Assembly (NCBI GenBank): GCA_000002435.2
Contig: CM018793.1
Source: Giardia intestinalis
Taxonomy: Eukaryota
Strand: one strand, 5' to 3'
Length of the DNA stretch: 64,000 bases
In this document: positions 1-64,000 of the stretch, piece after piece
Layout of the letters: each line of letters opens with the position of its first letter
Position numbering within the stretch: position 1 is the stretch's first letter
Program-made: the position numbers and the translations under genes
Notes under the pieces: model-generated
The model's input: the letters and a program-made list of their open reading frames with translations, nothing else
Databases searched by the model: none
Told to the model about the DNA's origin: nothing

Positions 1-1298
1 CCACCGGGACGTGCAGAAGGTCCAGGTGCGTCTGGGTGGACCCGTACGACCACGCGGAGAAGACGTGCTACGGCATGGGCTGGTGCAGCTACAGCGGGGC
101 CACCGAGCAGTGCAGCTGCAACCCCAACACGGTCCCCGTCGGAGCGAGCGTATGTGTCTACGCGGCGTGCATGCCGAGTGGTAGCACCGATGACCCCAGT
201 ATGATATGCAGGGGGCGCGGGACATGCGTAGAGGGCCCTGTCGCCGGCACGGGACTGTGCAGGTGCGACAGCAGCAGATACCGCACAGACAAGAAGACCG
301 GCCAGTGCTTTGTCAAAGAATGCTTCGGGGCGCACGAGAGCATCCTGGCCGAGGTCTGCGATGGCGGTGGAACATGCAGTGAAGACACTAAAAAGTGCAA
401 CTGCAACTCCTCCGGCTTCCAGAGCCTCGACGGCCAGAACGGCTGCGTGCACAGCAGCTGCGTCTCGTCGGACAACAAGCTCTGCAGCGGCTTCGGCGCC
501 TGCGAGAAGACCGGCGACACCTACGGCTGCCTGTGTGCAAGTTACTATACTCTGGTCGACAAAGACTGCATCCCCACAAGGTGTCTCAAGGACGGGAAGG
601 TCTGCAACGGCGGTGGCACATGCTCCGGCGAGGGATCCTCTGCTACCTGCAGCTGCAGCCAGGGCTGGACCCCCCACGGGACCCTCTGCTACCCATCGGC
701 CTGCGTCTCCGGTGGGGCGCTCTGCGGGGGGAATGGCGACTGCCAGCTCTCCGACGGAGGCTCGTGCAGCTGCAGAAGCGGCTACGAGACCGTCTCCGGG
801 GGGCTCTGCGTCAGCAGCCAGTGCGTCCAGCGCGGCACCGACGGCACCGTGACGATCTGCGGGGGCAACGGCAGGTGCGTGTCTGAGAACGGCGTGACTC
901 CCAGCTGCGTGTGCAACGAGGGCTTCTCTCTCACAAGCGACTTCGTCTGCGGAGTCCCTGCTCCATCTAAAAAATCGTCTGCCGGCACGACGGCTGCGAT
1001 CGTGGTCGTCGTCCTCCTCGTCCTCGTTGCGGTGGCCGGCTTCCTTGTCTGGTGGTTCGTGATACGGCCCAGGAGAGGCGGCCCACTGAGGGAGCGCGTC
1101 CCGCAGAAAGGCTCCAAGTCTTCCAGCTCTTCTAGGTCCAAGCTCAGGCGGCAGGCGGACTCCAGCGTCTCGCTCCACGCCGACGTGCCCCTGCTGAGCC
1201 AGGCGTCCAACGTCAACTCCAGCATCCAGCTCTAGCCCGCTGCCCGCAAGGTGTCGGTATTGGTAAGTCGACGGCGCGGATCTGCATACGAATGTAAA
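1..1298. repeat. Segmental duplication, copy A, nucleotide-identical to 55606..56903
   Basis: A direct read of both intervals shows identical sequence and identical six-frame ORFs. Identity ends within TGTAAAC/TGTAAAT about 60 nt after the stop codon. Confidence 0.9.
3..1235 (+). CDS. High-cysteine membrane protein (HCMP), 3' part only (5' end truncated by window start): EGF-like Cys repeats, C-terminal TM helix and Ser-rich cytoplasmic tail
   Basis: The frame is open from the window edge to TAG at 1233-1235. The translation is identical to the C-terminal 411 aa of CDS 51766..56841. It carries repeated CxxC/GxC motifs and a TM helix (AAIVVVVLLVLVAVAGFLVWWFVI). Confidence 0.85.
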   Translation, partial: TGTCRRSRCVWVDPYDHAEKTCYGMGWCSYSGATEQCSCNPNTVPVGASVCVYAACMPSGSTDDPSMICRGRGTCVEGPVAGTGLCRCDSSRYRTDKKTGQCFVKECFGAHESILAEVCDGGGTCSEDTKKCNCNSSGFQSLDGQNGCVHSSCVSSDNKLCSGFGACEKTGDTYGCLCASYYTLVDKDCIPTRCLKDGKVCNGGGTCSGEGSSATCSCSQGWTPHGTLCYPSACVSGGALCGGNGDCQLSDGGSCSCRSGYETVSGGLCVSSQCVQRGTDGTVTICGGNGRCVSENGVTPSCVCNEGFSLTSDFVCGVPAPSKKSSAGTTAAIVVVVLLVLVAVAGFLVWWFVIRPRRGGPLRERVPQKGSKSSSSSRSKLRRQADSSVSLHADVPLLSQASNVNSSIQL

Positions 1299-1479
1299 CA
1301 TGATTTACTTCGAGGTTAGTTTGTCAACTGCTGTCCGAACAGGTTTTCCATGTGAGCCATCGCTCTGGGCAGACCTCCCGCTCACCTTCCGAGACCCGAG
1401 AGCCGGATGTCCTAGATCCCCGTGGGAGAAGAAGAAGGTTTGCCTATCCTCTTGGAAGCTGCTGTGCTTCTCGCAGCGC

Positions 1480-1700
1480 CTTCTAGGACCTCCCCTTCCT
1501 CTGGCTGGTTGTGGGCAGCCAGGACTCGTTCGCTTCTGTCAGCCAGACACCCCAAGGATCCCATCTCTTGTCGAGGGATTCACATAGGTCACATGGTGAG
1601 TCCATCCCGATGAGCGTGGCAAGTGATCGGCGCCATTGCCAGCTGCAGGCTTTCAGTCGCCTTCTCTATCGCCTTGGAGGAGGAAGCATGAGGTTCTTCT
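1480..1700 (+). repeat. Interspersed repeat, copy 1 (approximately 80% identity to 18860..19110)
   Basis: The string tctgtcagcc...cccatctcttgYcgagggattcacataggtcac...agtgatcggcgc...ttgccttggag occurs in both places in the same orientation. The short ORFs there share peptide tails (CRGIHIGH, SLVEGFT/SLAEGFT). Confidence 0.6.
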
Positions 1701-4700
1701 TTTGTCATCAGAATGGTATGACGTCCGAACCTCGATTCCCTGACTTCAGATGATGAACAAGCAGGGAAGTTCTTTGCATGGCACTTGCATGAGGGATTTG
1801 CTCAGACAGCAGCTACGGCGTCTGGCTACATGTTTCTCTTACGAGCCTGGTAATTGACCAGAGTTGCTTTACAGTCGCGGAGACACTGCTGCGTCTCTCT
1901 GAGTCTTTTAGAGAGACGATCCAGTTTAGTGTAGAAGAGTGAGGGCGATCCAGCCCCGTGCCTACGTGCTGCTCTGCAGTCTGCTGCTCCTGCTTTCTGT
2001 CTTCGTTTCCCTGAAAGCAGTCACGATGGCTCTCTGGAGCAATCGCTTGCATCCATCCGCAACCCTAGGCGTTACGGCTTGGAAGTCCATGTCACCGCAT
2101 AAGCTCTATGGAAGGCATTTACTAGCCATGGCAGATGGAGGTCGCCGCTTCTGGAGGCCCTGGTGCATGCCAGGCCTAGAAGACGCTGACTCCACTGGCT
2201 GCAGGAGCCCCCACCTACATGTGACAGCTTGAAGTAGCACCACTTCGAGGACAGAGGATATCCACAGCTCGAGAGGACGCGGCGGCAGAGAACAGACTCA
2301 GGCATAGCCACAAACAGACCCATCGATCCGGATGGATGAGGGCGGACACCTAATTGGCAAGCCGTTGGCTAGTCTATGTAGAATCGCACCCTCCAACGCA
2401 GGCTCTGACACACAAAGTTTAATGCAGACTATATGTACACAGCAGACGGGCAGAAGCCTGCTTCGTAGTGTGTGGAGGCTTTGATGAGGCAATCGCGGGC
2501 TTAATGAAGGCCGGGACCGGTAGCTCTAACAGAGGGCTTCCCAGCTTTGGAATACTTGCGATCACCATAGAGTCAATACAGTGAGTTATCTGCAGTAACA
2601 AACTTGTGGAGATAAGGGCAGAGTCCTATCAAACTAACTAGATACTAATGGATCCTAGCGTGAACTCGCAGTATAAGAACTTGCAGAAGGCACCGCATTC
2701 TACTCATCTGAGTAAGACGGCCAACTAAGTGGACCCATAGTGCAAAGACCACGAGGCCAAGGGCTCCTCCATAGCTTCAGAAGCCAACATCACAAGAGTC
2801 ACACTGGCTGCGGAGTGCTTTCTGATCCACTGAGGCTTAGCGGCATGGCTTCGTTTCCTAGTACGGCCAGACAGGCTTGAGACACGAGATACTCTGTCTG
2901 CTACAAAGCACACCTTCTGGCAGCGACTCTTGTCTATCGGGTAACTCTCGCATAGAGGAGGCAGATGGCTCTGAAGCGTCACTGCTCGCCTGATAGCTCT
3001 GGATCATAGCAGAGGAAGTTGTTTATGAGAATGCACCCCTAGTGTGTAGATCCACATTTTCGTGCGACGTGAGAAGACGTTTCTGGGTTGATCTGTCATG
3101 CCTCCATCTGCTCTAGCAAAATGTAACGCAACGCATGCACTATTGATCTATGTCGCCATGGCAGCCATAGTTAACTAGCCAACGAGACAATCGCTAGAGG
3201 AACCCTCGCACACTTATGAGCAGAGGCGCAGCCTGAGAGCAGTCCTCTGGCCGCTAAGTGATGGAGGAGCAGACATAGCGCTGCTCCGTGCAATCACACT
3301 CTCTTACCTTAGTAGCTATATGGGCAGCCCCGGTCTTGTGAGGTCTGTGGATAAGCTGCTTCACCCCATAAAACACTCAGAATTACTACAGGTGACACCT
3401 GCAAAATCTTACTGTTGGAGGCCATGCTCCACTAGAGACATGGCTCTGGAAACACATTGACTGATGGGAGCTCCCCTCTAGCGTTCTTAGGGGCGATGTC
3501 TGTCCACAATAGCTCTACACCCACTGCCTGTCTATGACCCAACTGTATCTTATTAGACCCCTATCTCCACTGAGTGGCTGATTCGAGGGTGATTGCCGTT
3601 ACCAGAATGATATCTTATATTGACTGCTAAGAGCTGTCTTTGCATATATTACGCTGCTTAGTACTGCACTCAAACGAAGTTTGCCATCGTTTCGCAGCTA
3701 TTGTGGATTGGAAGAACAGTTAGCACTCTCAGTAGTTCATGTGGTAATCGGAAGTCAGGGAAGTCTAAGTTGAGTGGGAAAGCTTGAAGAGGAAGTAGCA
3801 GCTCTTGTACTCCTCTGCTGGGTGATGCAGAGAACTGGCTCGTTTCTTAGCGTCGATAAGTTCTTCAGAATGCACGTTTCTTTGTATAAGGCCTGCATGC
3901 TTCGGATTGCCCTCTGTTGCCAGCAGAGCAGCCACCGCCCTGTGTGTCTCCTTCAGGCATATACCCATCTACGACGACGCCTCATGTATCCTCTCTGGAG
4001 AGGTATAACCGTCCCAATCCAGACACCTTGCTCTCAGCGCACACCTCGTATCTATCAAAGGCCAGGTGTTCGTCAACCATATCCCGTGAGCATCAGCGCT
4101 GTGCCACTATGTTACTTCCTGTCCTTCTTGAGGGGCGTGCTCTGACCATCTCAGTGTCTCTATGATAGGAGAGCTGTGGATCCGGAGGCTGCTGTGGCTT
4201 TCTGGCCCTCTCTGCTGTCCAGTAGACTGCAAGAGCGCCCTTCGGGAGTCGGTCCCCCAACCCTCTGTTCTCTCGGGGAAGTGGTCCTTGGATAGTGCTA
4301 CTTGGATGGTTCCCGAAGCCTCACTGCACGGGTGCTGCTTCTAAGAACTCCTGGAGCCTCCCTACAGAGTCGCCCAATGGCGCAAGTCTTACCCATTGTC
4401 AGCGGGGGTCTTGGCTCTCAAGGACATCTCAGGGACAGTACGTTTGACCCACGCCAGTGCCACTTCCTGGCAGAGGCATGCGGAAGATCTACTCCCTCTT
4501 GTGGATCCATCATTGGTATCGAAAGCACTGCGTCTGTTACCTTCGTTGGAGGTGTCGACAGATGGTACCCCGTATCTGCCCCATTGAAGAGTTGGAGGTC
4601 TGCTAAGGACAGCGAAGAGGATCCCATCAGGGCTGTGATCATATACCCGTCATTATGGCAACCATAGTGTAGATAAGACAACTGTCTGAGTCCTGTGACT

Positions 4701-7700
4701 CCCGGGGTGAGACGCCAGGGGCGTAGCTAATTCAAGCTGATGAAGGCTACCCTTGTCATAGCAGGCTTAGAAAATAGGGAGCGAGTGACGTACCTGGTGT
4801 CCATCAACGCACACATGCAGCCTGGAAGCCGTGTTCAAAGCACCAAGGCCTGCAGGGGAATGGCATCCGAACAGGCCCAACAGTTATGACTGTTTCTGAG
4901 GACAAGTCAGCGTGACTAAACGAGAACATGAGAACTCACAGAGACCCTCACAGTTTTGATGTCTGGGAGAACGTGGGGGCTGACCACTCCAAGGTTGTCC
5001 ATCTCATGAGCTGGCTTTCGATAGCAAACATAACAAGGAAGTGACCCCTAATTATACACAATCTCATGCCAGCCCATCGCAGGATAGACCATCATTGCCT
5101 GACCTACCAATCCGTCCATTGCTGTGATAGATGTAACAGTACTTCATCATCGGCCACCTTGCGGCTACACAGTCAGGGTATTATCCGTGACATTGCTTGC
5201 TGATGCTCTGCATAGGGCCCTGTCCTCGTAGAGTGACAGATGAGCCTCTCTGTATATGTGGATCTAATGATATGGCTCCTCTGGGACTTTCCACCTCTGC
5301 TTCTGTCTAGTATCTCACATCAATATGAAGTGGCCAGTGGCTGTTATTGGATCTTGCAGCATAACTATTACACATGTATGTGCCCATCAAGACTACCATA
5401 TAGGGTCACACAAGCCGGGAGCTCTGTCAGGCAATTATCGGACTCGATATCAAGATGGCACGGGGACAACACTCCCAGTGGTCGCTGAAGCATGAAGCAT
5501 TATATAGATCGTATAGCATACCAGCGGCAGCACAACGGCAGAGGACATACTTAGATGTAGATAGCGCCTACAGCAAGCGGCATGCTGTCGTTGTCGGTAC
5601 AACGGGCATAGTGGCTACTGGATCCACGCTTTGGTAGCCTCGATTGGAGCAATTGCACAGCGAAGGAGCAGAGCGAGGGGGCATGGAAACCAACCGGTCG
5701 AGCAACGTGTACATGTACGAGCACAGTTATAAGTCTCGCCCACACTAGTGGGTGGTGCTCTGCCTCAATGTGGACTCAGCGGGTTAGCTCTTATATCTAT
5801 GGTAGGGAGCAGAACACCACGCTGGTCATGTGATGAGAGGTCTTCATGCGGTCTTCCAACTAGCCTAGGCAGCACTTGGAAGCGACCAACCCTCTCGTAC
5901 CACGTCTCCTCTCCAAATAGGACTGAAGGCGCCCAGGGCGCTCTTCTAGGGCCTTAGTATCATGGAGCCCGTGCCAGGCAGGAAGGTTCTATATTACATA
6001 GCATGAGAGCCTCTATGACGTGTAAATACTTGCGTGGTTGTAGTGACGCGTCCTCATCAGCAAGTGTCAGGGCACATCAGTGGACAACTGTATAATAAGT
6101 CAGGCACTCTGTGTGCGATCATGCATCACAGCTCTCGTAACGGGCTACGGGCGACCTGAGGACTAGTACTCTATGGCAGCGCAATGTGAGGCGGTGAGCC
6201 TAAGGCAATCGCCGGATCGATGGCTTCAACGCGGCATCCAACAAGGTGCAGCAGGGCATCGAGCCAGCTGAGCATTGAACCAGGCCCTGGATAGGAGCTA
6301 AGAGCTCCTGTGCATGGCTGGGCTGCTCTCTAGATGGGAAAGGATGCACGTCGAGCTGGTCAGGTGCGATGCTGTAAGGTATCCACAGCTGTATCGATGC
6401 ATCTGGTAAGTCCACACTGGACTCCGGGAAGCACGCTGCCGGACAAGCCGAGGAGGCTCGAGGGATGATGGCGCCGTCTTGTTATCGCTATGCAGTGCTC
6501 CGTGGACATGTATACAAACCAGCATCTCCTGGTAGCCGAGGAGGGGGCAGAGCTAGGAGACGGCGAGTGTCCCATTATGAACGACTCCAGGCGCTACCCG
6601 ATCACTCCTTGGAAGGGCATATGCCTCGGCTAGGTTGCATCACATCCAGAGTAGAAGAGGAAGCTGTACTGTCCTATTTGTTTCTCAGGACAATGTGCGA
6701 ATAGAAAGCGGCCCAGCGACTGACACTCTGCACCGTCCTCCTCATCCGCGGCCTGAGCAGCCAGATGCCAGGCTCGATATGTAGGACGGAAGCTGCGAAG
6801 AATAAACTCACCACGGGGCCGATTGTCTGACACCAAAAAATCCAAAGGGACGATAGCGCCCACTGCCTCTTAGGAGAGCGCATCATGCACGATACCAGCC
6901 GTGCCAGCCTTGGCTTCTTAGGGGAGTAACCTGGGGACGTCCTGTACTAGCTTCGGCTTGTGAGGCGTTAAGACCTGTGAATAGCACAAAAGGAGGCAAC
7001 TGGGTGTACAGGCAGTGCATTGTGTTCGTGGAAGTGTACCGCAACTTCTAGGTGTATACAGCGGCACTAAGCCGGGCATCTCAACTGGCCTGCATTGGCG
7101 ACCCGCTTGCCACCGTGTTTGCTGTGATGAGAGGCTGTGTCTGTCCAACAGATTGAACAGGTATTGCACTTGCTTCTCTGGTGATGCATGCATGGTCATA
7201 TGTAGCTCTGGTAGGTAGCGTGGATACTATGATAGCTAAGCTGTCTGCCATCAGTAGAGAGTAGCAGTTAATCGCGCCAGAGACTCTTCCAGGTAAGCCT
7301 TCGGTCTTCGTGCCTGCTTCTCCACCAACTATAGTAATAACTGTATATCCAGAACAATGCCATGAAACGCTCCACTGCCTTTCAGAGTGAGACATGGACC
7401 TGCGTATAGGGCTAGAAATAGAACCCTGTACATCAACTGTTGTGCGCCTGGCGTGATGTCAGGTCTAGACCGCGGCACGATCTCTGCGTGCTTATGTGCT
7501 TGCGTGCATGCTCACTGCTATGTTGGAAATTGCAGCAAGGAGGTTGGCCTCTGAGTGCACCCACTCTACAGTGACTAGTCCTTAGCTGCACGTCTCAACG
7601 GAGGAGGGTGCTACTTGGGTGTGCAAAAGACTATCTGTGCACGGCGGCTCCTGGAGAGATGGTTCGCACAGAAAAGGTAGAGGCGACCAACAGACCAGGG

Positions 7701-10623
7701 AGGTAAGATCATCGCTAGAGAGTCTAGTTATAGATCTGGATTGCAACGAGGACACTTGTAATGCCTTTCTGGCCTCCGAACATAGAAAGATTGCAAGGCC
7801 TATAAATAGATCGGAGGCTACTTTTTGATTTTGTGCATTTGTAGCGGCGTAATATTTATTGGGAGCCAGTCTCGTCTGAAGCTGGGGAAATTCACTTTCT
7901 CTCCATATACAGGCGAAGATCTATTGTAGAGGCATACTGTACAGGCCGGTACCAGTCGGCGTGGTTGCTGTCCACAAATGTCTCACTTGCGTCCTCCCAC
8001 AACAGATGAATCGCCAAAGTGTCTCTTGGATTGCGTGATGTCCTACAGTGCATCTCTGTTTCGGCCAAAGATTGGCGCACGCGTTGTGTAGTTTAGATTG
8101 CTCATCCCCATGAGGATGTAATCCGCTCTCATCCTCTGCTTGTCTATCTCGTACGACCACTGCTGATGACCTTTCCAGATCAGTGGGTGCCTTCATCGGT
8201 CCTGCAAAGGCACGCATCATGTAGGTGACTACTGCAGACCAGAGTTCTGTCTACCAAGGAAAAGGGTCAATCTGTTTACCGCGTAGGCATTCATTGTGTG
8301 CCCTATATAGTCCAGCAGGTCTTGTGCTCTTTAACATTTTCTCAGAGCCCTGTCTGGAGCCTGCATGCATATCGTTACTGACGAGCACTTTAGATTCACC
8401 TAGTCACCTAGGACGTCAAATCCCTTACGCTGCATAATGGGTATGCTCAGTGTGAGAGATACGTAGTCAGCATCAGCCTTCTCGGCTCATTGTCTGGGCA
8501 ATACTACTGCTGTTTCTCATCCAATCCGCTGGCGCGAGGACCCAGCTCATGGCTAGCAAACCGAGAAAGGCCATTCCGGGAGGTCTTCAAGCGCGCTAGT
8601 ACCTCGTTAGCGGGTAGCTAACAGTGACCGTGGCGCGTACTTCCACCAAGCCATGGCCTCCTTGAGCGGGGGTGTGAAATGGGGCCCTGTTATCCTGCGG
8701 CCCTGCTGATTCCCCGGACAGCAGGGATCGGAGCAGCCCAGCTAGCGCCTCTGGGTCTCCTTCTGTCCTCGTTGTCTGAGATGCGCTTGACTCTATAAAC
8801 TTGAAAAGGTACTGTACTGTGCTTGGGTCTGCGAGGCTCAACTAGGCAGGGCTACCCTCTTGGAGACTACGCTGAGGTACCACACATCCCGAGGAACCTG
8901 TATGGAGTACCACAGCCCAAGGGCACCTTTGTCTGTCGAATGCAAGTTGTAGTTATGGCTTCATAAGTGCAGCCTTTCTTAAAATAACTGATCAACTACA
9001 GAATTCGCCTACTCACCCAGAGCCACCTGATGGAGGATGATATCAGTCTCGTCAGTCGTCTACAACGTACACCAGTCGAGTCTTACAGATGAACAAGGGC
9101 TACCCAGTCCGCAGCACTAGACATTAGCAGATATCCTTCACGACAAGGGGGATAAGCGACTGGTAGACCAAAATAGTCGTCTGCCCATTGAAGATCTTCC
9201 AGTCACTGACCTAGGCCAGCTTCCTACAAGATTCTTGGCGAGTTGTATCAGAGACGCATGCTTATGGAACTCCCAACTCAAGGTGTATGCTGCTGGATCC
9301 CACCTTTCATACCAGTCTATGTATAGCGGTGCTCCGGCCTTTAGTGAAACTACCCTGGAGACCACATAAAATATAATGCCCCAGTCGGGTATTATCAGAC
9401 TCCTACAGCTATGCAATGAGGTCTGCTTTTCGCATTACGCATCAGAGAAGTATGTTGGGCTGTAGTGGTGCAATTCCTCGTATGGTATGGTTCGTGAGTC
9501 CAGAGATAAGATGCTTGTATCAATCGATCTGTTTACCTAGGGCCAACCATAAGTTGGACTAACGGTGACAATCAGACGCTGCTCGACTTCCTGACAGCAG
9601 ATAGAGATCCGACTACCCTAGTACCTTACCTGAGACCACAGGGACGCTGATTACGGGTCTGATTAATAGCTGGCGGAGCGACACGACAGGCCTAAGTTTT
9701 TTCTGCCGAAGTAGCCCACCACAAGAAACTCTTTGTCGTTCATACCAACAGATTCAGGCACTGCAAGCAATCGTGGTTCTACTACCGCTACAATGGACAG
9801 CACCAGGATGATCCAAAAGGGGTAATGGGAGTCCTGGTTTCTTAGCTTAGGAGACAACGCGGTTTGGGCAGTGCTTCCTCCTTGTCCAAATGTAGAAGTG
9901 TTGGCCTGCGTTTCCTGAGCTCCAATTGAGTCTTTGTCGTGCGGTGAGGTATCTTAAAATATCCATTACAAAAAGCGAAGAATAGCGCCGTCCACGCTCA
10001 ACAAACCAAAGCGTCTCACGGGCTAATCTACACCGATTCACATCTTCCATGGACCTTAGCGACCACCGTAACCTTCTGCTAGAATCTCACGGGAGCTCGT
10101 CTTTGAGTCCAGCTCTCCTACAACAGTCAGAAGCCGCAAACATAATCTGATGAAGGAGAATGCTGCAAGGACTGAGAAGAGAGTGCCGGTGAATGGGGGT
10201 TCGCAGGGACCCGATCCGCGCAGGGAAGGCGCAGGGGCCAACACCTCGGGGACACAAGGGCGTTAGGAGAGGAGCCAGCAGCAAATCTGTGGCACAGCGG
10301 GGACACTCAGGGCGTCCTTTCATTGTCTGAAGGGCAGGGGAGAAGCAGGTGTGTGAGGCGGTCCAGCAGATTATTTTTGAGTTTCTGCCTCCCTGCGTGC
10401 TGCACGAGGATGAATTTCCTTGGAGGCCGCTTGCCCAGGCCCAAAGGGTCCCTAGGGATGGCTTATACAATAGACACATTTACTACCCACTAATTTGCAT
10501 CTCTCAAACAAAGGTATCATAGGAGATGGACTCTTGAGATTATCTGATATAGTATGATCAGGTAGAGTGCTTTAGCTTTGGATATCTTATTCTTGTCCAT
10601 ATAATAAGCTAAGAAGGGCTTCA

Positions 10624-12534
10624 ATGTTATTGGTAGCTTTCTACTTCGTGCTGAGCGCTCTTACGGCAGCTTGTCAATCGGATGCCCAAATTGCTAAATG
10701 TACGCAGTGTGTAAAAATAAGTACAAGTGATACTGAGATCTGTACAGAATGCAAAGCTGAAGGAGACGTTCCTATCAACGGAGTATGCACACCAAAGGGG
10801 GATGCTACTGTCACAACTGCTGGATGTAAGACTGATGCTGGAGCTGAAATAACAACAGAAAAGACATGTGGGCAATGCGACGGGGCTTACTTCCTCCATA
10901 AGAACGGATGCTATGCAATTGGCGGGGACGTTGGACGCCTTATTTGCGCCGATGCCGCAGCTGCTGGTCGTGTGTCATCAAAAACTCCTGGCGTTTGTGA
11001 GGGTTGCGTAGTTGGCTATTTTAAAAACCCAAGTGCAGCTAACAATAAGGACTCTTGTATTGCATGCAATGATGCAACTGGAGTTGTGGATGGTGGAAAT
11101 ACGTATAAAGGAATTCTGAACTGTGCTACGTGTCAGCCGCCAGCCAGTGCTGGTGCTGCTCGCCAAGACAAGGTTGCCGTATGTGAGTCATGTCTTGAGG
11201 GGTTCTTTGTTGACAGCAATGGGGCAGCATGCACAGCATGCCAGGACAATAACTGTGCTAAATGCGATGCAGGAGCAGGAAAATGCACGAAGTGCAAGGC
11301 AACCGCTAACAAGCCATATCTAAAAAAGGGCGAAACCGAGGACTCTAATACATGTGTTGATAAAAGTGGATGTAATGATAACTCCCACTTCACTGATGAT
11401 GCTGACGATCCTACTAATGGAAAAATGTGTAAGAAATGCTCAGAAGGGATAGCAGACTGCAAAACGTGTGCTTTGAAGGATAATCCTGAAGGTACAATTC
11501 TCATCACGTGCTCTGCTTGTATAGCAGGTACTAATCAACCCAACGCCGACGGAACGAAGTGTGTACTATGTGATATACAGGATTGTATAAAGTGTAATGA
11601 AGAGAATATGTGTGAAGAGTGTACTGGAGGTAAAAGCCTAAGCCCCTTAAAGAACATGTGTATGGAGGGCTGTCCTGCAGGAACTCGTGATGTCAGCGGG
11701 ATATGTACTAATTGCCATAATTCTTGTGCAGAATGTGATGGTGATAGTGAAGCCTCCTGTACAGCTTGTTATCCTGGGCTTGTATTGAGCAAAAGCAATA
11801 CTGGAGCCACCGGCACATGCATCCCAGAGTGCACGGGAAGGTACGCAGAGAACTGCGAGGCTGGCCAGTGCACGGCCGTCGTTGGGGGCTCGAAGTACTG
11901 CAGCAGGTGCAAGGCAGGGTTCGCCCCGGTGGACGGCGTCTGTGTGTCGACAACGACAAGGGCAGTAACTGGATGCATGCCAAATGATAACAATGATGGA
12001 ACATGCAAAGCGTGTACAACCACATACTTCTTGCAATCTGGCGGATGCTATCAGTCGGCTGCATACCCAGGCAGCAACCTATGTAGCAATGCTCAGAATG
12101 GAAAATGTACGAATTGTGCTAATGGACAACAACCAGAAGCTAGCACTGGATCTTGTCCAGCATGTGCATCTGGTTGTAAAACATGTGAGGTAGCAAACAA
12201 GGAGGCATGCAAAACGTGCCTTCCGGGATACTATCTTGCCGGAGCAAAATGTGTGAAGTGCGACACCAATGATCCCAATGATGGTAGCCATATTGTTGGT
12301 GTCCCAAATTGCGTAAGCTGTGCCCCTCCAACTGGTGGCAATGGCGGTCCTGTCACCTGCTACGTCAAGACAGATGTCACTAACGATGGTGGTAACGATA
12401 ACAACGGCGGGAACACGAACAAGAGCGGCCTTAGCACAGGCGCCATAGCGGGGATCTCCGTCGCTGTCATCGTTGTTGTCGGCGGCCTCGTCGGCTTCCT
12501 CTGCTGGTGGTTCATCTGCAGGGGCAAGGCGTAG
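10624..12534 (+). CDS. Variant-specific surface protein (VSP)
   Basis: ATG with AT-rich upstream (tataataagctaagaa). Signal peptide MLLVAFYFVLSALTAAC, about 12% Cys in CxxC spacing, a GGCY motif (SGGCYQS), a C-terminal TM helix and the invariant CRGKA* terminus. Confidence 0.92.
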   Translation: MLLVAFYFVLSALTAACQSDAQIAKCTQCVKISTSDTEICTECKAEGDVPINGVCTPKGDATVTTAGCKTDAGAEITTEKTCGQCDGAYFLHKNGCYAIGGDVGRLICADAAAAGRVSSKTPGVCEGCVVGYFKNPSAANNKDSCIACNDATGVVDGGNTYKGILNCATCQPPASAGAARQDKVAVCESCLEGFFVDSNGAACTACQDNNCAKCDAGAGKCTKCKATANKPYLKKGETEDSNTCVDKSGCNDNSHFTDDADDPTNGKMCKKCSEGIADCKTCALKDNPEGTILITCSACIAGTNQPNADGTKCVLCDIQDCIKCNEENMCEECTGGKSLSPLKNMCMEGCPAGTRDVSGICTNCHNSCAECDGDSEASCTACYPGLVLSKSNTGATGTCIPECTGRYAENCEAGQCTAVVGGSKYCSRCKAGFAPVDGVCVSTTTRAVTGCMPNDNNDGTCKACTTTYFLQSGGCYQSAAYPGSNLCSNAQNGKCTNCANGQQPEASTGSCPACASGCKTCEVANKEACKTCLPGYYLAGAKCVKCDTNDPNDGSHIVGVPNCVSCAPPTGGNGGPVTCYVKTDVTNDGGNDNNGGNTNKSGLSTGAIAGISVAVIVVVGGLVGFLCWWFICRGKA

Positions 12535-12547
12535 ATGTACTTAGGTA

Positions 12548-12554
12548 GTAAACG
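12548..12554 (+). terminator. Putative Giardia polyadenylation signal AGTAAAC (AGTRAAY), 14 nt after the VSP stop
   Basis: Exact motif match read at 12548-12554. Confidence 0.6.
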
Positions 12555-12844
12555 CGTTGCTGTATATGGATTATGTAGATTATGCTACTAGGCCCCGGCT
12601 GCTGGTGCGTCCAGACGTCCCACGGGTAAGCCTCACCCATGTCCTGGCCGTCTGGAGACGAGGGCTGGTTGTGGATAACATGCTAGGGATTCCTCTCTAT
12701 TAGCGCATCCAGAGCTTGGTGCGCCCCTCTGCCACTTCGCGGGCATGTACTCGATTTGAGTGTGCGCGTCCAGGGCCCTGGCCTTTTCGCAGACTCTCTG
12801 CTCTACCCGTGGCGCCTCTCCTTGGTCTGCCGTCCTGGTGGGTG

Positions 12845-13075
12845 AAGCTCGGGTCGCTGTCTTTTTTAGATGCCCCGTCTGTCGGGGGCTGCCACCAGGC
12901 TCTCTCACTGGCTGGGCCCCTCGGTGTCCGTCCGGCTGTGTCCCGGGCAACGCTCCCACAGTCCAGTCACCTAGGTCTCACAGTGGGCCGGCTGGTGGGT
13001 GAGGCGGGGTTGGTGGGGCGGTGAGGCCGGAGGGGACCGGGGGCGGTGTCTCTATGTGCCCCTGGGTCCGGTGGA
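12845..13075. repeat. Inverted-repeat arm A (imperfect, about 80-90% identity to the reverse complement of 14630..14905)
   Basis: The core ggccggctggtgggtgaggcggggttggtggggcggtgaggccggagggg is matched on the opposite strand at about 14700-14760. Flanking similarity extends about 100 bp on each side. Short ORFs on opposite strands share peptides (GWAPRCPSGC, GRLVGEAGLVGR). Confidence 0.7.
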
Positions 13076-14629
13076 CCATTGAGGTGGTGGGTGATCCCCA
13101 CTCTGTTTGCCAAGGTGGTTGTGTCTGATCTCCAGCCTTCGTTGCACTCCCGAGACAGAGGCACCGACGATCGTGTCGTGTCCCTTGACTGAGTGCCTCC
13201 CTTGGCCCCTGCATGTCTCAAGTAGTACTGCTGCTCTGTCTGGCTGGTGCGTGAGGGGTGAGGCAGACCATCGCAGCCCATCTTGATGCTCTGTGCGGGT
13301 CTGCTGAGCCTCCTGGCATGCCCTGTCCAGTGCCTCGACGGTAGTTCACCTCGGGCCAGCAGGGGTATGGACAACCCTGTGGATGGGATGGGGTTCTGTC
13401 ATGCCTCTAGTGTGATGGCCCAGAAGACTGGCACGGTGGGGCACTGGTGGCTGCACTGTCCCCGTGGCCAGCTGTGCTGCTCCTGGTAGATCCTTGTTGT
13501 GGAGCGCTGTGTGTTGTTCATAGGCAGGGGTGAGTCCTCCTTGGTCTCAGGATGCTCTACCATCAGAGAGGAGTACGCTGAGGGTCACCCAACATCACCT
13601 GCTGTGCCCTCGGGAGCTCCCGATGTGATCTATCAGGACCTTGACACCTCCTCGTGGCTCTGATGACCCCTCGGGGAGAGCCGGGGCACCCTATACTGAG
13701 GGGTGTGCACCCTCCTGCACGAGCCGGGTCACCCACTGCACTGCCCCCAAGGAGGTCTGCTATGAGAGGCAGTGGGATGATTGACAGCCCCTCAGAGTGC
13801 AGTGGAGGGTGCTCGTGGTCGTCTCTGTGACCGGGCATCACTCTGATGGTCGGCTCTGTGCCTTTGTGGTGCTCAGAGGTCACCTGTCCTCCATAGCCTG
13901 CCGGACAGCCGGGCCTCTTGTGGCATCCAAAGGCCTCCTCGCTCCTCTGGCTGCTGCCCCCTCGGGTCATCGGTGGAAGTAGTCGAGGCCAGCGGAGTCT
14001 TCGGTGGGTCGTGCCTGCCTGGGTGTCATGGGGGGCTGGCAGCTGTCAGGGCTCTGCCACTGCTCGCCTGCCTGGAGTGTGCCTCCCTTGGGCCTGCTGT
14101 GCTGTAGTGTTTGAGTCCTCTGGCTTCCTATCAGGCCCTTGGTTGTGAGGGTGACTTCACCTGGCCCTCTGATGCCCCTGTGGATGAGCACAGTAATGTG
14201 TCTGGCCGGGGATCTCTGGTGCCCGTGTCTGTCACTGCCTCTCGGGTGCTCGGGTGGTTGCCTGGGGCTCTCGTACGGGGCACAGTCAGCGTGTCCCGAG
14301 CAGACTCCAGTCCTCTCTGGGTCATGCACAGTCTGTCCGTGTGTGGATGGTCCTCCTGCACTCAGGTCCATCTGTGTGCACTGTCACTCAGTCTCGAGAG
14401 CAGACCAGTGCAGTCACCAGGGCTGCTGTCAGAGGGAGTCGTCTGCCACTACATCGCTCGAGCAGACCCTACAGCTCAGGCTGGCTGCTGTGCACCCTCA
14501 TGGTAGGGCTGCCTGACTCCCTTGGTCATCCTCTCTGTCCCGGTGTGCACGGCTCCTGAGGCGTTGTCTGGGTGGAGGCACTCACAGACCACGAGCCCAC
14601 AGAGGGGTGAGTCACAGATGGATAGCCCC

Positions 14630-14905
14630 CAGTCACCACAGCTATGATCACCCCAGTCCACCGGATCCAGGGCACATACGAACACCGCCCCACCCGGTCC
14701 CCACCAGGAGCCCCTCCGGCCTCACCGCCCCACCAACCCTGCCTCACCCACCAGCCGGCCCGCCATGAGATCCAGGTGACCGCGACTGTAGAGCGCTGAC
14801 CCAGAACCACAGCCAGACGGACATCGAGGGGCCCAGCCAGTGGAGCTGGAGAGGTGGCGAGAGAAGATCTGCTTACTCACAGGGGAAGCAGCGACCGAGA
14901 ACAAA
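14630..14905. repeat. Inverted-repeat arm B
   Basis: See arm A. The arms enclose about 1.55 kb of GC-rich, GT-skewed sequence with no ORF. Confidence 0.7.
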
Positions 14906-15571
14906 TAACGATGCCCCTTATAGCGAGCCAGAGACCTAATAGCTGCTGTCGTCGAGACAAGTGAAAGCATTGTTAAAAAGATAGTAGCAACCCATATCTA
15001 TCATCCACCATGAAGAAAGACCATGAAGCGAGGCACTACTCATAGACTACATGTGCTGGTGAGTAAGCTGAATCCAAGGCTGAGCGACGCCCACACATAG
15101 TCTGAGCACACACCCACAGAGCGACCGGGGAAGGTGCCAGGTTTTAGATACACTAATAGAGGGGACCCTCTAGTATGTTGTCTACAACCAGCCCTCGTCT
15201 CCGGATTGGCCAGGAATTGAGCGAGAATTTACTCGTGAGACTTCTGGACCGCGTGAGGCGAGGCTCCAGCAGCACAGTACCTATTTTGCTGCACAGGAGC
15301 TCACACTGGCACAAGATGGCTCCGTGCACTCAGATTGATGGACAGAAGGGGTCAATTCGTAAGATCTGTCTCACTAAGGGCGCTTTGGTTGCAATCCCAC
15401 GACTTCAGAGGCTTCTGTGCTGATTGGGATTGGGTAATGATGCGCGAGGAAAAGCGTTCGACCAGGAGGTAGCAAGGCTGAGGCTCACCGAATCCATGAT
15501 TGTTATCTACCCACAGATTCTGCGAAAATTGGACCCAGTACAGTAATTGTTAGTTTGGCGTAATAGAAAGC

Positions 15572-18187
15572 GTGAATCTAATTGCGCATGACATGGTCAG
15601 TGAAAGTCCCACTCGTGCTGCAGAGAGCGCTGGCAGTGGCCTCGATAGCATCCCCATGTTCAGTCCCGAAGGGCTGTATCAGCGCGAAGGCGAGCTGCTA
15701 GGTAAAGGGGGCTTCGGTGCCGTTCGCGCCATCGATGGGTGTCCAGGCCTTTCTGTGAAGGAGAGGATGATCAAGCGTAGTGAGAAGAAGCTCACAGAGT
15801 GCGAACTGAAAACTGTTACGAGACTCTCCCAGCCTGGCGTCATCAAGTATCACCAGGTGATCAGGAGCAACGACCCATCTTTGTCATCATGGACCGCCAC
15901 CACGGGGATCTCCAGAAATTTATCACTGCCTACAGGGCAGCTCGTAAACCCAGTCCCAAGGGGCTGATGTTCCCTCTCCTAGAGCAGATGGCTGACGCCC
16001 TCGCCTACCTCCACAACCCTCGCAAGGTGGCCGAAGACGGGAGCTTATCTTACAGCCTCGTCTACGGGGACCTCGGGCCCGCCAACTCTGATGAATAGGG
16101 ACGGCTAGCGCATCGTGCTCGCAGACTTTGGGCTCTGCAAGGACTCTCTGCATAGTGGAGGCACCTTTGCAGGAACGTCGGCATACATAGCCCCCGAGAC
16201 CTTCATACGAGACGAGCACCGCTTCGGATATCTGAGCCTCCGGAGTCGTCATGTATGAGCTTGCCGAGCTTCTCACACTTTGGGAGCCAGAGGATGCGAA
16301 AGCAGTCTTTGACAATGAGTGGAGGCCTGATTTGGGCGCCATCACAGATGAATTTGTAAGAACTGTCATCGAGAAGATATTATCCTGGACCCGGCAGAGC
16401 AGCTCACGACCAGAAAGATCATTGGCTTTTTCCAAACACTCAATAGCCCTGCAATTAAAGCGGAGGATCAACATAAGGAATCCGAACATCTTGCAGAACG
16501 CTCCACTCCGACAAATGTTACGGTTTCTTTAACTTCTTCTACGTCCATGAACATGTCTAAGCCCCCGCTTGTATATCCTTTCAGTGGTACAAGTGTTGAA
16601 GCTGCTGAAGAACACCTTACTGAGGAAGACAGTGGTATCGACCCTATTCATTGAAGAATAGAGGCTCCTTTTGTTACAGACGGGGGCGCATACAGCAAGA
16701 AGTATATGGCTCTTGCGCGGAGCATCCCAGCTCTGACTCCCTTCATTATGCGCGTGTCGTTATTCTTGACCAGTCATATAGCAGGTCAACCCTCTTCAAC
16801 GACCTCTTTGGAACATGCCTCAAGGCGTTGGACGAAGATGACGACTGACAAAAGACGACCAAGGGGCTTACAGCGGGATTCATCCCAGGTGCAGGATCCT
16901 ATCCGACCATACTACTACTCTATTGTAAGGGGTCCGAGAGCAAAGAGCGTGCCACAGAAAATGATCAGAATATTGAACGCTGTATAGGCGCTTTCGCATC
17001 TGCCATTGCCGACATTCTTATTGTTCATATTTTGCAGACAGATGTTAGTCGTGTAGAAGGATTCTGCGCCAATCTCCTCAAATCGATCTTCTCAGTCTAC
17101 TTCCAGCCCCGCAACGACGTCAAAATATATATCACAAACTTAGGCTGTTCATCGATATCCATCGGTGTAATGGAAAGGGAGAAGATCACATGAAGGAAGC
17201 ACTTAACAATGATATCAAAGGAATATATGAGAACTCAGTCCCTTCCAAATTGCGTAATAGCTTCCGTCGTTACATCGACTTCAGCTTCTGGTTCATTCGG
17301 GACACGTCCTGTGAGGACAAGAATGGTAACCAGGATGAATCGGACCTTTACAAACAACAAATAGAAGGTATCCGCAGAGACATACAGACACTTGTTGCCG
17401 AAGTCATCAATCAACTTGCTTCGAGTGAACGCTTGTTCCTCACCCTTGCTGATTCTGCTGAATTCTATAGGAAAATTTGGGACACAGTTTGCAACAATGA
17501 GAATTTTGATGCTCCTTTCATACAGATGGTCTTTCTAACAAAAATGCTAGATGACAATGGTGTTACTTCACTTATGAAAGTGGCTATGAAAGGTGACATA
17601 AACTCTGTGAGACTGCTGATACCAAGCCAGAAGGAACTGAAGGATAGGAAAAATCACAATGCTCTGTACTATTCTCTTAAAAATGGACATCTAGAAGTTG
17701 CTGAGATGCTTATATCTTATGAGGACCCAACAGATGATGATGGTATGACAGCACTTATGCGGGCTGTTATTAGGGGGGCGCAAAGCTAGTAGAGCTGCTT
17801 ATACCAGCTCATAATGGAATGAAGGACAAGGCTGGAAACACGGTGTTCATGCATGATCTTAAGAACAAGCACACAAGCATAGCTCTGCTTCTCCACAAAC
17901 ACGGGGCCTCATCCTAGACCCCAGTCATGTGCGCTTCCTTCGCCGGCGATACTGAAAGAGTTAAGAAGAACCTTTCTGATAAAGACAAGAAGAATGATGA
18001 TGGTGAGACTGCTCTCATGTTGGCAGCAGAAAATAACAGAAGACATACTCTTTTTTACCAAAGTCAACTTGCTAGTTGTTGTCTGAGTAAATATCCCTGC
18101 AAACCACCATTGCTCTGGGCAGATGGGCTTCTCACTTACTCTTGGGCAAAGTCCAAAATCCGAAATTCGGATGCCATCCAATCCTAA
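15572..18187 (+). pseudogene. NEK-type protein kinase with coiled-coil/ankyrin tail, inactivated by multiple frameshifts and stops
   Basis: Kinase subdomains appear in order but in different frames. These are GKGGFGAV (about 15700), IFVIMDRHHGDLQKF...LAYLH, a mutated catalytic loop VYGDLGPANSDE (about 16060), GTFAGTSAYIAPE (about 16150) and MYELAELLT (16251). They are followed by ankyrin-like repeats split across frames (GVTSLMKVAMKGD, DGMTALMRAV, DGETALMLAAENN) at 17190..18060. Confidence 0.55.
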
Positions 18188-18859
18188 AGAAAAGAAGAAC
18201 TTTATGTTCATCCCTCCGGGAGCTGCTACTGTTCTTCGCGGTGCTTTTTGAGGATTCCTCCCTTCCCTTGGCCAACTACTGTCTGACGCTTGAGTGGGCA
18301 CCTGCTGTCTCGGGCCTTGCGTCGGTCACTGCGATCTGGCCCCCACAGAATCCAGGGCTCTGGTCTTCCGTGACGAAGATCGCGCCCCACGACCCCGGGT
18401 GTCCACCCCGTTCCTCGGGGTGCCTCTTCGTCTCCTCGTGGAGGGCACTATCTGTTCCATTATCAAGGGTGCGCTCCCCATGCACCTCTATCTTGGAGTC
18501 ATAGTACGCGTTCGTGGATGCCAGTGGACAGCTCCCATGCGTTGTGTCGGGGGAGAAGTATGGCCCTCCTATTCATGGATTGCGGTGCGCTCTTGCAGGT
18601 GCTCCGTCACCCAGCACGAGACCGTGTCGACGCTCACCTTGTGCAGCGTGTTTGGCTCAGTGACGTGTGGGCTGGTCCATCTGCACTGCACAGCACACCT
18701 GGGGGAATGATTCGGTCTGTCGAGGCGTCGGTCCAGGGCCACCTCTCTGAAGGGTGTCATCCGAAGCATCAGAAGCGATCAGGACCAGTTCATCGAGGTC
18801 GTCTCTCTCTACAACCGGCGCCCGTCTACTCGAGGGTGTCAGGCACTGCCAGCTGCTGC

Positions 18860-19110
18860 AGCAGACCCCAGGCAGGTGGCCCAGACCACCACTCTTCGGT
18901 ACGGTCAGGATCAATCCGCCTCTGTCAGCCAAGCACTCCAGGGCTCCCATCTCTTGCCGAGGGATTCACATAGGTCACGTGTGGGTCCATCTCGACTAGC
19001 GGGCGATGATCCTGGCCAGCGTTGGCCTAGTGCGGCGAGTGATCGGCGCATCCATCACCAGTTTCAGGCCCTCTATTGCCTTGGAGAAAGCACAAGGCTC
19101 TTCTACCAGG
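18860..19110 (+). repeat. Interspersed repeat, copy 2
   Basis: See copy 1. It lies immediately 3' of HCMP 19279..21150 (minus strand). Confidence 0.6.
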
Positions 19111-19278
19111 AGTGGACGACATCTGATTTTCAAATTTCAGACTCTAGATTTGGATCCCCGTTGATGAACGAGCAAGAGACACACCTACCTAGAATGGCGC
19201 TGCATCTTCTTGATTCAAGAAAACATTTACTAGCACATACTGCGAGATTATCAATGCAGATTATGCTATGATAAATAA

Positions 19279-21150
19279 CTAGTCAGTTTCATACTCCACA
19301 CATTCGGGGTTGGTGTCAACAGAGGTCGGTTCCATATTTTTCTGAGAGTTCATAAGACGAGTTTCTGAAGTAACATCGAGTTGTTGAGCTGGCTTACGTC
19401 GAAAAACGAAGAAGAGTCCAACACCAATACACACTAGGAGAACTAGGACAACGATCCCAACGGATGAAGCGAAAATCGTCTTCTTACTCATTCGCACAAT
19501 CTCCTTACATTGCCCATCAGTGGTCAGTTCTCCAGAAGAGCACCGTACGCATACTTCGGTGCTCTCTCCTGATGTAGAATCTGTGCGAAAGCTGCAACTA
19601 GAGCAATCACTAATTGTACAAGGATAGCAGAGAGCCCCCTGCATTCCATATCCAACGCCACAGGCGCTGCACTCACCAGTGGATTGATTGCAATCAATAC
19701 AGTTAGTATCTGGGCAAGCTACAACACAGGCCTTTTCATTTGCATTCCATAGATAGCCGCTAGAACACGTGGCACAAACGTCTCGGTTGTTGGCCAGGCA
19801 CACCAGGCAGTTTGAGATGCTGCAGGAGTCCACGTCTACGTCTGGGGAATTCAATACGCAAACGTCGACCGTCAACGTATAACCGTCCTCGCACGCAACA
19901 CAGATGCTTGCGCTCTTACAGTCGAGGCAGTTCCCGACACAACGTGCACACCTGCCCCCAACAACATAATATCCCTTTTGGCAACGCTTGCAAGTCTCTG
20001 TTCTCTCTGTGACGGTGCAGCTTCTGCAGTTGGGGCTCTGGCATCCATTGACAGGAACGCACTCCTTATTATCGAGCATAAAGCCTGCAGCACACTGAAC
20101 GCACGCTCCATCATCTCCACAGAATCTACAGTCGTCAACAAGGGCCAGTTGATCAGCTGTGCACTTTGTCCCCACACAGTTTGGCCCGCCTTTGCCATCA
20201 GGGCACGGCGTGCAAGAGCCCGTCTCATTGGGACCATAACCATCAATGCAGAGCTGGCACGTTGGTTCGCCTTCTGTACACGTATGGCAGTTATCGTAGC
20301 GGGTCCCAGAACACAACACCGCATTGCATGTAATCCCATCACTCAATCTATTGTCTGGACACGGTGTACAAGTAATGGAGTTACTAGACTCCTTGTAGTA
20401 CCCATCTTTGCAAACTTTGCATGCCCCTGGCTCCAAGATTGCATCTTCAGCTGAGTAGCAAGTCGCACAATTCTCGGATATCTTTCCATTGCATTTAGTC
20501 TTCTCGCAATTGTAGCCACCGGTATTCCCTTGACATTGAACACACTTTCCAAGCTCATTAGGATGAAAGTCGTCGTAACACCGGCTGCAACGATTCGTCC
20601 CAGAAAGACACTCGAGGCAATAGTCTCTGGTTGTGGCCAGACACCTCATCGAAATGCACTCTGGTCCGATTCGGCCATCGGGGCACGCTTCGCACTTATT
20701 GGTCTCTGGAATCAGCTTGTAAGAATCCTTGCAAACTGCACAGGTCCCCTCTGTTGCAGTATCACAAGTCTTACAATTCGTTAGTGCAACCCCATTACAG
20801 ATGAGGTCCTGACACTCATAGCCTCCGGTGCCTTCTGCACACGCACCACAGCCCCCATACCACGTCACATAGTACCCGTCTTCACAAGTCCAGCACCGGT
20901 CTGTGCTACTACATTCTAGACAATTGACACGTGTGGTAAGCCAGCACTTGCGTGTGGAACACCTGGGACCCCATGTACCCTTTGGGCATGGAACGCACTT
21001 GCCCGTTTCCACGTCTAGCTTATAGTCATCCTGGCATATCATGCAGTTATCGGGGTAGTCTGGGACGCACTCGGTGCAGTAGTCAACATCACAACTGGCA
21101 GATGTAGAAGACCGCACCAGAAGAAGCACGACTGACATAGACATCAACAT
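19279..21150 (-). CDS. High-cysteine membrane protein (HCMP; not VSP, it has no CRGKA)
   Basis: The ORF track starts at a TTG at 21177. The first ATG (aataaaATG) at 21150 gives the signal peptide MLMSMSVVLLLVRSSTSASC. The protein is more than 12% Cys (CxxC/CxC) with a TM helix SVGIVVLVLLVCIGVGLFFVF plus a 40-aa acidic tail. Confidence 0.85.
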   Translation of the reverse strand: MLMSMSVVLLLVRSSTSASCDVDYCTECVPDYPDNCMICQDDYKLDVETGKCVPCPKGTWGPRCSTRKCWLTTRVNCLECSSTDRCWTCEDGYYVTWYGGCGACAEGTGGYECQDLICNGVALTNCKTCDTATEGTCAVCKDSYKLIPETNKCEACPDGRIGPECISMRCLATTRDYCLECLSGTNRCSRCYDDFHPNELGKCVQCQGNTGGYNCEKTKCNGKISENCATCYSAEDAILEPGACKVCKDGYYKESSNSITCTPCPDNRLSDGITCNAVLCSGTRYDNCHTCTEGEPTCQLCIDGYGPNETGSCTPCPDGKGGPNCVGTKCTADQLALVDDCRFCGDDGACVQCAAGFMLDNKECVPVNGCQSPNCRSCTVTERTETCKRCQKGYYVVGGRCARCVGNCLDCKSASICVACEDGYTLTVDVCVLNSPDVDVDSCSISNCLVCLANNRDVCATCSSGYLWNANEKACVVACPDTNCIDCNQSTGECSACGVGYGMQGALCYPCTISDCSSCSFRTDSTSGESTEVCVRCSSGELTTDGQCKEIVRMSKKTIFASSVGIVVLVLLVCIGVGLFFVFRRKPAQQLDVTSETRLMNSQKNMEPTSVDTNPECVEYETD

Positions 21151-21751
21151 TTTATTGCAATTTTCAGCAAGTAGCAACGTGATAATTTCCCTGTAATCTA
21201 TCGTTGGTTACTACGCGTGGTCTCCAGGGAGCCACCACTAAAGTGGTTGTACTTGTTGTTTACCCAAAACGTAGCCGAGTCTTACATTCTTCCAGTCAAT
21301 AAGTTTGTCAAAATAAAAGCACAACCCTGAAACGTACCGGCCTACTTACAAGCGCGTGCATAATGTGGTCGACGGAGAGCATATGAAGCATAGCTGATGT
21401 CTCCATGCGCGGATCTCTGCTTCGGCGTTAACTAATAACAGCCCCGTACTAAATGAAGGGTGGCCTACTTAACTCTACCAAGGCCAAGATAGCGACATAT
21501 CTCAGATTGGATTTCAGGTCGGAGAGCCGCCGGCGCCGTAGAGCCTGCGGCTAGCTTCTGTAGTGCTGCCTCTCCGAACTATGGGGCACAAGCTGGAGCT
21601 AGGATCCTTATGCACGACAGTTGTCCGTACTTCACCGCAAGATCGAGAGCCGATTGGTCATTCTCATCAACCAAGCCCAGCTCGTAGGGGACGAGATACT
21701 TGACTATGTTTGGATGATCCCACGCCGCAGCGTGCATTAGCGCTGTCCAGC

Positions 21752-22804
21752 CTAAGAGTCCTGCTCGCCCGCCTCGGCACTTCGTAAAACTTGAACTGCC
21801 TCGACGTGCCCCACCTGCGCTGCAATCATGAGAGACGTCATCTGCTGCTTGATCTCTGTCATCTTTTTTTCATACTCGCCCAGCCACTTCAGGCATCGTA
21901 CGCTTTTCGCGACGATTGCCAGCATCAGTGCTACTGGCTTTCCGATCTCTTGCTTGTTGCTCAGGTGTATATTGCTGGATATGCGTATCCCCGACTCATG
22001 AGGCGCCAGGAGCCGGCATGCCTCTGCACTATCCTTCTCCGCAGCAATCATGAGCGCAGTTCGATCGTCCGGTCTCCGCATCCCCTTCTCACTGGCGATC
22101 AAGTGCTTGATTGCTGGGATGTTATTGCTATACACAGCGATCATCAGGGCTGTGCGTCCATCGTTTGTACGCCGGCGGATGCTATCCTTGTATTGCACCA
22201 GTGGCTCTGCAGAGCGCATTGCTACGGCTATCATCAGCTACGTAAAACCATCTTCCCCCAGCAGGCACTTTTCATGTGTGATAAGCAGCTTCAAGCACGC
22301 AACTCGACCCATCTCTATGGCGTAGCGTGAAGCGCACCAGCTCATACTATCGCGTCTTCCGGCCTGGTACGGTATCAGAATCTTTAATCACGCACAGTCT
22401 CCTTCCCGCGCAGCCAACATCAAGAGAGTTCTACCTGTTACAGATCCCTCGAGAATAGGTATTGGTAGGTCAGCTTCGTACTTACAGAGCCTTTCCATAA
22501 CATTTAGGTTCTTGTTCTCATATGCATGATAGAGGGCAGTCTTTCCTTTGAAGTCGGCAAGACCCTTCTCATAAGGTCCGAGGACATCAATGAGACGCAG
22601 TGACTGGCGGTCAATGCAGTACATAAGAGCGGTCTTCTGGAGAGAATCCTGGACTCCGTGTTCATGCCGTGCCAGGATCATTGCAATGTCGTAGTAGCTT
22701 TTGCGGAGCGCAAGCATAAGTGCTGTGTACCCCTTATCATTACGGCGTTTAGCGTGTGCTTTCCTTAACGAAAAAACAGCATCAGTATCATTATTAGCAA
22801 CTGC
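21752..22804 (-). pseudogene. Ankyrin-repeat (protein 21.1-like) gene remnant split into at least two ORFs
   Basis: Two minus-strand ORFs (21752..22234, 22388..22717) are both full of ankyrin consensus (TALMIAV, TALMLAL). The frame upstream of Met22717 still encodes an ankyrin repeat (KRRNDKGYTALMLAL) back to a stop at 22805-22807 with no Met. A 150-bp gap separates the two ORFs. Confidence 0.5.
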
Positions 22805-23661
22805 TTAGAACAGTGCATCCGGCCCAGGAGCAGAGATAGCCGTGTTCCAAAGTTTCATTATTGGGGCTGAGTAGATGCTGCGCTGTGACTCTCTTGACGT
22901 CGCCCTTGTTCGTCGACCCAGGCAACTAAAGAGTCCCCGAATCAAGAGCGCACTTGGCTCCGAAGGGTCAGGTTGGTCTAGACCGCGAAAATGGCGTGCC
23001 ACTAGTGACTGCGAGGACCTGCAGATGGGAGAATCCTTACCAGGATAAGACAATGGACGCACAATACTGACGCGCGCCCACGAGATTTGGAGATGGGCGG
23101 GCTCACGGGGGTCGATGAGAGAAGTAGCCTGCAACGGGCCAGCCCGCCCCCATTCACAGAAGGGCAAAGCTCGCACCAGAGGAGCGGTGTGGGCACAAGA
23201 AGCCCCGTCATGCGCGGGTCACGACGTCGGCTCCGGGTCGGCCAGGGCCAGACTTCGCGCGGCCTGCTGGGAGAGGGCTGGCAATGAAAGTTCAGTTTGC
23301 AAATGCTAGCACCTGTGAAATATAACAGATCACGAGACTTGTCGATATATTCCTAGAAAATAGAATGTGTAAATTTCATTACATTATATGGATCTGCACT
23401 GGTTTGTCTTGATGCAGATAAGTTACGTATATTGAGCCTATGTAAGCTCTTGCCCTGAAGCAACCGATTTCTCGTGGACATAATTCTACCCCAAAAAGTG
23501 ATGATATCATTCAAAATACCCTAATATTTAAAGCTAGCTTAGGATGGTATTGGTACTTACAAATACAATCAATTTTTTGAAAAACGATAACCCAATATTA
23601 TCTAGTGATGCATCCAATCAACAACTCTTGCAGTTTCATATACGCACGAGCTTATATTCAG

Positions 23662-25698
23662 CTACTCTAATTGTTGAAGCCACTCTGGATCATCCAGCTC
23701 GGTTGCATTGGTAATATTGATCTTATAATGCGCCAAAAGGCTCTTCTGGGAGTCTGGATCCACAGTTGTTCCTAGGAGCTCTCTAAGAAACTCTGTGGCA
23801 TATGCAGAAGAAGGTAACGAAAAGCGCAATGCTAAGGACCTATAATCAGTCTTACTATCGCTGATGGTTGAAAATGGTTCCATTGTAGGTACTTCCGAGA
23901 AAACATGGGGCTGTTTCCCTGCTAGAATGTCTATATCTGTTATTCCTAAAATGTCTGTAAGAGACGCATGCCCAATCCAGCACATTTCTAGATCTTTTGG
24001 CATCACTATTAACAAACGTATGTCTCCCACTGGTACAAATGCGCGAAGCAAAGAGGAAAGCTCTTTGGGGACGATGATGCGCCGAGTCATAGTGGAAAGA
24101 AAATCAAAAGACAACCCATTGGGGAGTAACGCATCCTTATATGCCTCGTAGACATCAGCTAGCAGAGACTGGGGAAATTTAGATGCAGCATCTGCTAGTA
24201 ACTGTGTTGTTTTGGTGCCCAATAGAGGAATGGCAAGATCATTAAGAGCATACGTTCCCTTGATAAGATCGTCCGTACTAACTAGGTGAACTTTGTCCCC
24301 TATTCTAGTTGTAGCGCTCCTGACGTATACGGGATCGTTCAGGAGAAGACAGTTTGTCTCCACTTTTCTCTTTCCATTGGCTATTTCATTCTTAATTCTC
24401 GTTATACAACGTGAAGTAGCCAGGTTAAACAGATATGCCTGAAATGCATGAATGTACATAGTTTGCATCGACCTGGGAACGTGCTTTAGAAGAGCTCTCA
24501 GCGGGTCTTTTGCCTCCTTCACTAGGCGAAGAGTCGAAGTAAAGGCACCCATAGACTTTCCAGCATCATCCAACAACTTTGGTAAGCTGTCCTCAAACAT
24601 CTTGGCGTCTTTATTAGCTATAGAGATCATCACATCCTTGAATGAGCTGCAGATAGTGACTGTAGATTTAAGCTTACACTCTATGGAGCTCTTGACTATC
24701 ATCCATAATGCATCGGAATACTGACCCGATAGAATTGCTGCTCCAATACGATGTGTTCCGGTGCTTCTAGAACCGAAGCGCTGATAGCCAAAGTAATTGA
24801 TAAATCCCTGTGATTTTAAGGTAGACAATCTACGACCAATATTTTCCGTTGCTGTGTGAGGAATCCCTCGCAATATCAATTCAAACGAATTGCCCAAATG
24901 AGCTCCTAAATGCAGAGGCTCCGAAGAAAAGGAGAAGTCCCCAACCTGCAGGTACATGCCAGAACTATTGATAGACGTAGCACTCAGTACAGATGGCCAA
25001 ACACCTTTTGCACAGACTCTCTGGACAGTCGCTCCACGCTTGTCCTTCGTGCCTCTGTATGTGAAGTCGTTCACCTTACACCGAAACTGCGGGAGCATCT
25101 TAGCTACCATGCTTATAATAGCTTGCATGGTATCTAGACCTGCTTTCTCCAGAACAAAATGGGTGTATTTCTCAGAAGGGCGCGGAACCCTTGGCTTCTG
25201 AGGCTGAATTTTCAATCTGTATGTTTGCTCTCCATCACCTTCCCCTGGGTCTATCACAGTACTTGTGGCAATGTCAATGCGATTCATACTATTTAGCATA
25301 TTGTGCACAGATCTTCTTGCCTCTTTGCTTGATGGCATGGGGAAGAAGCGTGGTGATGTGGTCTCTAGCGAAACGGAAGAGGGGGCGGAATAAATTGCTG
25401 CTAGCAGCTCGCGATTTTCTGCCGAGAGATAGTCAAGCTCAGGCGCAGTTTGTATGGCTGCAGATAGCTGAACACGTTTTACTTCCGGCTCTGAAAGATA
25501 GTAGTTGTATGCATCCAATTCTGGTTCAACCGGAACTGCTGTTTCCTTCAGCCTTACACATGTTCCATCTAGATCCAGTTCTCGAACGATGAAGTCACTA
25601 TAGTACAGCTTAATAAGGGCTGGAACAGGTGTTACCTGATCAGTTAGGAGGCATGTTACGCCTATGTCAGGTGCATAGGGGGTCAGATTTAGGGTCAT
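23662..25698 (-). CDS. PUS7: tRNA/snRNA pseudouridine synthase, TruD/Pus7 family
   Basis: Catalytic motif YRGTKDKRGATVQR (GxKD) and the family signature FINYFGYQRFG. Confidence 0.85.
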   Translation of the reverse strand: MTLNLTPYAPDIGVTCLLTDQVTPVPALIKLYYSDFIVRELDLDGTCVRLKETAVPVEPELDAYNYYLSEPEVKRVQLSAAIQTAPELDYLSAENRELLAAIYSAPSSVSLETTSPRFFPMPSSKEARRSVHNMLNSMNRIDIATSTVIDPGEGDGEQTYRLKIQPQKPRVPRPSEKYTHFVLEKAGLDTMQAIISMVAKMLPQFRCKVNDFTYRGTKDKRGATVQRVCAKGVWPSVLSATSINSSGMYLQVGDFSFSSEPLHLGAHLGNSFELILRGIPHTATENIGRRLSTLKSQGFINYFGYQRFGSRSTGTHRIGAAILSGQYSDALWMIVKSSIECKLKSTVTICSSFKDVMISIANKDAKMFEDSLPKLLDDAGKSMGAFTSTLRLVKEAKDPLRALLKHVPRSMQTMYIHAFQAYLFNLATSRCITRIKNEIANGKRKVETNCLLLNDPVYVRSATTRIGDKVHLVSTDDLIKGTYALNDLAIPLLGTKTTQLLADAASKFPQSLLADVYEAYKDALLPNGLSFDFLSTMTRRIIVPKELSSLLRAFVPVGDIRLLIVMPKDLEMCWIGHASLTDILGITDIDILAGKQPHVFSEVPTMEPFSTISDSKTDYRSLALRFSLPSSAYATEFLRELLGTTVDPDSQKSLLAHYKINITNATELDDPEWLQQLE

Positions 25699-25846
25699 TT
25701 TTCTTGGCTTTTTGAGTGACGGCTAGACATACAAAGCTCCTAGTGTCATACAAAGCCTAGAGTTTACATGGAAGGAGGTTATCATGAGATAAAGGAGAGC
25801 CCATAGAGCTCTTTCTGCTCTCTCCAGGGTTGACCAGCCAGATCAT

Positions 25847-27040
25847 CTAGAACATGTCATCTATCATATCTAGCATATTGTTGTCATGTAGCTCATCATT
25901 GTGGTCCAGCTCGATCAACTCCTTAGTTGTCTTGGCCTTTTTCTGGGCATAGCTCGGCAGAATATCTCCATGTGCATACGGATTGCCCCCATTGAGCAAA
26001 TCTAGGTTGAGATCTGTTGCCCGAGTCGCTCGCTGAAGGGCGTTCCGAGCTACACTAAGTCCCTCTGTACTGGCATCATCACCTCCCACGCCTGTAGTCC
26101 CAACGAAACTTGAGGACGCAGAAGCAGCAGCTGTTGTAGGGCATGTGTTGACAAACCACGGGTGCCGGAGACAATCCTGGGCACTGAGACGCTTATTTTG
26201 ATCAAACTCAAACATACGGGAGAGAAGGTTGATGCAGTCTTCCGTGACATTGGGGAATAGATATCGGAGTTTCTCCTGCCTAGACTGCGTAGCGCGCGGA
26301 AACTTGTATCCTATTCGCTCAGCCAATGCATATCCTGCAGGCCAATCCTCTCGCGTAGGTGACCCTAGTGTCGAGGTGATCAGATTGAGCATATCTATAT
26401 CGTTAGCCCCCGGGAACAGAGGCTTCATCAGCAGTATCTCGCAGAGAATGCACGCACATGCCCATATATCGTTCTTTGCGCTGTAGCTTGAATCTTTAAG
26501 GAAAAGCTCCACTGCTCTGTACCATCTTGTTCCCACGTAGACTGTATGTGGAGGACGCTCCAAGAGGGACTTGGCACATCCGAGATCCGCTATCTTGACG
26601 CATCGTGTCCCAGTACCGTCGTCCGAAACAAGAATATTCTCACACTTAAGGTCTCTGTGCATGTAATTATTGCGGTGGATATGCTCCAAGCCTTCTAGGA
26701 TCTGCCTAACTAGGTCCTTTGCTACTAGCTCACTTATCTTGATGCCCGCAGAGCGCTGCTGAACAACGAAGTCGAACAGGTTTCCCGAGTTTATGTACTC
26801 GAAGACAAAATAGAGATCTTCCTTTTGCCGCACGACCTCCATCAGTTTTACGATGTTAGGATGCTCCTTCATTCTAATCAAGGACTTAACCTCCTTGAGA
26901 GTGACACACTCTGACCATGATTTATATTTCTGCTTCATATGCTTGATGGCAACAAGGGTTCCCTTTTTGTTTTCACGCGCTTTGTAAACTGTTCCATAGT
27001 TTCCAGAGCCGAGCTCCGTGATTACAGTGTAGTTTTCCAT
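25847..27040 (-). CDS. CMGC Ser/Thr kinase of the MAK/ICK/LF4 (RCK) family
   Basis: GSGNYGTVYKA, VAIK, KYKSWSECVTLKEVKSL (MAK: KFYSWDECMNLREVKSL), HRDLKCEN, DLG, the T-x-Y loop HTVYVGTRWYRAVE (MAK: YTDYVSTRWYRAPE) and LFPGANDID...LGSPTREDWP. Confidence 0.8.
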   Translation of the reverse strand: MENYTVITELGSGNYGTVYKARENKKGTLVAIKHMKQKYKSWSECVTLKEVKSLIRMKEHPNIVKLMEVVRQKEDLYFVFEYINSGNLFDFVVQQRSAGIKISELVAKDLVRQILEGLEHIHRNNYMHRDLKCENILVSDDGTGTRCVKIADLGCAKSLLERPPHTVYVGTRWYRAVELFLKDSSYSAKNDIWACACILCEILLMKPLFPGANDIDMLNLITSTLGSPTREDWPAGYALAERIGYKFPRATQSRQEKLRYLFPNVTEDCINLLSRMFEFDQNKRLSAQDCLRHPWFVNTCPTTAAASASSSFVGTTGVGGDDASTEGLSVARNALQRATRATDLNLDLLNGGNPYAHGDILPSYAQKKAKTTKELIELDHNDELHDNNMLDMIDDMF

Positions 27041-27108
27041 GAAGCTTCGCCTTGGAAATTCTAAATTTTAATTTCAGACAGCCTTTTTGAACTTATAAGT
27101 CACTTTTG
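27041..27108. promoter_or_regulatory. 68-bp AT-rich divergent intergenic region shared by the kinase (minus) and coiled-coil gene (plus)
   Basis: ggaaattctaaattttaatttcagacagcctttttgaacttataagtcacttttg lies between two divergent ATGs. This is the typical Giardia short AT-rich promoter. Confidence 0.5.
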
Positions 27109-29109
27109 ATGAGTAAGGCACACGCTCAACAGGCAACAAGGCAGCAACTAGATGAGCGTTCGCAGCAGGTGGAGGCCCTCATGGTTCTTTTGACGGAAAA
27201 AGATGATGAGATTTCACAGCTCAAGGGAAGGCTAGTTGACGCCGTTGCATCAGCCAAAGAAGAGCTTAGGTCTGAGGCAGAACAAAAGCTGCGGCAAAAA
27301 TTGGCCATAAAGCTTCATGCAGAGCTACGAGAAAAGATGGCACCAGACGTGCGTGCAGAGCTTAAGGAAGAGCTACGGGCCAATATTCTGACGCAGCTTT
27401 CAGAGCAGCAGATAATCAAGTATCTAGAGAGACCATTAGAAGAGCGCACCAGAGCCATTGAGGCCGAGATGGAGAATCGTATAGCAGAGCAAGTGGAGCA
27501 ACGTCTGCAGAAGGAAGTGGCGGCTCAGGTGGCAAAGGAAAAGGCTGTATTTAGGAATAAGCTCAACGAAGCAGCACGCCCCAAATCTAAAGAGTCAACG
27601 AAGGCCGAGGAACAACGGTTACGTGTGCAAATAGCTAGTCTGGAATCCAAGCATCTCTGTGAGATGCAGACTCTTACCCGCGAGGTCAGTAGCTTAAAAA
27701 AGCGCATTGCGGGGTATGAGACGACTATTGAGCTTCTTCGCAGTCAGAATACTAGTCTTGCAGCAGAACTAAGTGACACCCAGAAGGCACTGAAAATGGC
27801 TGCCGAGAGTCTGGCTGACCAGCATGAGCGAGAAGAACAGCTCAAAAACCAAATACGAACACAGCAGGCTGCGCAGCTTAATGAACCAAGTCCGATAAAT
27901 AACGATCCCCACCACGACTCCGTTGAAGAAGCAGCTTTGGCTGCTAGATCTGTCTCAACACAGGATGGTAACGAGGAGCAGTTCTATTTTATTCACAGTG
28001 CACACTCTGCCCCAGCTGCACCTGGCTTCACGTCTCTATCTCAGGAGTTGGCACCAGCGGTGGACTTGAATACAAACACCGTAGTCTATATTCCAGGAGC
28101 ACTGCATCAATCTTCCAATAACAGTTCTGATTTACCTCCTTCTGAAGAGCCCATTAAAAGAGCAGAAGAAATCTGGACCAGTGAAAACTTTGAGCAAACA
28201 AAGCAGGACATGGAGACAAAGTTACGTAACTCATGCACGAGCAGTAGAGCTGCAGATGAAGACGTTGCCTGCAATCCTGGAGATGAGCCTAAAACAGGAC
28301 CTGCCGAAACTTTTATCCTCCCATTAGTTTCAAATCTACCCGTCCATGTCTCGGGGGACATTGGGTTTAGTGCAGTGGGTGCAGTGAGCATGAGTAGCAG
28401 CACTGGTCTCGATGTTAGCTCTGGTACAAGCACGGGACCGATTGTGGAGCTTCAGCGAAGTGTTACTACTAGCGGCACATTTGGCCAAAGCAGCCTAGCG
28501 GAATACTTGCATAGCAATTCTCTTAACCATGATTCCGCTGGCTTGACCCATGAACCACCGTCTCTAGCCAAAGAACGGCCTGAAGATAAAGCTGTCACTG
28601 AGACGGTCTTGGAGAGGATTTCTCCTGACGTGGTGTTACGGAAAAACGCAGATATATCCGAGCTACAGGCAGCAATGGTTAGGCACTTCACCAACGAGCT
28701 TCGAGAGCAATCTAAGTTCATGGAGTCGTCGCCCTTGCAGATCCCGGACGGACAACTGGGGAGCTTGATCGAATCTGCGATTCAGTTCCTCTTTAAAGTA
28801 TGGGACTACATCGAGGAGGCGTTCGCCCTCAGAAATTCGTGTCTCAATGGAATACGGACTTGTTTAGACCAGGGGTCATTGGACAGCGCCCTGAAGTTGG
28901 CACAGGTTGAGCTTCTGAGATGCAGGAAAGTGAAGGAAGAATTTGGAGACATATTTGAGCTTGTTCGGGAGCGAGAGCTAAAGAAGGCCAACGAGGAGAG
29001 CACTTCGGACATTACCAGTACCCTCCAGGCAGTACTCGAAGATTGTAACACAGAACTGTTGTATCGTGGTTTTCCCTATAGCAACATAATACGTGCCGAA
29101 ACCTCATAG
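27109..29109 (+). CDS. Hypothetical coiled-coil protein (N-terminal about 250 aa heptad-rich, C-terminal Ser/Thr-rich)
   Basis: Long ORF. The track start at 27106 is a TTG and the first ATG is 27109. There is no recognisable catalytic motif. Confidence 0.55.
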   Translation: MSKAHAQQATRQQLDERSQQVEALMVLLTEKDDEISQLKGRLVDAVASAKEELRSEAEQKLRQKLAIKLHAELREKMAPDVRAELKEELRANILTQLSEQQIIKYLERPLEERTRAIEAEMENRIAEQVEQRLQKEVAAQVAKEKAVFRNKLNEAARPKSKESTKAEEQRLRVQIASLESKHLCEMQTLTREVSSLKKRIAGYETTIELLRSQNTSLAAELSDTQKALKMAAESLADQHEREEQLKNQIRTQQAAQLNEPSPINNDPHHDSVEEAALAARSVSTQDGNEEQFYFIHSAHSAPAAPGFTSLSQELAPAVDLNTNTVVYIPGALHQSSNNSSDLPPSEEPIKRAEEIWTSENFEQTKQDMETKLRNSCTSSRAADEDVACNPGDEPKTGPAETFILPLVSNLPVHVSGDIGFSAVGAVSMSSSTGLDVSSGTSTGPIVELQRSVTTSGTFGQSSLAEYLHSNSLNHDSAGLTHEPPSLAKERPEDKAVTETVLERISPDVVLRKNADISELQAAMVRHFTNELREQSKFMESSPLQIPDGQLGSLIESAIQFLFKVWDYIEEAFALRNSCLNGIRTCLDQGSLDSALKLAQVELLRCRKVKEEFGDIFELVRERELKKANEESTSDITSTLQAVLEDCNTELLYRGFPYSNIIRAETS

Positions 29110-29176
29110 GCTACCACAACTCAAGCTGCCTCCACTGGGCACAGCATTTGCAATTAATTGCAAAATTAAAACTGAC

Positions 29177-32100
29177 ATGGCTCAATCTGTCCGGGTCAAT
29201 AGCCGCGGGGAGAGCCTGAAAGCGATTGATAAACGACTTACGACTCTCCTAAATTCGGGGTACGAGTCGTTTCAGCGCTCTCTCATAATTATCGTGGGGG
29301 ATGGGGGGCTTTATCAAGTCCCTAATTTATTTAGCATCCTGAAGATGACAAGGACCTCGCAGCTTTCTATCATGTGGTGTTATGATGAGATGCCGAAGCT
29401 TTCATCGAACAAGCGGAAACGCAACAAGGAGTTCCGACAACTTAAAAACCGTGGAGAGCTGCAAGAAGAAGAACTGTCCGTAGAGGCCCAGTTCTATGCT
29501 AATACAAATATACGCTACTTGCACTATCGAGACACAGAGCTGGCCTTGGGAACTACAGTCGACATGCTTATTCTCCAAGATTTTAAGGCCCTCACACCAA
29601 ATATCATTGGCCAGACCGTTGAGTGTGTGCGCGGCGGCGGGCTTATCCTGTTCTTACTCAATAATATGCATGACCTTTCTCAGCTCCACGCAGTAGTGAT
29701 GAATTTCCACTCACGCTTTTCAAACATCAATAATCGTGAGGTGTCAAATGACTTGCATATTAAGGCACGCTTTAACTCTAGATTTATTGCATTGCTGGAG
29801 TATCTCCCACGATTTCTGCTTGTTAATGACACGCTTGAGGTGATACAGATCACCGAGGGTATTCAGAATCTGATGACAAATTTGAGTGCACAAGATGGCA
29901 GCGTTGAAAAGCGTGTTGCTGCTTTCACGGCCTATAAAAACGAACATAAGTCGTCTTCACTACTCGCAAAAACGTTCATATCTCTCTGTGCTACGCTAGA
30001 GCAGGCTAAACTTGTTATCCAGGTCCTTGAAATGTTGGATAATGTGGATAGGATACGCAAACTAGCTGACAAGAATGCCATGCTCGAAAAGGAGCCTGTT
30101 GAACGTGATGGCAAAGGGCCACGGGAGCCATCCCGCAAGCGATACTTTGTGCGCGAGAAAGAGACGTATACTCGAGAGGATATCGCAGAAAGTAGTGTTG
30201 ACCAGGATGTTGACGCATCACTAGAAGAGCAGAACGCGGGCCACGAGCTGCTTCAGACCCTCACTCAAAATGCCAATGCGTTGGCGACTGCGACGCGTTT
30301 CCCCATCTGCTCACTTATTGCGGCCAGAGGACGTGGGAAGTCAGCATCGTTAGGCTTGATTGTGGCTTTGATGATTTTCCAGGGGTACAACCATGTTCTC
30401 ATCTCTGCTCCAAATCCCATCAATGTCCAGACCGTGTTCGAATTCTGTATTATCGGCCTCAAAGCTCTTGATTATCAAGAAGCACGGGATTACACTGTAA
30501 GACGTGCGGGCCCAAAGGCAACCGACCCTATCATTGAACTTCGAATCACACGCAAGGTAAAGCAAGTTATTGCGTATATAATGCCGTCCACATTGGCTAC
30601 TTACTGCCAAGCCAACGAAAGAGCATCAAGCTCTATATTGAATTTCATTGACGCCATTCTATTGGACGAGTGTGCAGCGATACCTTTAAAGTTAGTGAGA
30701 CAGATTGTGGACAACGTTGAGGCAAATATGCTCTGCTTTATCTCCAGTACTTGCTATGGATATGAAGCATCGGGACGTGCACTGTCTCTGAAACTCCTTC
30801 ACGACCTTGAAAGAAGCGGCTCTAAGCGAGGACAGGGGCTTGTGAAATTGTCGCTGAACGAACCCATACGTTATGCCCCCAATGATAGCATCGAAAAGTG
30901 GGTTAACCAGCTTCTTTGTCTGGACCAGGTGAATGGGCTGGTAACGTCTCTTGAAGAAGGCCCCGAAATCGCTGCGTCATTTCCACAGCCTCAGTCGTGC
31001 ACCTTATACCGCGTCAACAAGGATGCCCTATTCTCTGGGCTTCCGCAATCCGAATTATTTTTGCAGACCATCTGGAGCATATTTTCTGCTTCGCACTATA
31101 AGAATTCTCCCAACGACCTCATATTGCTCTCCGACAACCCTCTGCACGAGATTTTTGTCCTGTGCCCTCCAATCACAGACTCTAAGCGAATACCAACTGT
31201 ATTGTGTGCATGTCAAATCTGCTACGAAGGAAAACTGAAGCAGAACATCGTCAAGGAGGCGCTGAGCCAGCAGAAGCGCCTAGATGGTGACATGATTGCA
31301 TGGCTCCTCTCCCAACAATTCCAAGATGTTAGTTTCTCATCTCTCAGTGGCGCCCGAGTTGTACGCATAGCGACGAATGCTTCGTACATGCGTGGAGGAT
31401 ATGGGTCTCACACTCTAGAACTGCTCTCCTCCTTTTTCAAGGGAGAGCTTCTAAATCCCACCGAAATTAAAAGGTTGGAAGCGAAAAAGAAGGAAAGGAT
31501 AGAGAAGCTTGCTAAGCAGAAGGGAATTAGTATCAATGATGCAAAACAGGAGATTGAAGCCCTTACTCCAGCCCTTCTCCAGAACTGTGGCACAGTGTAT
31601 CCGTCCGATCTCACGTGGCTCGGCGTAGGATTTGGGATTACCCTCGACTTGCTAAACTTCTGGAGGAAAAATCAGTATCTTCCAGTGTACATCCGGCAGA
31701 CGCGCAATGAGACAACCGGGGAACACACCTGCCTTATGGTCCGTAGCTTAAAGGAAAATCCATTCATCAACAACTTTGCAACTAGTTTCCGTAGCAGATT
31801 TCTACGCCTCTTGCGCTATGATTTTGCAGAACTCCCTATTGAAATTGCCTTTAAGGTCAGCTGGCCTACTAATACCGTGGCGTTGGCCCACGATGCAGAT
31901 CAAGTAGCAATACGAGCTGCCCTAACAAAGCAAGACGTGGTTCGCCTTCGAGGCTTTGTTCGGCACCAGCTCGACTTCATGGCTGTTCGGGATTTGGTGC
32001 CAATTCTTGCAGAGTTGATTTTCACTGAGAAGCTGTCTCCAGTATCTCTCTCACATGCCAGTGCACGGATTTTCCTTGGAATAGGGCTAATGAACATGCG

Positions 32101-32254
32101 GCAAATTGATGTGGCGCAGCAATTGGGCCTTGTTTCAGATGTGGCATTCAGTCAAGTGGAGTCTATCTTTACTAAAACAGTAGAGGTCCTTCTTCGCATT
32201 CTGGAGCCGCTCGTTGGCCTGGGAACAGAGCTGGGAGCTGGAGCTAGTAAATAA
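29177..32254 (+). CDS. NAT10: RNA cytidine N4-acetyltransferase NAT10/Kre33 (helicase-like P-loop plus GNAT domain)
   Basis: DKRLTTLLNSGYESFQRSLIIIVGDGG (NAT10 N-terminus), DMLILQDFKALTPNIIGQTVECVRGGGLILFLL, Walker A ARGRGKSASLGL, IDAILLDECAAIPL, and the GNAT motif RIATNASYMRGGYGS. The track ORF starts at 29093, overlapping the upstream gene. The conserved N-terminus begins at ATG 29177, preceded by aattaattgcaaaattaaaactgac. Confidence 0.9.
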   Translation: MAQSVRVNSRGESLKAIDKRLTTLLNSGYESFQRSLIIIVGDGGLYQVPNLFSILKMTRTSQLSIMWCYDEMPKLSSNKRKRNKEFRQLKNRGELQEEELSVEAQFYANTNIRYLHYRDTELALGTTVDMLILQDFKALTPNIIGQTVECVRGGGLILFLLNNMHDLSQLHAVVMNFHSRFSNINNREVSNDLHIKARFNSRFIALLEYLPRFLLVNDTLEVIQITEGIQNLMTNLSAQDGSVEKRVAAFTAYKNEHKSSSLLAKTFISLCATLEQAKLVIQVLEMLDNVDRIRKLADKNAMLEKEPVERDGKGPREPSRKRYFVREKETYTREDIAESSVDQDVDASLEEQNAGHELLQTLTQNANALATATRFPICSLIAARGRGKSASLGLIVALMIFQGYNHVLISAPNPINVQTVFEFCIIGLKALDYQEARDYTVRRAGPKATDPIIELRITRKVKQVIAYIMPSTLATYCQANERASSSILNFIDAILLDECAAIPLKLVRQIVDNVEANMLCFISSTCYGYEASGRALSLKLLHDLERSGSKRGQGLVKLSLNEPIRYAPNDSIEKWVNQLLCLDQVNGLVTSLEEGPEIAASFPQPQSCTLYRVNKDALFSGLPQSELFLQTIWSIFSASHYKNSPNDLILLSDNPLHEIFVLCPPITDSKRIPTVLCACQICYEGKLKQNIVKEALSQQKRLDGDMIAWLLSQQFQDVSFSSLSGARVVRIATNASYMRGGYGSHTLELLSSFFKGELLNPTEIKRLEAKKKERIEKLAKQKGISINDAKQEIEALTPALLQNCGTVYPSDLTWLGVGFGITLDLLNFWRKNQYLPVYIRQTRNETTGEHTCLMVRSLKENPFINNFATSFRSRFLRLLRYDFAELPIEIAFKVSWPTNTVALAHDADQVAIRAALTKQDVVRLRGFVRHQLDFMAVRDLVPILAELIFTEKLSPVSLSHASARIFLGIGLMNMRQIDVAQQLGLVSDVAFSQVESIFTKTVEVLLRILEPLVGLGTELGAGASK

Positions 32255-32281
32255 GAGTAATAAGAAAACTATTAAGAGCAC

Positions 32282-34282
32282 ATGGTAACGGCAGAACTTC
32301 TCTTTGATGCTAACTTTGAGTCCGGGAACCTCTCTACAACTGAACGCATAGACGATACAGAGTACAACGTTTTTATCAAGCCGGACTTCAACCTGAAGGT
32401 GCGCTTTTGGTTTTACTTTAGAGTGGCTAACATAACACCGAAATTGCCGTACATCTTTCACGTCCTTAGCTTTTCCAAAGGAAAGACCACCTTCTTGTCG
32501 GAGCAAACACCCCTAGTTCGGTCAACATCCCGCAACAAATGGGAGCGGATCCCCCGGAACCAGTGTTTTTACTATGCATCATCCAAGCATAAGTGCTACA
32601 CTAACAACCCTGTGCTCAGTTTTGTTTTCCAGTTTGACAAGATAGAGGACTACTTCTTTGCGTTTTCTTATCCCTTTACCTATTCTATGTTAACTAAGTT
32701 TAATAGCAGATTGATCAACCATAAGCTTCCGTTTATCCGGCTCTTCAACATTGGCAAAACGTATAATGGAAATGACTTCCCCATTCTAGTGATCAATCAA
32801 GACATTGAACGAATTCTCAATTGTTCTCCAGTATCTACCGCCGCTGCCAACGCATCCCTCCCCTCTGAGGTTCGAGATAAGCGGATCGTTTGGGTCTCTG
32901 CTCGAGTGCACCCTGGAGAGGTCCCTTCCTCGTATATTCTCCACGGCCTGCTAGAGTTTCTGATCTCTAATAGTCCAGTTGCGAAGTTTCTGCGCAGCAA
33001 AATCGTCTTTGTTCTTATACCAATGGTCAACATCGATGGCGTGATGGCTGGGTTCTATCGCGGCAGTGCAGCAGGCGTGGACTTAAACCGGACATACTAC
33101 AACCCGGACTCAAAACAGCATCCGGAAACATACATGATGAGATGTCTCTACTATGAGCTTATCGTACGTGGAAATATGCGGCCGTACAAAGCTCTTACAG
33201 GGGATGCACGTGGCGGCTCAGCCTCTCCCATGTTAGCTAACTCTCAAGAGCCCTCAGAAGAACTGGATTTATCGTTTGTTAGTCCACAGAAACTTGAGTC
33301 TGTTTTTGAAACCAATCCTCTTAATAGAATACTTTTAAAGAAGTCTATTGTACTAGATTTATACAACAATCAAACCGAGAAGCTTTTTAATACAGGTGCC
33401 AGTCCTACCGGGTTTGCAGCTAGTGTGAGCAATACTGATTTTGCTGGCAATCCTGTTAATTCTACCAGTAATAGCACCCCAACAGACAGATCACTGGAGC
33501 CGGTGCCTGAGACTTCAGAGACATCCTACGATACCGACATAGCCTCAATTTCTAGGACCAGTTCTCGATCTAATTACGGCACGGGGTATCCTGAGCAGCT
33601 ACTCTATAAGGTTTCCGAGATTTCTAATCAAGAGGCAGGAGACCTTCCTCCATCTGGCAAACAGCGAAGCACGAAAAATCTGGCGCCCATAATTAGTAAG
33701 CCTTCAGTCCCCTACCAGTTTCCTGCGCAACTTACCAACTTCTTATCGCAGGGATACAACCTTGATTTTGTTATCGATCTTCATTCCCATAGCAACATAT
33801 CTGGGGGCTTTCTGTTCGTAAACCCAGACTGTTATGCATTCAACAAGGTGAAGCGCACATCCTGCGAACTTGTCTTTCCGCTGATGCTTGCACAGAACTG
33901 TGCCACCTTCGGCGCGCTAAATAAATCCTTTAAAAGCTCCAAGGATAGGAGAGAGGGTAGCCTTCGGCGAGCGTTCATGAATCTTGGCAAGGCCTACGCC
34001 TTTGACAATTCTCCCTACGTATACTGCTTAGAGGTATCCAACAGTCATGGACCAGATCCAGCCAAAGCAGGAAAGCTCCAACAAGTTCAGTTAATTGGCA
34101 ACGAACCGAACAATGATAATGTTGAAAGCGATGACCTTTCTGCTTCTATTGACACAGATGAGACAGATAGGATCCTCTATACTCCAAGCTCATGGATGAA
34201 CATAGGTGAGAAGTTATGCCAGACGTTGTATGAGTTGTATTCGGCAAATGACCGAGAGCATGCCGGTATTGGCGTTGCCTAG
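32282..34282 (+). CDS. Cytosolic carboxypeptidase (CCP/Nna1-like M14 metallocarboxypeptidase; tubulin deglutamylase family)
   Basis: CCP N-domain FESGNL, Zn-binding ARVHPGEVPSS, PMVNIDGV, GVDLNRTY, second His DLHSHSNISGGFLF. Confidence 0.85.
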   Translation: MVTAELLFDANFESGNLSTTERIDDTEYNVFIKPDFNLKVRFWFYFRVANITPKLPYIFHVLSFSKGKTTFLSEQTPLVRSTSRNKWERIPRNQCFYYASSKHKCYTNNPVLSFVFQFDKIEDYFFAFSYPFTYSMLTKFNSRLINHKLPFIRLFNIGKTYNGNDFPILVINQDIERILNCSPVSTAAANASLPSEVRDKRIVWVSARVHPGEVPSSYILHGLLEFLISNSPVAKFLRSKIVFVLIPMVNIDGVMAGFYRGSAAGVDLNRTYYNPDSKQHPETYMMRCLYYELIVRGNMRPYKALTGDARGGSASPMLANSQEPSEELDLSFVSPQKLESVFETNPLNRILLKKSIVLDLYNNQTEKLFNTGASPTGFAASVSNTDFAGNPVNSTSNSTPTDRSLEPVPETSETSYDTDIASISRTSSRSNYGTGYPEQLLYKVSEISNQEAGDLPPSGKQRSTKNLAPIISKPSVPYQFPAQLTNFLSQGYNLDFVIDLHSHSNISGGFLFVNPDCYAFNKVKRTSCELVFPLMLAQNCATFGALNKSFKSSKDRREGSLRRAFMNLGKAYAFDNSPYVYCLEVSNSHGPDPAKAGKLQQVQLIGNEPNNDNVESDDLSASIDTDETDRILYTPSSWMNIGEKLCQTLYELYSANDREHAGIGVA

Positions 34283-34306
34283 AACACGCTAGCAAGGTCG
34301 ATGAAC

Positions 34307-34313
34307 AGTAAAC
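34307..34313 (+). terminator. Putative polyadenylation signal AGTAAAC, 25 nt after the CCP stop
   Basis: Exact motif. Confidence 0.55.
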
Positions 34314-34361
34314 TATCTGCAACACGGGAGCAAGCGGCATCTCCCATGCTAACAAAAAAAC

Positions 34362-36680
34362 ATGACAGATAACTTCGAGGATTATGGGGAGTTCTCGACC
34401 ACCTCAACCGATGAACAGGTTGAGCAGACATCCCCAGAAAGAGAAACAGTGGAGCGAGCTGCCAAGCCTACTAAGAAGCGTCGGATAAGGGTATGCTTAG
34501 ACTATTGCAAGTATAGTGTGATACATGAAATATGCGAACGGCGAGGCTGGCGACAGGTAGGGGAGTCTGATGACTGGAATTTGCTGTGGAGCGACAGATC
34601 AGTCACTGCGGAAAGAGTGATGAGGATGAAAGTCTACCAACGGATTAACCACTTTCCAAGTATGTATGAAATAACGCGGAAAGATACACTTGCTAAGAAC
34701 CTTAACAAGATACGGAAGCTCATGCCAGACGAATACGACTTTTATCCTATGTCCTTCTACCTACCAGCAGACTCAGCGGAAATGCGGCAGTATATAAGTA
34801 AGGCACCCAAAAAGTCAGTATATATAACGAAGCCAGTTGCATCTTGCCAGGGGCGGGGTATACGCCTCTTCAAAAACATTGACTCTATCGACACCACTGA
34901 GCCACAGGTGGTTCAAGAGTATGTTTCAAAGCCATACTTAATAGGCGGACTAAAGTTTGATCTACGGATGTACGTATTGGTTGTCTCTGTAGCTCCTATT
35001 CTCCGCCTTCTAGTGTATGAAGATGGAATGGCTCGCTTTGCCACCGAGCCATATGCCGAGCCAACAGTCAAGAATATGAAGAAGACTTATATGCACCTGA
35101 CCAACTATGCAATTAACAAGCGCAACGAGAACTTTATCTTTAACGCAGAAGAGGACGAGGACAATGTCGGATCCAAGTGGGGCCTCCAGGCCGTCTGGGA
35201 CAAGATTGTTGAAGATGGTGGAGATCTGCAGAAGATAAGGGAGGATATAAATGACATATTTGTTAAAACAATCCTTGCTGTGCTTCCAACTCTCCAGCAC
35301 ACCTATATGTCGTGTAGGCCTGCTGAAGTGAAAGCAGAGCCAGACGCCGGCAGCATGAATCAGCAATACTTTGGTTCTAACTGCTATGAAGTCTTAGGGT
35401 TTGATATAATGATCGATAGCCTTTTCAAGCCGTGGCTTATTGAAGTTAACCACAGCCCGTCCTTTACGTGCGACACGCCTTTAGACATGCGCATAAAAGA
35501 AACACTAATTGATGCCGTTCTTGACGTAATCAACGTTACTAATGGTGATAGAAAGCAGTTCGTGCGCTTAGAGCGACAGAAGCACATGAAGCGACTTTAC
35601 GGGAAAACAATGGCACGTCCACCACAAATACAGAGTAAGGTGCCAAGGCCACCACAGAAGAAGGGAGCAGAGGAGGCACAGAAAAAGGTATCTACCTTCA
35701 AAACGTATGAAGAGCACATCCAAAAGTGTCTCAAAAGGCTTCCATTTGTGCAAATATATCCCTTGCCAAAAGGGTGTCCAGACCCATATTATTCTATTCT
35801 GCAACGAATACGGAACAAAGGGTCTGTGGATCTTCCCGATCGGCTGCAAAATGTTCTTGCTAAAGGCGCGCCGTCTCAAACTAGCCTATTACAGGCTACG
35901 GGAAAGCGAACAGCATCTGCAACCCCAGCAGCACCGGCGAAGGTACAACCAAGACAGATATCTAATAATATTGTTCCTGTCGCTGACATGCACTCATCTT
36001 CCAGTGTTCCTGTCCTAGAGCGGCAGATTCGTCCGGAATCACCACTGCGAAGGTCTCCGGAACCAGGCCTACATGCTCCCCCTTATTCTACTGCGAGCGC
36101 CACTACGGGTACGGGTGTCAACGCGAATACAGGCTCCATTGGGGCACCAACTGGGCTGCCAAACGACGCCCCCGAATCAGAACCATTTGACAGTTTACTA
36201 AAGCGTGCGCTCTTGGAATTTGAGTACGGCATAGCAAGTCGATCCATCATATTTAAAGGCATCCAAGCCCCTGTGCTATTGCCTCAGGGCCCACCCAGAA
36301 ATGATAAAATTGAGAAAACTAGAGATGCTGAGCTACTGTCTAAACTGCGCGCTATGCTCAAGTTCGGCGTTCGAGAATATGCCGAAAGCATCATCCAGGC
36401 TGGGCAAAAATCAACACAGGTCACGTTATCAAAACAACAACAGCCGCCACCGCAGCCAGTAAAACAAGATATAAATCCTATGCTAATGGCAAACAGGTCC
36501 AAATCGTCAGGCCAGTTTCATAGTGCAGGAATCAGGTCGGTGCCAGGGCACCCGGATATCCATACTGCTTCTGTTTCTCGCGGAAATTACTATGGTGTGG
36601 GTACAGGGCGCATTATTAGGGCATATGATGAAGCACCACTGCCTTCTGTCATGTATAAAGGCCTCTTTGCCAAGAAATAA
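34362..36680 (+). CDS. Tubulin tyrosine ligase-like protein (TTLL polyglutamylase family)
   Basis: TTL domain: RINHFPSMYEITRKD, ATP-grasp motif YITKPVASCQGRGIRLF, QEYVSKPYLIGGLKFDLRMYVLV, HLTNYAINK, CYEVLGFDIMIDSLFKPWLIEVNHSPSF. Upstream is A-rich (aacaaaaaaacATG). Confidence 0.85.
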   Translation: MTDNFEDYGEFSTTSTDEQVEQTSPERETVERAAKPTKKRRIRVCLDYCKYSVIHEICERRGWRQVGESDDWNLLWSDRSVTAERVMRMKVYQRINHFPSMYEITRKDTLAKNLNKIRKLMPDEYDFYPMSFYLPADSAEMRQYISKAPKKSVYITKPVASCQGRGIRLFKNIDSIDTTEPQVVQEYVSKPYLIGGLKFDLRMYVLVVSVAPILRLLVYEDGMARFATEPYAEPTVKNMKKTYMHLTNYAINKRNENFIFNAEEDEDNVGSKWGLQAVWDKIVEDGGDLQKIREDINDIFVKTILAVLPTLQHTYMSCRPAEVKAEPDAGSMNQQYFGSNCYEVLGFDIMIDSLFKPWLIEVNHSPSFTCDTPLDMRIKETLIDAVLDVINVTNGDRKQFVRLERQKHMKRLYGKTMARPPQIQSKVPRPPQKKGAEEAQKKVSTFKTYEEHIQKCLKRLPFVQIYPLPKGCPDPYYSILQRIRNKGSVDLPDRLQNVLAKGAPSQTSLLQATGKRTASATPAAPAKVQPRQISNNIVPVADMHSSSSVPVLERQIRPESPLRRSPEPGLHAPPYSTASATTGTGVNANTGSIGAPTGLPNDAPESEPFDSLLKRALLEFEYGIASRSIIFKGIQAPVLLPQGPPRNDKIEKTRDAELLSKLRAMLKFGVREYAESIIQAGQKSTQVTLSKQQQPPPQPVKQDINPMLMANRSKSSGQFHSAGIRSVPGHPDIHTASVSRGNYYGVGTGRIIRAYDEAPLPSVMYKGLFAKK

Positions 36681-36691
36681 CCCTGTAGTCC

Positions 36692-39631
36692 CTACTCATT
36701 ACTTTCTTCGTCAAAGAGAATGGGTTGCGTGGGTCCTTCAGTATTGAGAAGACGCTTTAGGACCTCATGGCCATATACTTCACATATGAGGAGTCTTAAC
36801 TCCTCGAGAAGGTTCTGACAGATCACTCTAAGTCTAGGGATGTTGATATTTGCTCCATAAGCTCTCCATCTAGTTCTATCTGTCCTGATCAAAGAAGTCA
36901 TGAGCCACGCACGCATCATTCTGTATGTGATTATCACGTTTGGGCAAGGGTTATTGTATAGAATATTGTCAAGTGTTTGGGACTCCAGTAGAGCGTGGCC
37001 ATAAAGATTCCATTCTGCTCCATTTAAACTTGCGACGCAAAAGTGGCTCCGCAAAGATAGTTCTGCAAGATAGTTCATTATATTTTCCCAAGGAAAACGC
37101 ATTTCGAACGTTCCGCATTTGCTCATTGATGCAGGAGTAGAAAATGGAGGGGAGCGCTTACTATACTTCTGATACATTGCTTTCAGTTCCTCCTCAGTGC
37201 AGTTTTTGAAGGCAGTGTCTATATGCTCTTTGCAATATTGTTGGAAATAATATGTGATCTTTTGACGAGAAAATCTAATTCCTCTATCGGCAAAGATGTT
37301 TCTGATTTCTTCAGATACAGTAAATTCCCTCTCAATTTCATGCTTATGGATCTTCAGATAAAGAAGAGGGCCAAGAAGGGCAGAACGCAGGATGTCTCCT
37401 GCAGAGTCTTCGCTATGAAACTGTGCGGTATCGAGCATGGTAAGAGCGGTTGTTATTATAGAAATTGTGGGAGGTTGTAGGGCTTCTATTCGCATAGTGA
37501 ATAGGAAAGAGATAATATTAACCCAATTGGTAGCCACTGTGTGCAGCAGTCGAGACTCGGTATTGCTTTGGATCCCAGTCATAAACGTGGAGGATGAAGA
37601 AGTGGACAGGTCCAGTCCAATCCAGTTTGTTCTGCTACACTTGAATACTTGCCGATATTCTTCTACCACTTCAGCAACAGTCTGGACGCAGCTTCTAAGG
37701 CAGGAAGAAGAAAGATTGACACTGTGGGTCAAACATTCAAGAAGCAACTGTGCATTGGAAGGATTAGAATCAAATTTCTTCTGGATAAATTTCGTGTTAC
37801 GATAGATAAGAGCGCCTAGAATATCCAATGCGCTAATTGTTTCCTTCTCAAAGTCTGGAATGGAAAGATCGAGCCAAGAGCGATGAAATTTAAGCACATT
37901 TATAACATAGTCAAAGATCTTATACTTAGAAAAATAGCTCTTTTCAAATGAGAGCGCACCCTTTATGAGGCATGCAATTATAATGTATATCCACTGCCGC
38001 CTTGTGTCACTTAGTGGCATGTATATAAAAAGATCGATTAACGTGGATATGAATCCCTTAGAAGTGAGTGGGTGCGATCCGCAACCAAAGGTGTCATAGC
38101 ATGGTGGCATGGAAAAACGCATTATGCTAAGTTCTGTCGGAGAAAGAAGATATGATACCGGAAATTGCTGTGTGGAGTCAGAAGGTGATTGCACAAGGAA
38201 AAACCGAAATACAAGCTTCAAGAAAATACTATGTGTAGCCACAATATGAGTATTAGTAGACATTTCTTGGTATTCATACATAGCAGTCGAAATCGCGTCT
38301 GGAGGGACACTAATGCCAGTATTCCTTTTTGCCACCCACGGTCGTGCTCTAATATACTCGCGTACCAATGGAAAGATGTTGTATTCCTGGATTCCGTTGA
38401 TAGCCTTGCATGCTATTGTGGCCAGCTGTGAAGAGAAATACTCTGAAAGAGCATAAAAGAAGTACCTTATTATGCCTGCTGTTAACAGATGCTGTTTGTG
38501 CATGGACCCATACTCGCCCGAAAGAAGCATTTTGAGGAATGTGTTGAAAAAGACAGATGTGTATTGATTTTTACGCAGCTCAAGGCAACACTTGATCATG
38601 CTGGCGCCTGCAAACGGAGATTCTTCCTTCTGTGATTCTGTACTTCTGTCCTCCACGTTCTTAAATCCTCTAACAAGGAGAATGTCACGGAGAAGAAGAA
38701 CTCCTGGTGGGGATGATTTGAACCATGCAATACTGCTTTTCTTTGTTAGATAGGTCTGGACAATGGGGGCATTGAACAAGTCACTATTCGTTTCGCAAAA
38801 GATTGAGGCAGCTGCGACGCCAAGATATCGAATATGGAAGCTTGCATATTGGAGTCCAAGAAAAATAGCAAGATAGGAGTCTGTGAGTATTCTATTTTCC
38901 GTGTTTAGGTCTGGCATGGGAGTCTGCTTACCTGTCAAGCAGTATCCCAAGGCTGCGTTGGTTAAATCGTAAGACATAGAGTCCGTTGACAAGTGCCCAA
39001 TAATTCCGCATGCATTGATCATGCGCATAATGGGATATCTCTGTGCCCGGCCCAGGATCATGTCTCTAAGAAGCAAAGGATTAATGATATCCTTTATTCG
39101 AAGCGGGGCAGAAAGCTGAGTAATGATGATATGAATCAAGTAAATGATTTTCCCAAGCATCTCCACGTGCAGTGCATCAAATGTAAAGTAAAACCATGTA
39201 ATAGCATGCATAAATTCCCTATTCAGCGAATATCGCTGAAATCTATTCCGATGCCCTGCCTGAGAAAGACGCGTGATCATAATGTAGAGCATATCTGTTT
39301 GCTGTAGCATCTGCTCATAGCACTCCTTGAGAGGCAAGTCCTTATTAGAATAAGTGCTGGCGATATGTCGACACATGTGCTGATCTAAATCATAATACAC
39401 AATCGTGTCAGCTGAAAGATCATGGACATCTCTGCGGAGCGTTTTAAGTTGCGTATCTGGAATGTTAGGGGATAATATGGCATTAATAGCATCAAAGTTA
39501 TGCTCCCCATAAGTCTTCATCATAGCGACATTGAGCAGCTGCAGTGTGTCTAGAGGCGTAGTTATCGATCCACGCTCCCACTCCAGCTGTTGCGCCAACA
39601 GAAGCTGCGAGGCTGTTTCGCCATTCGACAT
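36692..39631 (-). CDS. Hypothetical 979-aa protein (no motif recognised; helical-repeat-like composition)
   Basis: Uninterrupted ORF with an ATG start 11 bp from the divergent neighbour's ATG. Confidence 0.55.
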   Translation of the reverse strand: MSNGETASQLLLAQQLEWERGSITTPLDTLQLLNVAMMKTYGEHNFDAINAILSPNIPDTQLKTLRRDVHDLSADTIVYYDLDQHMCRHIASTYSNKDLPLKECYEQMLQQTDMLYIMITRLSQAGHRNRFQRYSLNREFMHAITWFYFTFDALHVEMLGKIIYLIHIIITQLSAPLRIKDIINPLLLRDMILGRAQRYPIMRMINACGIIGHLSTDSMSYDLTNAALGYCLTGKQTPMPDLNTENRILTDSYLAIFLGLQYASFHIRYLGVAAASIFCETNSDLFNAPIVQTYLTKKSSIAWFKSSPPGVLLLRDILLVRGFKNVEDRSTESQKEESPFAGASMIKCCLELRKNQYTSVFFNTFLKMLLSGEYGSMHKQHLLTAGIIRYFFYALSEYFSSQLATIACKAINGIQEYNIFPLVREYIRARPWVAKRNTGISVPPDAISTAMYEYQEMSTNTHIVATHSIFLKLVFRFFLVQSPSDSTQQFPVSYLLSPTELSIMRFSMPPCYDTFGCGSHPLTSKGFISTLIDLFIYMPLSDTRRQWIYIIIACLIKGALSFEKSYFSKYKIFDYVINVLKFHRSWLDLSIPDFEKETISALDILGALIYRNTKFIQKKFDSNPSNAQLLLECLTHSVNLSSSCLRSCVQTVAEVVEEYRQVFKCSRTNWIGLDLSTSSSSTFMTGIQSNTESRLLHTVATNWVNIISFLFTMRIEALQPPTISIITTALTMLDTAQFHSEDSAGDILRSALLGPLLYLKIHKHEIEREFTVSEEIRNIFADRGIRFSRQKITYYFQQYCKEHIDTAFKNCTEEELKAMYQKYSKRSPPFSTPASMSKCGTFEMRFPWENIMNYLAELSLRSHFCVASLNGAEWNLYGHALLESQTLDNILYNNPCPNVIITYRMMRAWLMTSLIRTDRTRWRAYGANINIPRLRVICQNLLEELRLLICEVYGHEVLKRLLNTEGPTQPILFDEESNE

Positions 39632-39642
39632 TATTTAAAAGC

Positions 39643-40758
39643 ATGCCGGACACTGAGCGAACTTCTGAATGCTCCAGACACTGGTTTGCCGCTGCTGCCT
39701 CAGGCGATTGTGACTATATTCAGCAGAACATAGAGAAGTTTAGTGGTGTGCGCAATGAATCTGGAGCCACGGCTTTAATGAAGGCTGCTAGCAACAACGA
39801 TGCACGGATTGTTGAGCTTCTATTGTCATCAGAAGCTGCGCTTCAGGATCAGCAAGGGATGAGTGCTCTAATGTTTGCAGCGCGCAACGGGGCCTTGGAA
39901 GCTCTTACACTACTAATTGAAAAGGAAGGTAGAATAACAGATGCACCCGGATACACGGCCCTTATGCATGCGGTTTCACGAGGCTGTGTGTCATCTGTGA
40001 AAGCCCTGATTCCTTACGAAGCAGGATTGACGCGGCCCCACGGCTGGACCGCACTGATGGACGCAGCCAGTCGCAATCTCAGTGATATCGTATTCCTGCT
40101 ACTAGACCACGAAGCTAAGCGTTCAAACGAATTTGGGGTCACCGCCCTTATGCTTGCTGCTATGTCTGGGGCCACTCACTGCATTGAGCTCTTACTCCCC
40201 CAGGAGGTCCGGATGAAGGACAGCCTGGGCTGCTCTGCCCTAGTCTATGCCATAAAGGCAGAGCACATTCCGTCTATCCTCCTGCTTCTCCCAGAAGAGC
40301 ACGCTGTGCGTGATAGCGAAGGAAAGTTCCCCACCGATTACGCCAATTGTGACAGCAACATTGTTTTCTTTATCAGAGAGTATGATTGGCGTCGCACAAA
40401 GCCCTCTCGCGCCGTATTTCTGCGGTTTGTCTCCGCGTCACATGCACTTCTTTCACGCCAGGGCGCAATTCCAGCTGAGGCGGAGGTTATGGACGCTCTT
40501 CTGGGCTTCCTGGCCGGCGACGCCTCGCTGGGAGGGACTACGTCCGATATTGTGAGTGGGATGAGCGAGATCGCGACGCACCTCTACCTCCCTGCAGGGG
40601 TGCTGTGCGGCGTGTGCGGACGCGAACGCTTTGAGTACGTTGCACTCCCGTGCAGGCACGTGACGGTCTGCGGGTCGTGCCGGGCTCTAGGGCCTTCGTG
40701 TCCCGTGTGCTCCGAGCAGCCCATTTCGTACCTGGGGCTCATGTGGCCGGATGAGTGA
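39643..40758 (+). CDS. Ankyrin-repeat protein with C-terminal C3HC4 RING finger (putative E3 ubiquitin ligase)
   Basis: At least 6 ankyrin repeats (GATALMKAA, GMSALMFAA, GYTALMHAV, GWTALMDAA). RING: CGVCGRERFEYVALPCRHVTVCGSCRALGPSCPVC. Confidence 0.75.
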   Translation: MPDTERTSECSRHWFAAAASGDCDYIQQNIEKFSGVRNESGATALMKAASNNDARIVELLLSSEAALQDQQGMSALMFAARNGALEALTLLIEKEGRITDAPGYTALMHAVSRGCVSSVKALIPYEAGLTRPHGWTALMDAASRNLSDIVFLLLDHEAKRSNEFGVTALMLAAMSGATHCIELLLPQEVRMKDSLGCSALVYAIKAEHIPSILLLLPEEHAVRDSEGKFPTDYANCDSNIVFFIREYDWRRTKPSRAVFLRFVSASHALLSRQGAIPAEAEVMDALLGFLAGDASLGGTTSDIVSGMSEIATHLYLPAGVLCGVCGRERFEYVALPCRHVTVCGSCRALGPSCPVCSEQPISYLGLMWPDE

Positions 40759-40819
40759 ACACAGAGCTCCAAACAGCTACAGACATATACACGCGTGCTC
40801 TGTGCTCCGGCCGCGCGGC

Positions 40820-40891
40820 GGGGGCTTAGCTCAGTGGTAGAGCACTCGACTCCAGATCGAGCGGTCATCGGTTCAATCCCGGTAGCCCTCA
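40820..40891 (+). tRNA. tRNA-Trp: tRNA-Trp (anticodon CCA)
   Basis: The hand fold gives acceptor GGGGGCT/AGCCCTC, D-arm GCTC-AGTGGTA-GAGC, anticodon stem CTCGA/TCGAG with loop CT-CCA-GA (U33, R37), T-arm ATCGG-TTCAATC-CCGGT (G53-C61, T54T55C56). Discriminator is A and an oligo-T (ttta) follows. Confidence 0.85.
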
Positions 40892-40894
40892 TTT

Positions 40895-43258
40895 ATGCCT
40901 CGGCGCCCGCCTGCCCTCTTCGTCGCCGCGGCGGCCCCGTGCTCTTCGCTGTGTCTGGCGCGGACGGGTGCCTGCGTCGTGGAGGGGTCCTGGGCACCGC
41001 TGTGGACCTCGGACACTGCCGCAGCCAAGCGTCTCCTTTGCTCGCTACAAAAACAAACAAGCCCCGACCAGCCCTCCGTGCCGTCAGTCTTTGCTAAGGT
41101 ACTCCGGCAGGAAGTGGACCCTACGACAGGAGTGTTCTCACTATGGACTCAACGATCAACCACCTGCACGTACAACCAAGATCCCACTGGTGCGCTGCTC
41201 ACCTCGCTATGGGCCGCCTACACTCTTAGTAAAGCTATTGCGCCCTTAGCGACCAACAGAGCCTCGCACATAATGAGCTTTTTAGATGTTGTTCTAGGAT
41301 GTATGCAGCAGTCTTCGACCGGAAGTTTCAAGCTAGTATTGTCGGCCACTATGCTTGGTAAAGTACTGTCTGCATCAGATGTTCAGGGCTCTGGTTCAGT
41401 AACTTGCTGGGTAGCCTGTGCGGAAAAGGCTATAGCACAAATTGCCGAAGCCCTTCAGGTATTCATGTGTCGATGTTACTCTCTTGACAACTGGATAGTT
41501 ACGTGCGCTCTTTTCTTGAAGCCTTGTGAGCAGCCAATGCCCAGCCATAGCTCTAAGATAACAACCGTCTCCAGCATAAACTTCTTCCTTTCATCGTTGC
41601 TCACTGTCGTCCAAGAGCTGATAGCGATTCGGCTTGTACCCGCTAAGCTACAGACTCTTGTGGCTGCGGTTTGCAATAGTATAACAGTTCCTGTCAATGA
41701 CTTATTCGAGATGCTTCACAAAGAATACCAACAAGTAGTGTATGGCATTGGTGTTCCAATCGTTAAAGTGTCTTTCTTGGAGCAACAAAGGCGCTTATTC
41801 AACTCTTCGCCAGGTCTCCTTACGATAGAGCCGCTGAATTTATGGAACCTAGTGTACTATGACAACGGCGATACCATACTTATTCATGGACTTAGATATA
41901 GATCGATTGGAGTAGAGACGCTAGACAGCTATTTACATCTGGCAGGAGCTCAGAATAATAGTGGTGAGACGGCTCTTATGGTTGCTATTAAAACAAGGCA
42001 ATATGACCTTCTATCAACTCTCATTCCACTTGAGGGAGGCCTCACAGACTGCTATGGAAATACAGCTATCACTTTGATTTTATCCTCTGGAGATGACAAT
42101 CTACTTCCATATGTAGCAGCGATACTACGTTATGAAAGCGAAGCTCTAAGAAGACTCAACTTTACAGACCTAATGCTTGAGGTCTTCTCTGAGCCTTGTA
42201 CGAAGCTAACAAGACTTGATCAGACTCGCCAACAAACGGTCCATGGAGACACCGCATTGATGCTCGCTGTCCTCGTGGACCACCTATCCGCAGTACAAGC
42301 ACTAGCTCCACTCGAAGCCGGAATGCGGAACAAAAAGCTCAAACAAGCAGGTACAATTGCTCTCGAACTGGACAGGAGAGAGTGTATTGAATTGCTTATT
42401 CCATACGAGGATATTAGGGACGCTCAATCAAATACTGCTCTACATAGGGCTGTGATGGAAGCGCAAGGCGATGATATTGCTTCTGAGCTAAGCAAGTACC
42501 ACCAGATGGCAGGGAAATATAATGCTTCCGGATATACAGCATTAATGGAAGCTGCTCGACGCGGAAATACTAAGGCGGTCGTGGCCTTAGTGAAGATTGA
42601 GGGTGGAATGACAACCCCTAAAACAATTCCCATTACTCTTCTATCTCCTGGGATCAGTACTAAGACCTATCAAACCATCACTAGGGTTACGGCTTTTATG
42701 ATCTGTCTTATACAGTTATCGTCTTGCAATCCAGAATATGAAACAATTTTATATATTTTATCCAAAAGAGAGGGAGATATTGCGTGCTCTGATGGGATCA
42801 CACCTCTCATGCTACTGGGGATCCTGAACAAACCTATCTTTTACCCATTTTGTCAAGCAACTTTAGGAAGGGTCGATAACAAAGGAAAAACTTCTCTCAT
42901 ATATGCAGTGGAGCATGCCGCCTGGGATCTTGTTCTGCTTTTGCTTGAACACGAGGGAGGTCTTCAGGACTCCAGTGGCTGGACTGCTTTGCTTTATGCT
43001 GTTCGGGACAATACCATAATAGATAGTAGAGCGATAGCAGAGCTTGCTCGGCGGGAGGGGAATCTAATCAACCGGTGGGGTTGGTCTGCACTAACGTATG
43101 CTGTCCATAACAACAATGTTGATCTCATTCGCTTACTGCTTCCATTTAGTACGCAAGAGCAGATCGTCCAAGCACAGAGACACATCCACAGTATAAAAAG
43201 ATCCGATTCATCGAAAGAACATCTATCAAGTTTATTCGCCGTACTCGACGTCATGTAG
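40895..43258 (+). CDS. Ankyrin-repeat protein (protein 21.1-like); true start uncertain
   Basis: From about residue 330 onward there are many ankyrin repeats (GETALMVAI, GNTAITLIL, GDTALMLAV, GYTALMEAA, GITPLMLLG, GKTSLIYAV, GWTALLYAV, GWSALTYAV). The first about 125 codons are GC-rich low-complexity sequence beginning 3 nt after the tRNA. The in-frame ATG at 41273 is an alternative start. Confidence 0.7.
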   Translation: MPRRPPALFVAAAAPCSSLCLARTGACVVEGSWAPLWTSDTAAAKRLLCSLQKQTSPDQPSVPSVFAKVLRQEVDPTTGVFSLWTQRSTTCTYNQDPTGALLTSLWAAYTLSKAIAPLATNRASHIMSFLDVVLGCMQQSSTGSFKLVLSATMLGKVLSASDVQGSGSVTCWVACAEKAIAQIAEALQVFMCRCYSLDNWIVTCALFLKPCEQPMPSHSSKITTVSSINFFLSSLLTVVQELIAIRLVPAKLQTLVAAVCNSITVPVNDLFEMLHKEYQQVVYGIGVPIVKVSFLEQQRRLFNSSPGLLTIEPLNLWNLVYYDNGDTILIHGLRYRSIGVETLDSYLHLAGAQNNSGETALMVAIKTRQYDLLSTLIPLEGGLTDCYGNTAITLILSSGDDNLLPYVAAILRYESEALRRLNFTDLMLEVFSEPCTKLTRLDQTRQQTVHGDTALMLAVLVDHLSAVQALAPLEAGMRNKKLKQAGTIALELDRRECIELLIPYEDIRDAQSNTALHRAVMEAQGDDIASELSKYHQMAGKYNASGYTALMEAARRGNTKAVVALVKIEGGMTTPKTIPITLLSPGISTKTYQTITRVTAFMICLIQLSSCNPEYETILYILSKREGDIACSDGITPLMLLGILNKPIFYPFCQATLGRVDNKGKTSLIYAVEHAAWDLVLLLLEHEGGLQDSSGWTALLYAVRDNTIIDSRAIAELARREGNLINRWGWSALTYAVHNNNVDLIRLLLPFSTQEQIVQAQRHIHSIKRSDSSKEHLSSLFAVLDVM

Positions 43259-45634
43259 TGTTACTGCCAACTCATCTACTTGTGCCTGAAGCTCTTCGTT
43301 CCTTCTAGTTAGGTTGGATATTTCATTCACGATCTTTCTGATGTTAGTGTTAAGGTAGGCTATTTCGCTGTTTGTCTGTTCTATCTCACTTTCTACTTGC
43401 TTCTTCTCCTCCGTCAAAGCGCTACCTGGCGTGGCTGGTCGCACACTTTTGCGAATTTGTGCATTGCTTGCCCGTAAAAGTTCCAACGCTTGCTGTAGCC
43501 CAGCAACTTCCACCTCTGCCTGCTTAAGTTTAGCTGAATATTCCTCGTAGCGCGCTTGTAGGTCTGCATTCTTTTTGCCAAAGTTTATGATTGCATCCGA
43601 TTGTGCCGTGCGAGGGTCGGCCTCATCCATGGGTTTACCAGAAGCCGCACAGGTGAGAGAGCCGACGCGATCGGTCAAAATATCACATCGTATTTTCAGT
43701 TTCTCGATGTATATTCTCCTCTTCTTGAGCTCCAGACGAACTGCCGACAGATCCTGTGTCAATAGACGAATCTCTTGTGCCAGCAAACTTTTCACTGTTT
43801 CTAGCTCCTTGGAACGTTTCACGTTTCCGATTCTTATTTGTTCTTTTCGATTTGTAAGACCGAAAAGGATAGTAGTCCTACTCTTGTACTTTTCCAACAG
43901 TTCATCTCGCTTGATCTTCATGCTATCTAATTGTAAGAGCATGTCGGCTTTTCTATTGTTAAGCTTTTTCAGAGCATCTGCCGCAGTATTTGATGATAGC
44001 AAGTTTTCATGCAAATCAGAGTCCAATTTGTCCCGCTTCTGCTTCAGATCTGCTAGAGTGCGATTTAATCGCTCAACTTCACTCCTGACAGATCCTGTTT
44101 GTTGTTTTACTAATTTTGCGGTCCTTAGTTCTGTCTCCAATTGCTGCGTCAGACTTGCAATATTTCTCTTTAAGACTATGAGCTCCTCTAATGAATGATC
44201 GCCTCGGACAATGCTAAGCTTACGAGTCAACGCCTGAATCTCGTAATCTGCATTGTATATATGCTTGCGTTGTTGTTGTATCTGCTTCTCAAATTCTTGA
44301 ATTCTTGACTCTAATCCCTTGATGCTGCTTTGAAGCCCAGAAATGTCATTCTTTTCATTTGCTTCTTGTCGCTTGAACTCTGCTAGCTTCTGACCGATTT
44401 CCTGGAGCTTCTTTGTGGTGTCTTGGCTCTCCTTCCTCTTAAACTCGTACTCCTTTTCCACCGCATCTACCATTTTTGTCATGTACGCTGTGGTCTCTTC
44501 GAGCGTCAATGCTTTTGCTTTCATCTCCTCCTTAACAGCAGCGAGGAGCTCCAACCGAGCGTCTAAACGCTGACTATCTTTAACTCGGTTTTCGTAGCTC
44601 TGCTGCATACTCTCTAGGGTAGCCTGCTTAGCAGATATATCCCTTTGTGCAGAAGAAAGCGCCGACCGCTGAATTAGAATTTCACCGTTCATTGCATCAA
44701 GCTCCTTTTCAGCAACAACAAGGGCTGCAGATGCGGTATTTGTTTCTCGCTCCATAGATTCCAGCTCACTGTTGGCGGCGTTCCTGGCTCGGATAACCTC
44801 TTCGAGCTCTTGCTGAGCTCGTCTATCAGTAGCCCGCAGGTTTTCGAGGTCTAGCCGAGAGCTTTCATATCGCTCGTTGAGCATTGCTTCTTGTGTATCT
44901 TTGCTTTCTAATAAAACAACAGCCTGCTGAAATTGACCCATGGCAACTCGCCGAGATTCTTGAAGACGGCTGAATGTAATTGCCGCCTTGTCCAATGAGA
45001 CCTGAGCAGTCATAGTCTCGTTGACCTCTGTCTTAAGAAGATCAGTGAGAGATGTGATGACCTCGTGTTGGCGTCGCAAGGCTTGCTCTAAGTCTCCCCG
45101 GCGCTTTTCGTCTATAGCTGTATATTTCTGAAGTGTAAACGCGTCGTCGCTCTTTTGCTCCGACGCAAGGTGCCATTCAGCACGCTCGTCCTCAAGCCAT
45201 TGGGCGTCCTTTTGGAGCTCTGCGAGTCGTGTGTGTTGTTTGAGAAGATTTGTCTGGCCAACCTGCCTGCGCTCCTCCACAGTATTCTTCATGCCTTCGC
45301 ACTGTCTTATCTTGGCATTCATGCGTCCGAGGTCTCTTTCGACCAGAGTTGTCAGGTGCTTCTCGGCCTTCACTTCCTGGTCTCTAGCATTCGCTAGCGA
45401 TTGCGCATGGTTCAGTTCCTGGACGACAGCCTCTGAGTGCTTCTTCATCGCCAACGTGCGAGACTCTAGCTGAGAGAGCTCGTCTATCAGGGCCGTGATT
45501 TCGGTTGAAACCTCCTTCAGATCCTCATGTCTTTGCATGTTCTCCTCGTTAGCAAACGCTGGCATTGCAAGCTCGATCGGCCTCCATATGGTCGTTAAGA
45601 CCTCCCGAAGATTAACATCTTTCACAACAGACAT
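43232..45634 (-). CDS. CCDC39: CCDC39-like axonemal coiled-coil protein (96-nm ruler / FAP59 family)
   Basis: N-terminus AMPAFANEENMQRHEDL (human CCDC39: AIPVANEENKLLEDQL), DDAFTLQKYTAIDEKR (CCDC39: DSDALTLQKYAQQDDNK), QVSLDKAAITFSRLQ (CCDC39: QLELDKAAQDFRKI). It is 800 aa of continuous coiled coil. Confidence 0.7.
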   Translation of the reverse strand: MSVVKDVNLREVLTTIWRPIELAMPAFANEENMQRHEDLKEVSTEITALIDELSQLESRTLAMKKHSEAVVQELNHAQSLANARDQEVKAEKHLTTLVERDLGRMNAKIRQCEGMKNTVEERRQVGQTNLLKQHTRLAELQKDAQWLEDERAEWHLASEQKSDDAFTLQKYTAIDEKRRGDLEQALRRQHEVITSLTDLLKTEVNETMTAQVSLDKAAITFSRLQESRRVAMGQFQQAVVLLESKDTQEAMLNERYESSRLDLENLRATDRRAQQELEEVIRARNAANSELESMERETNTASAALVVAEKELDAMNGEILIQRSALSSAQRDISAKQATLESMQQSYENRVKDSQRLDARLELLAAVKEEMKAKALTLEETTAYMTKMVDAVEKEYEFKRKESQDTTKKLQEIGQKLAEFKRQEANEKNDISGLQSSIKGLESRIQEFEKQIQQQRKHIYNADYEIQALTRKLSIVRGDHSLEELIVLKRNIASLTQQLETELRTAKLVKQQTGSVRSEVERLNRTLADLKQKRDKLDSDLHENLLSSNTAADALKKLNNRKADMLLQLDSMKIKRDELLEKYKSRTTILFGLTNRKEQIRIGNVKRSKELETVKSLLAQEIRLLTQDLSAVRLELKKRRIYIEKLKIRCDILTDRVGSLTCAASGKPMDEADPRTAQSDAIINFGKKNADLQARYEEYSAKLKQAEVEVAGLQQALELLRASNAQIRKSVRPATPGSALTEEKKQVESEIEQTNSEIAYLNTNIRKIVNEISNLTRRNEELQAQVDELAVTLHDVEYGE

Positions 45635-45676
45635 ACAACAGGAATTCTGACAAAATTTACTTTCTCAAGTTGAAAT

Positions 45677-47677
45677 TTATTCGATGACTAGGGGCTCCTC
45701 CTCGGGATCTGCCTTAGGGTTCTGAACTGCACCAGGACCAGCTGGAGAACCGGTGGCGCGATCTACTTCTGCCGAGGCGCTCATTTCTGCCTCTATCTTA
45801 AGCCTCAACTTTTTTGGATAGCCGAACTTGTCCGCCTCAAATATACTCGTGCCAGAAAGAAGCGCAAAGCACATGGCAAGGATGCTTACAAGGGACATGA
45901 CGATATCCGTAACAGCAAAGGCGTTGTAGTAAACGTTTGTGTACTTCACCCATAGAGGGTTAGAGTTGATCTGTGGGTAAGGAACTTCTGCGCTCCCCCA
46001 GTTGAGATTCATGTACAGATCGTGAATGACATTGACTAGAGCAATACCAATGGCATACCCAGCTTCGCGGAAGGTCTGGATACAGCCACCCATCATACCT
46101 CTAATATCGGGCGTTGCTATAGCCATCATGAACTGATTATTAGTGGTAAAGAAGACACCCAGGCCGAACGAGAACATCATGTTGCAGATAACAATCCAAC
46201 CAATATCATAAGGGATGATGAACCCTAGAATAATGATGAGAACAGCAACATAGATGGATACGACCAGCTTAATGATGTAACTTGTCATCTTCTTTGCAAG
46301 GAAGTTGCAGACAATGGAGGATGCCGTCTGGGCTATAGGAGACACGAGGGAAAGGAGACCGACCACATAAGGCTCCAGCTGATGGATGTTCTGCAGGGCA
46401 AACGGCATCTGGAACGAAACCGTGACGATGAGCGCAAAGTTCCAAAGACCGGCCAGAAGAGAGTAGATGATCTTTTTATTAGTGAGAATTGCTCGGGGAA
46501 GAATTGCAAACGGATGCTTAAGCTCCCAGAAAACAAACCCAACGATCCCGCCAATGCCTAGGAGGAAGAGGACAATCCCCATAGCGACGGCGTTCTTTTC
46601 CGGAGGGATAAAGGTAAGCCCCATGATCATCACGATAAGAGATACCAGGATAAGGATGGTGCCCACGTAGTCAAACTTGCTCTCCTTGAAGCGAGGAACC
46701 TTAGGGAGATAGAGCCAACAGAAAAGAATAGAAAAGAACCCGATGAAAATGTTAATGAAGAAGCAGAAGTCCCAGCCTACAAACTGTCCCAGCATGCCAC
46801 CAAGCGGGGGTCCAAGAGCTGTCGCCGCAGCGAACGCCATCGAATTCATAGCCATTGCGGTTGGAATGTCTTTTTGTTCCACTAGAATCCCGCAGAGTGA
46901 CATGGTGTTCGCCATAAGGAATGCAGCGGTGATCCCTTGAAAGAGTCGTGACCCTATGAGAACATAAAAACCTCCATATGGCCAAGGTGTCATGTCGGTA
47001 CTAATGTATCTGGAGAGGCCACAGAGGGTAGAAAAAAGCACAAACCCAGAGACACCCCATCTATGCACCACCGTAACGCCATACCTGTCACCAATCTTTG
47101 AGGCGGGGATGGCGAACGACGCGAACGCGACAGAGTATATGTCATTGATCCACTGAATGGTGGACATTGGTATCTCGCCTCCTTGTGGCCCGACAAAGTT
47201 CTTCTCATGCATGATAAGGGGGTTGCAAATGTTGACAATTGTCATGTCCAAAGAAGACATTGCAAGCGACCAGCCAACAAGCAAAATAAGCTTTGTGGGC
47301 TTGAGCTTGGGGATTTTCTGGAGATCCTTAAAGAACTCTAGCCTAGAGATATTGGCCTTCTTTCTCAGGATGGTGTCTCCAGCTTCCTTCCTCTCTCGCT
47401 TGGTCATATCGGCTACTTTAGACTCATATTCGTCCTCCATCCTCTCTAGATCCTTCTTGGCGACGGTGATAAAGAACTGCATGGTCTCCTCCTTCAGCTT
47501 GCCAGAAGACATAAGTGCGCCAATCTGCATGGGTTGCAAACGCCCTGCAACAAGCATTTCGCGTGCCCTATCAGGGGTCAGCGTCTCTGCAAGCTTATGC
47601 ATCTCGGCCATCTGGGCCATAATCTTGGCGTCCTTCGGCGGTGCGTCCACGCCCATGGAGGTTTTTTTTGAGGGCAT
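45677..47677 (-). CDS. Major facilitator superfamily transporter (about 14 TM, DHA-like) with an about 130-aa N-terminal soluble extension
   Basis: 12-14 hydrophobic helices. MFS-like motif LAMSSLDMTIVN near TM1. Gly-rich loops (GPPLGGMLGQ). Confidence 0.7.
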   Translation of the reverse strand: MPSKKTSMGVDAPPKDAKIMAQMAEMHKLAETLTPDRAREMLVAGRLQPMQIGALMSSGKLKEETMQFFITVAKKDLERMEDEYESKVADMTKRERKEAGDTILRKKANISRLEFFKDLQKIPKLKPTKLILLVGWSLAMSSLDMTIVNICNPLIMHEKNFVGPQGGEIPMSTIQWINDIYSVAFASFAIPASKIGDRYGVTVVHRWGVSGFVLFSTLCGLSRYISTDMTPWPYGGFYVLIGSRLFQGITAAFLMANTMSLCGILVEQKDIPTAMAMNSMAFAAATALGPPLGGMLGQFVGWDFCFFINIFIGFFSILFCWLYLPKVPRFKESKFDYVGTILILVSLIVMIMGLTFIPPEKNAVAMGIVLFLLGIGGIVGFVFWELKHPFAILPRAILTNKKIIYSLLAGLWNFALIVTVSFQMPFALQNIHQLEPYVVGLLSLVSPIAQTASSIVCNFLAKKMTSYIIKLVVSIYVAVLIIILGFIIPYDIGWIVICNMMFSFGLGVFFTTNNQFMMAIATPDIRGMMGGCIQTFREAGYAIGIALVNVIHDLYMNLNWGSAEVPYPQINSNPLWVKYTNVYYNAFAVTDIVMSLVSILAMCFALLSGTSIFEADKFGYPKKLRLKIEAEMSASAEVDRATGSPAGPGAVQNPKADPEEEPLVIE

Positions 47678-47729
47678 TTTTTAATGATTCCTTTGGATTA
47701 AAATTTAGGATCTAGACTGCATCAAATCC
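47678..47729. promoter_or_regulatory. 52-bp AT-rich divergent promoter region (MFS minus / NEK plus)
   Basis: tttaatgattcctttggattaaaatttaggatctagactgcatcaaatcc lies between divergent ATGs. Confidence 0.45.
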
Positions 47730-49523
47730 ATGGGTATTGCGGAGAAGCTGGCAGAATATCGAGAGCTTATGGCCATCAAGCGGGGCCATTATGGGATAGT
47801 GCACAAGGTGGAGCATATCAGCACGAAAAAAATATATGCTAGAAAAACCGTCAAATACGGGAAACTGGACCAGCGAGGGGTTGAGCTCATAATGCGTGAA
47901 GCTAACCTTCTTAGCCGCATGAAGCATATAAATGTACTAGGATATCACGACGTGGTGATAGATGAAGTAGAGAAAGTCATCTACATCTTTACCGAGTTCT
48001 GTAATAAGGGTGATCTTTTCCAATTAATCGACAAGCACCGATATCCTCGGACAAATATCCCCGAAGAGCGCATATGGAAGCTCTTCGGACAACTTCTACT
48101 GGCACTGGAATACTGTCATTGCCCCACTAAAGAGAACTTTGAGCTTGGCGAGATCGTTATTCATAGGGACATCAAGCCGGCCAATATTTTGATAACGAAT
48201 GATGATGTGGTAAAGCTTGCCGACTTTGGATTCTCTCGGTCGTTTAATTCCTCAGACATGCTCAAAACCCAATTGGGTACGCCGAGCTACACTGCACCAG
48301 AGGTCCTCAACAAAACGCCCTACAATGAGAAGGCAGATATCTGGTCTCTAGGGTGCGTTATATTCCACTTATGCAGCCTGGAGTTTCCATTCCAGGCCAT
48401 GACCCACGCAGACCTGGCACGCAATGTCCGCGATGGAAAGCGACGCCCATTTCCACAAGGCATATACAGCAAGGAGCTCGAGGAACTGGTGGATTCGATG
48501 ATGATTGTTGATTATACCCAGAGGCCTAGTGCTGCCCAGTTAATTCGTCACCGGAAATTCATCGAGCACGGGGTCATCACGGCCGACTATCTCAATACAA
48601 ACCCCACCGAGGAGATTGACGACAAGGCTAAGATGATTGCCGAGCTGAAGATGTGTCTAAAGATGAAGCAGCAAGAGGTCGACAACCTGGAAGACGATTT
48701 ATCAAACAATAAGGAGATAATGGAAGCAATGACGATTACGAAGACTGCAAGTGCGCCCTCTGGGACTGCCACGTCAAGCGCAGAGAGCAATAACGATGCA
48801 GTAGAAAAGCTTCGTGCAGAACTTAGTTTACAATCAATGCGGGTAAAGCAATTAGAAGCAGAGAATAGCGAACTTCGTTCGCAAAACACCATTTTGACAA
48901 ATAAAATTCTCAAATTAGAAGAGGCTGCAAGGCGGGTCGCTCAGGCCCAATCTGCAATCGCGTCAGATGGTATGACAGCTCTGATGCGTGCAGTTCAAAT
49001 GAATGACATTGCTGGAATCAAGGCTCATATAGCAACAGATGCAGGGAAAAAGAACCGCAAAGGGAAAACTGCCTTAATGATGTGTAGCGATACCGGAAAA
49101 ACTGAAGCTGCGGCACTTCTTATTCCGTATGAGGCCGGGACTAAGATGTCCGACGGCACTACAGCTTTGATTCTCGCAGCAATAGCGGGTCACGTTGACA
49201 TTGTTAATATTCTCAAAAAGAAGGAAGGAAAGATGCAGGCTAGACAGGGGGACACTGCCCTGATCAACGCTGCTGTTACTGGGCATGCAGAGGTTGTGCG
49301 CGCCCTTGTAGAAATCGAAGCCGGTCTCCGCATGGACGATGGGCGTGCAGCCATCCACAATGCCGCTTATAAGGGCCATCTCGAATGTGTCAAGATCCTG
49401 CTGCCATACGAGTACCACATGCGCGATAAATCTGGCCTGAGTCCCCTCAAGTACGCTAGCAAAGGAAAGCAGGAGGCTGTTGTTGATTATATAAGAACAT
49501 GGCTACAGACTAACAACAAGTAG
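47730..49523 (+). CDS. NEK-family Ser/Thr kinase with coiled-coil linker and C-terminal ankyrin repeats
   Basis: YARK, HRDIKPANIL, DFGFSR, GTPSYTAPEV, DIWSLGCV. A coiled coil sits at about 300-390. Ankyrin repeats (GMTALMRAV, GKTALMMCS, GTTALILAA, GDTALINAA). Confidence 0.85.
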   Translation: MGIAEKLAEYRELMAIKRGHYGIVHKVEHISTKKIYARKTVKYGKLDQRGVELIMREANLLSRMKHINVLGYHDVVIDEVEKVIYIFTEFCNKGDLFQLIDKHRYPRTNIPEERIWKLFGQLLLALEYCHCPTKENFELGEIVIHRDIKPANILITNDDVVKLADFGFSRSFNSSDMLKTQLGTPSYTAPEVLNKTPYNEKADIWSLGCVIFHLCSLEFPFQAMTHADLARNVRDGKRRPFPQGIYSKELEELVDSMMIVDYTQRPSAAQLIRHRKFIEHGVITADYLNTNPTEEIDDKAKMIAELKMCLKMKQQEVDNLEDDLSNNKEIMEAMTITKTASAPSGTATSSAESNNDAVEKLRAELSLQSMRVKQLEAENSELRSQNTILTNKILKLEEAARRVAQAQSAIASDGMTALMRAVQMNDIAGIKAHIATDAGKKNRKGKTALMMCSDTGKTEAAALLIPYEAGTKMSDGTTALILAAIAGHVDIVNILKKKEGKMQARQGDTALINAAVTGHAEVVRALVEIEAGLRMDDGRAAIHNAAYKGHLECVKILLPYEYHMRDKSGLSPLKYASKGKQEAVVDYIRTWLQTNNK

Positions 49524-49553
49524 TGGCGGTGAAACTTTCTACAGGAATATGTG

Positions 49554-51062
49554 TTACGAATGTGTAAACGTGTCGTAAGTAAGCTGGAGTATGGCGGACA
49601 AGACCTGCCTGCTGCTTGCGCTCCAGTCGATAAGAAGGTCCTCTATTTGTGTTGCAAGCTCCACTAGCTTGTGATGAAGGGAAGGGAGATCACAACAGTG
49701 TTGGGCCTCCCGGATGGATCGATCAAGTAGACTTCGGACTCGCTTGACAAGAATTTCAAACTCGTGTGTCATAGTACGCGCAACTTCTACGGGGGTGATA
49801 GCGAGGTGAGGCTGTTCTACGCGAACAACCTTTACAGACCGGTGAGGAGAGTTCGTATTGTGTGCTGAAGCTCTATTCTTTTCCTCAGGTGTCGTGCTAC
49901 TAAGTACAGCGCCTGTTGTGCCACGCAGGCTATTTGAAATAGTAGACGATAACTGCTGCAGTTCGCTGTTCATGGCATGAAGTAGCGACTCGTCAGTGCT
50001 AGTACGGAAGTGAATATTGACTTTTCGAGCCTTACGATCGACTTCTCGCATGTAAAGCATCCGAAAGCGATTAAGATCCTGCTTAAGCCGGTAAATCTGG
50101 TTATCCGATAAGACCTTTTCATATGGAATTCCCATGGAAAGACGCCGGCGCAGAGCTATAATTTCTGCACGTAGACGCGATGTTGCTAGTGCACACGCTT
50201 CGTCGTCTACACGTTTCATCAGTGCACACAGTGCAATCAAAAGCTCCTTGGCTTCCTCCTTGGGAATAAGGTATCTCGCCATAAACTGTGCCATGAGGCA
50301 ATACGCTTGTTCTGGAATGAAGGTCCCTTCGACAAAGCGAGGGGCAATATGCACAGGGCTCATTCCCTGGCATTCTAGATTCAGTGAGAAGCTTGTTTTA
50401 GAACTATCAAGGAAAATCGGCATGATTCCTCGCCGCATAAACGCCCCAGTGATGCGCTCGATTTGCTGTGCAGTTGGCTGTAGTGCATGAATAGTGTTCA
50501 GCAGAACCGCAATGGTATCGTACGCGACGTCTAGTTGATCATCACGGAGGTTTGGCGGTGCTCTAAGGCCAAGCACCGTTTCTCTGCTTTGGAAAAGCCC
50601 TATTCCTGAGTGCTCCGGTTGCGGAAGCGGACGTGTAGACTTGTCTTTTGAATTAGAAGATGCGTTGGGAGAAGTGTTAAGATCTGCTGTGCCAACTTCA
50701 CTATTAGACGAGTCGTAGCTTGAGTATAAATAGGAATCATCGTCTACATGGAGGTTTTCCTGGGATTGTTTGCGCTTATTCGATAAAACAGACTCAATGA
50801 ACGCCTTTGTCTGTCGGAGAGAACTATCATCGGCGAGACTTGCCCGTTCTCCAGATAAGTGGAAGGGCCTGCTCTGACAGTGAAGTTTTTCTTGCAGCTT
50901 GTAGAATTGGTCCTTATAATATCGCAGCTCCTTCTTTGTCCTTTGTAGCTCATCTGCCAGGAAATCGCGCTCTTTTAGTAACGCATCAACATAGTCGGCA
51001 CATTCGTGGGTGTCATATTCAGATGATGTCGACTTGAGGCTGTTGTCAGCGCTTGGTTCCAT
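49554..51062 (-). CDS. Hypothetical 502-aa protein
   Basis: Clean ORF with an ATG start. There is an N-terminal short coiled coil and no recognised domain. Confidence 0.5.
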   Translation of the reverse strand: MEPSADNSLKSTSSEYDTHECADYVDALLKERDFLADELQRTKKELRYYKDQFYKLQEKLHCQSRPFHLSGERASLADDSSLRQTKAFIESVLSNKRKQSQENLHVDDDSYLYSSYDSSNSEVGTADLNTSPNASSNSKDKSTRPLPQPEHSGIGLFQSRETVLGLRAPPNLRDDQLDVAYDTIAVLLNTIHALQPTAQQIERITGAFMRRGIMPIFLDSSKTSFSLNLECQGMSPVHIAPRFVEGTFIPEQAYCLMAQFMARYLIPKEEAKELLIALCALMKRVDDEACALATSRLRAEIIALRRRLSMGIPYEKVLSDNQIYRLKQDLNRFRMLYMREVDRKARKVNIHFRTSTDESLLHAMNSELQQLSSTISNSLRGTTGAVLSSTTPEEKNRASAHNTNSPHRSVKVVRVEQPHLAITPVEVARTMTHEFEILVKRVRSLLDRSIREAQHCCDLPSLHHKLVELATQIEDLLIDWSASSRQVLSAILQLTYDTFTHS

Positions 51063-51765
51063 GGTTTTTTAGAAGGGTAAGTCTTTTCGCTCTGATTGAT
51101 GATTCACTCCATCCACTGGTTACTTCTAGTATTGTGTCACCAACTGTCCATAGGCGTCTGCTGGTGCCATGCGCTCACGTCTGTCGTCTACCTGTACCAA
51201 GCAGCGTCTCTGTGTCCATAGAACCGTGCCACTCATCGAGATGAGCTACTGAATGACAAGACCTGCTCCATCGCTCTGTGCTACAGACCCCGAGTCTAGT
51301 AGTGCTATGAGCCTCAGTAGTGGCTCTGCCCTCTCCACTGGGACCATCGCGGGCACCGCCGCGGCTGCCGTCGGGCTCCTCTGCAGAGGCGAGACGCAGA
51401 CCTGGGCGGCAGACACGCGGCCGGACTGGCCCGGGTCTGGCGGACACCGCGCCTCCGGGGGGCTTTTTGAAAAGGCTGGCGATCCGACCGGCGCCCTGCC
51501 GCCCGAGGGTCTGCGCTCCACCCCGGGCCCCGCCCCACGGCGCCCTCTCCCGCGCGGACTGGCGCAGCGCGTCCCCGGAGGAGGGCATCTCGGCGTGTGC
51601 AGGCAGACTCGGCCTTGTGGCGGATCGATTTGATCCCGCTATACGCGGCGTCTGAGGACGGCTCAGCGGCGGTCCGCTCTTGTGCGCAAGCGACTGCCCC
51701 ATGGATTGCCCTTCTTATGTTTGCAACATACTGGCACATGACTGGCCCGGCCTTAAAATCACCGC

Positions 51766-54700
51766 ATGCTGATTCTCCTGTGTGCCGCTGCATGTCTCGC
51801 CGAGGCGTGCGGGACAGGACCTGCATGTGTTAACGGAGACTGCGCCTACGGGGACGGAGCACACTTCTGCCAGTGCAGGCGGGGCTGGGTGGGGGCTGCG
51901 TGTGACGCCCCCCGCGCGGGGTTCCGCAAGATAACTACCAGTGGGCAGACACCCGCGGACAGGGCCGTCAACTACGCCTGCCTCGTGAACGGGACGGAGT
52001 GCACAGGGTCGAGCAAGTGCACCTACTACGCAGGGGCGTACTCGTGCGACCCCTGTCCTGCTGGCTTCGTGTCCTACGAGGGCGAGTGCCTGCCGAGGGG
52101 CTGCTTCAACACCGGCGATTACTCAGACCAGGAGGCAACGAAGGCCCCTTGCAACGGCCGCGGCCGCTGCCTCCTGAAGGACCCCGGGCTAGCAGGGATG
52201 GATGCTGACGACTACGCGTGCGACTGCTACCCGATCTACCGCGGGGGCCTCTGCCAGTCGTGCGACGACGCCAACGCGATCGCTGCGGGAAGCTCTTCGT
52301 CTGATGCCCTCCCTACGTGCAATGCGCGGGCCTGCCAGGACTCGGATGGCGTCGTGTGCTCAGGCCAGGGAACGTGCACCCTCGACGTGGGCCTCGATCG
52401 CGAATCATATCACTATCGCTGCAAGTGCAATGATGGCTACACACGCGTTGGGCACAAGTGCGTCAGGACGGAGTGCGTGGCCACGATCGACGGGTCCCCG
52501 GTCGTCTGCGGGGGCTTTGGAGAGTGCACGGATAAAGATAGCCCCGGTACCTTCAAGTGCGTTTGCGATTCTAATGCAGTCCCGGTCGGTCAGTTTTGCA
52601 CATATCCCGCGTGCACAGACAGCGCTGCTACTGAGATCTGTGGCGGAGTGGGCGCCTGTGTGCGCAACGGCGCTGGCTATAGGTGCGATTGCCGAGGGCT
52701 TGCCACGGGCGACCTCTGTGATACTTGCACTCCTGGGAAATCCGCTCAGGTAGGCGACAAGTGCGTTCCAGTGGGGTGCCTCACCTCAAACAACCAGGAA
52801 TCATGCAAGAACGGAGGAACATGCGTCAAGTCCGATGGCGAGTACCACTGCCGCTGCCCGGACATGCTCATTGCCGTCAGCGGAGAGTGCACGTCCCCCG
52901 CATGCATGGACGAGGAGCTGGGGAAAGTCTGCTCGGGACACGGCACGTGCAAAACGGACGACCCACAAGACATAAAGTGCACCTGTAGTTCTGAATACAC
53001 GTACGTCGCCCCGGGGCGCTGCATCCTAACAGCCTTGATGGACGGCGACCGAATCTGCAGCGGCCACGGCCACGTTAGCATCGACACCTCGGATCCTCCC
53101 ACGATGACCTGCAGGTGCTCGTCGATCTACGAGGGGTCCAAGTGCGAGACCTGCAAGGCCTCTGTCGCCCAGGAGATCGAGGGCGAGTGCGTCCCAACCA
53201 AGTGCATTGTGGCACCCCAGCCCGGATCGCGAGCCACCACTCCCAGGGTCTGCGACGACCACGGCCAATACACGAAGTTCGGCGACCCGAGCGACCCGTT
53301 TGCCACGTGCACCCCCAAGGACCCCGACTCCGGGACCGTCTCCGCCTACAATGGCACCTTCCTTGCGAGGCCCGGGTGCGTGCATGTCAGCAAGGTAGAC
53401 AGGACCAGGAGGTTTTACTGCGGATTCCTGCAGGGACTGACAGACAACTTGCAGGAAGGCGTGGTAACGTGCAATACACAGAACGAGGGATCTGTGTCTG
53501 TTGAGACGTGCAATGGTTGCCCAGAGGGCTTTAAGCTTGTCCACTTCGGGGCAGAAGAGGGCTATAGAAAGACATGTATGCACGACAACTGCTACCACGG
53601 AACTGGCGCCAGCAGGATGTGGTACGACTACTGCGGCGGGACCGGCGACTGCATCAAAGAGGGTGACACGTACAGGTGCGACTGCGGCCCCAGTGCCACT
53701 TGGAACGAGGGCCTGAAGGCGTGCGTCACCGAGGCGTGCAAGCTCAACAAAACGCTGGCCGGCCCAGAGGCGCCCGAGTACTGCGCAGCGCCATCTAGCC
53801 TTGCGCTCCACTGCACCGTCGGCCGGGACGCGGCCTGGCAGTGCGATTGCCCCCAGGGCGACTACCTCACGTACAACAGGACGTGCATCCTGAGGAGCAA
53901 GAGCGCCAGCCCCACGACCCACCGAGCAAGGGGGCTTTGCGGCGGCCCCGGGGCGGGCTTCCTGAGCGGCAGCGGGTCCTGCGTCTGCAACCCGGGCTTC
54001 CTCAAGATCGACGACATGTGCTACAGCTATGACTGCCTGCCCGTGGGTGTGACGGCCGACACAAAGAGGTTGGACCTCAGCCCCCACGTCTGCTCCGGGA
54101 AGGGGGTCTGCGCGTACAACCAGCTGACCGGCCGATATGGCTGCGAGTGCGAAGCTGGTCTGGAGGCCTTCGGGGGCTACTGCACTCATCCCGGGTGCGC
54201 CGGGAAGGTGATCCACAACGGAGAGCTTAAATACGTTGAGTGCAAGGTCTACGACGGGTCCGTGGGCAGCTGCGTTCAGAGCGCAGACGGGGCCGCGTAC
54301 TTCTGCGCCTGCAGCTTCCCGTACACATCTGTCGGCGGGCTCTGCGTCCATCAGCGCTGCGTGGTGAATGGCGAGTACTGCGGCGGCGACGCCCTGGCCT
54401 CGTGCGTGAGGGGCAGCGATAGCCTGTACGGCTGCGTCTGCTCCGAGGGCTACGAGCTGAGCGAGGAGCGGAGCGAGCACGGGAACAAGGCCAAGTGCGT
54501 CCCGAGCAGGTGCATGTACAGGCCGTCGGCAGGCGACCCCGCCATCGAGTGCAACGGGCTGGGCACGTGCGGCAATGGTGGCGGTGGGTCTCTGCTGAAG
54601 GACAAGAGGTGCGAGTGCAGCGGTGGAGCTCAGCTGCACACTCTTAGAGACGCAAGCGGGGAGCTGAGGGAGACGTGCATTCTGGACGCGTGCATCTCTA

Positions 54701-56841
54701 GCAAGGACCAGGAGGTACCGGTGATCTGCGGGGGCTCCGGCAGGTGCGGGCCGAGCGGCTGCATCTGCAACCTGGGAACGAAGCTGTTTGGCAACGCCTG
54801 CGTCGGGATCAACTGCTTCATCAACGCCACGAATGACAGTGGAGGGGTTGCCGAGTCGGTGTGCGGGAGCGAGGCCGTCGGGGTGTGCACGAAGATAGCG
54901 TCCCACGGCGACCGTCGAGATTACGCCTGCAAATGCGTGACGTCTCCCCCCGAGGGATACGAGGAGGTCGACGGGTTCTGCCTGCCAAAGTCCTGCGTAT
55001 TCGCGGTTGGGACCCTCGACGGTCAGGACGCGAAGACGATGTGCGGCGGAAGCCACTTCGGGACCTGCGTGATCAGCACCAACCAGCAGACGAGCTCCTA
55101 CTGCAGCTGCAAGAGCAGGCCCGACGTCGTTCAGCTCACGTCGGGGCAGTGCATGAAGCGGGACTGCGTCAGCGACGCCCTGCCCGGGAGCGCGTACCAG
55201 AGCATCGAGTGCTACGGCCACGGAAAGTGCAGGACGGGCGACGGCGTCACCTACGCGTGCAAGTGCGAGGAGGGATACAAGACGGTCAGGGGCGTGATCG
55301 GGACCTACCTCTGCATCCCGCAGGCATGCGTCGTCTCGGAGACAGACACGGCCGCGGTCTGCAGCGGGCGGGGGACCTGCTCGGTGGACGAGAAGACATG
55401 CAAGTGCGGCACGGAGTATGCTGGCGAGAGGTGCGAGACCTGCGCGGCCGGCTACAAGGAGCACACGAACAGGCGGTGCTACCGCAGCAGCTGCCCGGAG
55501 GACGGGAATTGCGGCGTAGAGGACGGCGCCAGCCTGGGCAGCTGCCAGTTCGGCGGCAGTAGCTTCAGCTGCATCTGCGTCAACTCGAGCTTCGTCACCG
55601 ACAGCGCCACCGGGACGTGCAGAAGGTCCAGGTGCGTCTGGGTGGACCCGTACGACCACGCGGAGAAGACGTGCTACGGCATGGGCTGGTGCAGCTACAG
55701 CGGGGCCACCGAGCAGTGCAGCTGCAACCCCAACACGGTCCCCGTCGGAGCGAGCGTATGTGTCTACGCGGCGTGCATGCCGAGTGGTAGCACCGATGAC
55801 CCCAGTATGATATGCAGGGGGCGCGGGACATGCGTAGAGGGCCCTGTCGCCGGCACGGGACTGTGCAGGTGCGACAGCAGCAGATACCGCACAGACAAGA
55901 AGACCGGCCAGTGCTTTGTCAAAGAATGCTTCGGGGCGCACGAGAGCATCCTGGCCGAGGTCTGCGATGGCGGTGGAACATGCAGTGAAGACACTAAAAA
56001 GTGCAACTGCAACTCCTCCGGCTTCCAGAGCCTCGACGGCCAGAACGGCTGCGTGCACAGCAGCTGCGTCTCGTCGGACAACAAGCTCTGCAGCGGCTTC
56101 GGCGCCTGCGAGAAGACCGGCGACACCTACGGCTGCCTGTGTGCAAGTTACTATACTCTGGTCGACAAAGACTGCATCCCCACAAGGTGTCTCAAGGACG
56201 GGAAGGTCTGCAACGGCGGTGGCACATGCTCCGGCGAGGGATCCTCTGCTACCTGCAGCTGCAGCCAGGGCTGGACCCCCCACGGGACCCTCTGCTACCC
56301 ATCGGCCTGCGTCTCCGGTGGGGCGCTCTGCGGGGGGAATGGCGACTGCCAGCTCTCCGACGGAGGCTCGTGCAGCTGCAGAAGCGGCTACGAGACCGTC
56401 TCCGGGGGGCTCTGCGTCAGCAGCCAGTGCGTCCAGCGCGGCACCGACGGCACCGTGACGATCTGCGGGGGCAACGGCAGGTGCGTGTCTGAGAACGGCG
56501 TGACTCCCAGCTGCGTGTGCAACGAGGGCTTCTCTCTCACAAGCGACTTCGTCTGCGGAGTCCCTGCTCCATCTAAAAAATCGTCTGCCGGCACGACGGC
56601 TGCGATCGTGGTCGTCGTCCTCCTCGTCCTCGTTGCGGTGGCCGGCTTCCTTGTCTGGTGGTTCGTGATACGGCCCAGGAGAGGCGGCCCACTGAGGGAG
56701 CGCGTCCCGCAGAAAGGCTCCAAGTCTTCCAGCTCTTCTAGGTCCAAGCTCAGGCGGCAGGCGGACTCCAGCGTCTCGCTCCACGCCGACGTGCCCCTGC
56801 TGAGCCAGGCGTCCAACGTCAACTCCAGCATCCAGCTCTAG
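51766..56841 (+). CDS. High-cysteine membrane protein (HCMP), full length 1691 aa
   Basis: Signal peptide MLILLCAAACLAEACG. There are hundreds of Cys in EGF-like/CxxC repeats, a C-terminal TM helix and a Ser-rich tail with no CRGKA. The 3' 1.24 kb is identical to CDS 3..1235. Confidence 0.88.
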   Translation: MLILLCAAACLAEACGTGPACVNGDCAYGDGAHFCQCRRGWVGAACDAPRAGFRKITTSGQTPADRAVNYACLVNGTECTGSSKCTYYAGAYSCDPCPAGFVSYEGECLPRGCFNTGDYSDQEATKAPCNGRGRCLLKDPGLAGMDADDYACDCYPIYRGGLCQSCDDANAIAAGSSSSDALPTCNARACQDSDGVVCSGQGTCTLDVGLDRESYHYRCKCNDGYTRVGHKCVRTECVATIDGSPVVCGGFGECTDKDSPGTFKCVCDSNAVPVGQFCTYPACTDSAATEICGGVGACVRNGAGYRCDCRGLATGDLCDTCTPGKSAQVGDKCVPVGCLTSNNQESCKNGGTCVKSDGEYHCRCPDMLIAVSGECTSPACMDEELGKVCSGHGTCKTDDPQDIKCTCSSEYTYVAPGRCILTALMDGDRICSGHGHVSIDTSDPPTMTCRCSSIYEGSKCETCKASVAQEIEGECVPTKCIVAPQPGSRATTPRVCDDHGQYTKFGDPSDPFATCTPKDPDSGTVSAYNGTFLARPGCVHVSKVDRTRRFYCGFLQGLTDNLQEGVVTCNTQNEGSVSVETCNGCPEGFKLVHFGAEEGYRKTCMHDNCYHGTGASRMWYDYCGGTGDCIKEGDTYRCDCGPSATWNEGLKACVTEACKLNKTLAGPEAPEYCAAPSSLALHCTVGRDAAWQCDCPQGDYLTYNRTCILRSKSASPTTHRARGLCGGPGAGFLSGSGSCVCNPGFLKIDDMCYSYDCLPVGVTADTKRLDLSPHVCSGKGVCAYNQLTGRYGCECEAGLEAFGGYCTHPGCAGKVIHNGELKYVECKVYDGSVGSCVQSADGAAYFCACSFPYTSVGGLCVHQRCVVNGEYCGGDALASCVRGSDSLYGCVCSEGYELSEERSEHGNKAKCVPSRCMYRPSAGDPAIECNGLGTCGNGGGGSLLKDKRCECSGGAQLHTLRDASGELRETCILDACISSKDQEVPVICGGSGRCGPSGCICNLGTKLFGNACVGINCFINATNDSGGVAESVCGSEAVGVCTKIASHGDRRDYACKCVTSPPEGYEEVDGFCLPKSCVFAVGTLDGQDAKTMCGGSHFGTCVISTNQQTSSYCSCKSRPDVVQLTSGQCMKRDCVSDALPGSAYQSIECYGHGKCRTGDGVTYACKCEEGYKTVRGVIGTYLCIPQACVVSETDTAAVCSGRGTCSVDEKTCKCGTEYAGERCETCAAGYKEHTNRRCYRSSCPEDGNCGVEDGASLGSCQFGGSSFSCICVNSSFVTDSATGTCRRSRCVWVDPYDHAEKTCYGMGWCSYSGATEQCSCNPNTVPVGASVCVYAACMPSGSTDDPSMICRGRGTCVEGPVAGTGLCRCDSSRYRTDKKTGQCFVKECFGAHESILAEVCDGGGTCSEDTKKCNCNSSGFQSLDGQNGCVHSSCVSSDNKLCSGFGACEKTGDTYGCLCASYYTLVDKDCIPTRCLKDGKVCNGGGTCSGEGSSATCSCSQGWTPHGTLCYPSACVSGGALCGGNGDCQLSDGGSCSCRSGYETVSGGLCVSSQCVQRGTDGTVTICGGNGRCVSENGVTPSCVCNEGFSLTSDFVCGVPAPSKKSSAGTTAAIVVVVLLVLVAVAGFLVWWFVIRPRRGGPLRERVPQKGSKSSSSSRSKLRRQADSSVSLHADVPLLSQASNVNSSIQL

Positions 56842-56903
56842 CCCGCTGCCCGCAAGGTGTCGGTATTGGTAAGTCGACGGCGCGGATCTGCATACGAATG
56901 TAA
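55606..56903. repeat. Segmental duplication, copy B (3' end of the full HCMP gene)
   Basis: Identical to 1..1298. It diverges after gaatgtaaa. Confidence 0.9.
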
Positions 56904-57017
56904 ATTGAAACGTAAGAGACGGGCCGGTATGACAAGCTCAGGCTTCCTTACAACTCCTGCATATGCTACGGATATGCTACCGTCTCTAATCGAGACCCTT
57001 CCTATATCGAAGGCGCA

Positions 57018-57479
57018 ATGGGGAGCATCTATCAGGCGCTCACCACTATGCACAGAACCCCGGTGCACCTGAGGCTTTCTCCAGCCAGCTCTGCAGATCC
57101 TCGGACAAGCATTCTGATCGACATCAGCTCGAGTGACCTAGAGGTTGAGCCTTGCCGGGTGACGCTCACAGAGCCAGCTTTGGAGGTGGGCACGCAGCTT
57201 GTTCCCCGCAAGCAGCTCCTCACAGAAAAGACGCTGAGGCCGTCGCAGTTCAAGGCCCTCGTTTATGCCGTCCTTTCTCCCCTCCTACTGATTCTTGGAT
57301 GTCCGGGAAGCGGGAAGTCGACCTCACTTTCTCTCATTTCAAGGGTCCTGCTGCTTACGAAAGGCGCGTATTCCAAGTGGATAGGGACAAGCCTCGATAT
57401 TACAACAGGGGACGCCGAGTGGAGAGCTTTCAATTTAGCCGGGAGACTAAATTTTGATGCTCATGGATATGGTCGATGA
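57018..57479 (+). pseudogene. Isolated P-loop / SF1-helicase motif-I-like fragment (possible gene relic)
   Basis: The peptide LRPSQFKALVYAVLSPLLLILGCPGSGKSTSLSLI resembles the Q-motif plus Walker A of Upf1/Dna2-like helicases. The ORF stops after 153 aa and no further helicase motifs follow in any frame. Confidence 0.35.
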
Positions 57480-57906
57480 CGTGACCTTTCTTTATAGCAC
57501 TAGCAATAGCCGCAGAGAAAACTGCTGGGAAAAGCAGATATACAGACCACATGTAAATGGGGTTGAGTCCACTCTGGTAATAGACCTTTTGACATTGCCA
57601 AAGAGCTATAAGGGGATAGAGCCATTCTCTCATAGTGACCAGTAAGAGTCTCTATGAACATGTTCTTATACCACAGGATAGGTCACATCAGTAGGAACCT
57701 ATAGCGGTATATGACACAGCGTCATGTTGATGAATGACGGTGTATCCTTGATCAGTAAGGACGAGTAATGAACAGGCCACGTATGATATAGCTATTTCAG
57801 CAGAATGGAGTCTCGATCATGAAGTATTGTTGAGGATTTCCGACTATGTAAACGGTCACGAGCCATTAGCCGTCCTGTTCGTCTCGCCTACCAGCCCAGC
57901 ACGTGC

Positions 57907-59391
57907 ATGCGTGGATATGCGCCACTTGCAGAGCCCCTGCTGGTTGAACTAGACCCTGCACGCCAAAAACTTATGAAATCAATAAGCACTCTCTGTCTCA
58001 GCGACCAGGCGGCGCTCTTCGACTTGCTTTACTCCGACGATGTCAGGAAGCAGGAAGAAGGACTGGCAATGGTGAACGTCATTCGTCTGAGGGGCGCTGT
58101 GGAGGTGGGATTGGACGGAACGGCAGCCCTGGTTGCGGCCCGGCTTTCCGACAACGAGGCCGCCGACGAGCACGCCCTGCAGTCTAGCTATTCTGTGGCG
58201 CTAATCCGGACCGTCAACGGGCTAACAGACCGCCAGCAGGTCGGCAACTATATGACCTCCATGAAGACCCTCGCGGGGCGCATCAGCCTTCCATACGCAC
58301 TCATCGATGTCCGCCACGAGGCGACGCACCAACAGCTCCCGCCTCTTCCGGCGCTGCGGCAGAGCGCGGCGCTCCTGCTTCACTGGCTGCGCCACAACTA
58401 CTGGGAGCCGCTTCTGAACGAAACGCACGAGAACACCGTGAGCAGGTGCGTCCAAGAGCTGCAAGGGTTTTTCGTGTCTCCGAACCAGCTCCATCCTTCT
58501 GAGTTTGTGGACAGGCTCATCGCTGCAAATTGCCTGACGGGCCTTCCTGGTGCCGTGGTCCGCGTCATATACAGGAACAGGCTCAGCCCGGCCGACGTTT
58601 TTGGGGAGTCAGGGAATCGCACGGAGTTCAGACGGTTTCTGGTCGGGGCCATAGAAGGAGGCCTTGCCGAGAGCTTTCGGAGCAGCATCGTCTCCCCGCT
58701 CTTTGCACGACTGTTTTCTGATGCGGTGCTATCACACTACTGCATCGTCAACATGGTGATGCACCAGTCGGGCAAGCTCACAAATCCGCAGCAGTTCGAC
58801 CTTTGCATCAGGTGGCTGTACGCCATTCTGGATCACATCAGGGCGGAGCCAGACAAGAGCGTGGAGCAGCTGCATCTGAAAGCAATCCAGAAGGCCCTGC
58901 TGGCTGTCCTGGCAAACGCAGCCCCTCCGTTCCTTCTTTCCTTGGAGCAGGCATACAAAAAGGAGGGCACGCAGTTTACTCGACTGGACACTAGCGCAGA
59001 GTTCACCCTGGATGACGTGATTTCGCTAACGGAGCCCGTGGCCTCTACGTCGACCGTCCCGGGCACAGCGCAGGTGTCCATCAGCGACACGCCGTCCGGC
59101 TGCTTAGTGCAGTTTCTGGTGGACGTTCTGCACAAGTATCATCTGAAGCTGACGGGGCTGCAGATACTGCTGGGGGTCCAATCCAGCGACGCAAGCGTCA
59201 TCATCCACCGCTCCCCAGCAAACGAGCTCATTCCCATAGGCGTCACAAGTCTGCTGGGCTCGATGTGGACAGACGACTCCCGCCTCCGTCGCTACTACTA
59301 TGGGGGTCTGGATGCAGATGCCCCCGTCCTCCACAGGGATGGAGACGCGCCGTTGGAGGCGAAGCTCACCGAGCCTCCCCTTAAGAAATAG
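57907..59391 (+). CDS. LAS1: LAS1-family endoribonuclease (pre-rRNA ITS2 processing)
   Basis: Las1 N-domain with the HEPN RHExTH motif: ISLPYALIDVRHEATHQQLPPLPALRQSAALLLHWLRHNYW. Upstream are the family residues AVEVGLDGTAALVAARLSD and YSVALIRTVNGLTD. Confidence 0.75.
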   Translation: MRGYAPLAEPLLVELDPARQKLMKSISTLCLSDQAALFDLLYSDDVRKQEEGLAMVNVIRLRGAVEVGLDGTAALVAARLSDNEAADEHALQSSYSVALIRTVNGLTDRQQVGNYMTSMKTLAGRISLPYALIDVRHEATHQQLPPLPALRQSAALLLHWLRHNYWEPLLNETHENTVSRCVQELQGFFVSPNQLHPSEFVDRLIAANCLTGLPGAVVRVIYRNRLSPADVFGESGNRTEFRRFLVGAIEGGLAESFRSSIVSPLFARLFSDAVLSHYCIVNMVMHQSGKLTNPQQFDLCIRWLYAILDHIRAEPDKSVEQLHLKAIQKALLAVLANAAPPFLLSLEQAYKKEGTQFTRLDTSAEFTLDDVISLTEPVASTSTVPGTAQVSISDTPSGCLVQFLVDVLHKYHLKLTGLQILLGVQSSDASVIIHRSPANELIPIGVTSLLGSMWTDDSRLRRYYYGGLDADAPVLHRDGDAPLEAKLTEPPLKK

Positions 59392-59409
59392 GACTGCATT
59401 TACTGCTCC

Positions 59410-60468
59410 CTAATCCTTCTGCTGGAACAGCGCCACACCAAGGCGTATCCACTTGTTCACATGCTCGTTGCTTGGCAGAAGAACGTCCAATATGTAGTTG
59501 CTACTGTGCCCGGTGGTCGTCAGAACTCCCCGGCGGAGGCTTGTACGGTAGACTGGGCATGGGTAACGATTGCTGACTTCAAGGTCTGTATTTCTGGTTG
59601 GGATTAGCACGATGTTCGGCATCTCCTCGAAGAGGACATTTGGACGAGCATCGGCGAGACCCGCTTCGGACCAGGAGGCGCACTGGAGAAAGAGCCCGGA
59701 TATTGTCATGGCATGCTCCAGTTCCACGGGCTCGCTGGTTACCTGGAAGTCGAAGACCAGCTCGTCGATTGCTATCTTAGCACGCCTGGCGTAGTTTTGT
59801 AGAATGCCCGTCAGAAATGCCTGCGGATAGCTGAAGCCGGAGAACCAGACAACCTTGGGAACCCCTTCTATGGTCCAGCTTCTGATAAAGCTCACGCGCT
59901 CCTGCAGATCCACAATCTACCGCGACAAGGGTATGACCGATGGCCACGCGGTCGCCTCCCAGACGCTCGGCACCTGGTTCAGCTGCATCGCGTCCAGGAC
60001 TCCCTCTGTCTCCTTCGTCATGATAATGAGCCCCTTGATCACCCGCTCTGCGTTGACCAGGGTGCTCCTCATTATCCGCAGCAGCTTGTTATAGCGAGCG
60101 CACTCCTGCACAAGGACTGTGTTCATGGACTGGTAGTAGTTGGTGGGGTACTTCTCGTTCACCGCCTCCTCGTCAAACAGGGCCGGCAGACCGTTAAGGA
60201 TGGCGTTGATCTGTGCCAGCTCGCCTCCAGTGGAGCAGCTGGGCGAACGCGTGGCAGATCCGCCTTCTGAGTGGCTGTGCATCTTCAGCATAATGTCAGA
60301 AAGCTCCTTTCCGGAGTTTTGCGCCAGAAAGATGGTAGCGTTGCTGTCTAGCCCGTATATTTCGGGCAGGTCGTTATCTGGCCACTTTTCTGTGACGTGC
60401 TCGATAATGTTCTCGCGGGTGATCGACAGATGGGAGGGGAATCCGTATGTGTTGTTGACATATGATTA
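59410..60468 (-). pseudogene. Dynein heavy chain C-terminal domain relic (about 350 codons) with an in-frame TAG
   Basis: The minus-strand translation reads YGLDSNATIFLAQN...YYQSMNTVLVQECARYNKLL...NQVPSVWEATAWPS...PLSR*IVDLQERVSFIRSW...VVWFSGFSYPQAFLTGILQNYARR...GLFLQCASWS...RYPCPVYRTSLRRGVLTTTGHSSNYI. These are DHC C-terminal signatures. The frame is closed upstream at 60466-60468 and a TAG sits at 59917-59919. The about 4000 upstream codons are absent. Confidence 0.7.
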
Positions 60469-60623
60469 AAGCACGCCCTAAGTATCAATATAACTGTAAC
60501 GCATCTACCACTTCCTTATAAGTGAGCAAATGCAGCAACCTGTCTACTCACCAAGATCAGTTGATTCTCCTATAAACACGCCCTTGGTTTAAAATAAATT
60601 TACTGTGTGCATCGAAGATTGGG

Positions 60624-61550
60624 ATGGAGCAGTTCTTGGAGCCACCTAAGGAGTTCAAGAAGCCCGAAAAATGCATACTTAACCAGCGCTACAACATGGA
60701 TCATTTCAGACACAGCGCCGTCTACGTTCTGATCACACGGTTTATTGCGCTGGTTAGCGATAGTATTCAAGGCCTTCCATTCGGCAACGCTCCCGACCCC
60801 AGTGAGAACTGCAAAAAGCTGCTAGCCATCCTTGAGAAGGCACACCAGATGTTTAAGGACACTCCCCCTGTTTCTCGTGATGTCCGTTATGGTAACCCGT
60901 CGTTTAGAACTTTTGTTCAGAAGCTTCGTGAGAGCTGTACTGCGTGGCACCAGGAGATCCTGCCAGCGCAATACCAAGAAGCAACCATAGAACTAGATGC
61001 CTACTTCTTGGACATGTTTGGTAGTGAGAAGCGTCTCGACTATGGAACAGGCCACGAGCTGAACTTTGTCTGCTGGGCCTTCTCGTTTATTCGCCTCTCC
61101 ATTTTGTCTGAGCGCGACGATTTCATCAACATTGGCCTGCGTCTATTTCCTGCATATCTACAGCTAGCCCAAGACATCCAGAACATCTACACACTTGAGC
61201 CGGCAGGCTCTCATGGAGCATGGTCAATGGATGACTACAACATGCTCCCCTTTGTCTGGGGAAGCTCGCAACTTATCAACAGGAGATTAAAGCCAACAGA
61301 TATATTCTTCCCAGAAAAGCTCACCGAGCATAAGGACAATCTGTACATTATGATGATACAAAATATAACGACCGTGAAAACGGGAGACCTGCGAATAACG
61401 TCTCCTTTTCTCTCTGAAATCCACCTGCAGCAAGATACCACCTGGAGCCGAATACACACAGGCATGATGAAGCATTACCAGAACGAGGTTCTTTGCAAAT
61501 GGCCCATAATGCAGCACTTTTGGTTCGGAAACATTATACCATTCAAGTGA
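60624..61550 (+). CDS. PTPA: PP2A phosphatase activator (phosphotyrosyl phosphatase activator, PTPA/RRD family)
   Basis: RLDYGTGHELNFVCWAF, GSHGAWSMDDYNMLPFVWGSSQL, NEVLCKWPIMQHFWFGN. Confidence 0.85.
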   Translation: MEQFLEPPKEFKKPEKCILNQRYNMDHFRHSAVYVLITRFIALVSDSIQGLPFGNAPDPSENCKKLLAILEKAHQMFKDTPPVSRDVRYGNPSFRTFVQKLRESCTAWHQEILPAQYQEATIELDAYFLDMFGSEKRLDYGTGHELNFVCWAFSFIRLSILSERDDFINIGLRLFPAYLQLAQDIQNIYTLEPAGSHGAWSMDDYNMLPFVWGSSQLINRRLKPTDIFFPEKLTEHKDNLYIMMIQNITTVKTGDLRITSPFLSEIHLQQDTTWSRIHTGMMKHYQNEVLCKWPIMQHFWFGNIIPFK

Positions 61551-61562
61551 ACCCCAAACCTT

Positions 61563-61569
61563 AGTAAAC
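61563..61569 (+). terminator. Putative polyadenylation signal AGTAAAC, 13 nt after the PTPA stop
   Basis: Exact motif. Confidence 0.55.
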
Positions 61570-61629
61570 CTGGCAAGGCTCGTAGGGACCCCAAACGCAA
61601 CAGTCAGTCGACACATGCTTGTCCTGGGT

Positions 61630-64000
<2,371 letters not shown>

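Follow-up and report, generated by a model that had tools for sequence, protein, structure and literature searches.

The gene-free stretch at 1236-10623 of the 64-kb window (the whole piece of DNA that was analysed) was found to encode no protein and to contain neither a detectable gene or transposon relic nor a match to a known structured RNA, and at least its right third was found to be transcribed into RNA without an ORF. The unique portion is probably a non-coding spacer that forms the long 5′ flank of a VSP gene, starts at a duplication junction and belongs to a variable VSP/HCMP island. Gene-poor VSP flanks are already known (Xu 2020; Rodriguez-Walker 2022), and this stretch is an unusually long example. 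The window corresponds to Giardia intestinalis WB chromosome 5, the flanking proteins being identical to proteins of the 4.02-Mb WB chromosome.

A preliminary description had placed 9.4 kb without any credible gene between an HCMP copy and a VSP in a variable region, and both statements were borne out. The ORF spectrum, the codon bias, the Pfam search and the 2020 annotation all agreed on the missing gene, and the flanks were recognised by Pfam and by exact matches to the WB proteins KAE8304611 (HCMP) and KAE8304612 (VSP), which are consecutive accessions with zero proteins annotated in between in the 2020 re-annotation. The HCMP C-terminus at 36-1235 was found to be EGF-rich (Pfam EGF_2/EGF). 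The VSP was found to match KAE8304612, KAE8304640 and XP_001705844 exactly, its gene id being taken from the published supplement, followed by the presence of the VSP polyadenylation signal 4 nt past the stop codon. A convergent twin of this VSP lies 72,283 bp away (S4 table). The coordinates of all features are collected in Table 1.

Table 1. Features of the gene-free stretch and of its flanks, in window positions
Feature	Position	Strand	Remarks
Gene-free stretch	1236-10623 (9,388 bp)		Between HCMP GL50803_00d15250 and VSP GL50803_00(d)113304
HCMP/CRMP GL50803_00d15250 (KAE8304611), C-terminal 410 codons	1-1235	+	Gene truncated by the window start; Pfam, tblastn, S4 table
Duplicated segment, direct orientation	1-1298 = 55607-56904	+	100% identity; self-blastn, repeat search
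Unique, non-repetitive, non-coding stretch	1299-10623	.	ORF statistics, codon bias, Pfam, Rfam, tRNA and repeat scans
Interspersed repeat of about 140 nt, one copy	1520-1655	+	Other copy at 18906-19070
83-aa ORF	2072-2323	-	Old-annotation relative GL50803_32736 only 91% identical in protein; random-level codon bias
67-aa ORF	3765-3968	-	Old-annotation 'hypothetical protein GL50803_135991'; twice in EukProt
Non-coding transcript, two Smart-seq2 cDNA assemblies	7019-8873	+	5′ ends at 7019 and 7027
104-aa orphan ORF	7081-7395	-	Old-annotation GL50803_107308 95% identical; antisense to observed RNA
Variant tract	9406-9880	.	Contig L002 differs at 13 positions; 9881-10917 identical
67-aa ORF	9847-10050	-	Old-annotation 'hypothetical protein GL50803_119703'; twice in EukProt
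cDNA contig L019 (SRR9222555)	9890-11831	.	734 nt of spacer followed by 1,208 nt from the VSP start
130-aa orphan ORF, the longest in the stretch	10087-10479	-	Longest start-to-stop and stop-to-stop frame alike
Intact VSP GL50803_00(d)113304, 636 aa	10624-12534	+	Pfam VSP E = 1.5e-79; start context tcAATGTT
Extended VSP polyadenylation signal ACTTAGGTAGTAAACGC	12539-12555	+	Motif from PMC3091692

Judged from the sequence match, the HCMP gene was duplicated very recently, and the left end of the stretch is the junction of that duplication. The HCMP part was found to be 100% identical to residues 1282-1691 of the 1691-aa HCMP at 51766-56841 (tblastn), and the full-length proteins of the two copies were found to share 1689 of 1691 residues. 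The duplication extends 63 bp beyond the HCMP stop codon and ends at a poly(A)-signal-like tGTAAAC (1292-1298). The nucleotides at 1236-1298 are hence a duplication tail and not unique, and the unique portion comprises 1299-10623. Two A2 contigs (L006 and L007) were found to track the second HCMP copy, not the first, past the duplication end to position 57042.

When the whole window was scanned for stop-free frames of at least 150 codons, a single large gap was found (1305-10575, 9,271 bp), and the remaining three gaps span 1.0-1.9 kb. Past 23.6 kb the spacers between long ORFs measured 11-148 bp, in agreement with the 11-150 bp given earlier. The ORFs of the stretch had been called random-looking and shorter than 135 aa, and this was confirmed against 300 Markov-2 random sequences matched to the composition of the stretch. 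The longest random-sequence ORF averaged 171 ± 31 aa (5-95%: 134-228), whereas the longest ORF of the stretch has 130 aa; ORFs of at least 100 aa numbered 12 (random, 11.4 ± 3.2) and those of at least 60 aa numbered 67 (random, 61 ± 5.7). Since this spectrum equals chance, the ORFs are random-looking and the unusual feature is the absence of a gene. Codon-bias scoring, which had been suggested as a check, gave a maximum of 0.046 in the stretch, at the random level of 0.050 ± 0.024, and no frame-hopping coding signal; real genes score 0.04-0.21 in frame, about 0.13. The six-frame Pfam search of 1299-10623 returned 0 families at E <= 1.

Four short ORFs of the stretch carried names in the 2007 annotation, and no homologues were found for them outside Giardia WB. 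Those at 2072-2323, 3765-3968 and 9847-10050 were judged not to be genes. The search for homologues of the short ORFs, also suggested beforehand, matched the 104-aa and the 130-aa ORF to their own clusters only: the 104-aa ORF was found to have no homologue outside its cluster among 5.8 billion proteins, and the same was found for the 130-aa ORF with phmmer against 1.84 billion cluster representatives. Many of the small ORFs in the 2007 genome, which was over-annotated, were dropped by the authors of the 2020 re-annotation (PMC7000408).

Inside 1299-10623, translated searches (tblastn, tblastx) with all long ORFs of the window as queries, among them VSP, HCMP, ankyrin and NEK genes, detected only the repeat of about 140 nt, and blastn of the stretch against the window found nothing but this repeat and the duplication tail. 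With the VSP and the two HCMPs of the window, which are Cys-rich families recognised by CXXC/EGF-like repeats or by a TM + CRGKA tail, tblastn gave zero matches in the same interval. The repeat had been placed at 1480..1700; it is real, and its extent was found to be shorter, its two copies showing about 84% identity (84% over 98 nt, blastn) in an alignment with a 31-nt indel. The copy at 18.9 kb was found to be conserved in A2-like contigs, and the folding of the repeat was not unusual (z-scores +0.4 to -1.2). The stretch contained neither RVT_1 nor endonuclease domains in six-frame Pfam and was not similar to DH contig L007, which bears an RT. Rfam (E-value mode, 1-24000) gave no family in the stretch, a chance mir-1286 match at 622-683 lying outside it; ARAGORN found 0 tRNAs, the search for tandem or internal repeats found none in the stretch, and two metagenome pattern scans for it gave no match.

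The GC content of 1299-10623 was found to be 51.7% overall and 49-57% per kb, compared with 44-49% in the dense part of the window. The CpG observed/expected ratio was 0.55-0.68 (about 0.62) against 0.82 ± 0.10 in the dense part, and the TpA value was about 0.93 against about 0.77.

The evidence for transcription consists of three short cDNA contigs from two single-cell libraries (SRR9222555 and SRR9222558; SRR9222552 of the same series is Giardia Smart-seq2, PMC7325058), and the contigs retrieved leave 8874-9889 uncovered. Two of them, L004 (7027-8873) and L005 (7019-8559), were found to be 100% identical to the window. Their ends carry CCCATGTACTCTGCGTTGATACC, which corresponds to the template-switch oligo in reverse complement and marks RNA 5′ ends, and no genomic GGG was found at the junctions at 7019 and 7027. 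The + strand RNA starting there runs for at least 1.85 kb; its first AUG opens a 9-aa ORF, and its longest AUG ORF has 39 aa. The third contig, L019, was found to differ from the window by 1 mismatch in 1,942 nt, and its left end at 9890 also lies near the edge of the variant tract. Because priming was by oligo-dT and the spacer contains almost no A-runs, the + strand RNA probably continues into the VSP and is polyadenylated at the site of that gene; we infer its continuity from 7019 into the VSP. The transcript contigs fall in the right part of the stretch only, outside its left 6 kb.

The suggestion that the stretch holds non-coding RNA loci is supported in part, by the ORF-less cDNA contigs of the right third, and it found no counterpart among Rfam families or tRNAs. 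Most likely the RNA belongs to the sterile transcription that is pervasive in Giardia, where sterile transcripts are abundant and show no correlation to regulation (PMC1885649) and where Tolba et al. 2013 reported 1,881 transcription regions >500 nt upstream of an annotated ORF (PMC3792122). It resembles the known sterile transcripts (Elmendorf 2001; Teodorovic et al. 2007, PMC1885649; Tolba et al. 2013, PMC3792122) in that its cDNA was primed by oligo-dT, has defined 5′ ends and lacks an ORF. The classical examples are antisense to genes and come from bidirectional promoters, whereas this RNA lies between genes, spans at least 1.85 kb and has the same sense as the downstream VSP.

Intergenic spacers of Giardia have a genome-wide median of 79 nt and mean of 392 nt, and for those flanking VSPs the two values are 1,280 nt and 2,131 nt (bioRxiv 10.1101/2022.03.07.483299); the stretch is about 24 times as long as the genome mean and about 4.4 times as long as the VSP-flank mean. 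The GC content reported for the 2 kb upstream of VSPs is 53.9%, against a coding average of 45.2% (Rodriguez-Walker et al., bioRxiv 10.1101/2022.03.07.483299), and the surroundings of VSPs are described as gene-poor and richer in allelic variation in a genome of which 6.9% is duplicated (Xu, Jex & Svard 2020, PMC7000408). All four features of such flanks (PMC7000408; 10.1101/2022.03.07.483299) were found here: an intact VSP as the direct downstream neighbour, a long spacer without an annotated gene, raised GC, and a duplication or synteny break with variation. The last is based on the 100%-duplicate edge, the VSP twin, the variant versions and the DH/P15 contig breaks, so that the stretch is also tied to duplicated VSP/CRMP pairs and to sequence variants. 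It differs in its length and in its content: very old transposons were reported in other VSP flanks with CENSOR (bioRxiv 10.1101/2022.03.07.483299) and several published VSP-pair spacers have retrotransposon, pseudogene or 'VSP-like' similarity, whereas none was detected here with six-frame Pfam and with DNA-level comparisons that covered the window and the reachable contigs. Beyond these, the stretch may resemble subtelomeric gene-free DNA, the upstream regions of other VSPs or very old transposons. With 9.4 kb far exceeding the 2.1-kb mean, calling the stretch just a VSP flank may understate it.

Published variable islands, which are located at synteny breaks (Jerlstrom-Hultqvist et al. 2010, PMC3091692), share with the stretch an atypical nucleotide signature, VSP, HCMP and ankyrin neighbours, and P15/DH contigs that terminate at the island edges. 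Those islands are defined by their genes, whereas the largest component of the present one is gene-free. The retrotransposon relics between divergent VSP pairs (GilM/GilT/GilD, Table 2 of PMC7000408) are likewise multi-kb non-genic DNA beside duplicated VSPs, whereas six-frame Pfam detected neither RVT_1 nor endonuclease nor any other domain in the stretch, a difference that concerns domain content. A spacer of this kind probably arises when segmental duplication and ectopic recombination among members of multigene families reshuffle the variable islands of Giardia; such reshuffling would drag along and strand flanking DNA free of coding constraint, which may then drift to a composition of its own, poor in CpG and without avoidance of TpA.

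Several other readings of the stretch were weighed against that of a long non-coding VSP flank. An array of VSP/HCMP pseudogenes too decayed to be recognised as ORFs, which had been proposed in the preliminary description, or one of ankyrin/NEK pseudogenes, would suit the location between HCMP and VSP, the 208 pseudo-VSPs annotated genome-wide, often in arrays (PMC7000408), a GC content above the roughly 47% of housekeeping genes and below the roughly 64% of HCMP genes, and the ankyrin fragments that tblastn found in the adjoining 12.5-23.6 kb. It is nevertheless quite unlikely, for the same tblastn, which also detects VSP-HCMP cross-matches elsewhere, sees nothing in 1299-10623, Pfam VSP, EGF, Ank and Pkinase gave 0 at E <= 1 in six frames, and a VSP/HCMP codon model peaked at -0.10 against -0.05 ± 0.04 for random sequence. 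The 17-nt VSP 3′ signal ACTTAGGTAGTRAAYGC, searched with up to 3 mismatches through the 64-kb window, matched solely downstream of the intact VSP, leaving no poly(A)-motif relic in the stretch. Genes for small or unusual proteins (GL50803_32736, 135991, 107308 and 119703) or spliced genes are very improbable. The 2007 names and the RNA over 7019-8873 and 9890-10623 would fit them, but the 2020 annotation is empty here, the ORFs show random-level codon bias, no homologues and variants 5-9% different without constraint, the observed RNA runs antisense to the ORF at 7081-7395, and Giardia is known to have only 8 cis and 5 trans introns (PMC7000408).

The reading of the stretch as non-coding DNA that controls the VSP, is duplicated with it and produces an upstream RNA that would aid silencing or switching by RNAi or epigenetic means is unlikely. 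It would accord with the + strand RNA start seen in two libraries upstream of the VSP and in its sense, with the joining of spacer to VSP in L019, with the variant contig being identical from about -740 to the VSP and diverged farther upstream, and with the unusually long, GC-rich VSP upstream regions for which epigenetic control was suggested (bioRxiv 10.1101/2022.03.07.483299). Sterile transcription in Giardia is, however, ubiquitous and not correlated with regulation (PMC1885649), 100-nt promoters are enough for VSP expression from plasmids (bioRxiv 10.1101/2022.03.07.483299), support from structural or sequence conservation is absent, and no cDNA contig falls in the left 6 kb. The more specific proposal of a dedicated, duplicated transcription unit of VSP 113304, with a promoter near 7.02 kb, a multi-kb leader RNA into the VSP and RNAi/epigenetic silencing of all-but-one VSP, is distinctly improbable; if true, long VSP flanks would have a control function instead of being junk. 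That the stretch is foreign or an artefact of assembly (chimeric join at the HCMP duplicate, contamination, error-riddled genes) is scarcely credible. The left end does coincide exactly with the end of the 100% HCMP duplicate, and the 2007 assembly was fragmented here, its ORF entries lying on several contigs, but independent Illumina-based contigs were found to be 99.9-100% identical over 7019-8873 and 9223-11831, so the sequence of the stretch is correct. The EukProt numbering of the 2007 proteome (P000437, P000438 and P000441) also places the ORFs at 3765-3968 and 9847-10050 beside the HCMP in the same order, the WB assembly was validated by optical maps (PMC7000408), and neither a frame-hopping coding signal nor plasmid similarity was found in the stretch.

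As a long non-coding VSP flank, the stretch is an ordinary feature of the Giardia genome and does not change its current understanding. The analysis serves as a sanity check: the only large gap in a genome that otherwise is 81% coding truly exists, is correctly assembled and hides no gene. For work on VSP regulation and genome plasticity it may add the exact edge of a very recent duplication, CpG-poor DNA without avoidance of TpA in which no gene or transposon ancestry could be traced, and an ORF-less RNA that starts 3.6 kb upstream of a VSP and in its sense.

Variant versions are known at 2072-2323, 7081-7395 and 9406-9880, and the ORF variants were found to differ at 5-9% of residues, no sign of constraint being found among their proteins. 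The tract at 9406-9880 may mark the edge of a homogenised segment next to the VSP. Protein variants of the 2007 assembly and one contig, L002, hint at a possible second, mosaic copy elsewhere in WB, whose probable place is upstream of the twin VSP at 72 kb distance; allelic variation would explain the variant versions equally well. The reachable DH (A2), P15 (E) and metagenome contigs were found to end at HCMP, VSP or TruD. The A1-A2 identity was found to be 98.6% in the core and to fall to 86% beside the VSP, and the A2 isolate DH was found to contain an RVT_1 ORF within 2.5 kb after the orthologous HCMP.

The stretch at 1236-10623 was found to be real, correctly assembled, non-coding spacer DNA. 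It starts at the junction of a duplication, makes up the 5′ flank of a VSP gene and is at least partly transcribed as sterile RNA. Such spacers have been reported before from this assembly, where 'regions around VSPs tend to be gene-poor' (PMC7000408), with VSP flanks being long and GC-richer (bioRxiv 10.1101/2022.03.07.483299), and the present one, likewise gene-poor and GC-richer, is unusual for its length. The longest ORF was 130 codons, as was the longest stop-free frame, and the absence of any credible gene claimed in the preliminary description was thus upheld. A window-wide scan for stop-free frames of at least 150 codons was found to leave a 9,271-bp gap at 1305-10575, and the three other such gaps, of 1.0-1.9 kb, were all located in the first 23.7 kb. 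The dense packing described from 23.6 kb onward was also recovered, with 11-148 bp between long ORFs. The ORFs of the stretch were as random-looking as had been stated: in composition-matched Markov-2 random sequence the longest reached 171 ± 31 aa and 11.4 ± 3.2 frames had 100 aa or more, and the stretch itself gave 130 aa and 12 frames. Published lengths for this genome average 392 nt (median 79 nt) for all intergenic spacers and 2,131 nt (median 1,280 nt) for VSP flanks (bioRxiv 10.1101/2022.03.07.483299); the gene-free observation holds, and the stretch is extreme.

Proteins on record for Giardia intestinalis WB (ATCC 50803) were found to match the flanking ORFs exactly. The VSP is named GL50803_00113304 / 00d113304 and is assigned to chromosome 5 in the supplement of bioRxiv 10.1101/2022.03.07.483299, the S4 table of which contains two identical copies of it, convergent and 72,283 bp apart, and the CRMP/HCMP duplicate pair d15250/15250 flanking the genes of this window. 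The accessions KAE8304611 (HCMP) and KAE8304612 (VSP) are consecutive, and therefore the 2020 annotation contains no protein within the stretch. The VSP to its right was found to be intact, with the start context tcAATGTT and a poly(A) signal.

Features within and beside the gene-free stretch (window positions)
Feature	Position	Strand	Accession	Evidence
HCMP d15250	cut by window start		KAE8304611	
ORF-less RNA	7027-8873 (L004), 7019-8559 (L005)	+		cDNA contigs
VSP, 636 aa	10624-12534		KAE8304612 = KAE8304640 = XP_001705844	exact protein match
TruD pseudouridine synthase	23662-25698		KAE8304614	exact protein match
HCMP copy 2, 1691 aa	51766-56841		KAE8304628	exact protein match

At the left edge, self-comparison found 1-1298 to be 100% identical to 55607-56904 in direct orientation. 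The duplicated segment contained the C-terminal part of HCMP and 63 bp, and ended in the poly(A)-signal-like tGTAAAC; bases 1236-1298 are part of it, so the unique stretch is 1299-10623. The full d15250 and 15250 proteins were found to differ at 2 of 1,691 residues, and such near-identity means that either the duplication is very recent or gene conversion keeps the copies uniform. The orthologous HCMP in the A2 isolate DH (contig L007) and in the A2-like metagenome contig L006 was ~90% identical. Past the duplication end both contigs tracked copy 2 (to 57042) and not copy 1, followed beyond 57042 by a short inverted-repeat element and then a reverse-transcriptase ORF. The duplication end and the tracking of copy 2 together place the start of the stretch exactly at the WB duplication junction. 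The S4 table (bioRxiv 10.1101/2022.03.07.483299) gives d15250/15250 as '<- ->' and 55,063 bp apart, which conflicts with the window, where the copies share one orientation and their starts are 55,606 bp apart. None of the left neighbours of HCMP in the A2-like contig L006 (1-7923; ENA ERZ28660572 scaffold_840), namely RPL27A, a kinase, Yip1 and a 1,649-aa Vps41-like protein, was found upstream of HCMP copy 2 in the window. These neighbours suggest that the ancestral left flank lies with copy 1, left of the window, and the ancestral right flank with copy 2.

Illumina-based contigs from public runs were found to match 7019-8873 at 100%, and 9223-10924 and 9890-11831 at 99.9%. The codon models found no frame-hopping coding signal in the stretch, as indel errors would leave, and the contamination check found no match to plasmids. 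An assembly artefact or contamination was rejected on the basis of these contig matches, the lack of a frame-hopping signal and the lack of plasmid similarity. Position 9786 was T in three independent contigs (L001, L002, L003) and C in the reference window, possibly an allelic or paralogous variant or a leftover assembly error. The final 30 nt of L003 (1336-1365, CTCTCAGATTGCTATCGACTGTGGTTTCAG) were without a match to the window past 9590, possibly from a structural variant, a paralogous copy or an assembly chimera.

Hidden coding sequence was sought with a codon log-likelihood model built from 15 of the window's housekeeping genes. With each gene left out in turn, real genes scored 0.04-0.21 per codon in their own frame and below zero in every other frame. 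The best 100-codon window of the stretch over six frames scored 0.046 against 0.050 ± 0.024 for random sequence, and this codon-bias check, proposed in the preliminary description, thus gave no coding signal. A model trained on VSP/HCMP genes was found to peak at -0.10 in the stretch against -0.05 ± 0.04 in random sequence and 0.26-0.48 in the real VSP. No Pfam family was found at E <= 1 in six-frame translations of both strands with stops masked. The tblastn search with 27 window proteins gave no match in 1299-10623 except 21 residues within the ~140-nt repeat described below; the same search readily found the VSP-HCMP cross-similarity and the ankyrin fragments at 15.7-18.0 and 21.6-22.9 kb, which tblastn alone reveals. 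A tblastx comparison of the stretch with the window agreed with this null result. The 17-nt extended VSP polyadenylation motif (PMC3091692) was absent from the stretch, the single copy in the 64 kb (<=3 mismatches) being just 3′ of the intact VSP. The proposal of decayed VSP/HCMP pseudogenes consequently found no support, the tblastn, tblastx, six-frame Pfam, Cys-rich codon-model and VSP poly(A)-motif searches all being negative. A decayed copy of the genes downstream of HCMP copy 2 (57-62 kb) was rejected, as no similarity was found. Third-order Markov models of housekeeping and Cys-rich genes mostly followed GC content and were thus uninformative on the origin of the stretch.

The 104-aa ORF had no relatives outside its own near-identical cluster among 5.8 billion proteins, nor had the 130-aa ORF among 1.84 billion cluster representatives. 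The 2007 annotation placed four 'hypothetical proteins' in the stretch (GL50803_32736-like, 135991, 107308-like and 119703), none of which is annotated in the 2020 re-annotation, which purposely dropped many small ORFs of this kind (PMC7000408). Rfam in permissive mode, ARAGORN, Tandem Repeats Finder and a repeat finder gave nothing in the stretch. A ~140-nt interspersed repeat was found at 1520-1655 and 18906-19070 (84% identical, with a 31-nt indel), the 18.9-kb copy being conserved in A2-like contigs; it was rejected as a structured RNA, its folding z-scores being unremarkable. Metagenome scans with a 27-mer from the stretch and a 21-mer from this repeat gave no matches.

Transcription was seen in the cDNA contigs L004 (SRR9222558) and L005 (SRR9222555), both of which terminate in CCCATGTACTCTGCGTTGATACC, matching the Smart-seq template-switch oligo in reverse complement. 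A neighbouring run, SRR9222552, is described as single-cell Smart-seq2 data from G. intestinalis (PMC7325058), and the adjacent accession numbers and the oligo sequence suggest one study for all three. The oligo orientation gives + strand RNA with 5′ ends at 7027 and 7019. No genomic GGG precedes 7019 or 7027, so template switching took place at RNA ends and the oligo did not misprime. The first AUG of this RNA opens a 9-aa ORF, and its longest AUG ORF is 39 aa. The cDNA contig L019 (SRR9222555) spanned 9890-10623 and continued 1.2 kb into the VSP. The spacer + strand was found to contain almost no A-runs and no AGTRAAY signal, so the oligo-dT-primed RNA from 7.02 kb probably continues into the VSP. 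Sterile transcripts are abundant in Giardia (PMC1885649), and many of its transcription regions are far upstream of ORFs (PMC3792122); with pervasive transcription known, RNA from the stretch is not evidence of a gene. The suggestion of non-coding RNA loci accordingly held only as pervasive transcription, seen in ORF-less cDNA, and not as RNA genes matched by Rfam or ARAGORN. A promoter/terminator scan near 7.0 kb gave nothing meaningful, its models being bacterial and inapplicable to Giardia.

Variant versions of the stretch were also found. Among the 2007 annotation proteins, GL50803_107308 was 95% identical to the window ORF 7081-7395 and GL50803_32736 was 91% identical to the ORF 2072-2323, and GL50803_135991 and GL50803_119703 were exact window matches, each listed twice in the old proteome. 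Contig L002 carried 13 differences from the window, confined to 9406-9880, and was identical from 9881 into the VSP; L019 breaks off at 9890. Allelic variation, reported as elevated around VSPs (Xu et al., PMC7000408), is an alternative that would account for these versions by alleles instead of a further locus. Read most simply, the variants point to a probable second copy of this DNA, mosaic in make-up and homogenised in its VSP-proximal part. It would probably lie outside the window, upstream of the twin VSP.

The region 2-16 kb was found to be a dinucleotide island spanning the spacer, the VSP and the inverted-repeat segment, with CpG o/e of 0.53-0.68 against 0.82 ± 0.10 in the dense part, TpA of ~0.93 against ~0.77, AA/TT of 0.69-0.86 against ~1.0, and a CA/TG excess alongside the CpG deficit. 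TpA near 1 is consistent with DNA free of coding constraint. Between 35.7 and 12.8 kb DH was collinear with WB, its identity dropping toward the VSP from 98.6% to 95% to 86%, and a contig of P15 (assemblage E; 87%) was collinear down to 23258 and ended 80 bp further. None of the compared DH, P15 and metagenome contigs crosses the VSP or HCMP into the stretch. In the A2-like contig L008 (6925-7863; ENA ERZ18534468 NODE_677) window homology ends at 23267, beyond which a coiled-coil gene takes the place of TruD. This right end was distrusted as evidence of rearrangement because L014, a contig of DH, remains collinear with WB at this point; it is either a true rearrangement of that isolate or a chimeric assembly.

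Beyond the VSP, the gene-sparse zone was found to go on to 23.6 kb (12535-23661), containing an expressed 199-aa ankyrin ORF (GL50803_10587), seen on 38 short Logan contigs, and a 632-aa Cys-rich protein at 19279-21177. Between the VSP and TruD the accession numbering leaves one annotated protein, KAE8304613. Just 3′ of the VSP, at 12609-15249, nested inverted-repeat arms (12609-12709 / 15147-15249 and 12906-13076 / 14656-14842, 78-80% identical) were found around a segment of 59-62% GC. Their span of ~2.6 kb agrees with the spacer size of convergent duplicated VSP pairs, 2.5-2.8 kb (Table 2, PMC7000408), here without a partner VSP, and a similar element was also present 3′ of HCMP in DH and L006.

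Follow-up and report, generated by a model that had tools for sequence, protein, structure and literature searches.

The window analysed here is a 64-kb stretch of chromosome 5 of Giardia intestinalis WB. It carries a plus-strand VSP gene (GL50803_00113304, or GL50803_113304; 10624-12534) that encodes 636 amino acids, ends in the C-terminus ...FICRGKA and is a 100% match to a WB VSP. The stop codon lies at 12534 and is followed on the same strand by AGTAAAC (12547-12553), a motif read from the sequence that we take, from established Giardia knowledge, to be the polyadenylation signal of the gene. Next comes an inverted repeat. Its left arm (12583-13106, plus strand) is the 3' flank of the VSP gene, its right arm (14614-15274, minus strand) is an inverted VSP 3' flank with no attached VSP, and the two enclose a unique GC-rich spacer (13107-14613, assigned to neither strand). 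The right-hand neighbour is a frameshifted NEK-kinase pseudogene with an ankyrin ORF (15572-17789, plus strand), recognised from translations and Pfam Ank matches. Its kinase fragments lie at 15572-16098, and the ankyrin ORF (17190-17789) is the old WB gene model GL50803_10587 by exact-sequence match. The pseudogene marks the end of the cassette and is syntenic with a NEK gene in the GS locus L013. An ORF-poor region lies 5' of the VSP gene (7110-10402, plus strand); the 9.4 kb at 1236-10623 is without any ORF of at least 180 amino acids, in a genome that is otherwise compact.

Direct repeats also occur in the window. Positions 1-1298 and 55607-56904 are 100% identical and 55.6 kb apart. The second copy is the 3' end of a gene for a GC-rich EGF-like cysteine-rich membrane protein (ORF 51766-56841), and the first runs off the start of the window (ORF 36-1235). 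This repeat is probably the GL50803_15250/d15250 pair of the S4 table of a published preprint, which draws that pair as '<- ->', unlike the direct repeat here (bioRxiv 10.1101/2022.03.07.483299). A short dispersed direct repeat (1531-1628 and 18917-19011) is 84% identical over 98 bp, and its copy at 18917-19011 is also kept in A2-like contigs.

A repeat search picked out several colinear inverted pairs, and a BLASTN comparison of positions 12400-15400 with the 64-kb window gave two colinear inverted matches, far beyond chance: 12906-13076 with 14842-14656 (80% identity, E 4e-41) and 12609-12709 with 15249-15147 (79%, E 1e-16). The same search found no further copy of 12400-15400 elsewhere in the window. 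Gapped local alignment unites the two matches into arms that span approximately 12583-13106 and 15274-14614, contain indels and agree in 404 of 517 aligned columns (78%). The inverted repeat proposed from a first reading of the sequence therefore exists, and its arms are co-linear rather than a scatter of low-complexity matches. The intervals proposed for the arms, 12845-13075 and 14630-14905, capture real inverted sequence but only its best-preserved inner block, and the full arms are larger. The identity of about 80-90% proposed for them likewise holds for parts of the arms: it is 78% across whole arms and 80% in the inner block (12906-13076 in the left arm, 14656-14842 in the right), reaches 91-94% in sub-blocks and falls to 67% in the outer part (12583-12770 in the left arm, approximately 15031-15274 in the right). 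The left arm begins approximately 50 nt past the VSP stop codon and ends 542-572 nt past it. Its start is approximately 30 nt beyond AGTAAAC, and not the 300 bp beyond the polyadenylation signal given previously.

The right arm is longer than the left because it holds approximately 85-100 bp of extra, AT-richer sequence within 14843-15030, and for the same reason 12845-12905 pairs poorly with 14843-14905. The 14843-15030 segment is AT-richer than all other copies of the arm, and in a comparison with the DH arm by eye many of its differences, uncounted, resemble G-to-A or C-to-T transitions. From 15086 outward the right arm is 97% identical to its DH orthologue. In the left arm, identity to the other copies shifts from 67-75% to 87-92% near 12780-12800. 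The outer end of the right arm has a very stable predicted RNA fold (15135-15334, plus strand; -78.7 kcal/mol, z -4.5, equalled by 0 of 200 shuffles), which is absent from the equivalent regions of the left arm and the paralogous arms, where the consensus reaches only -5 to -9 kcal/mol.

The spacer is 1507 bp long and 61.8% GC, and it belongs to the family of spacers of tail-to-tail VSP pairs discussed below. Its composition had been described well: the interior of the inverted repeat is above 60% GC (61.7%, with 14% A), is rich in G+T on the plus strand (56.2%) and has no ORF longer than 135 amino acids, which is the length of its longest. The abundant short internal direct repeats noted at the same time are weakly present. 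Short words are in excess relative to mononucleotide shuffles (106 repeated 8-mers versus 32 expected, and 17 repeated 10-mers versus 2), but direct pairs are at chance level, and Tandem Repeats Finder gave nothing meaningful and no tandem arrays. A 54-amino-acid ORF within the spacer is the old WB gene model GL50803_112315. The ten longest frames have no Pfam match at E<=1, and no VSP/EGF, transposase or reverse-transcriptase signal, and a 795-amino-acid concatenate of reading frames used as a query found no protein homologue at E<=0.001. Indels among the copies of the spacer are almost all of 1-2 nt, and substitutions are transition-rich (5-7:1) and without codon periodicity, so the sequence evolves as non-coding DNA. 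The spacer is non-coding. A check for GC-biased conversion gave an implied equilibrium GC content of 47-59%, against 62% at present. VSP genes in P15 (assemblage E; L001, 11960-13874) and GS (assemblage B; L012, 11978-14348) are also followed by 1.9-2.4 kb of DNA of 61-76% GC that runs to the contig end. This DNA has no similarity to the WB spacer, and only the VSP is common to these contigs and the window. GC-rich DNA 3' of VSP genes, and breaks of the assemblies within it, seem to be general.

Identical VSP genes arranged tail to tail are known in WB, for example vsp1267 / GL50803_112208 (PMC2996952; PMC7000408), and were called 'interesting, but cryptic' in 2010 (PMC2996952). The 3' flanks of such pairs are near-identical as far as an abrupt point of divergence 318-559 nt beyond the stop codon, and the ORFs are 2393-3222 bp apart (PMC2996952 Table 5). 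Later tables give 12-13 tail-to-tail pairs that are 2526-2813 bp apart (Xu 2020 Table 2, PMC7000408; bioRxiv 10.1101/2022.03.07.483299 S4), and the regions between them are without genes ('None') and 'very similar' among groups of pairs (PMC7000408; bioRxiv 10.1101/2022.03.07.483299 S4). The window has much of this geometry. Its arm likewise runs from the VSP 3' end to approximately 0.5 kb past the stop codon, with an end at 542-572 nt where the published range is 318-559 nt. Its unique, non-coding spacer is of the usual size (1507 bp, where ~1.4-2.2 kb is expected and ~1.5-1.7 kb is shared with the pairs), and if a mirrored partner is assumed the ORFs would be approximately 2.7 kb apart, which fits the published pairs. 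Unlike those pairs, which have two identical convergent VSP genes 2.4-3.2 kb apart, the window has a single adjacent VSP, and its arms are 67-80% identical rather than about 100%. It differs further in that the right arm carries the extra AT-richer sequence, is cut short approximately 45 nt from the expected stop codon and adjoins the NEK pseudogene.

An intact pair was recovered from isolate DH, on contig AHGT01000139 (hereafter L021). This contig has a VSP at 3136-4686 and an inverted repeat (4648-5165 versus 7362-6844) that is 99.8% identical and enters a reverse-complemented VSP at the contig end. Its arms extend 479 nt beyond the stop codon and flank a spacer of 1678 bp, with 2636 bp between the ORFs. 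Positions 4213-6950 of L021 are colinear with 12025-14845 of the window on the same strand, and identity across the spacer, taken in 100-bp bins, is 89-95% throughout. Homology is also present on the other side of the genes, where approximately 3 kb of DNA 5' of the window VSP and of the L021 VSP matches at 67%: blastn against L014, L016 and L021 placed 7110-10402 of the window at 66-67% identity to the VSP-upstream region of the intact DH pair, with matches to L021 149-2971 and L014 6004-9291 (DH locus 2). The duplicated unit is therefore larger than a VSP gene and its arm. Since the arm, the whole spacer and the VSP-upstream DNA are all homologous to L021, the window contains a paralogous copy of a genuine tail-to-tail cassette. 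The interior is accordingly the spacer of this family and not a dead VSP, as it is colinear with the spacer that lies between two intact genes.

Arm sequence also occurs 3' of the stop codons of three other VSPs. Homologous VSP 3' flanks are present in L021, L016 and DH L020, the last next to a VSP fragment, and a further copy lies on WB chromosome 4 (intergenic3255, Table S7; bioRxiv 10.1101/2022.03.07.483299). When the arm copies are aligned (alignment A3), they line up from the stop codon and AGTAAAC outward, and the polyadenylation signal is kept in the other VSP 3' flanks. The link from this locus to the WB tail-to-tail pairs is suggested by one intact DH pair, the published lengths and the statement that pair intergenic regions are 'very similar'. 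Conserved 16-17-mers of the spacer were not found in the accessible portion of the supplementary sequences of bioRxiv 10.1101/2022.03.07.483299. A metagenome scan for VSP loci returned three weak and irrelevant matches, the P15 genome paper makes no mention of inverted or tail-to-tail pairs, and the nanopore structural-variation paper and the Be-2 paper have nothing specific on tail-to-tail pairs.

A different arrangement of the same parts is seen in L016 (4370-6457; also in L017-L019, four ENA assemblies in all), where an arm and then a reverse-complemented portion of the spacer come after the VSP of L021. Next is another arm-like segment, in direct orientation, that is similar to the right arm of WB and shares its AT-rich insert. 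In L016 the spacer portion is only approximately 95% identical to L021, though 4.8 kb on the VSP side is 100% identical. This structure could be a tandem-like [arm + partial spacer] unit, a third locus or an assembly chimera.

On the right side of the window, homology to VSP flanks stops approximately 45 nt short of the expected partner stop codon (alignment A3), and beyond 15285 neither tblastn nor Smith-Waterman comparison against shuffles detected a VSP remnant. L003, the orthologous locus of DH, and the ENA contig L004 have the same junction of the right arm with the NEK pseudogene, which therefore predates the split between WB (A1) and DH (A2). In assemblage B (GS, L013), synteny extends through the 3' half of the VSP and the NEK gene, with a convergent, minus-strand VSP-like gene between them. 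This locus has no recognisable arms or spacer, so it supports an ancestral convergent arrangement only loosely. L013 also contains an inverted repeat of its own (2-360 and 7899-7541, 98.9% identical), which spans the 5' ends of two VSP-like genes and the DNA upstream of them. In DH, a NEK-like gene comes immediately after the VSP of L022, without arm or spacer; L020 and L022 carry near-identical VSPs with a NEK/ankyrin paralogue within approximately 0.6 kb and no arm or spacer on the NEK side. Adjacency of VSP and NEK genes thus recurs at several loci.

The supplementary tables that give the gene ID GL50803_00113304 also list an identical copy, GL50803_00d113304, and the S4 table places the two in an identical '-> <-' pair that is 72,283 nt apart with many genes between (bioRxiv 10.1101/2022.03.07.483299). 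At this distance the copy is outside the window. The arrows of the S4 table are not fully consistent with the preprint's own text (bioRxiv 10.1101/2022.03.07.483299). Because an identical copy is reported 72 kb away, simple loss of the partner gene may be wrong in detail. The cassette may have been split by a rearrangement rather than had its partner deleted, or the VSP block may have been duplicated later onto the locus. The change in identity of the left arm near 12780-12800 would fit the junction of such a later duplication.

At DH locus 1, on a contig (L003) that begins inside the left arm, 335 bp of the two arms align at 98.8% identity. This near-identity is read from a 454-era draft contig, and its four mismatches speak against a collapsed consensus without disproving one. 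Between WB and DH, orthologous arms share 74-88% identity, and the two arms within WB share 67-80%. Arms are closer within than between genomes in DH (98.8% versus 74-88%); in WB they are not, apart from a small number of derived indels that the two arms share within the inner block. Exact matches between the two arms reach at most 29 nt in WB, 317 nt at DH locus 1 and 488 nt at DH locus 2. The spacers of WB, DH locus 1 and DH locus 2 have pairwise identities of 88.3%, 89.0% and 89.8%, and two-against-one site patterns among the three loci are roughly equal, as in a star. The WB spacer is 89-96% identical per 100-bp bin to its orthologue in L003, the right flank is 93-100% identical between the same orthologues, and the VSP-upstream DNA is 67% identical between paralogues.

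The contrast between DH arms at 98.8% and WB arms at 67-80%, together with the equidistance of the spacers, points to gene conversion both from arm to arm and between loci. We infer from these alignments that arm-to-arm conversion probably acts where long perfect homology persists, and that at least one exchange of spacer sequence probably took place between loci. Such an exchange, by ectopic conversion, would explain why orthologous and paralogous spacers are equally diverged. The equidistant spacers could also result from one between-locus transfer around the A1/A2 split, with no ongoing exchange. The WB module appears to be inert now. A recombinogenic palindrome of the kind found at antigen loci had been among the possibilities raised for this locus; the type of module is right, but the WB copy is too decayed to be very recombinogenic now, since its longest exact arm-to-arm match is 29 nt.

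The ampliconic palindromes of primate Y chromosomes are large inverted repeats that are kept uniform by arm-to-arm gene conversion. The VSP module resembles them in having inverted arms around a unique spacer and, in DH, arms with 98.8-99.8% identity, against differences of 12-26% between orthologous arms. It is unlike them in its kilobase scale, against hundreds of kilobases, and in its cargo, which is an antigen gene, and also in that conversion has evidently stopped in the WB copy.

Overall, we consider it likely, with a probability of roughly 0.8, that the inverted repeat with its spacer is the non-coding core of an inverted-pair cassette of tail-to-tail Giardia VSP genes, in which the right arm has no adjoining VSP and the arms have decayed. 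The suggestion of the first-pass annotation that it is the remnant of a tail-to-tail VSP pair was essentially right, as the arms and interior are homologous to the arms and spacer of L021; only its premise that the interior is an eroded VSP fails. A full cassette would run from a VSP through a 3'-flank arm of approximately 0.5 kb and a GC-rich spacer of approximately 1.6 kb to an inverted arm and an inverted VSP. In intact cassettes, gene conversion between the arms would keep both the arms and the VSPs identical, and ectopic conversion would swap spacers between loci. In WB, a deletion would have removed the partner VSP, or a rearrangement would have broken the cassette at the outer boundary of the right arm. 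The identical VSP reported 72 kb away could be that partner or stem from a later duplication of the block. After loss of the adjacent partner, the WB copy, its long perfect homology gone (<=29 nt), would drift as an inert relic.

Selection on the arm-spacer module offers a quite unlikely alternative, in which it would be a functional non-coding element that acts as a hairpin or dsRNA source of small RNAs for VSP silencing, or as a cis-acting site of recombination or replication. The spacer is indeed approximately 89-92% identical between paralogous loci, against 67% for the VSP-upstream DNA, and the perfect arms of intact copies (317-488 nt) would give long dsRNA if transcribed through. However, orthologous spacers have diverged faster than the adjacent NEK pseudogene, at approximately 8% versus approximately 4%, which fits conversion and not constraint. 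A structure scan detected no excess local structure in the arms or spacer (mean z -0.1), no conserved hairpin was found in the arms, and the spacer has no Rfam match, its one sub-threshold hit being a chance match to Tymo_tRNA-like that scored 20 bits where the gathering score is 40.

Slightly less likely again is that the interior is a dead inverted VSP or other pseudogene, eroded beyond recognition. In its favour are the minus-strand VSP-like gene between VSP and NEK gene at the syntenic locus of assemblage B, the A-poor plus strand of the interior, which would suit a coding origin on the minus strand, and the main text of the preprint, which calls pseudogenes frequent between tail-to-tail pairs. 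The S4 table of the same preprint nevertheless gives 'None' as the intervening genes of the tail-to-tail pairs spaced at 2.5-2.8 kb. A tblastn search of 12535-15600 with the WB VSP and three GS VSPs gave matches scattered on both strands with none colinear, the best of them at E 0.002 over 33 residues, and the Pfam search described above gave no VSP/EGF match in the ten longest frames. The same spacer, moreover, separates two intact VSPs in L021. The earlier proposal of a VSP eroded to non-coding sequence is thus not borne out, although the spacer family as a whole may have arisen from coding DNA very long ago.

Least likely of all is a decayed foldback or TIR-type transposable element inserted 3' of the VSP, which the long inverted termini around an ORF-less interior, the existence of more than one genomic copy of arm plus spacer and the transposon relics reported around duplicated VSPs in the preprint might suggest, but which is disfavoured because the termini here are gene flanks within a larger duplicated unit (VSP plus approximately 3 kb upstream): every recovered arm copy continues from a VSP stop codon and polyadenylation signal with none away from a VSP, the L021 inverted repeat extends into VSP coding sequence, the arm also occurs singly after VSPs (L020; chr4 intergenic3255), no transposase or reverse-transcriptase signal was found in the ten longest frames searched with Pfam, and a 234-amino-acid ORF of L016 is interrupted in both WB and DH. 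In alignment A3 the ends of the arms are too poorly defined for target-site duplications to be called.

The inverted repeat of the WB window is a worn, one-sided copy of a known arms-plus-spacer module, and as such a recognisable relic rather than a new kind of element. The three loci form a natural series of decay, from an intact pair with arms at 99.8%, through a one-sided and homogenised DH copy at 98.8%, to the one-sided and decayed WB copy at 67-80%, and they provide evidence that spacers evolve in concert between loci. As a long shot, somewhat less remote than the alternatives above, the arm-spacer module might be a putative cis-acting unit that seeds or maintains VSP palindromes, is mobile by ectopic conversion and is perhaps a source of hairpin RNA for VSP silencing; or the identical VSP 72 kb away might be the original partner, homogenised across a split cassette. 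If the module were such a cis-acting unit, the WB copy would be a natural 'dead' allele. The finding is of modest interest, and it helps to understand how VSP genes are duplicated, kept identical and reshuffled.

Follow-up and report, generated by a model that had tools for sequence, protein, structure and literature searches.

In Giardia intestinalis WB, a gene for a cytosolic carboxypeptidase (CCP) and a gene for a TTLL-type tubulin polyglutamylase lie side by side, placing a predicted eraser of polyglutamate next to a predicted writer. Does this adjacency reflect coupled control of two opposing enzymes, or the ordinary gene order of a compact genome? We analysed a window of 64,000 nucleotides that holds the pair (Table 1). 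A first-pass annotation had put the two genes head-to-tail on the same strand, 79 bp apart, and the open reading frames lie exactly where it placed them; its family-level identities, a CCP-family M14 carboxypeptidase adjoining a TTLL glutamylase, agree with Pfam, PDB and existing annotation. Both genes are real and known, and their adjacency is most likely neutral. We consider it likely that each is a monocistronic gene of its own for a catalytically competent tubulin-code enzyme, and that the two became neighbours by happenstance and stayed so through ordinary local synteny. We read the arrangement as ordinary gene order because the genes are transcribed separately, show no special co-expression, and adjoin one another in Giardia alone.

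Table 1. Genes and spacer elements at the CCP-TTLL locus, in window coordinates
Feature	Position	Strand	Details
CMGC RCK-family kinase GL50803_6700	25847..27040	-	Pkinase 1.5e-67; annotated 'Kinase, CMGC RCK'; exact match XP_001704281.1
NAT10-type RNA cytidine acetyltransferase GL50803_14277	29177..32254	+	Pfam and annotated coordinates; 27 bp upstream of CCP
Cytosolic carboxypeptidase (M14D/CCP) GL50803_17025	32282..34282	+	666 aa; already annotated; exact match XP_001704278.1
Intergenic spacer CCP-TTLL	34283..34361	+	79 bp
AGTAAAC, polyadenylation signal match	34307..34313	+	25 nt past CCP stop
A-rich stretch taacaaaaaaac	34350..34361	+	abuts TTLL ATG
TTLL6/13-type tubulin polyglutamylase GL50803_95661 (ID from gene order in the expression table)	34362..36680	+	772 aa; already annotated as TTL-family ligase; exact match XP_001704277.1
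Hypothetical protein, GL50803_14708 by table order	36692..39631	-	convergent with TTLL, 11 bp apart
CCDC39 homologue, GL50803_95653 by table order	43232..45634	-	Pfam CCDC39 2e-44; exact match XP_001704272.1
Kinase with ankyrin repeats, NEK-type architecture	47730..49523	+	Pkinase 2e-58 and Ank_2

Predicted activities of the two enzymes

The CCP reading frame encodes a Pepdidase_M14_N domain (PF18027, 8e-10), with its FESGNL motif at aa 12-17, followed by a Peptidase_M14 domain (PF00246, 5e-15), the architecture of short CCPs resembling CCP6/AGBL4. With M14D CCPs it shares, besides FESGNL, the HxxE zinc site and a distal zinc-ligand His, the NR pair that binds the substrate carboxylate, DLHSHS and the catalytic Glu, and it differs from them in having NIDG where others have NPDG. 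In alignment, H210, E213, R260, N269, R270 and H501/H503 are invariant and E584 is nearly so; with all M14 zinc and catalytic residues present, the enzyme looks catalytically intact. A low-complexity insert of ~200 aa (aa ~293-490) falls at the site of the insert that CCP5/AGBL5 has of its own, and the best PDB match is human CCP5, with no other eukaryotic CCP in the list of six matches. We rejected assignment to the CCP5 (AGBL5) subfamily: in an NJ tree with a CCP5 clade that is monophyletic in 189 of 200 bootstraps, the Giardia CCPs do not belong to that clade, nor to the CCP1 clade. They group with short CCPs (408-797 aa; 197 of 200 bootstraps) in this tree, which contains no vertebrate CCP6 sequence; the profile search retrieved none, and the CCP6 label is the automatic UniRef name of one clade member. 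By this grouping the Giardia enzyme is CCP6-like rather than CCP5-like, and it is predicted to trim the C-terminal ends of polyglutamate chains.

The TTLL reading frame matches the Pfam TTL profile almost end to end (1.4e-79; profile positions 4-289 of 292), and among solved structures its top match is TTLL6 (2e-97, residues 2-407), followed by TTLL7 (1.5e-80), TTLL11 (1e-50) and TTL (about 1e-15). Its closest named homologues are TTLL6/13, with 40-47% identity in the core across many eukaryotes. Elongases are distinguished by Gln at TTLL6 position 180, which is Arg in initiases, together with His362, a residue that TTLL6 shares among elongases only with TTLL13; K283 and K377 also have roles in TTLL6 activity (Mahalingan et al., bioRxiv 10.1101/2020.06.07.139295). 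Residue-by-residue alignment showed seven key positions of mouse TTLL6 (C179, Q180, R182, R219, K283, H362 and K377) to be identical in the Giardia protein, the elongase positions Q180 and H362 sitting in conserved CQGRGI and EVNHSPSF, and R219, K283 and K377 being active-site residues on which TTLL6 activity depends. The enzyme thus resembles the mammalian alpha-linked elongases TTLL6 and TTLL13, and looks catalytically intact. It is unlike them beyond the core: the alignment to TTLL6 stops at query residue 407, and low complexity marks the C-terminal half (aa ~420-772), which can be aligned among diplomonads only. From its sequence we predict a TTLL6/13-type activity, lengthening alpha-linked polyglutamate side chains on tubulin tails. 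Since such a TTLL would lengthen polyglutamate and the CCP would trim it, we infer activities and a tubulin substrate through which the two plausibly oppose each other on the microtubules of the axonemes, median body and ventral disc.

Transcription of the pair

At 79 bp the spacer has an ordinary length for this genome, whose intergenic distances have a median of 81 bp; the twelve spacers around the block run from an overlap of 27 bp up to 148 bp when the annotated NAT10 start is used. Giardia genes are generally transcribed one by one, from AT-rich initiators and with very short 5' UTRs, and their polyadenylation signal has the consensus AGTRAAY. Both kinds of element can be recognized in the spacer, where AGTAAAC matches the signal and taacaaaaaaac, judging from these features of Giardia genes, is likely the initiator or core promoter of the TTLL gene. 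According to published mapping (Franzen 2013, Table S1), the CCP mRNA ends in a 3' UTR of 38 nt in WB, AS175 and P15 and of 49 nt in GS, which sets the poly(A) site at about 34320, downstream of AGTAAAC and only about 41 nt short of the TTLL initiator. This 3' end inside the spacer speaks against co-transcription, as the first-pass annotation had envisaged it, and a single transcript across both genes is unsupported by the published mapping; a single mapped poly(A) site may nevertheless leave room for low-level read-through transcripts. The CCP transcript would then be cleaved and polyadenylated within the 79 bp, and TTLL transcription would begin at its own A-rich initiator directly before the ATG. 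The sequence of the spacer itself shows no conservation when G. intestinalis is compared with G. muris.

Expression was drawn from a published bulk encystation series (35 samples, log2 CPM), with 30 local genes as background. CCP was flat (7.4 to 7.1, and 6.4 in cysts) and TTLL fell slowly (6.55 to 6.19, and 5.56 in cysts), with TTLL read counts ~1.7-fold lower. The two correlated at r = 0.61 over the 35 samples, a value driven by the cyst samples, without which r was 0.07. Of all pairs of the local genes 17% correlated at least this well, and of the adjacent ones 34%, so that the co-expression expected by the first-pass annotation was no better than that of neighbouring pairs in this series. 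TTLL followed NAT10 and the downstream hypothetical gene more closely (r = 0.85 for each) than it followed CCP. In strand, head-to-tail order and very short spacer the pair is like eukaryotic operons and clusters of co-regulated genes, such as the polycistrons of nematodes or kinetoplastids; it is unlike them in having a poly(A) site mapped in the spacer and in co-expression that is not elevated.

Gene order in Giardia and its relatives

The adjacency is kept in assemblages A1, A2, B and E, with the GenBank accession numbers of the two genes equally spaced in all four genomes. The order NAT10-CCP-TTLL is retained in G. muris and on one G. muris-like contig, with rearranged flanks: the 36692..39631 protein is homologous to a G. 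muris DUF3689 gene (tblastn, 26-27% identity, about 975 aa, loci L002 and L003) that lies upstream of the trio on the plus strand in G. muris, whereas its G. intestinalis counterpart lies downstream on the minus strand. CCP and TTLL have thus been together since the split of these species, across which the proteins are about 55-62% identical. Conservation of the pair held within Giardia and did not extend to Spironucleus or four other fornicate loci: the TTLL6 orthologues of S. salmonicida, H. inflata, C. membranifera and two uncultured relatives all lack a CCP within 10 kb. Nor was a TTLL adjacent to CCP at any of 80 metagenomic CCP loci, only 11 of which exceed 6 kb. The first-pass annotation had named absence from related diplomonads together with uncorrelated expression as the mark of coincidence, and this is largely what we observed.

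A comparison of G. muris and G. intestinalis reported 3043 orthologues with local synteny amid 'frequent small-scale rearrangements' (Xu et al. 2020); local synteny with G. muris, the background here, holds for about 60% of genes. The collinear trio, with its short spacers and rearranged flanks, is like these microsynteny blocks, the sole difference being that two of its three genes come from opposing enzyme families. Adjacency beyond this background, or its recurrence in the other lineages sampled, was not found; the pair is confined to Giardia, alongside NAT10. We suggest that the adjacency would have arisen on the branch that led to Giardia, within a NAT10-CCP-TTLL block, which would then have been passed on through ordinary local synteny. 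Weak selection for linkage would likewise keep such a pair together while its flanks were rearranged.

The number of immediate TTL-CCP adjacencies expected by chance is about 5 x 3 x 2/4963 = 0.006 per genome, given 4963 genes in total, at least 5 of them annotated as TTL and 3 as 'Nuclear ATP/GTP-binding protein' (the annotation name of both Giardia CCPs checked), and is no significance level because the pairing was picked post hoc from very many possible pairings among about 5000 adjacencies.

Explanations for the adjacency

Selection could have maintained the linkage, with a shared chromatin or promoter environment balancing writer and eraser dosage and buffering glutamate chain length. Such a benefit would fit an adjacency found in all sampled Giardia while its flanks were rearranged, the low nominal chance expectation, and the similar low levels of both transcripts, which fall together in cysts. 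We regard it as unlikely, given a correlation which is no higher than neighbouring pairs show and which collapses without the cyst samples, the closer match of TTLL to NAT10 and to the downstream gene, the unconserved spacer, the five other fornicate TTLL6 loci that lack the adjacency, and the local synteny that about 60% of genes hold regardless. Coupling might also be transcriptional, if read-through from CCP yielded a bicistronic RNA or occluded the TTLL initiator and so tied writer to eraser; the TTLL core promoter must indeed lie within or beside the CCP 3' end, and the lower TTLL read counts are in keeping with interference. A discrete poly(A) site 38 nt past the CCP stop in three isolates, and expression that is neither tightly correlated nor anti-correlated, make this very improbable. 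The same geometry, moreover, occurs in about half of Giardia gene pairs because the median spacer is 81 bp, and is not specific to this one.

Neutral adjacency of two working enzymes also has to be weighed against the reading that they form no true couple, their opposition being nominal because one of them has non-tubulin substrates, uses another tubulin tail or chain type, or is a pseudoenzyme. Mammalian CCPs and TTLLs have non-tubulin substrates too, the CCP carries its insert of ~200 aa, and the CCP6 label comes from one database name; our literature search found no experiment on either Giardia protein and no paper naming the gene IDs. Every catalytic residue examined is nonetheless intact in both enzymes, the TTLL core retains its identity with TTLL6/13 of many eukaryotes, and Giardia has various reported tubulin modifications and several TTLL homologues, as cited in a preprint (bioRxiv 10.1101/361105). 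We give this reading only a slight chance, and favour two competent enzymes whose genes are neutral neighbours.

The first-pass annotation had further proposed that the pair belongs to a block of flagellar and cytoskeletal regulators under shared chromatin or promoter control. It identified the nearby CCDC39 homologue and NEK-type kinase correctly, as their Pfam domains confirm. Shared control is at odds with the expression of the RCK kinase GL50803_6700, which is anti-correlated with CCP (r = -0.70) and TTLL (r = -0.86), and both this kinase and CCDC39 are absent from the neighbourhood of the pair in G. muris. The kinase had been called a MAK/ICK, LF4-type enzyme: annotation and a TxY loop uphold its place in the RCK family, and we rejected the LF4 label, since the Giardia gene that carries the LF4 'long-flagella' kinase annotation is GL50803_14004. 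Its activation loop PPHTVYVGTRWYRAVE reads TVY, not TDY, with TxY in the context PP.T.Y..TRWYRAPE. GL50803_6700 is one of three Giardia RCK genes and is cyst-induced.

Two intact, putative tubulin-code genes

An exact-sequence look-up identifies the window as Giardia intestinalis WB. The putative eraser, a cytosolic carboxypeptidase (CCP, GL50803_17025), and the putative writer, a TTLL6/13-type ligase (TTLL, GL50803_95661), were placed in tandem by the first-pass annotation, and both the ORF coordinates and the sequence of the 79-bp spacer agree with that placement. Both proteins had previously been deposited in GenBank and UniProt: CCP is an exact match to XP_001704278.1, annotated “Nuclear ATP/GTP-binding protein” (a name going back to Nna1, as CCPs were formerly called), and TTLL to XP_001704277.1, annotated “Tubulin tyrosine ligase.” GiardiaDB identifiers came from supplementary tables of published transcriptome papers, with GL50803_95661 assigned to TTLL by gene order in the table. 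Literature searches returned no paper on any of these gene identifiers and no experimental study of either gene; more general searches gave nothing beyond mentions of multiple TTLL homologues in Giardia (bioRxiv 10.1101/361105).

Coordinates of features in the window and at related loci. L003, G. muris locus with NAT10, CCP and TTLL (the trio); L005, L006 and L008, TTLL6 loci of Carpediemonas membranifera and two uncultured fornicate-like contigs
Feature	Position	Strand	Remarks
CCP ORF	32282..34282	+	666 aa; Pfam CCP N-domain, then Peptidase_M14
TTLL ORF	34362..36680	+	772 aa; full TTL domain, Pfam 1.4e-79
CMGC RCK kinase GL50803_6700	25847..27040	-	Pfam and exact protein match
CCDC39 homologue	43232..45634	-	Pfam 2e-44
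Kinase with ankyrin repeats	47730..49523	+	Pfam
DUF3689 homologue, WB hypothetical gene	36692-39631	-	convergent with TTLL, 11 bp from TTLL stop
DUF3689 gene, G. muris	L003 2210-5020	+	same strand as trio
Snf7-domain gene near TTLL6 orthologue	L008 9191-9775		
Snf7-domain gene near TTLL6 orthologue	L005 5523-6176		
Snf7-domain gene near TTLL6 orthologue	L006 1383-2081		
G+C-rich stretch with surface-protein genes	10624-12534	+	
G+C-rich stretch with surface-protein genes	19279-21177	-	
G+C-rich stretch with surface-protein genes	51766-56841	+	
G+C-rich stretch with surface-protein genes	36-1235	+	

Among solved structures TTLL matched TTLL6 best (2e-97), followed by TTLL7 (1.5e-80) and TTLL11 (1e-50), with tubulin tyrosine ligase itself far weaker (about 1e-15); TTLL6 and TTLL13 are also its nearest named eukaryotic relatives. 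In mouse TTLL6, Q180 and H362 specify elongation of alpha-linked chains, not branch initiation, and K283 and K377 are essential (Mahalingan et al., bioRxiv 10.1101/2020.06.07.139295). Residue-level alignment showed these four positions, together with C179, R182 and R219, to be identical in Giardia. Because the elongase-specifying and essential residues are kept, we predict that GL50803_95661 is a TTLL6/13-type polyglutamate chain elongase.

CCP retains its active-site set: FESGNL, the HxxE zinc site (H210, E213), R260, N269/R270, the DLHSHS histidines, and the catalytic E584. With catalytic residues intact in the alignments of both CCP and TTLL, the idea that the pair are pseudoenzymes was rejected. 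The best solved-structure match of CCP was human CCP5, which is uninformative because none of the other PDB matches returned (six in all) is a eukaryotic CCP. Membership of the CCP5 subfamily was rejected by a neighbour-joining tree, in which the Giardia CCPs join short CCPs in one clade, distinct from those of CCP5 and CCP1 (197 of 200 bootstraps). One member of the short-CCP clade is named CCP6 by UniRef. The CCP6 label is tentative: the tree includes no vertebrate CCP6, and a profile search built on 12 aligned CCPs, meant to retrieve vertebrate CCP6 and CCPs of other diplomonads, yielded essentially no further sequences. GL50803_17025 is not CCP5-like and is tentatively CCP6-like; in place of the name “nuclear ATP/GTP-binding protein” we predict a probable chain-shortening deglutamylase. 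If the CCP6 label is right, CCP would shorten alpha-linked chains, the reverse of the reaction predicted for the adjoining elongase. These subfamily predictions for GL50803_95661 (elongase) and GL50803_17025 (probable chain-shortening deglutamylase) are a modest but useful result and the only new content here, being routine homology inferences for genes already known.

The tree also contains two Giardia CCP paralogues, each found in G. intestinalis and G. muris. The second belongs to the same clade (WB, GL50803_17014; G. muris, P0008, at 10001-11608 of locus L001); the duplication is older than the split between the two species. A third WB gene, GL50803_8025, is likewise annotated “Nuclear ATP/GTP-binding protein.” Between its N-R substrate-binding and DLHSHS zinc-ligand segments, CCP carries a Ser/Thr/Pro-rich insert of ~200 aa (aa ~293-490; 33158-33751), and human CCP5 has an insert of its own at the same site. 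The Giardia insert is present, though poorly conserved, in G. muris, and is shorter in the second paralogue.

Gene order in Giardia and other fornicates

Order from the RCK kinase through to CCDC39 is identical in assemblages A1, A2, B and E, as judged from equal spacing of GenBank accession numbers. In G. muris, NAT10 is followed by a 630-aa gene and then a TTL, an arrangement shared by a G. muris-like contig of a public sequencing run. The 630-aa gene bears no domain annotation and is the true orthologue of CCP, at 54.5% identity over its full length; the TTL shares 62% identity with that of WB. Loss of the adjacency in G. muris had been suggested by P0008, the second paralogue, which has no TTL gene within 10 kb, and was dismissed once tblastn identified P0008 as the orthologue of GL50803_17014.

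The surroundings of the trio differ between the species. A DUF3689 homologue lies upstream of NAT10 in G. muris and downstream of TTLL, on the opposite strand, in WB, having been carried past the conserved trio by a small inversion or transposition. In G. muris the RCK kinase and CCDC39 are both absent from the 10 kb around the trio. Because the flanks differ, only the three-gene block, including the unrelated NAT10, is conserved, and not a wider “flagellar” neighbourhood. As about 60% of genes retain local synteny between the two species anyway (3043 syntenic orthologues; Xu et al. 2020), the keeping of such a block is the default outcome.

Beyond Giardia, we searched with Giardia, CCP6-like, CCP5 and CCP1 queries under the standard and diplomonad genetic codes, and found no M14/CCP gene within 10 kb on either side of the TTLL6 loci of Spironucleus salmonicida, Hexamita inflata, Carpediemonas membranifera and two uncultured relatives. 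A metagenome scan found a TTL gene at none of 80 CCP loci, weak evidence as only 11 of the loci exceed 6 kb. The adjacency singled out by the first-pass annotation thus stands in assemblages A1, A2, B and E and in G. muris, and does not extend to the five other fornicate TTLL6 loci.

A Snf7-domain gene lies directly upstream of the TTLL6 orthologue in C. membranifera; in two uncultured fornicate-like contigs it shares the strand of the TTLL6 orthologue and is between one and three genes upstream. This arrangement may be an old microsynteny, lost in Giardia once NAT10–CCP came upstream.

Spacing, transcript ends and expression

Gene counts from published supplements (at least five TTL-annotated genes and three “Nuclear ATP/GTP-binding protein” genes, of 4963 in total) give an expectation of about 0.006 adjacent TTL–CCP pairs, low for this family pair, but tempered by the pairing having been noticed post hoc among thousands of adjacencies and many classes of “related function.” Physical closeness is uninformative, because 79 bp is essentially the genome median intergenic distance (81 bp); elsewhere in the block, with NAT10 taken from its annotated start, gene spacing runs from a 27-bp overlap up to 148 bp. 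That overlap is between the 3' ends of CCDC39 and a convergent ankyrin-protein ORF (40895..43258, +; shared 43232-43258). The mapped NAT10 3' UTR is only 4 nt, with an AGTAAAT signal overlapping the stop codon, and together these features illustrate how tightly genes are packed here.

The CCP–TTLL spacer contains AGTAAAC 25 nt past the CCP stop codon, which we take to fit the Giardia polyadenylation signal consensus, and an A-rich tract directly before the TTLL ATG. The CCP 3' UTR has been mapped at 38 nt in WB, AS175 and P15, and 49 nt in GS (Franzen et al. 2013), so the CCP transcript ends within the spacer, some 41 nt short of the TTLL ATG. These published data argue directly against the two genes being expressed mainly from one common transcript, the co-transcription that the first-pass annotation had entertained. 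Under another reading, which we regard as very improbable, the trio would be kept together because tandem placement, with poly(A) site and ATG so near each other, couples eraser transcription to the writer promoter, a fixed CCP:TTLL ratio then tuning polyglutamate chain length on the eight flagella and ventral disc. A conserved regulatory element in the spacer was rejected, as the spacers of G. muris and its relative (38-39 bp; L003 9963-10000 and, on the G. muris-like contig L002, 9285-9323) are unrelated in sequence to that of WB. Those two spacers share a palindrome, T6-7 GGG(G)CC A6-8, absent from G. intestinalis, and in L002 an AGTGAAC signal overlaps the CCP stop codon.

Expression was examined in an encystation series (12 stages, 35 samples, log2 CPM, rows apparently in genome order; Rojas-Lopez et al. 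2021). CCP is nearly flat (7.4 to 7.1), falling to 6.4 in cysts, and TTLL falls gradually (6.55 to 6.19), reaching 5.56 in cysts. Their correlation is 0.61 over all samples and 0.07 without the cyst samples; across the 30 genes in this part of the table, a correlation at least as high is seen for 17% of all pairs and for 34% of adjacent ones. TTLL tracks CCP less closely than it does NAT10 and the hypothetical gene downstream of TTLL (r = 0.85 with either), and the RCK kinase is anti-correlated with both CCP (-0.70) and TTLL (-0.86). Relative to a small local background, in a single bulk time course, nothing in these values suggests block-level co-regulation.

We consider it likely that these are two independent, intact, annotated tubulin-code genes, whose adjacency would have arisen once in the Giardia lineage and then persisted by ordinary microsynteny. 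Absence of the adjacency from related diplomonads together with uncorrelated expression, which the first-pass annotation took as the mark of coincidence in a compact genome, is largely what we find. Linkage selected for dosage balance, or promoter interference, is improbable and finds no positive support here. Were promoter coupling true, the pair would be a rare selected writer/eraser linkage in a eukaryote, and a functional linkage would offer a simple genetic handle on the cell's balance of tubulin glutamylation and deglutamylation; Giardia would suit such work well, since a single tubulin pool there supplies several very different microtubule organelles. On its own, the adjacency is not to be taken for evidence of co-regulation.

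The RCK kinase and other genes of the window

Pfam domains and protein matches confirm the neighbouring RCK kinase, CCDC39 homologue and NEK-type kinase as real genes, the last being a kinase with ankyrin repeats. The rest of the block has no relation to cilia: a TruD pseudouridine synthase, NAT10, an MFS transporter, two ankyrin proteins and two hypothetical proteins. The LF4-type label given to the RCK kinase belongs elsewhere, as the LF4 annotation in Giardia sits on GL50803_14004, another RCK gene than GL50803_6700. The activation loop of GL50803_6700 has TVY where MAK/ICK have TDY, and this gene is strongly up in cysts (FPKM about 150 to 1047; log2 CPM 7.6 to 9.7).

Where the window is rich in G+C (up to 65%), there are a VSP gene and genes for cysteine-rich, EGF-like surface proteins. 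A 1252-aa ORF (53026..56784, -) antisense to a 1691-aa cysteine-rich ORF is probably a compositional artefact.
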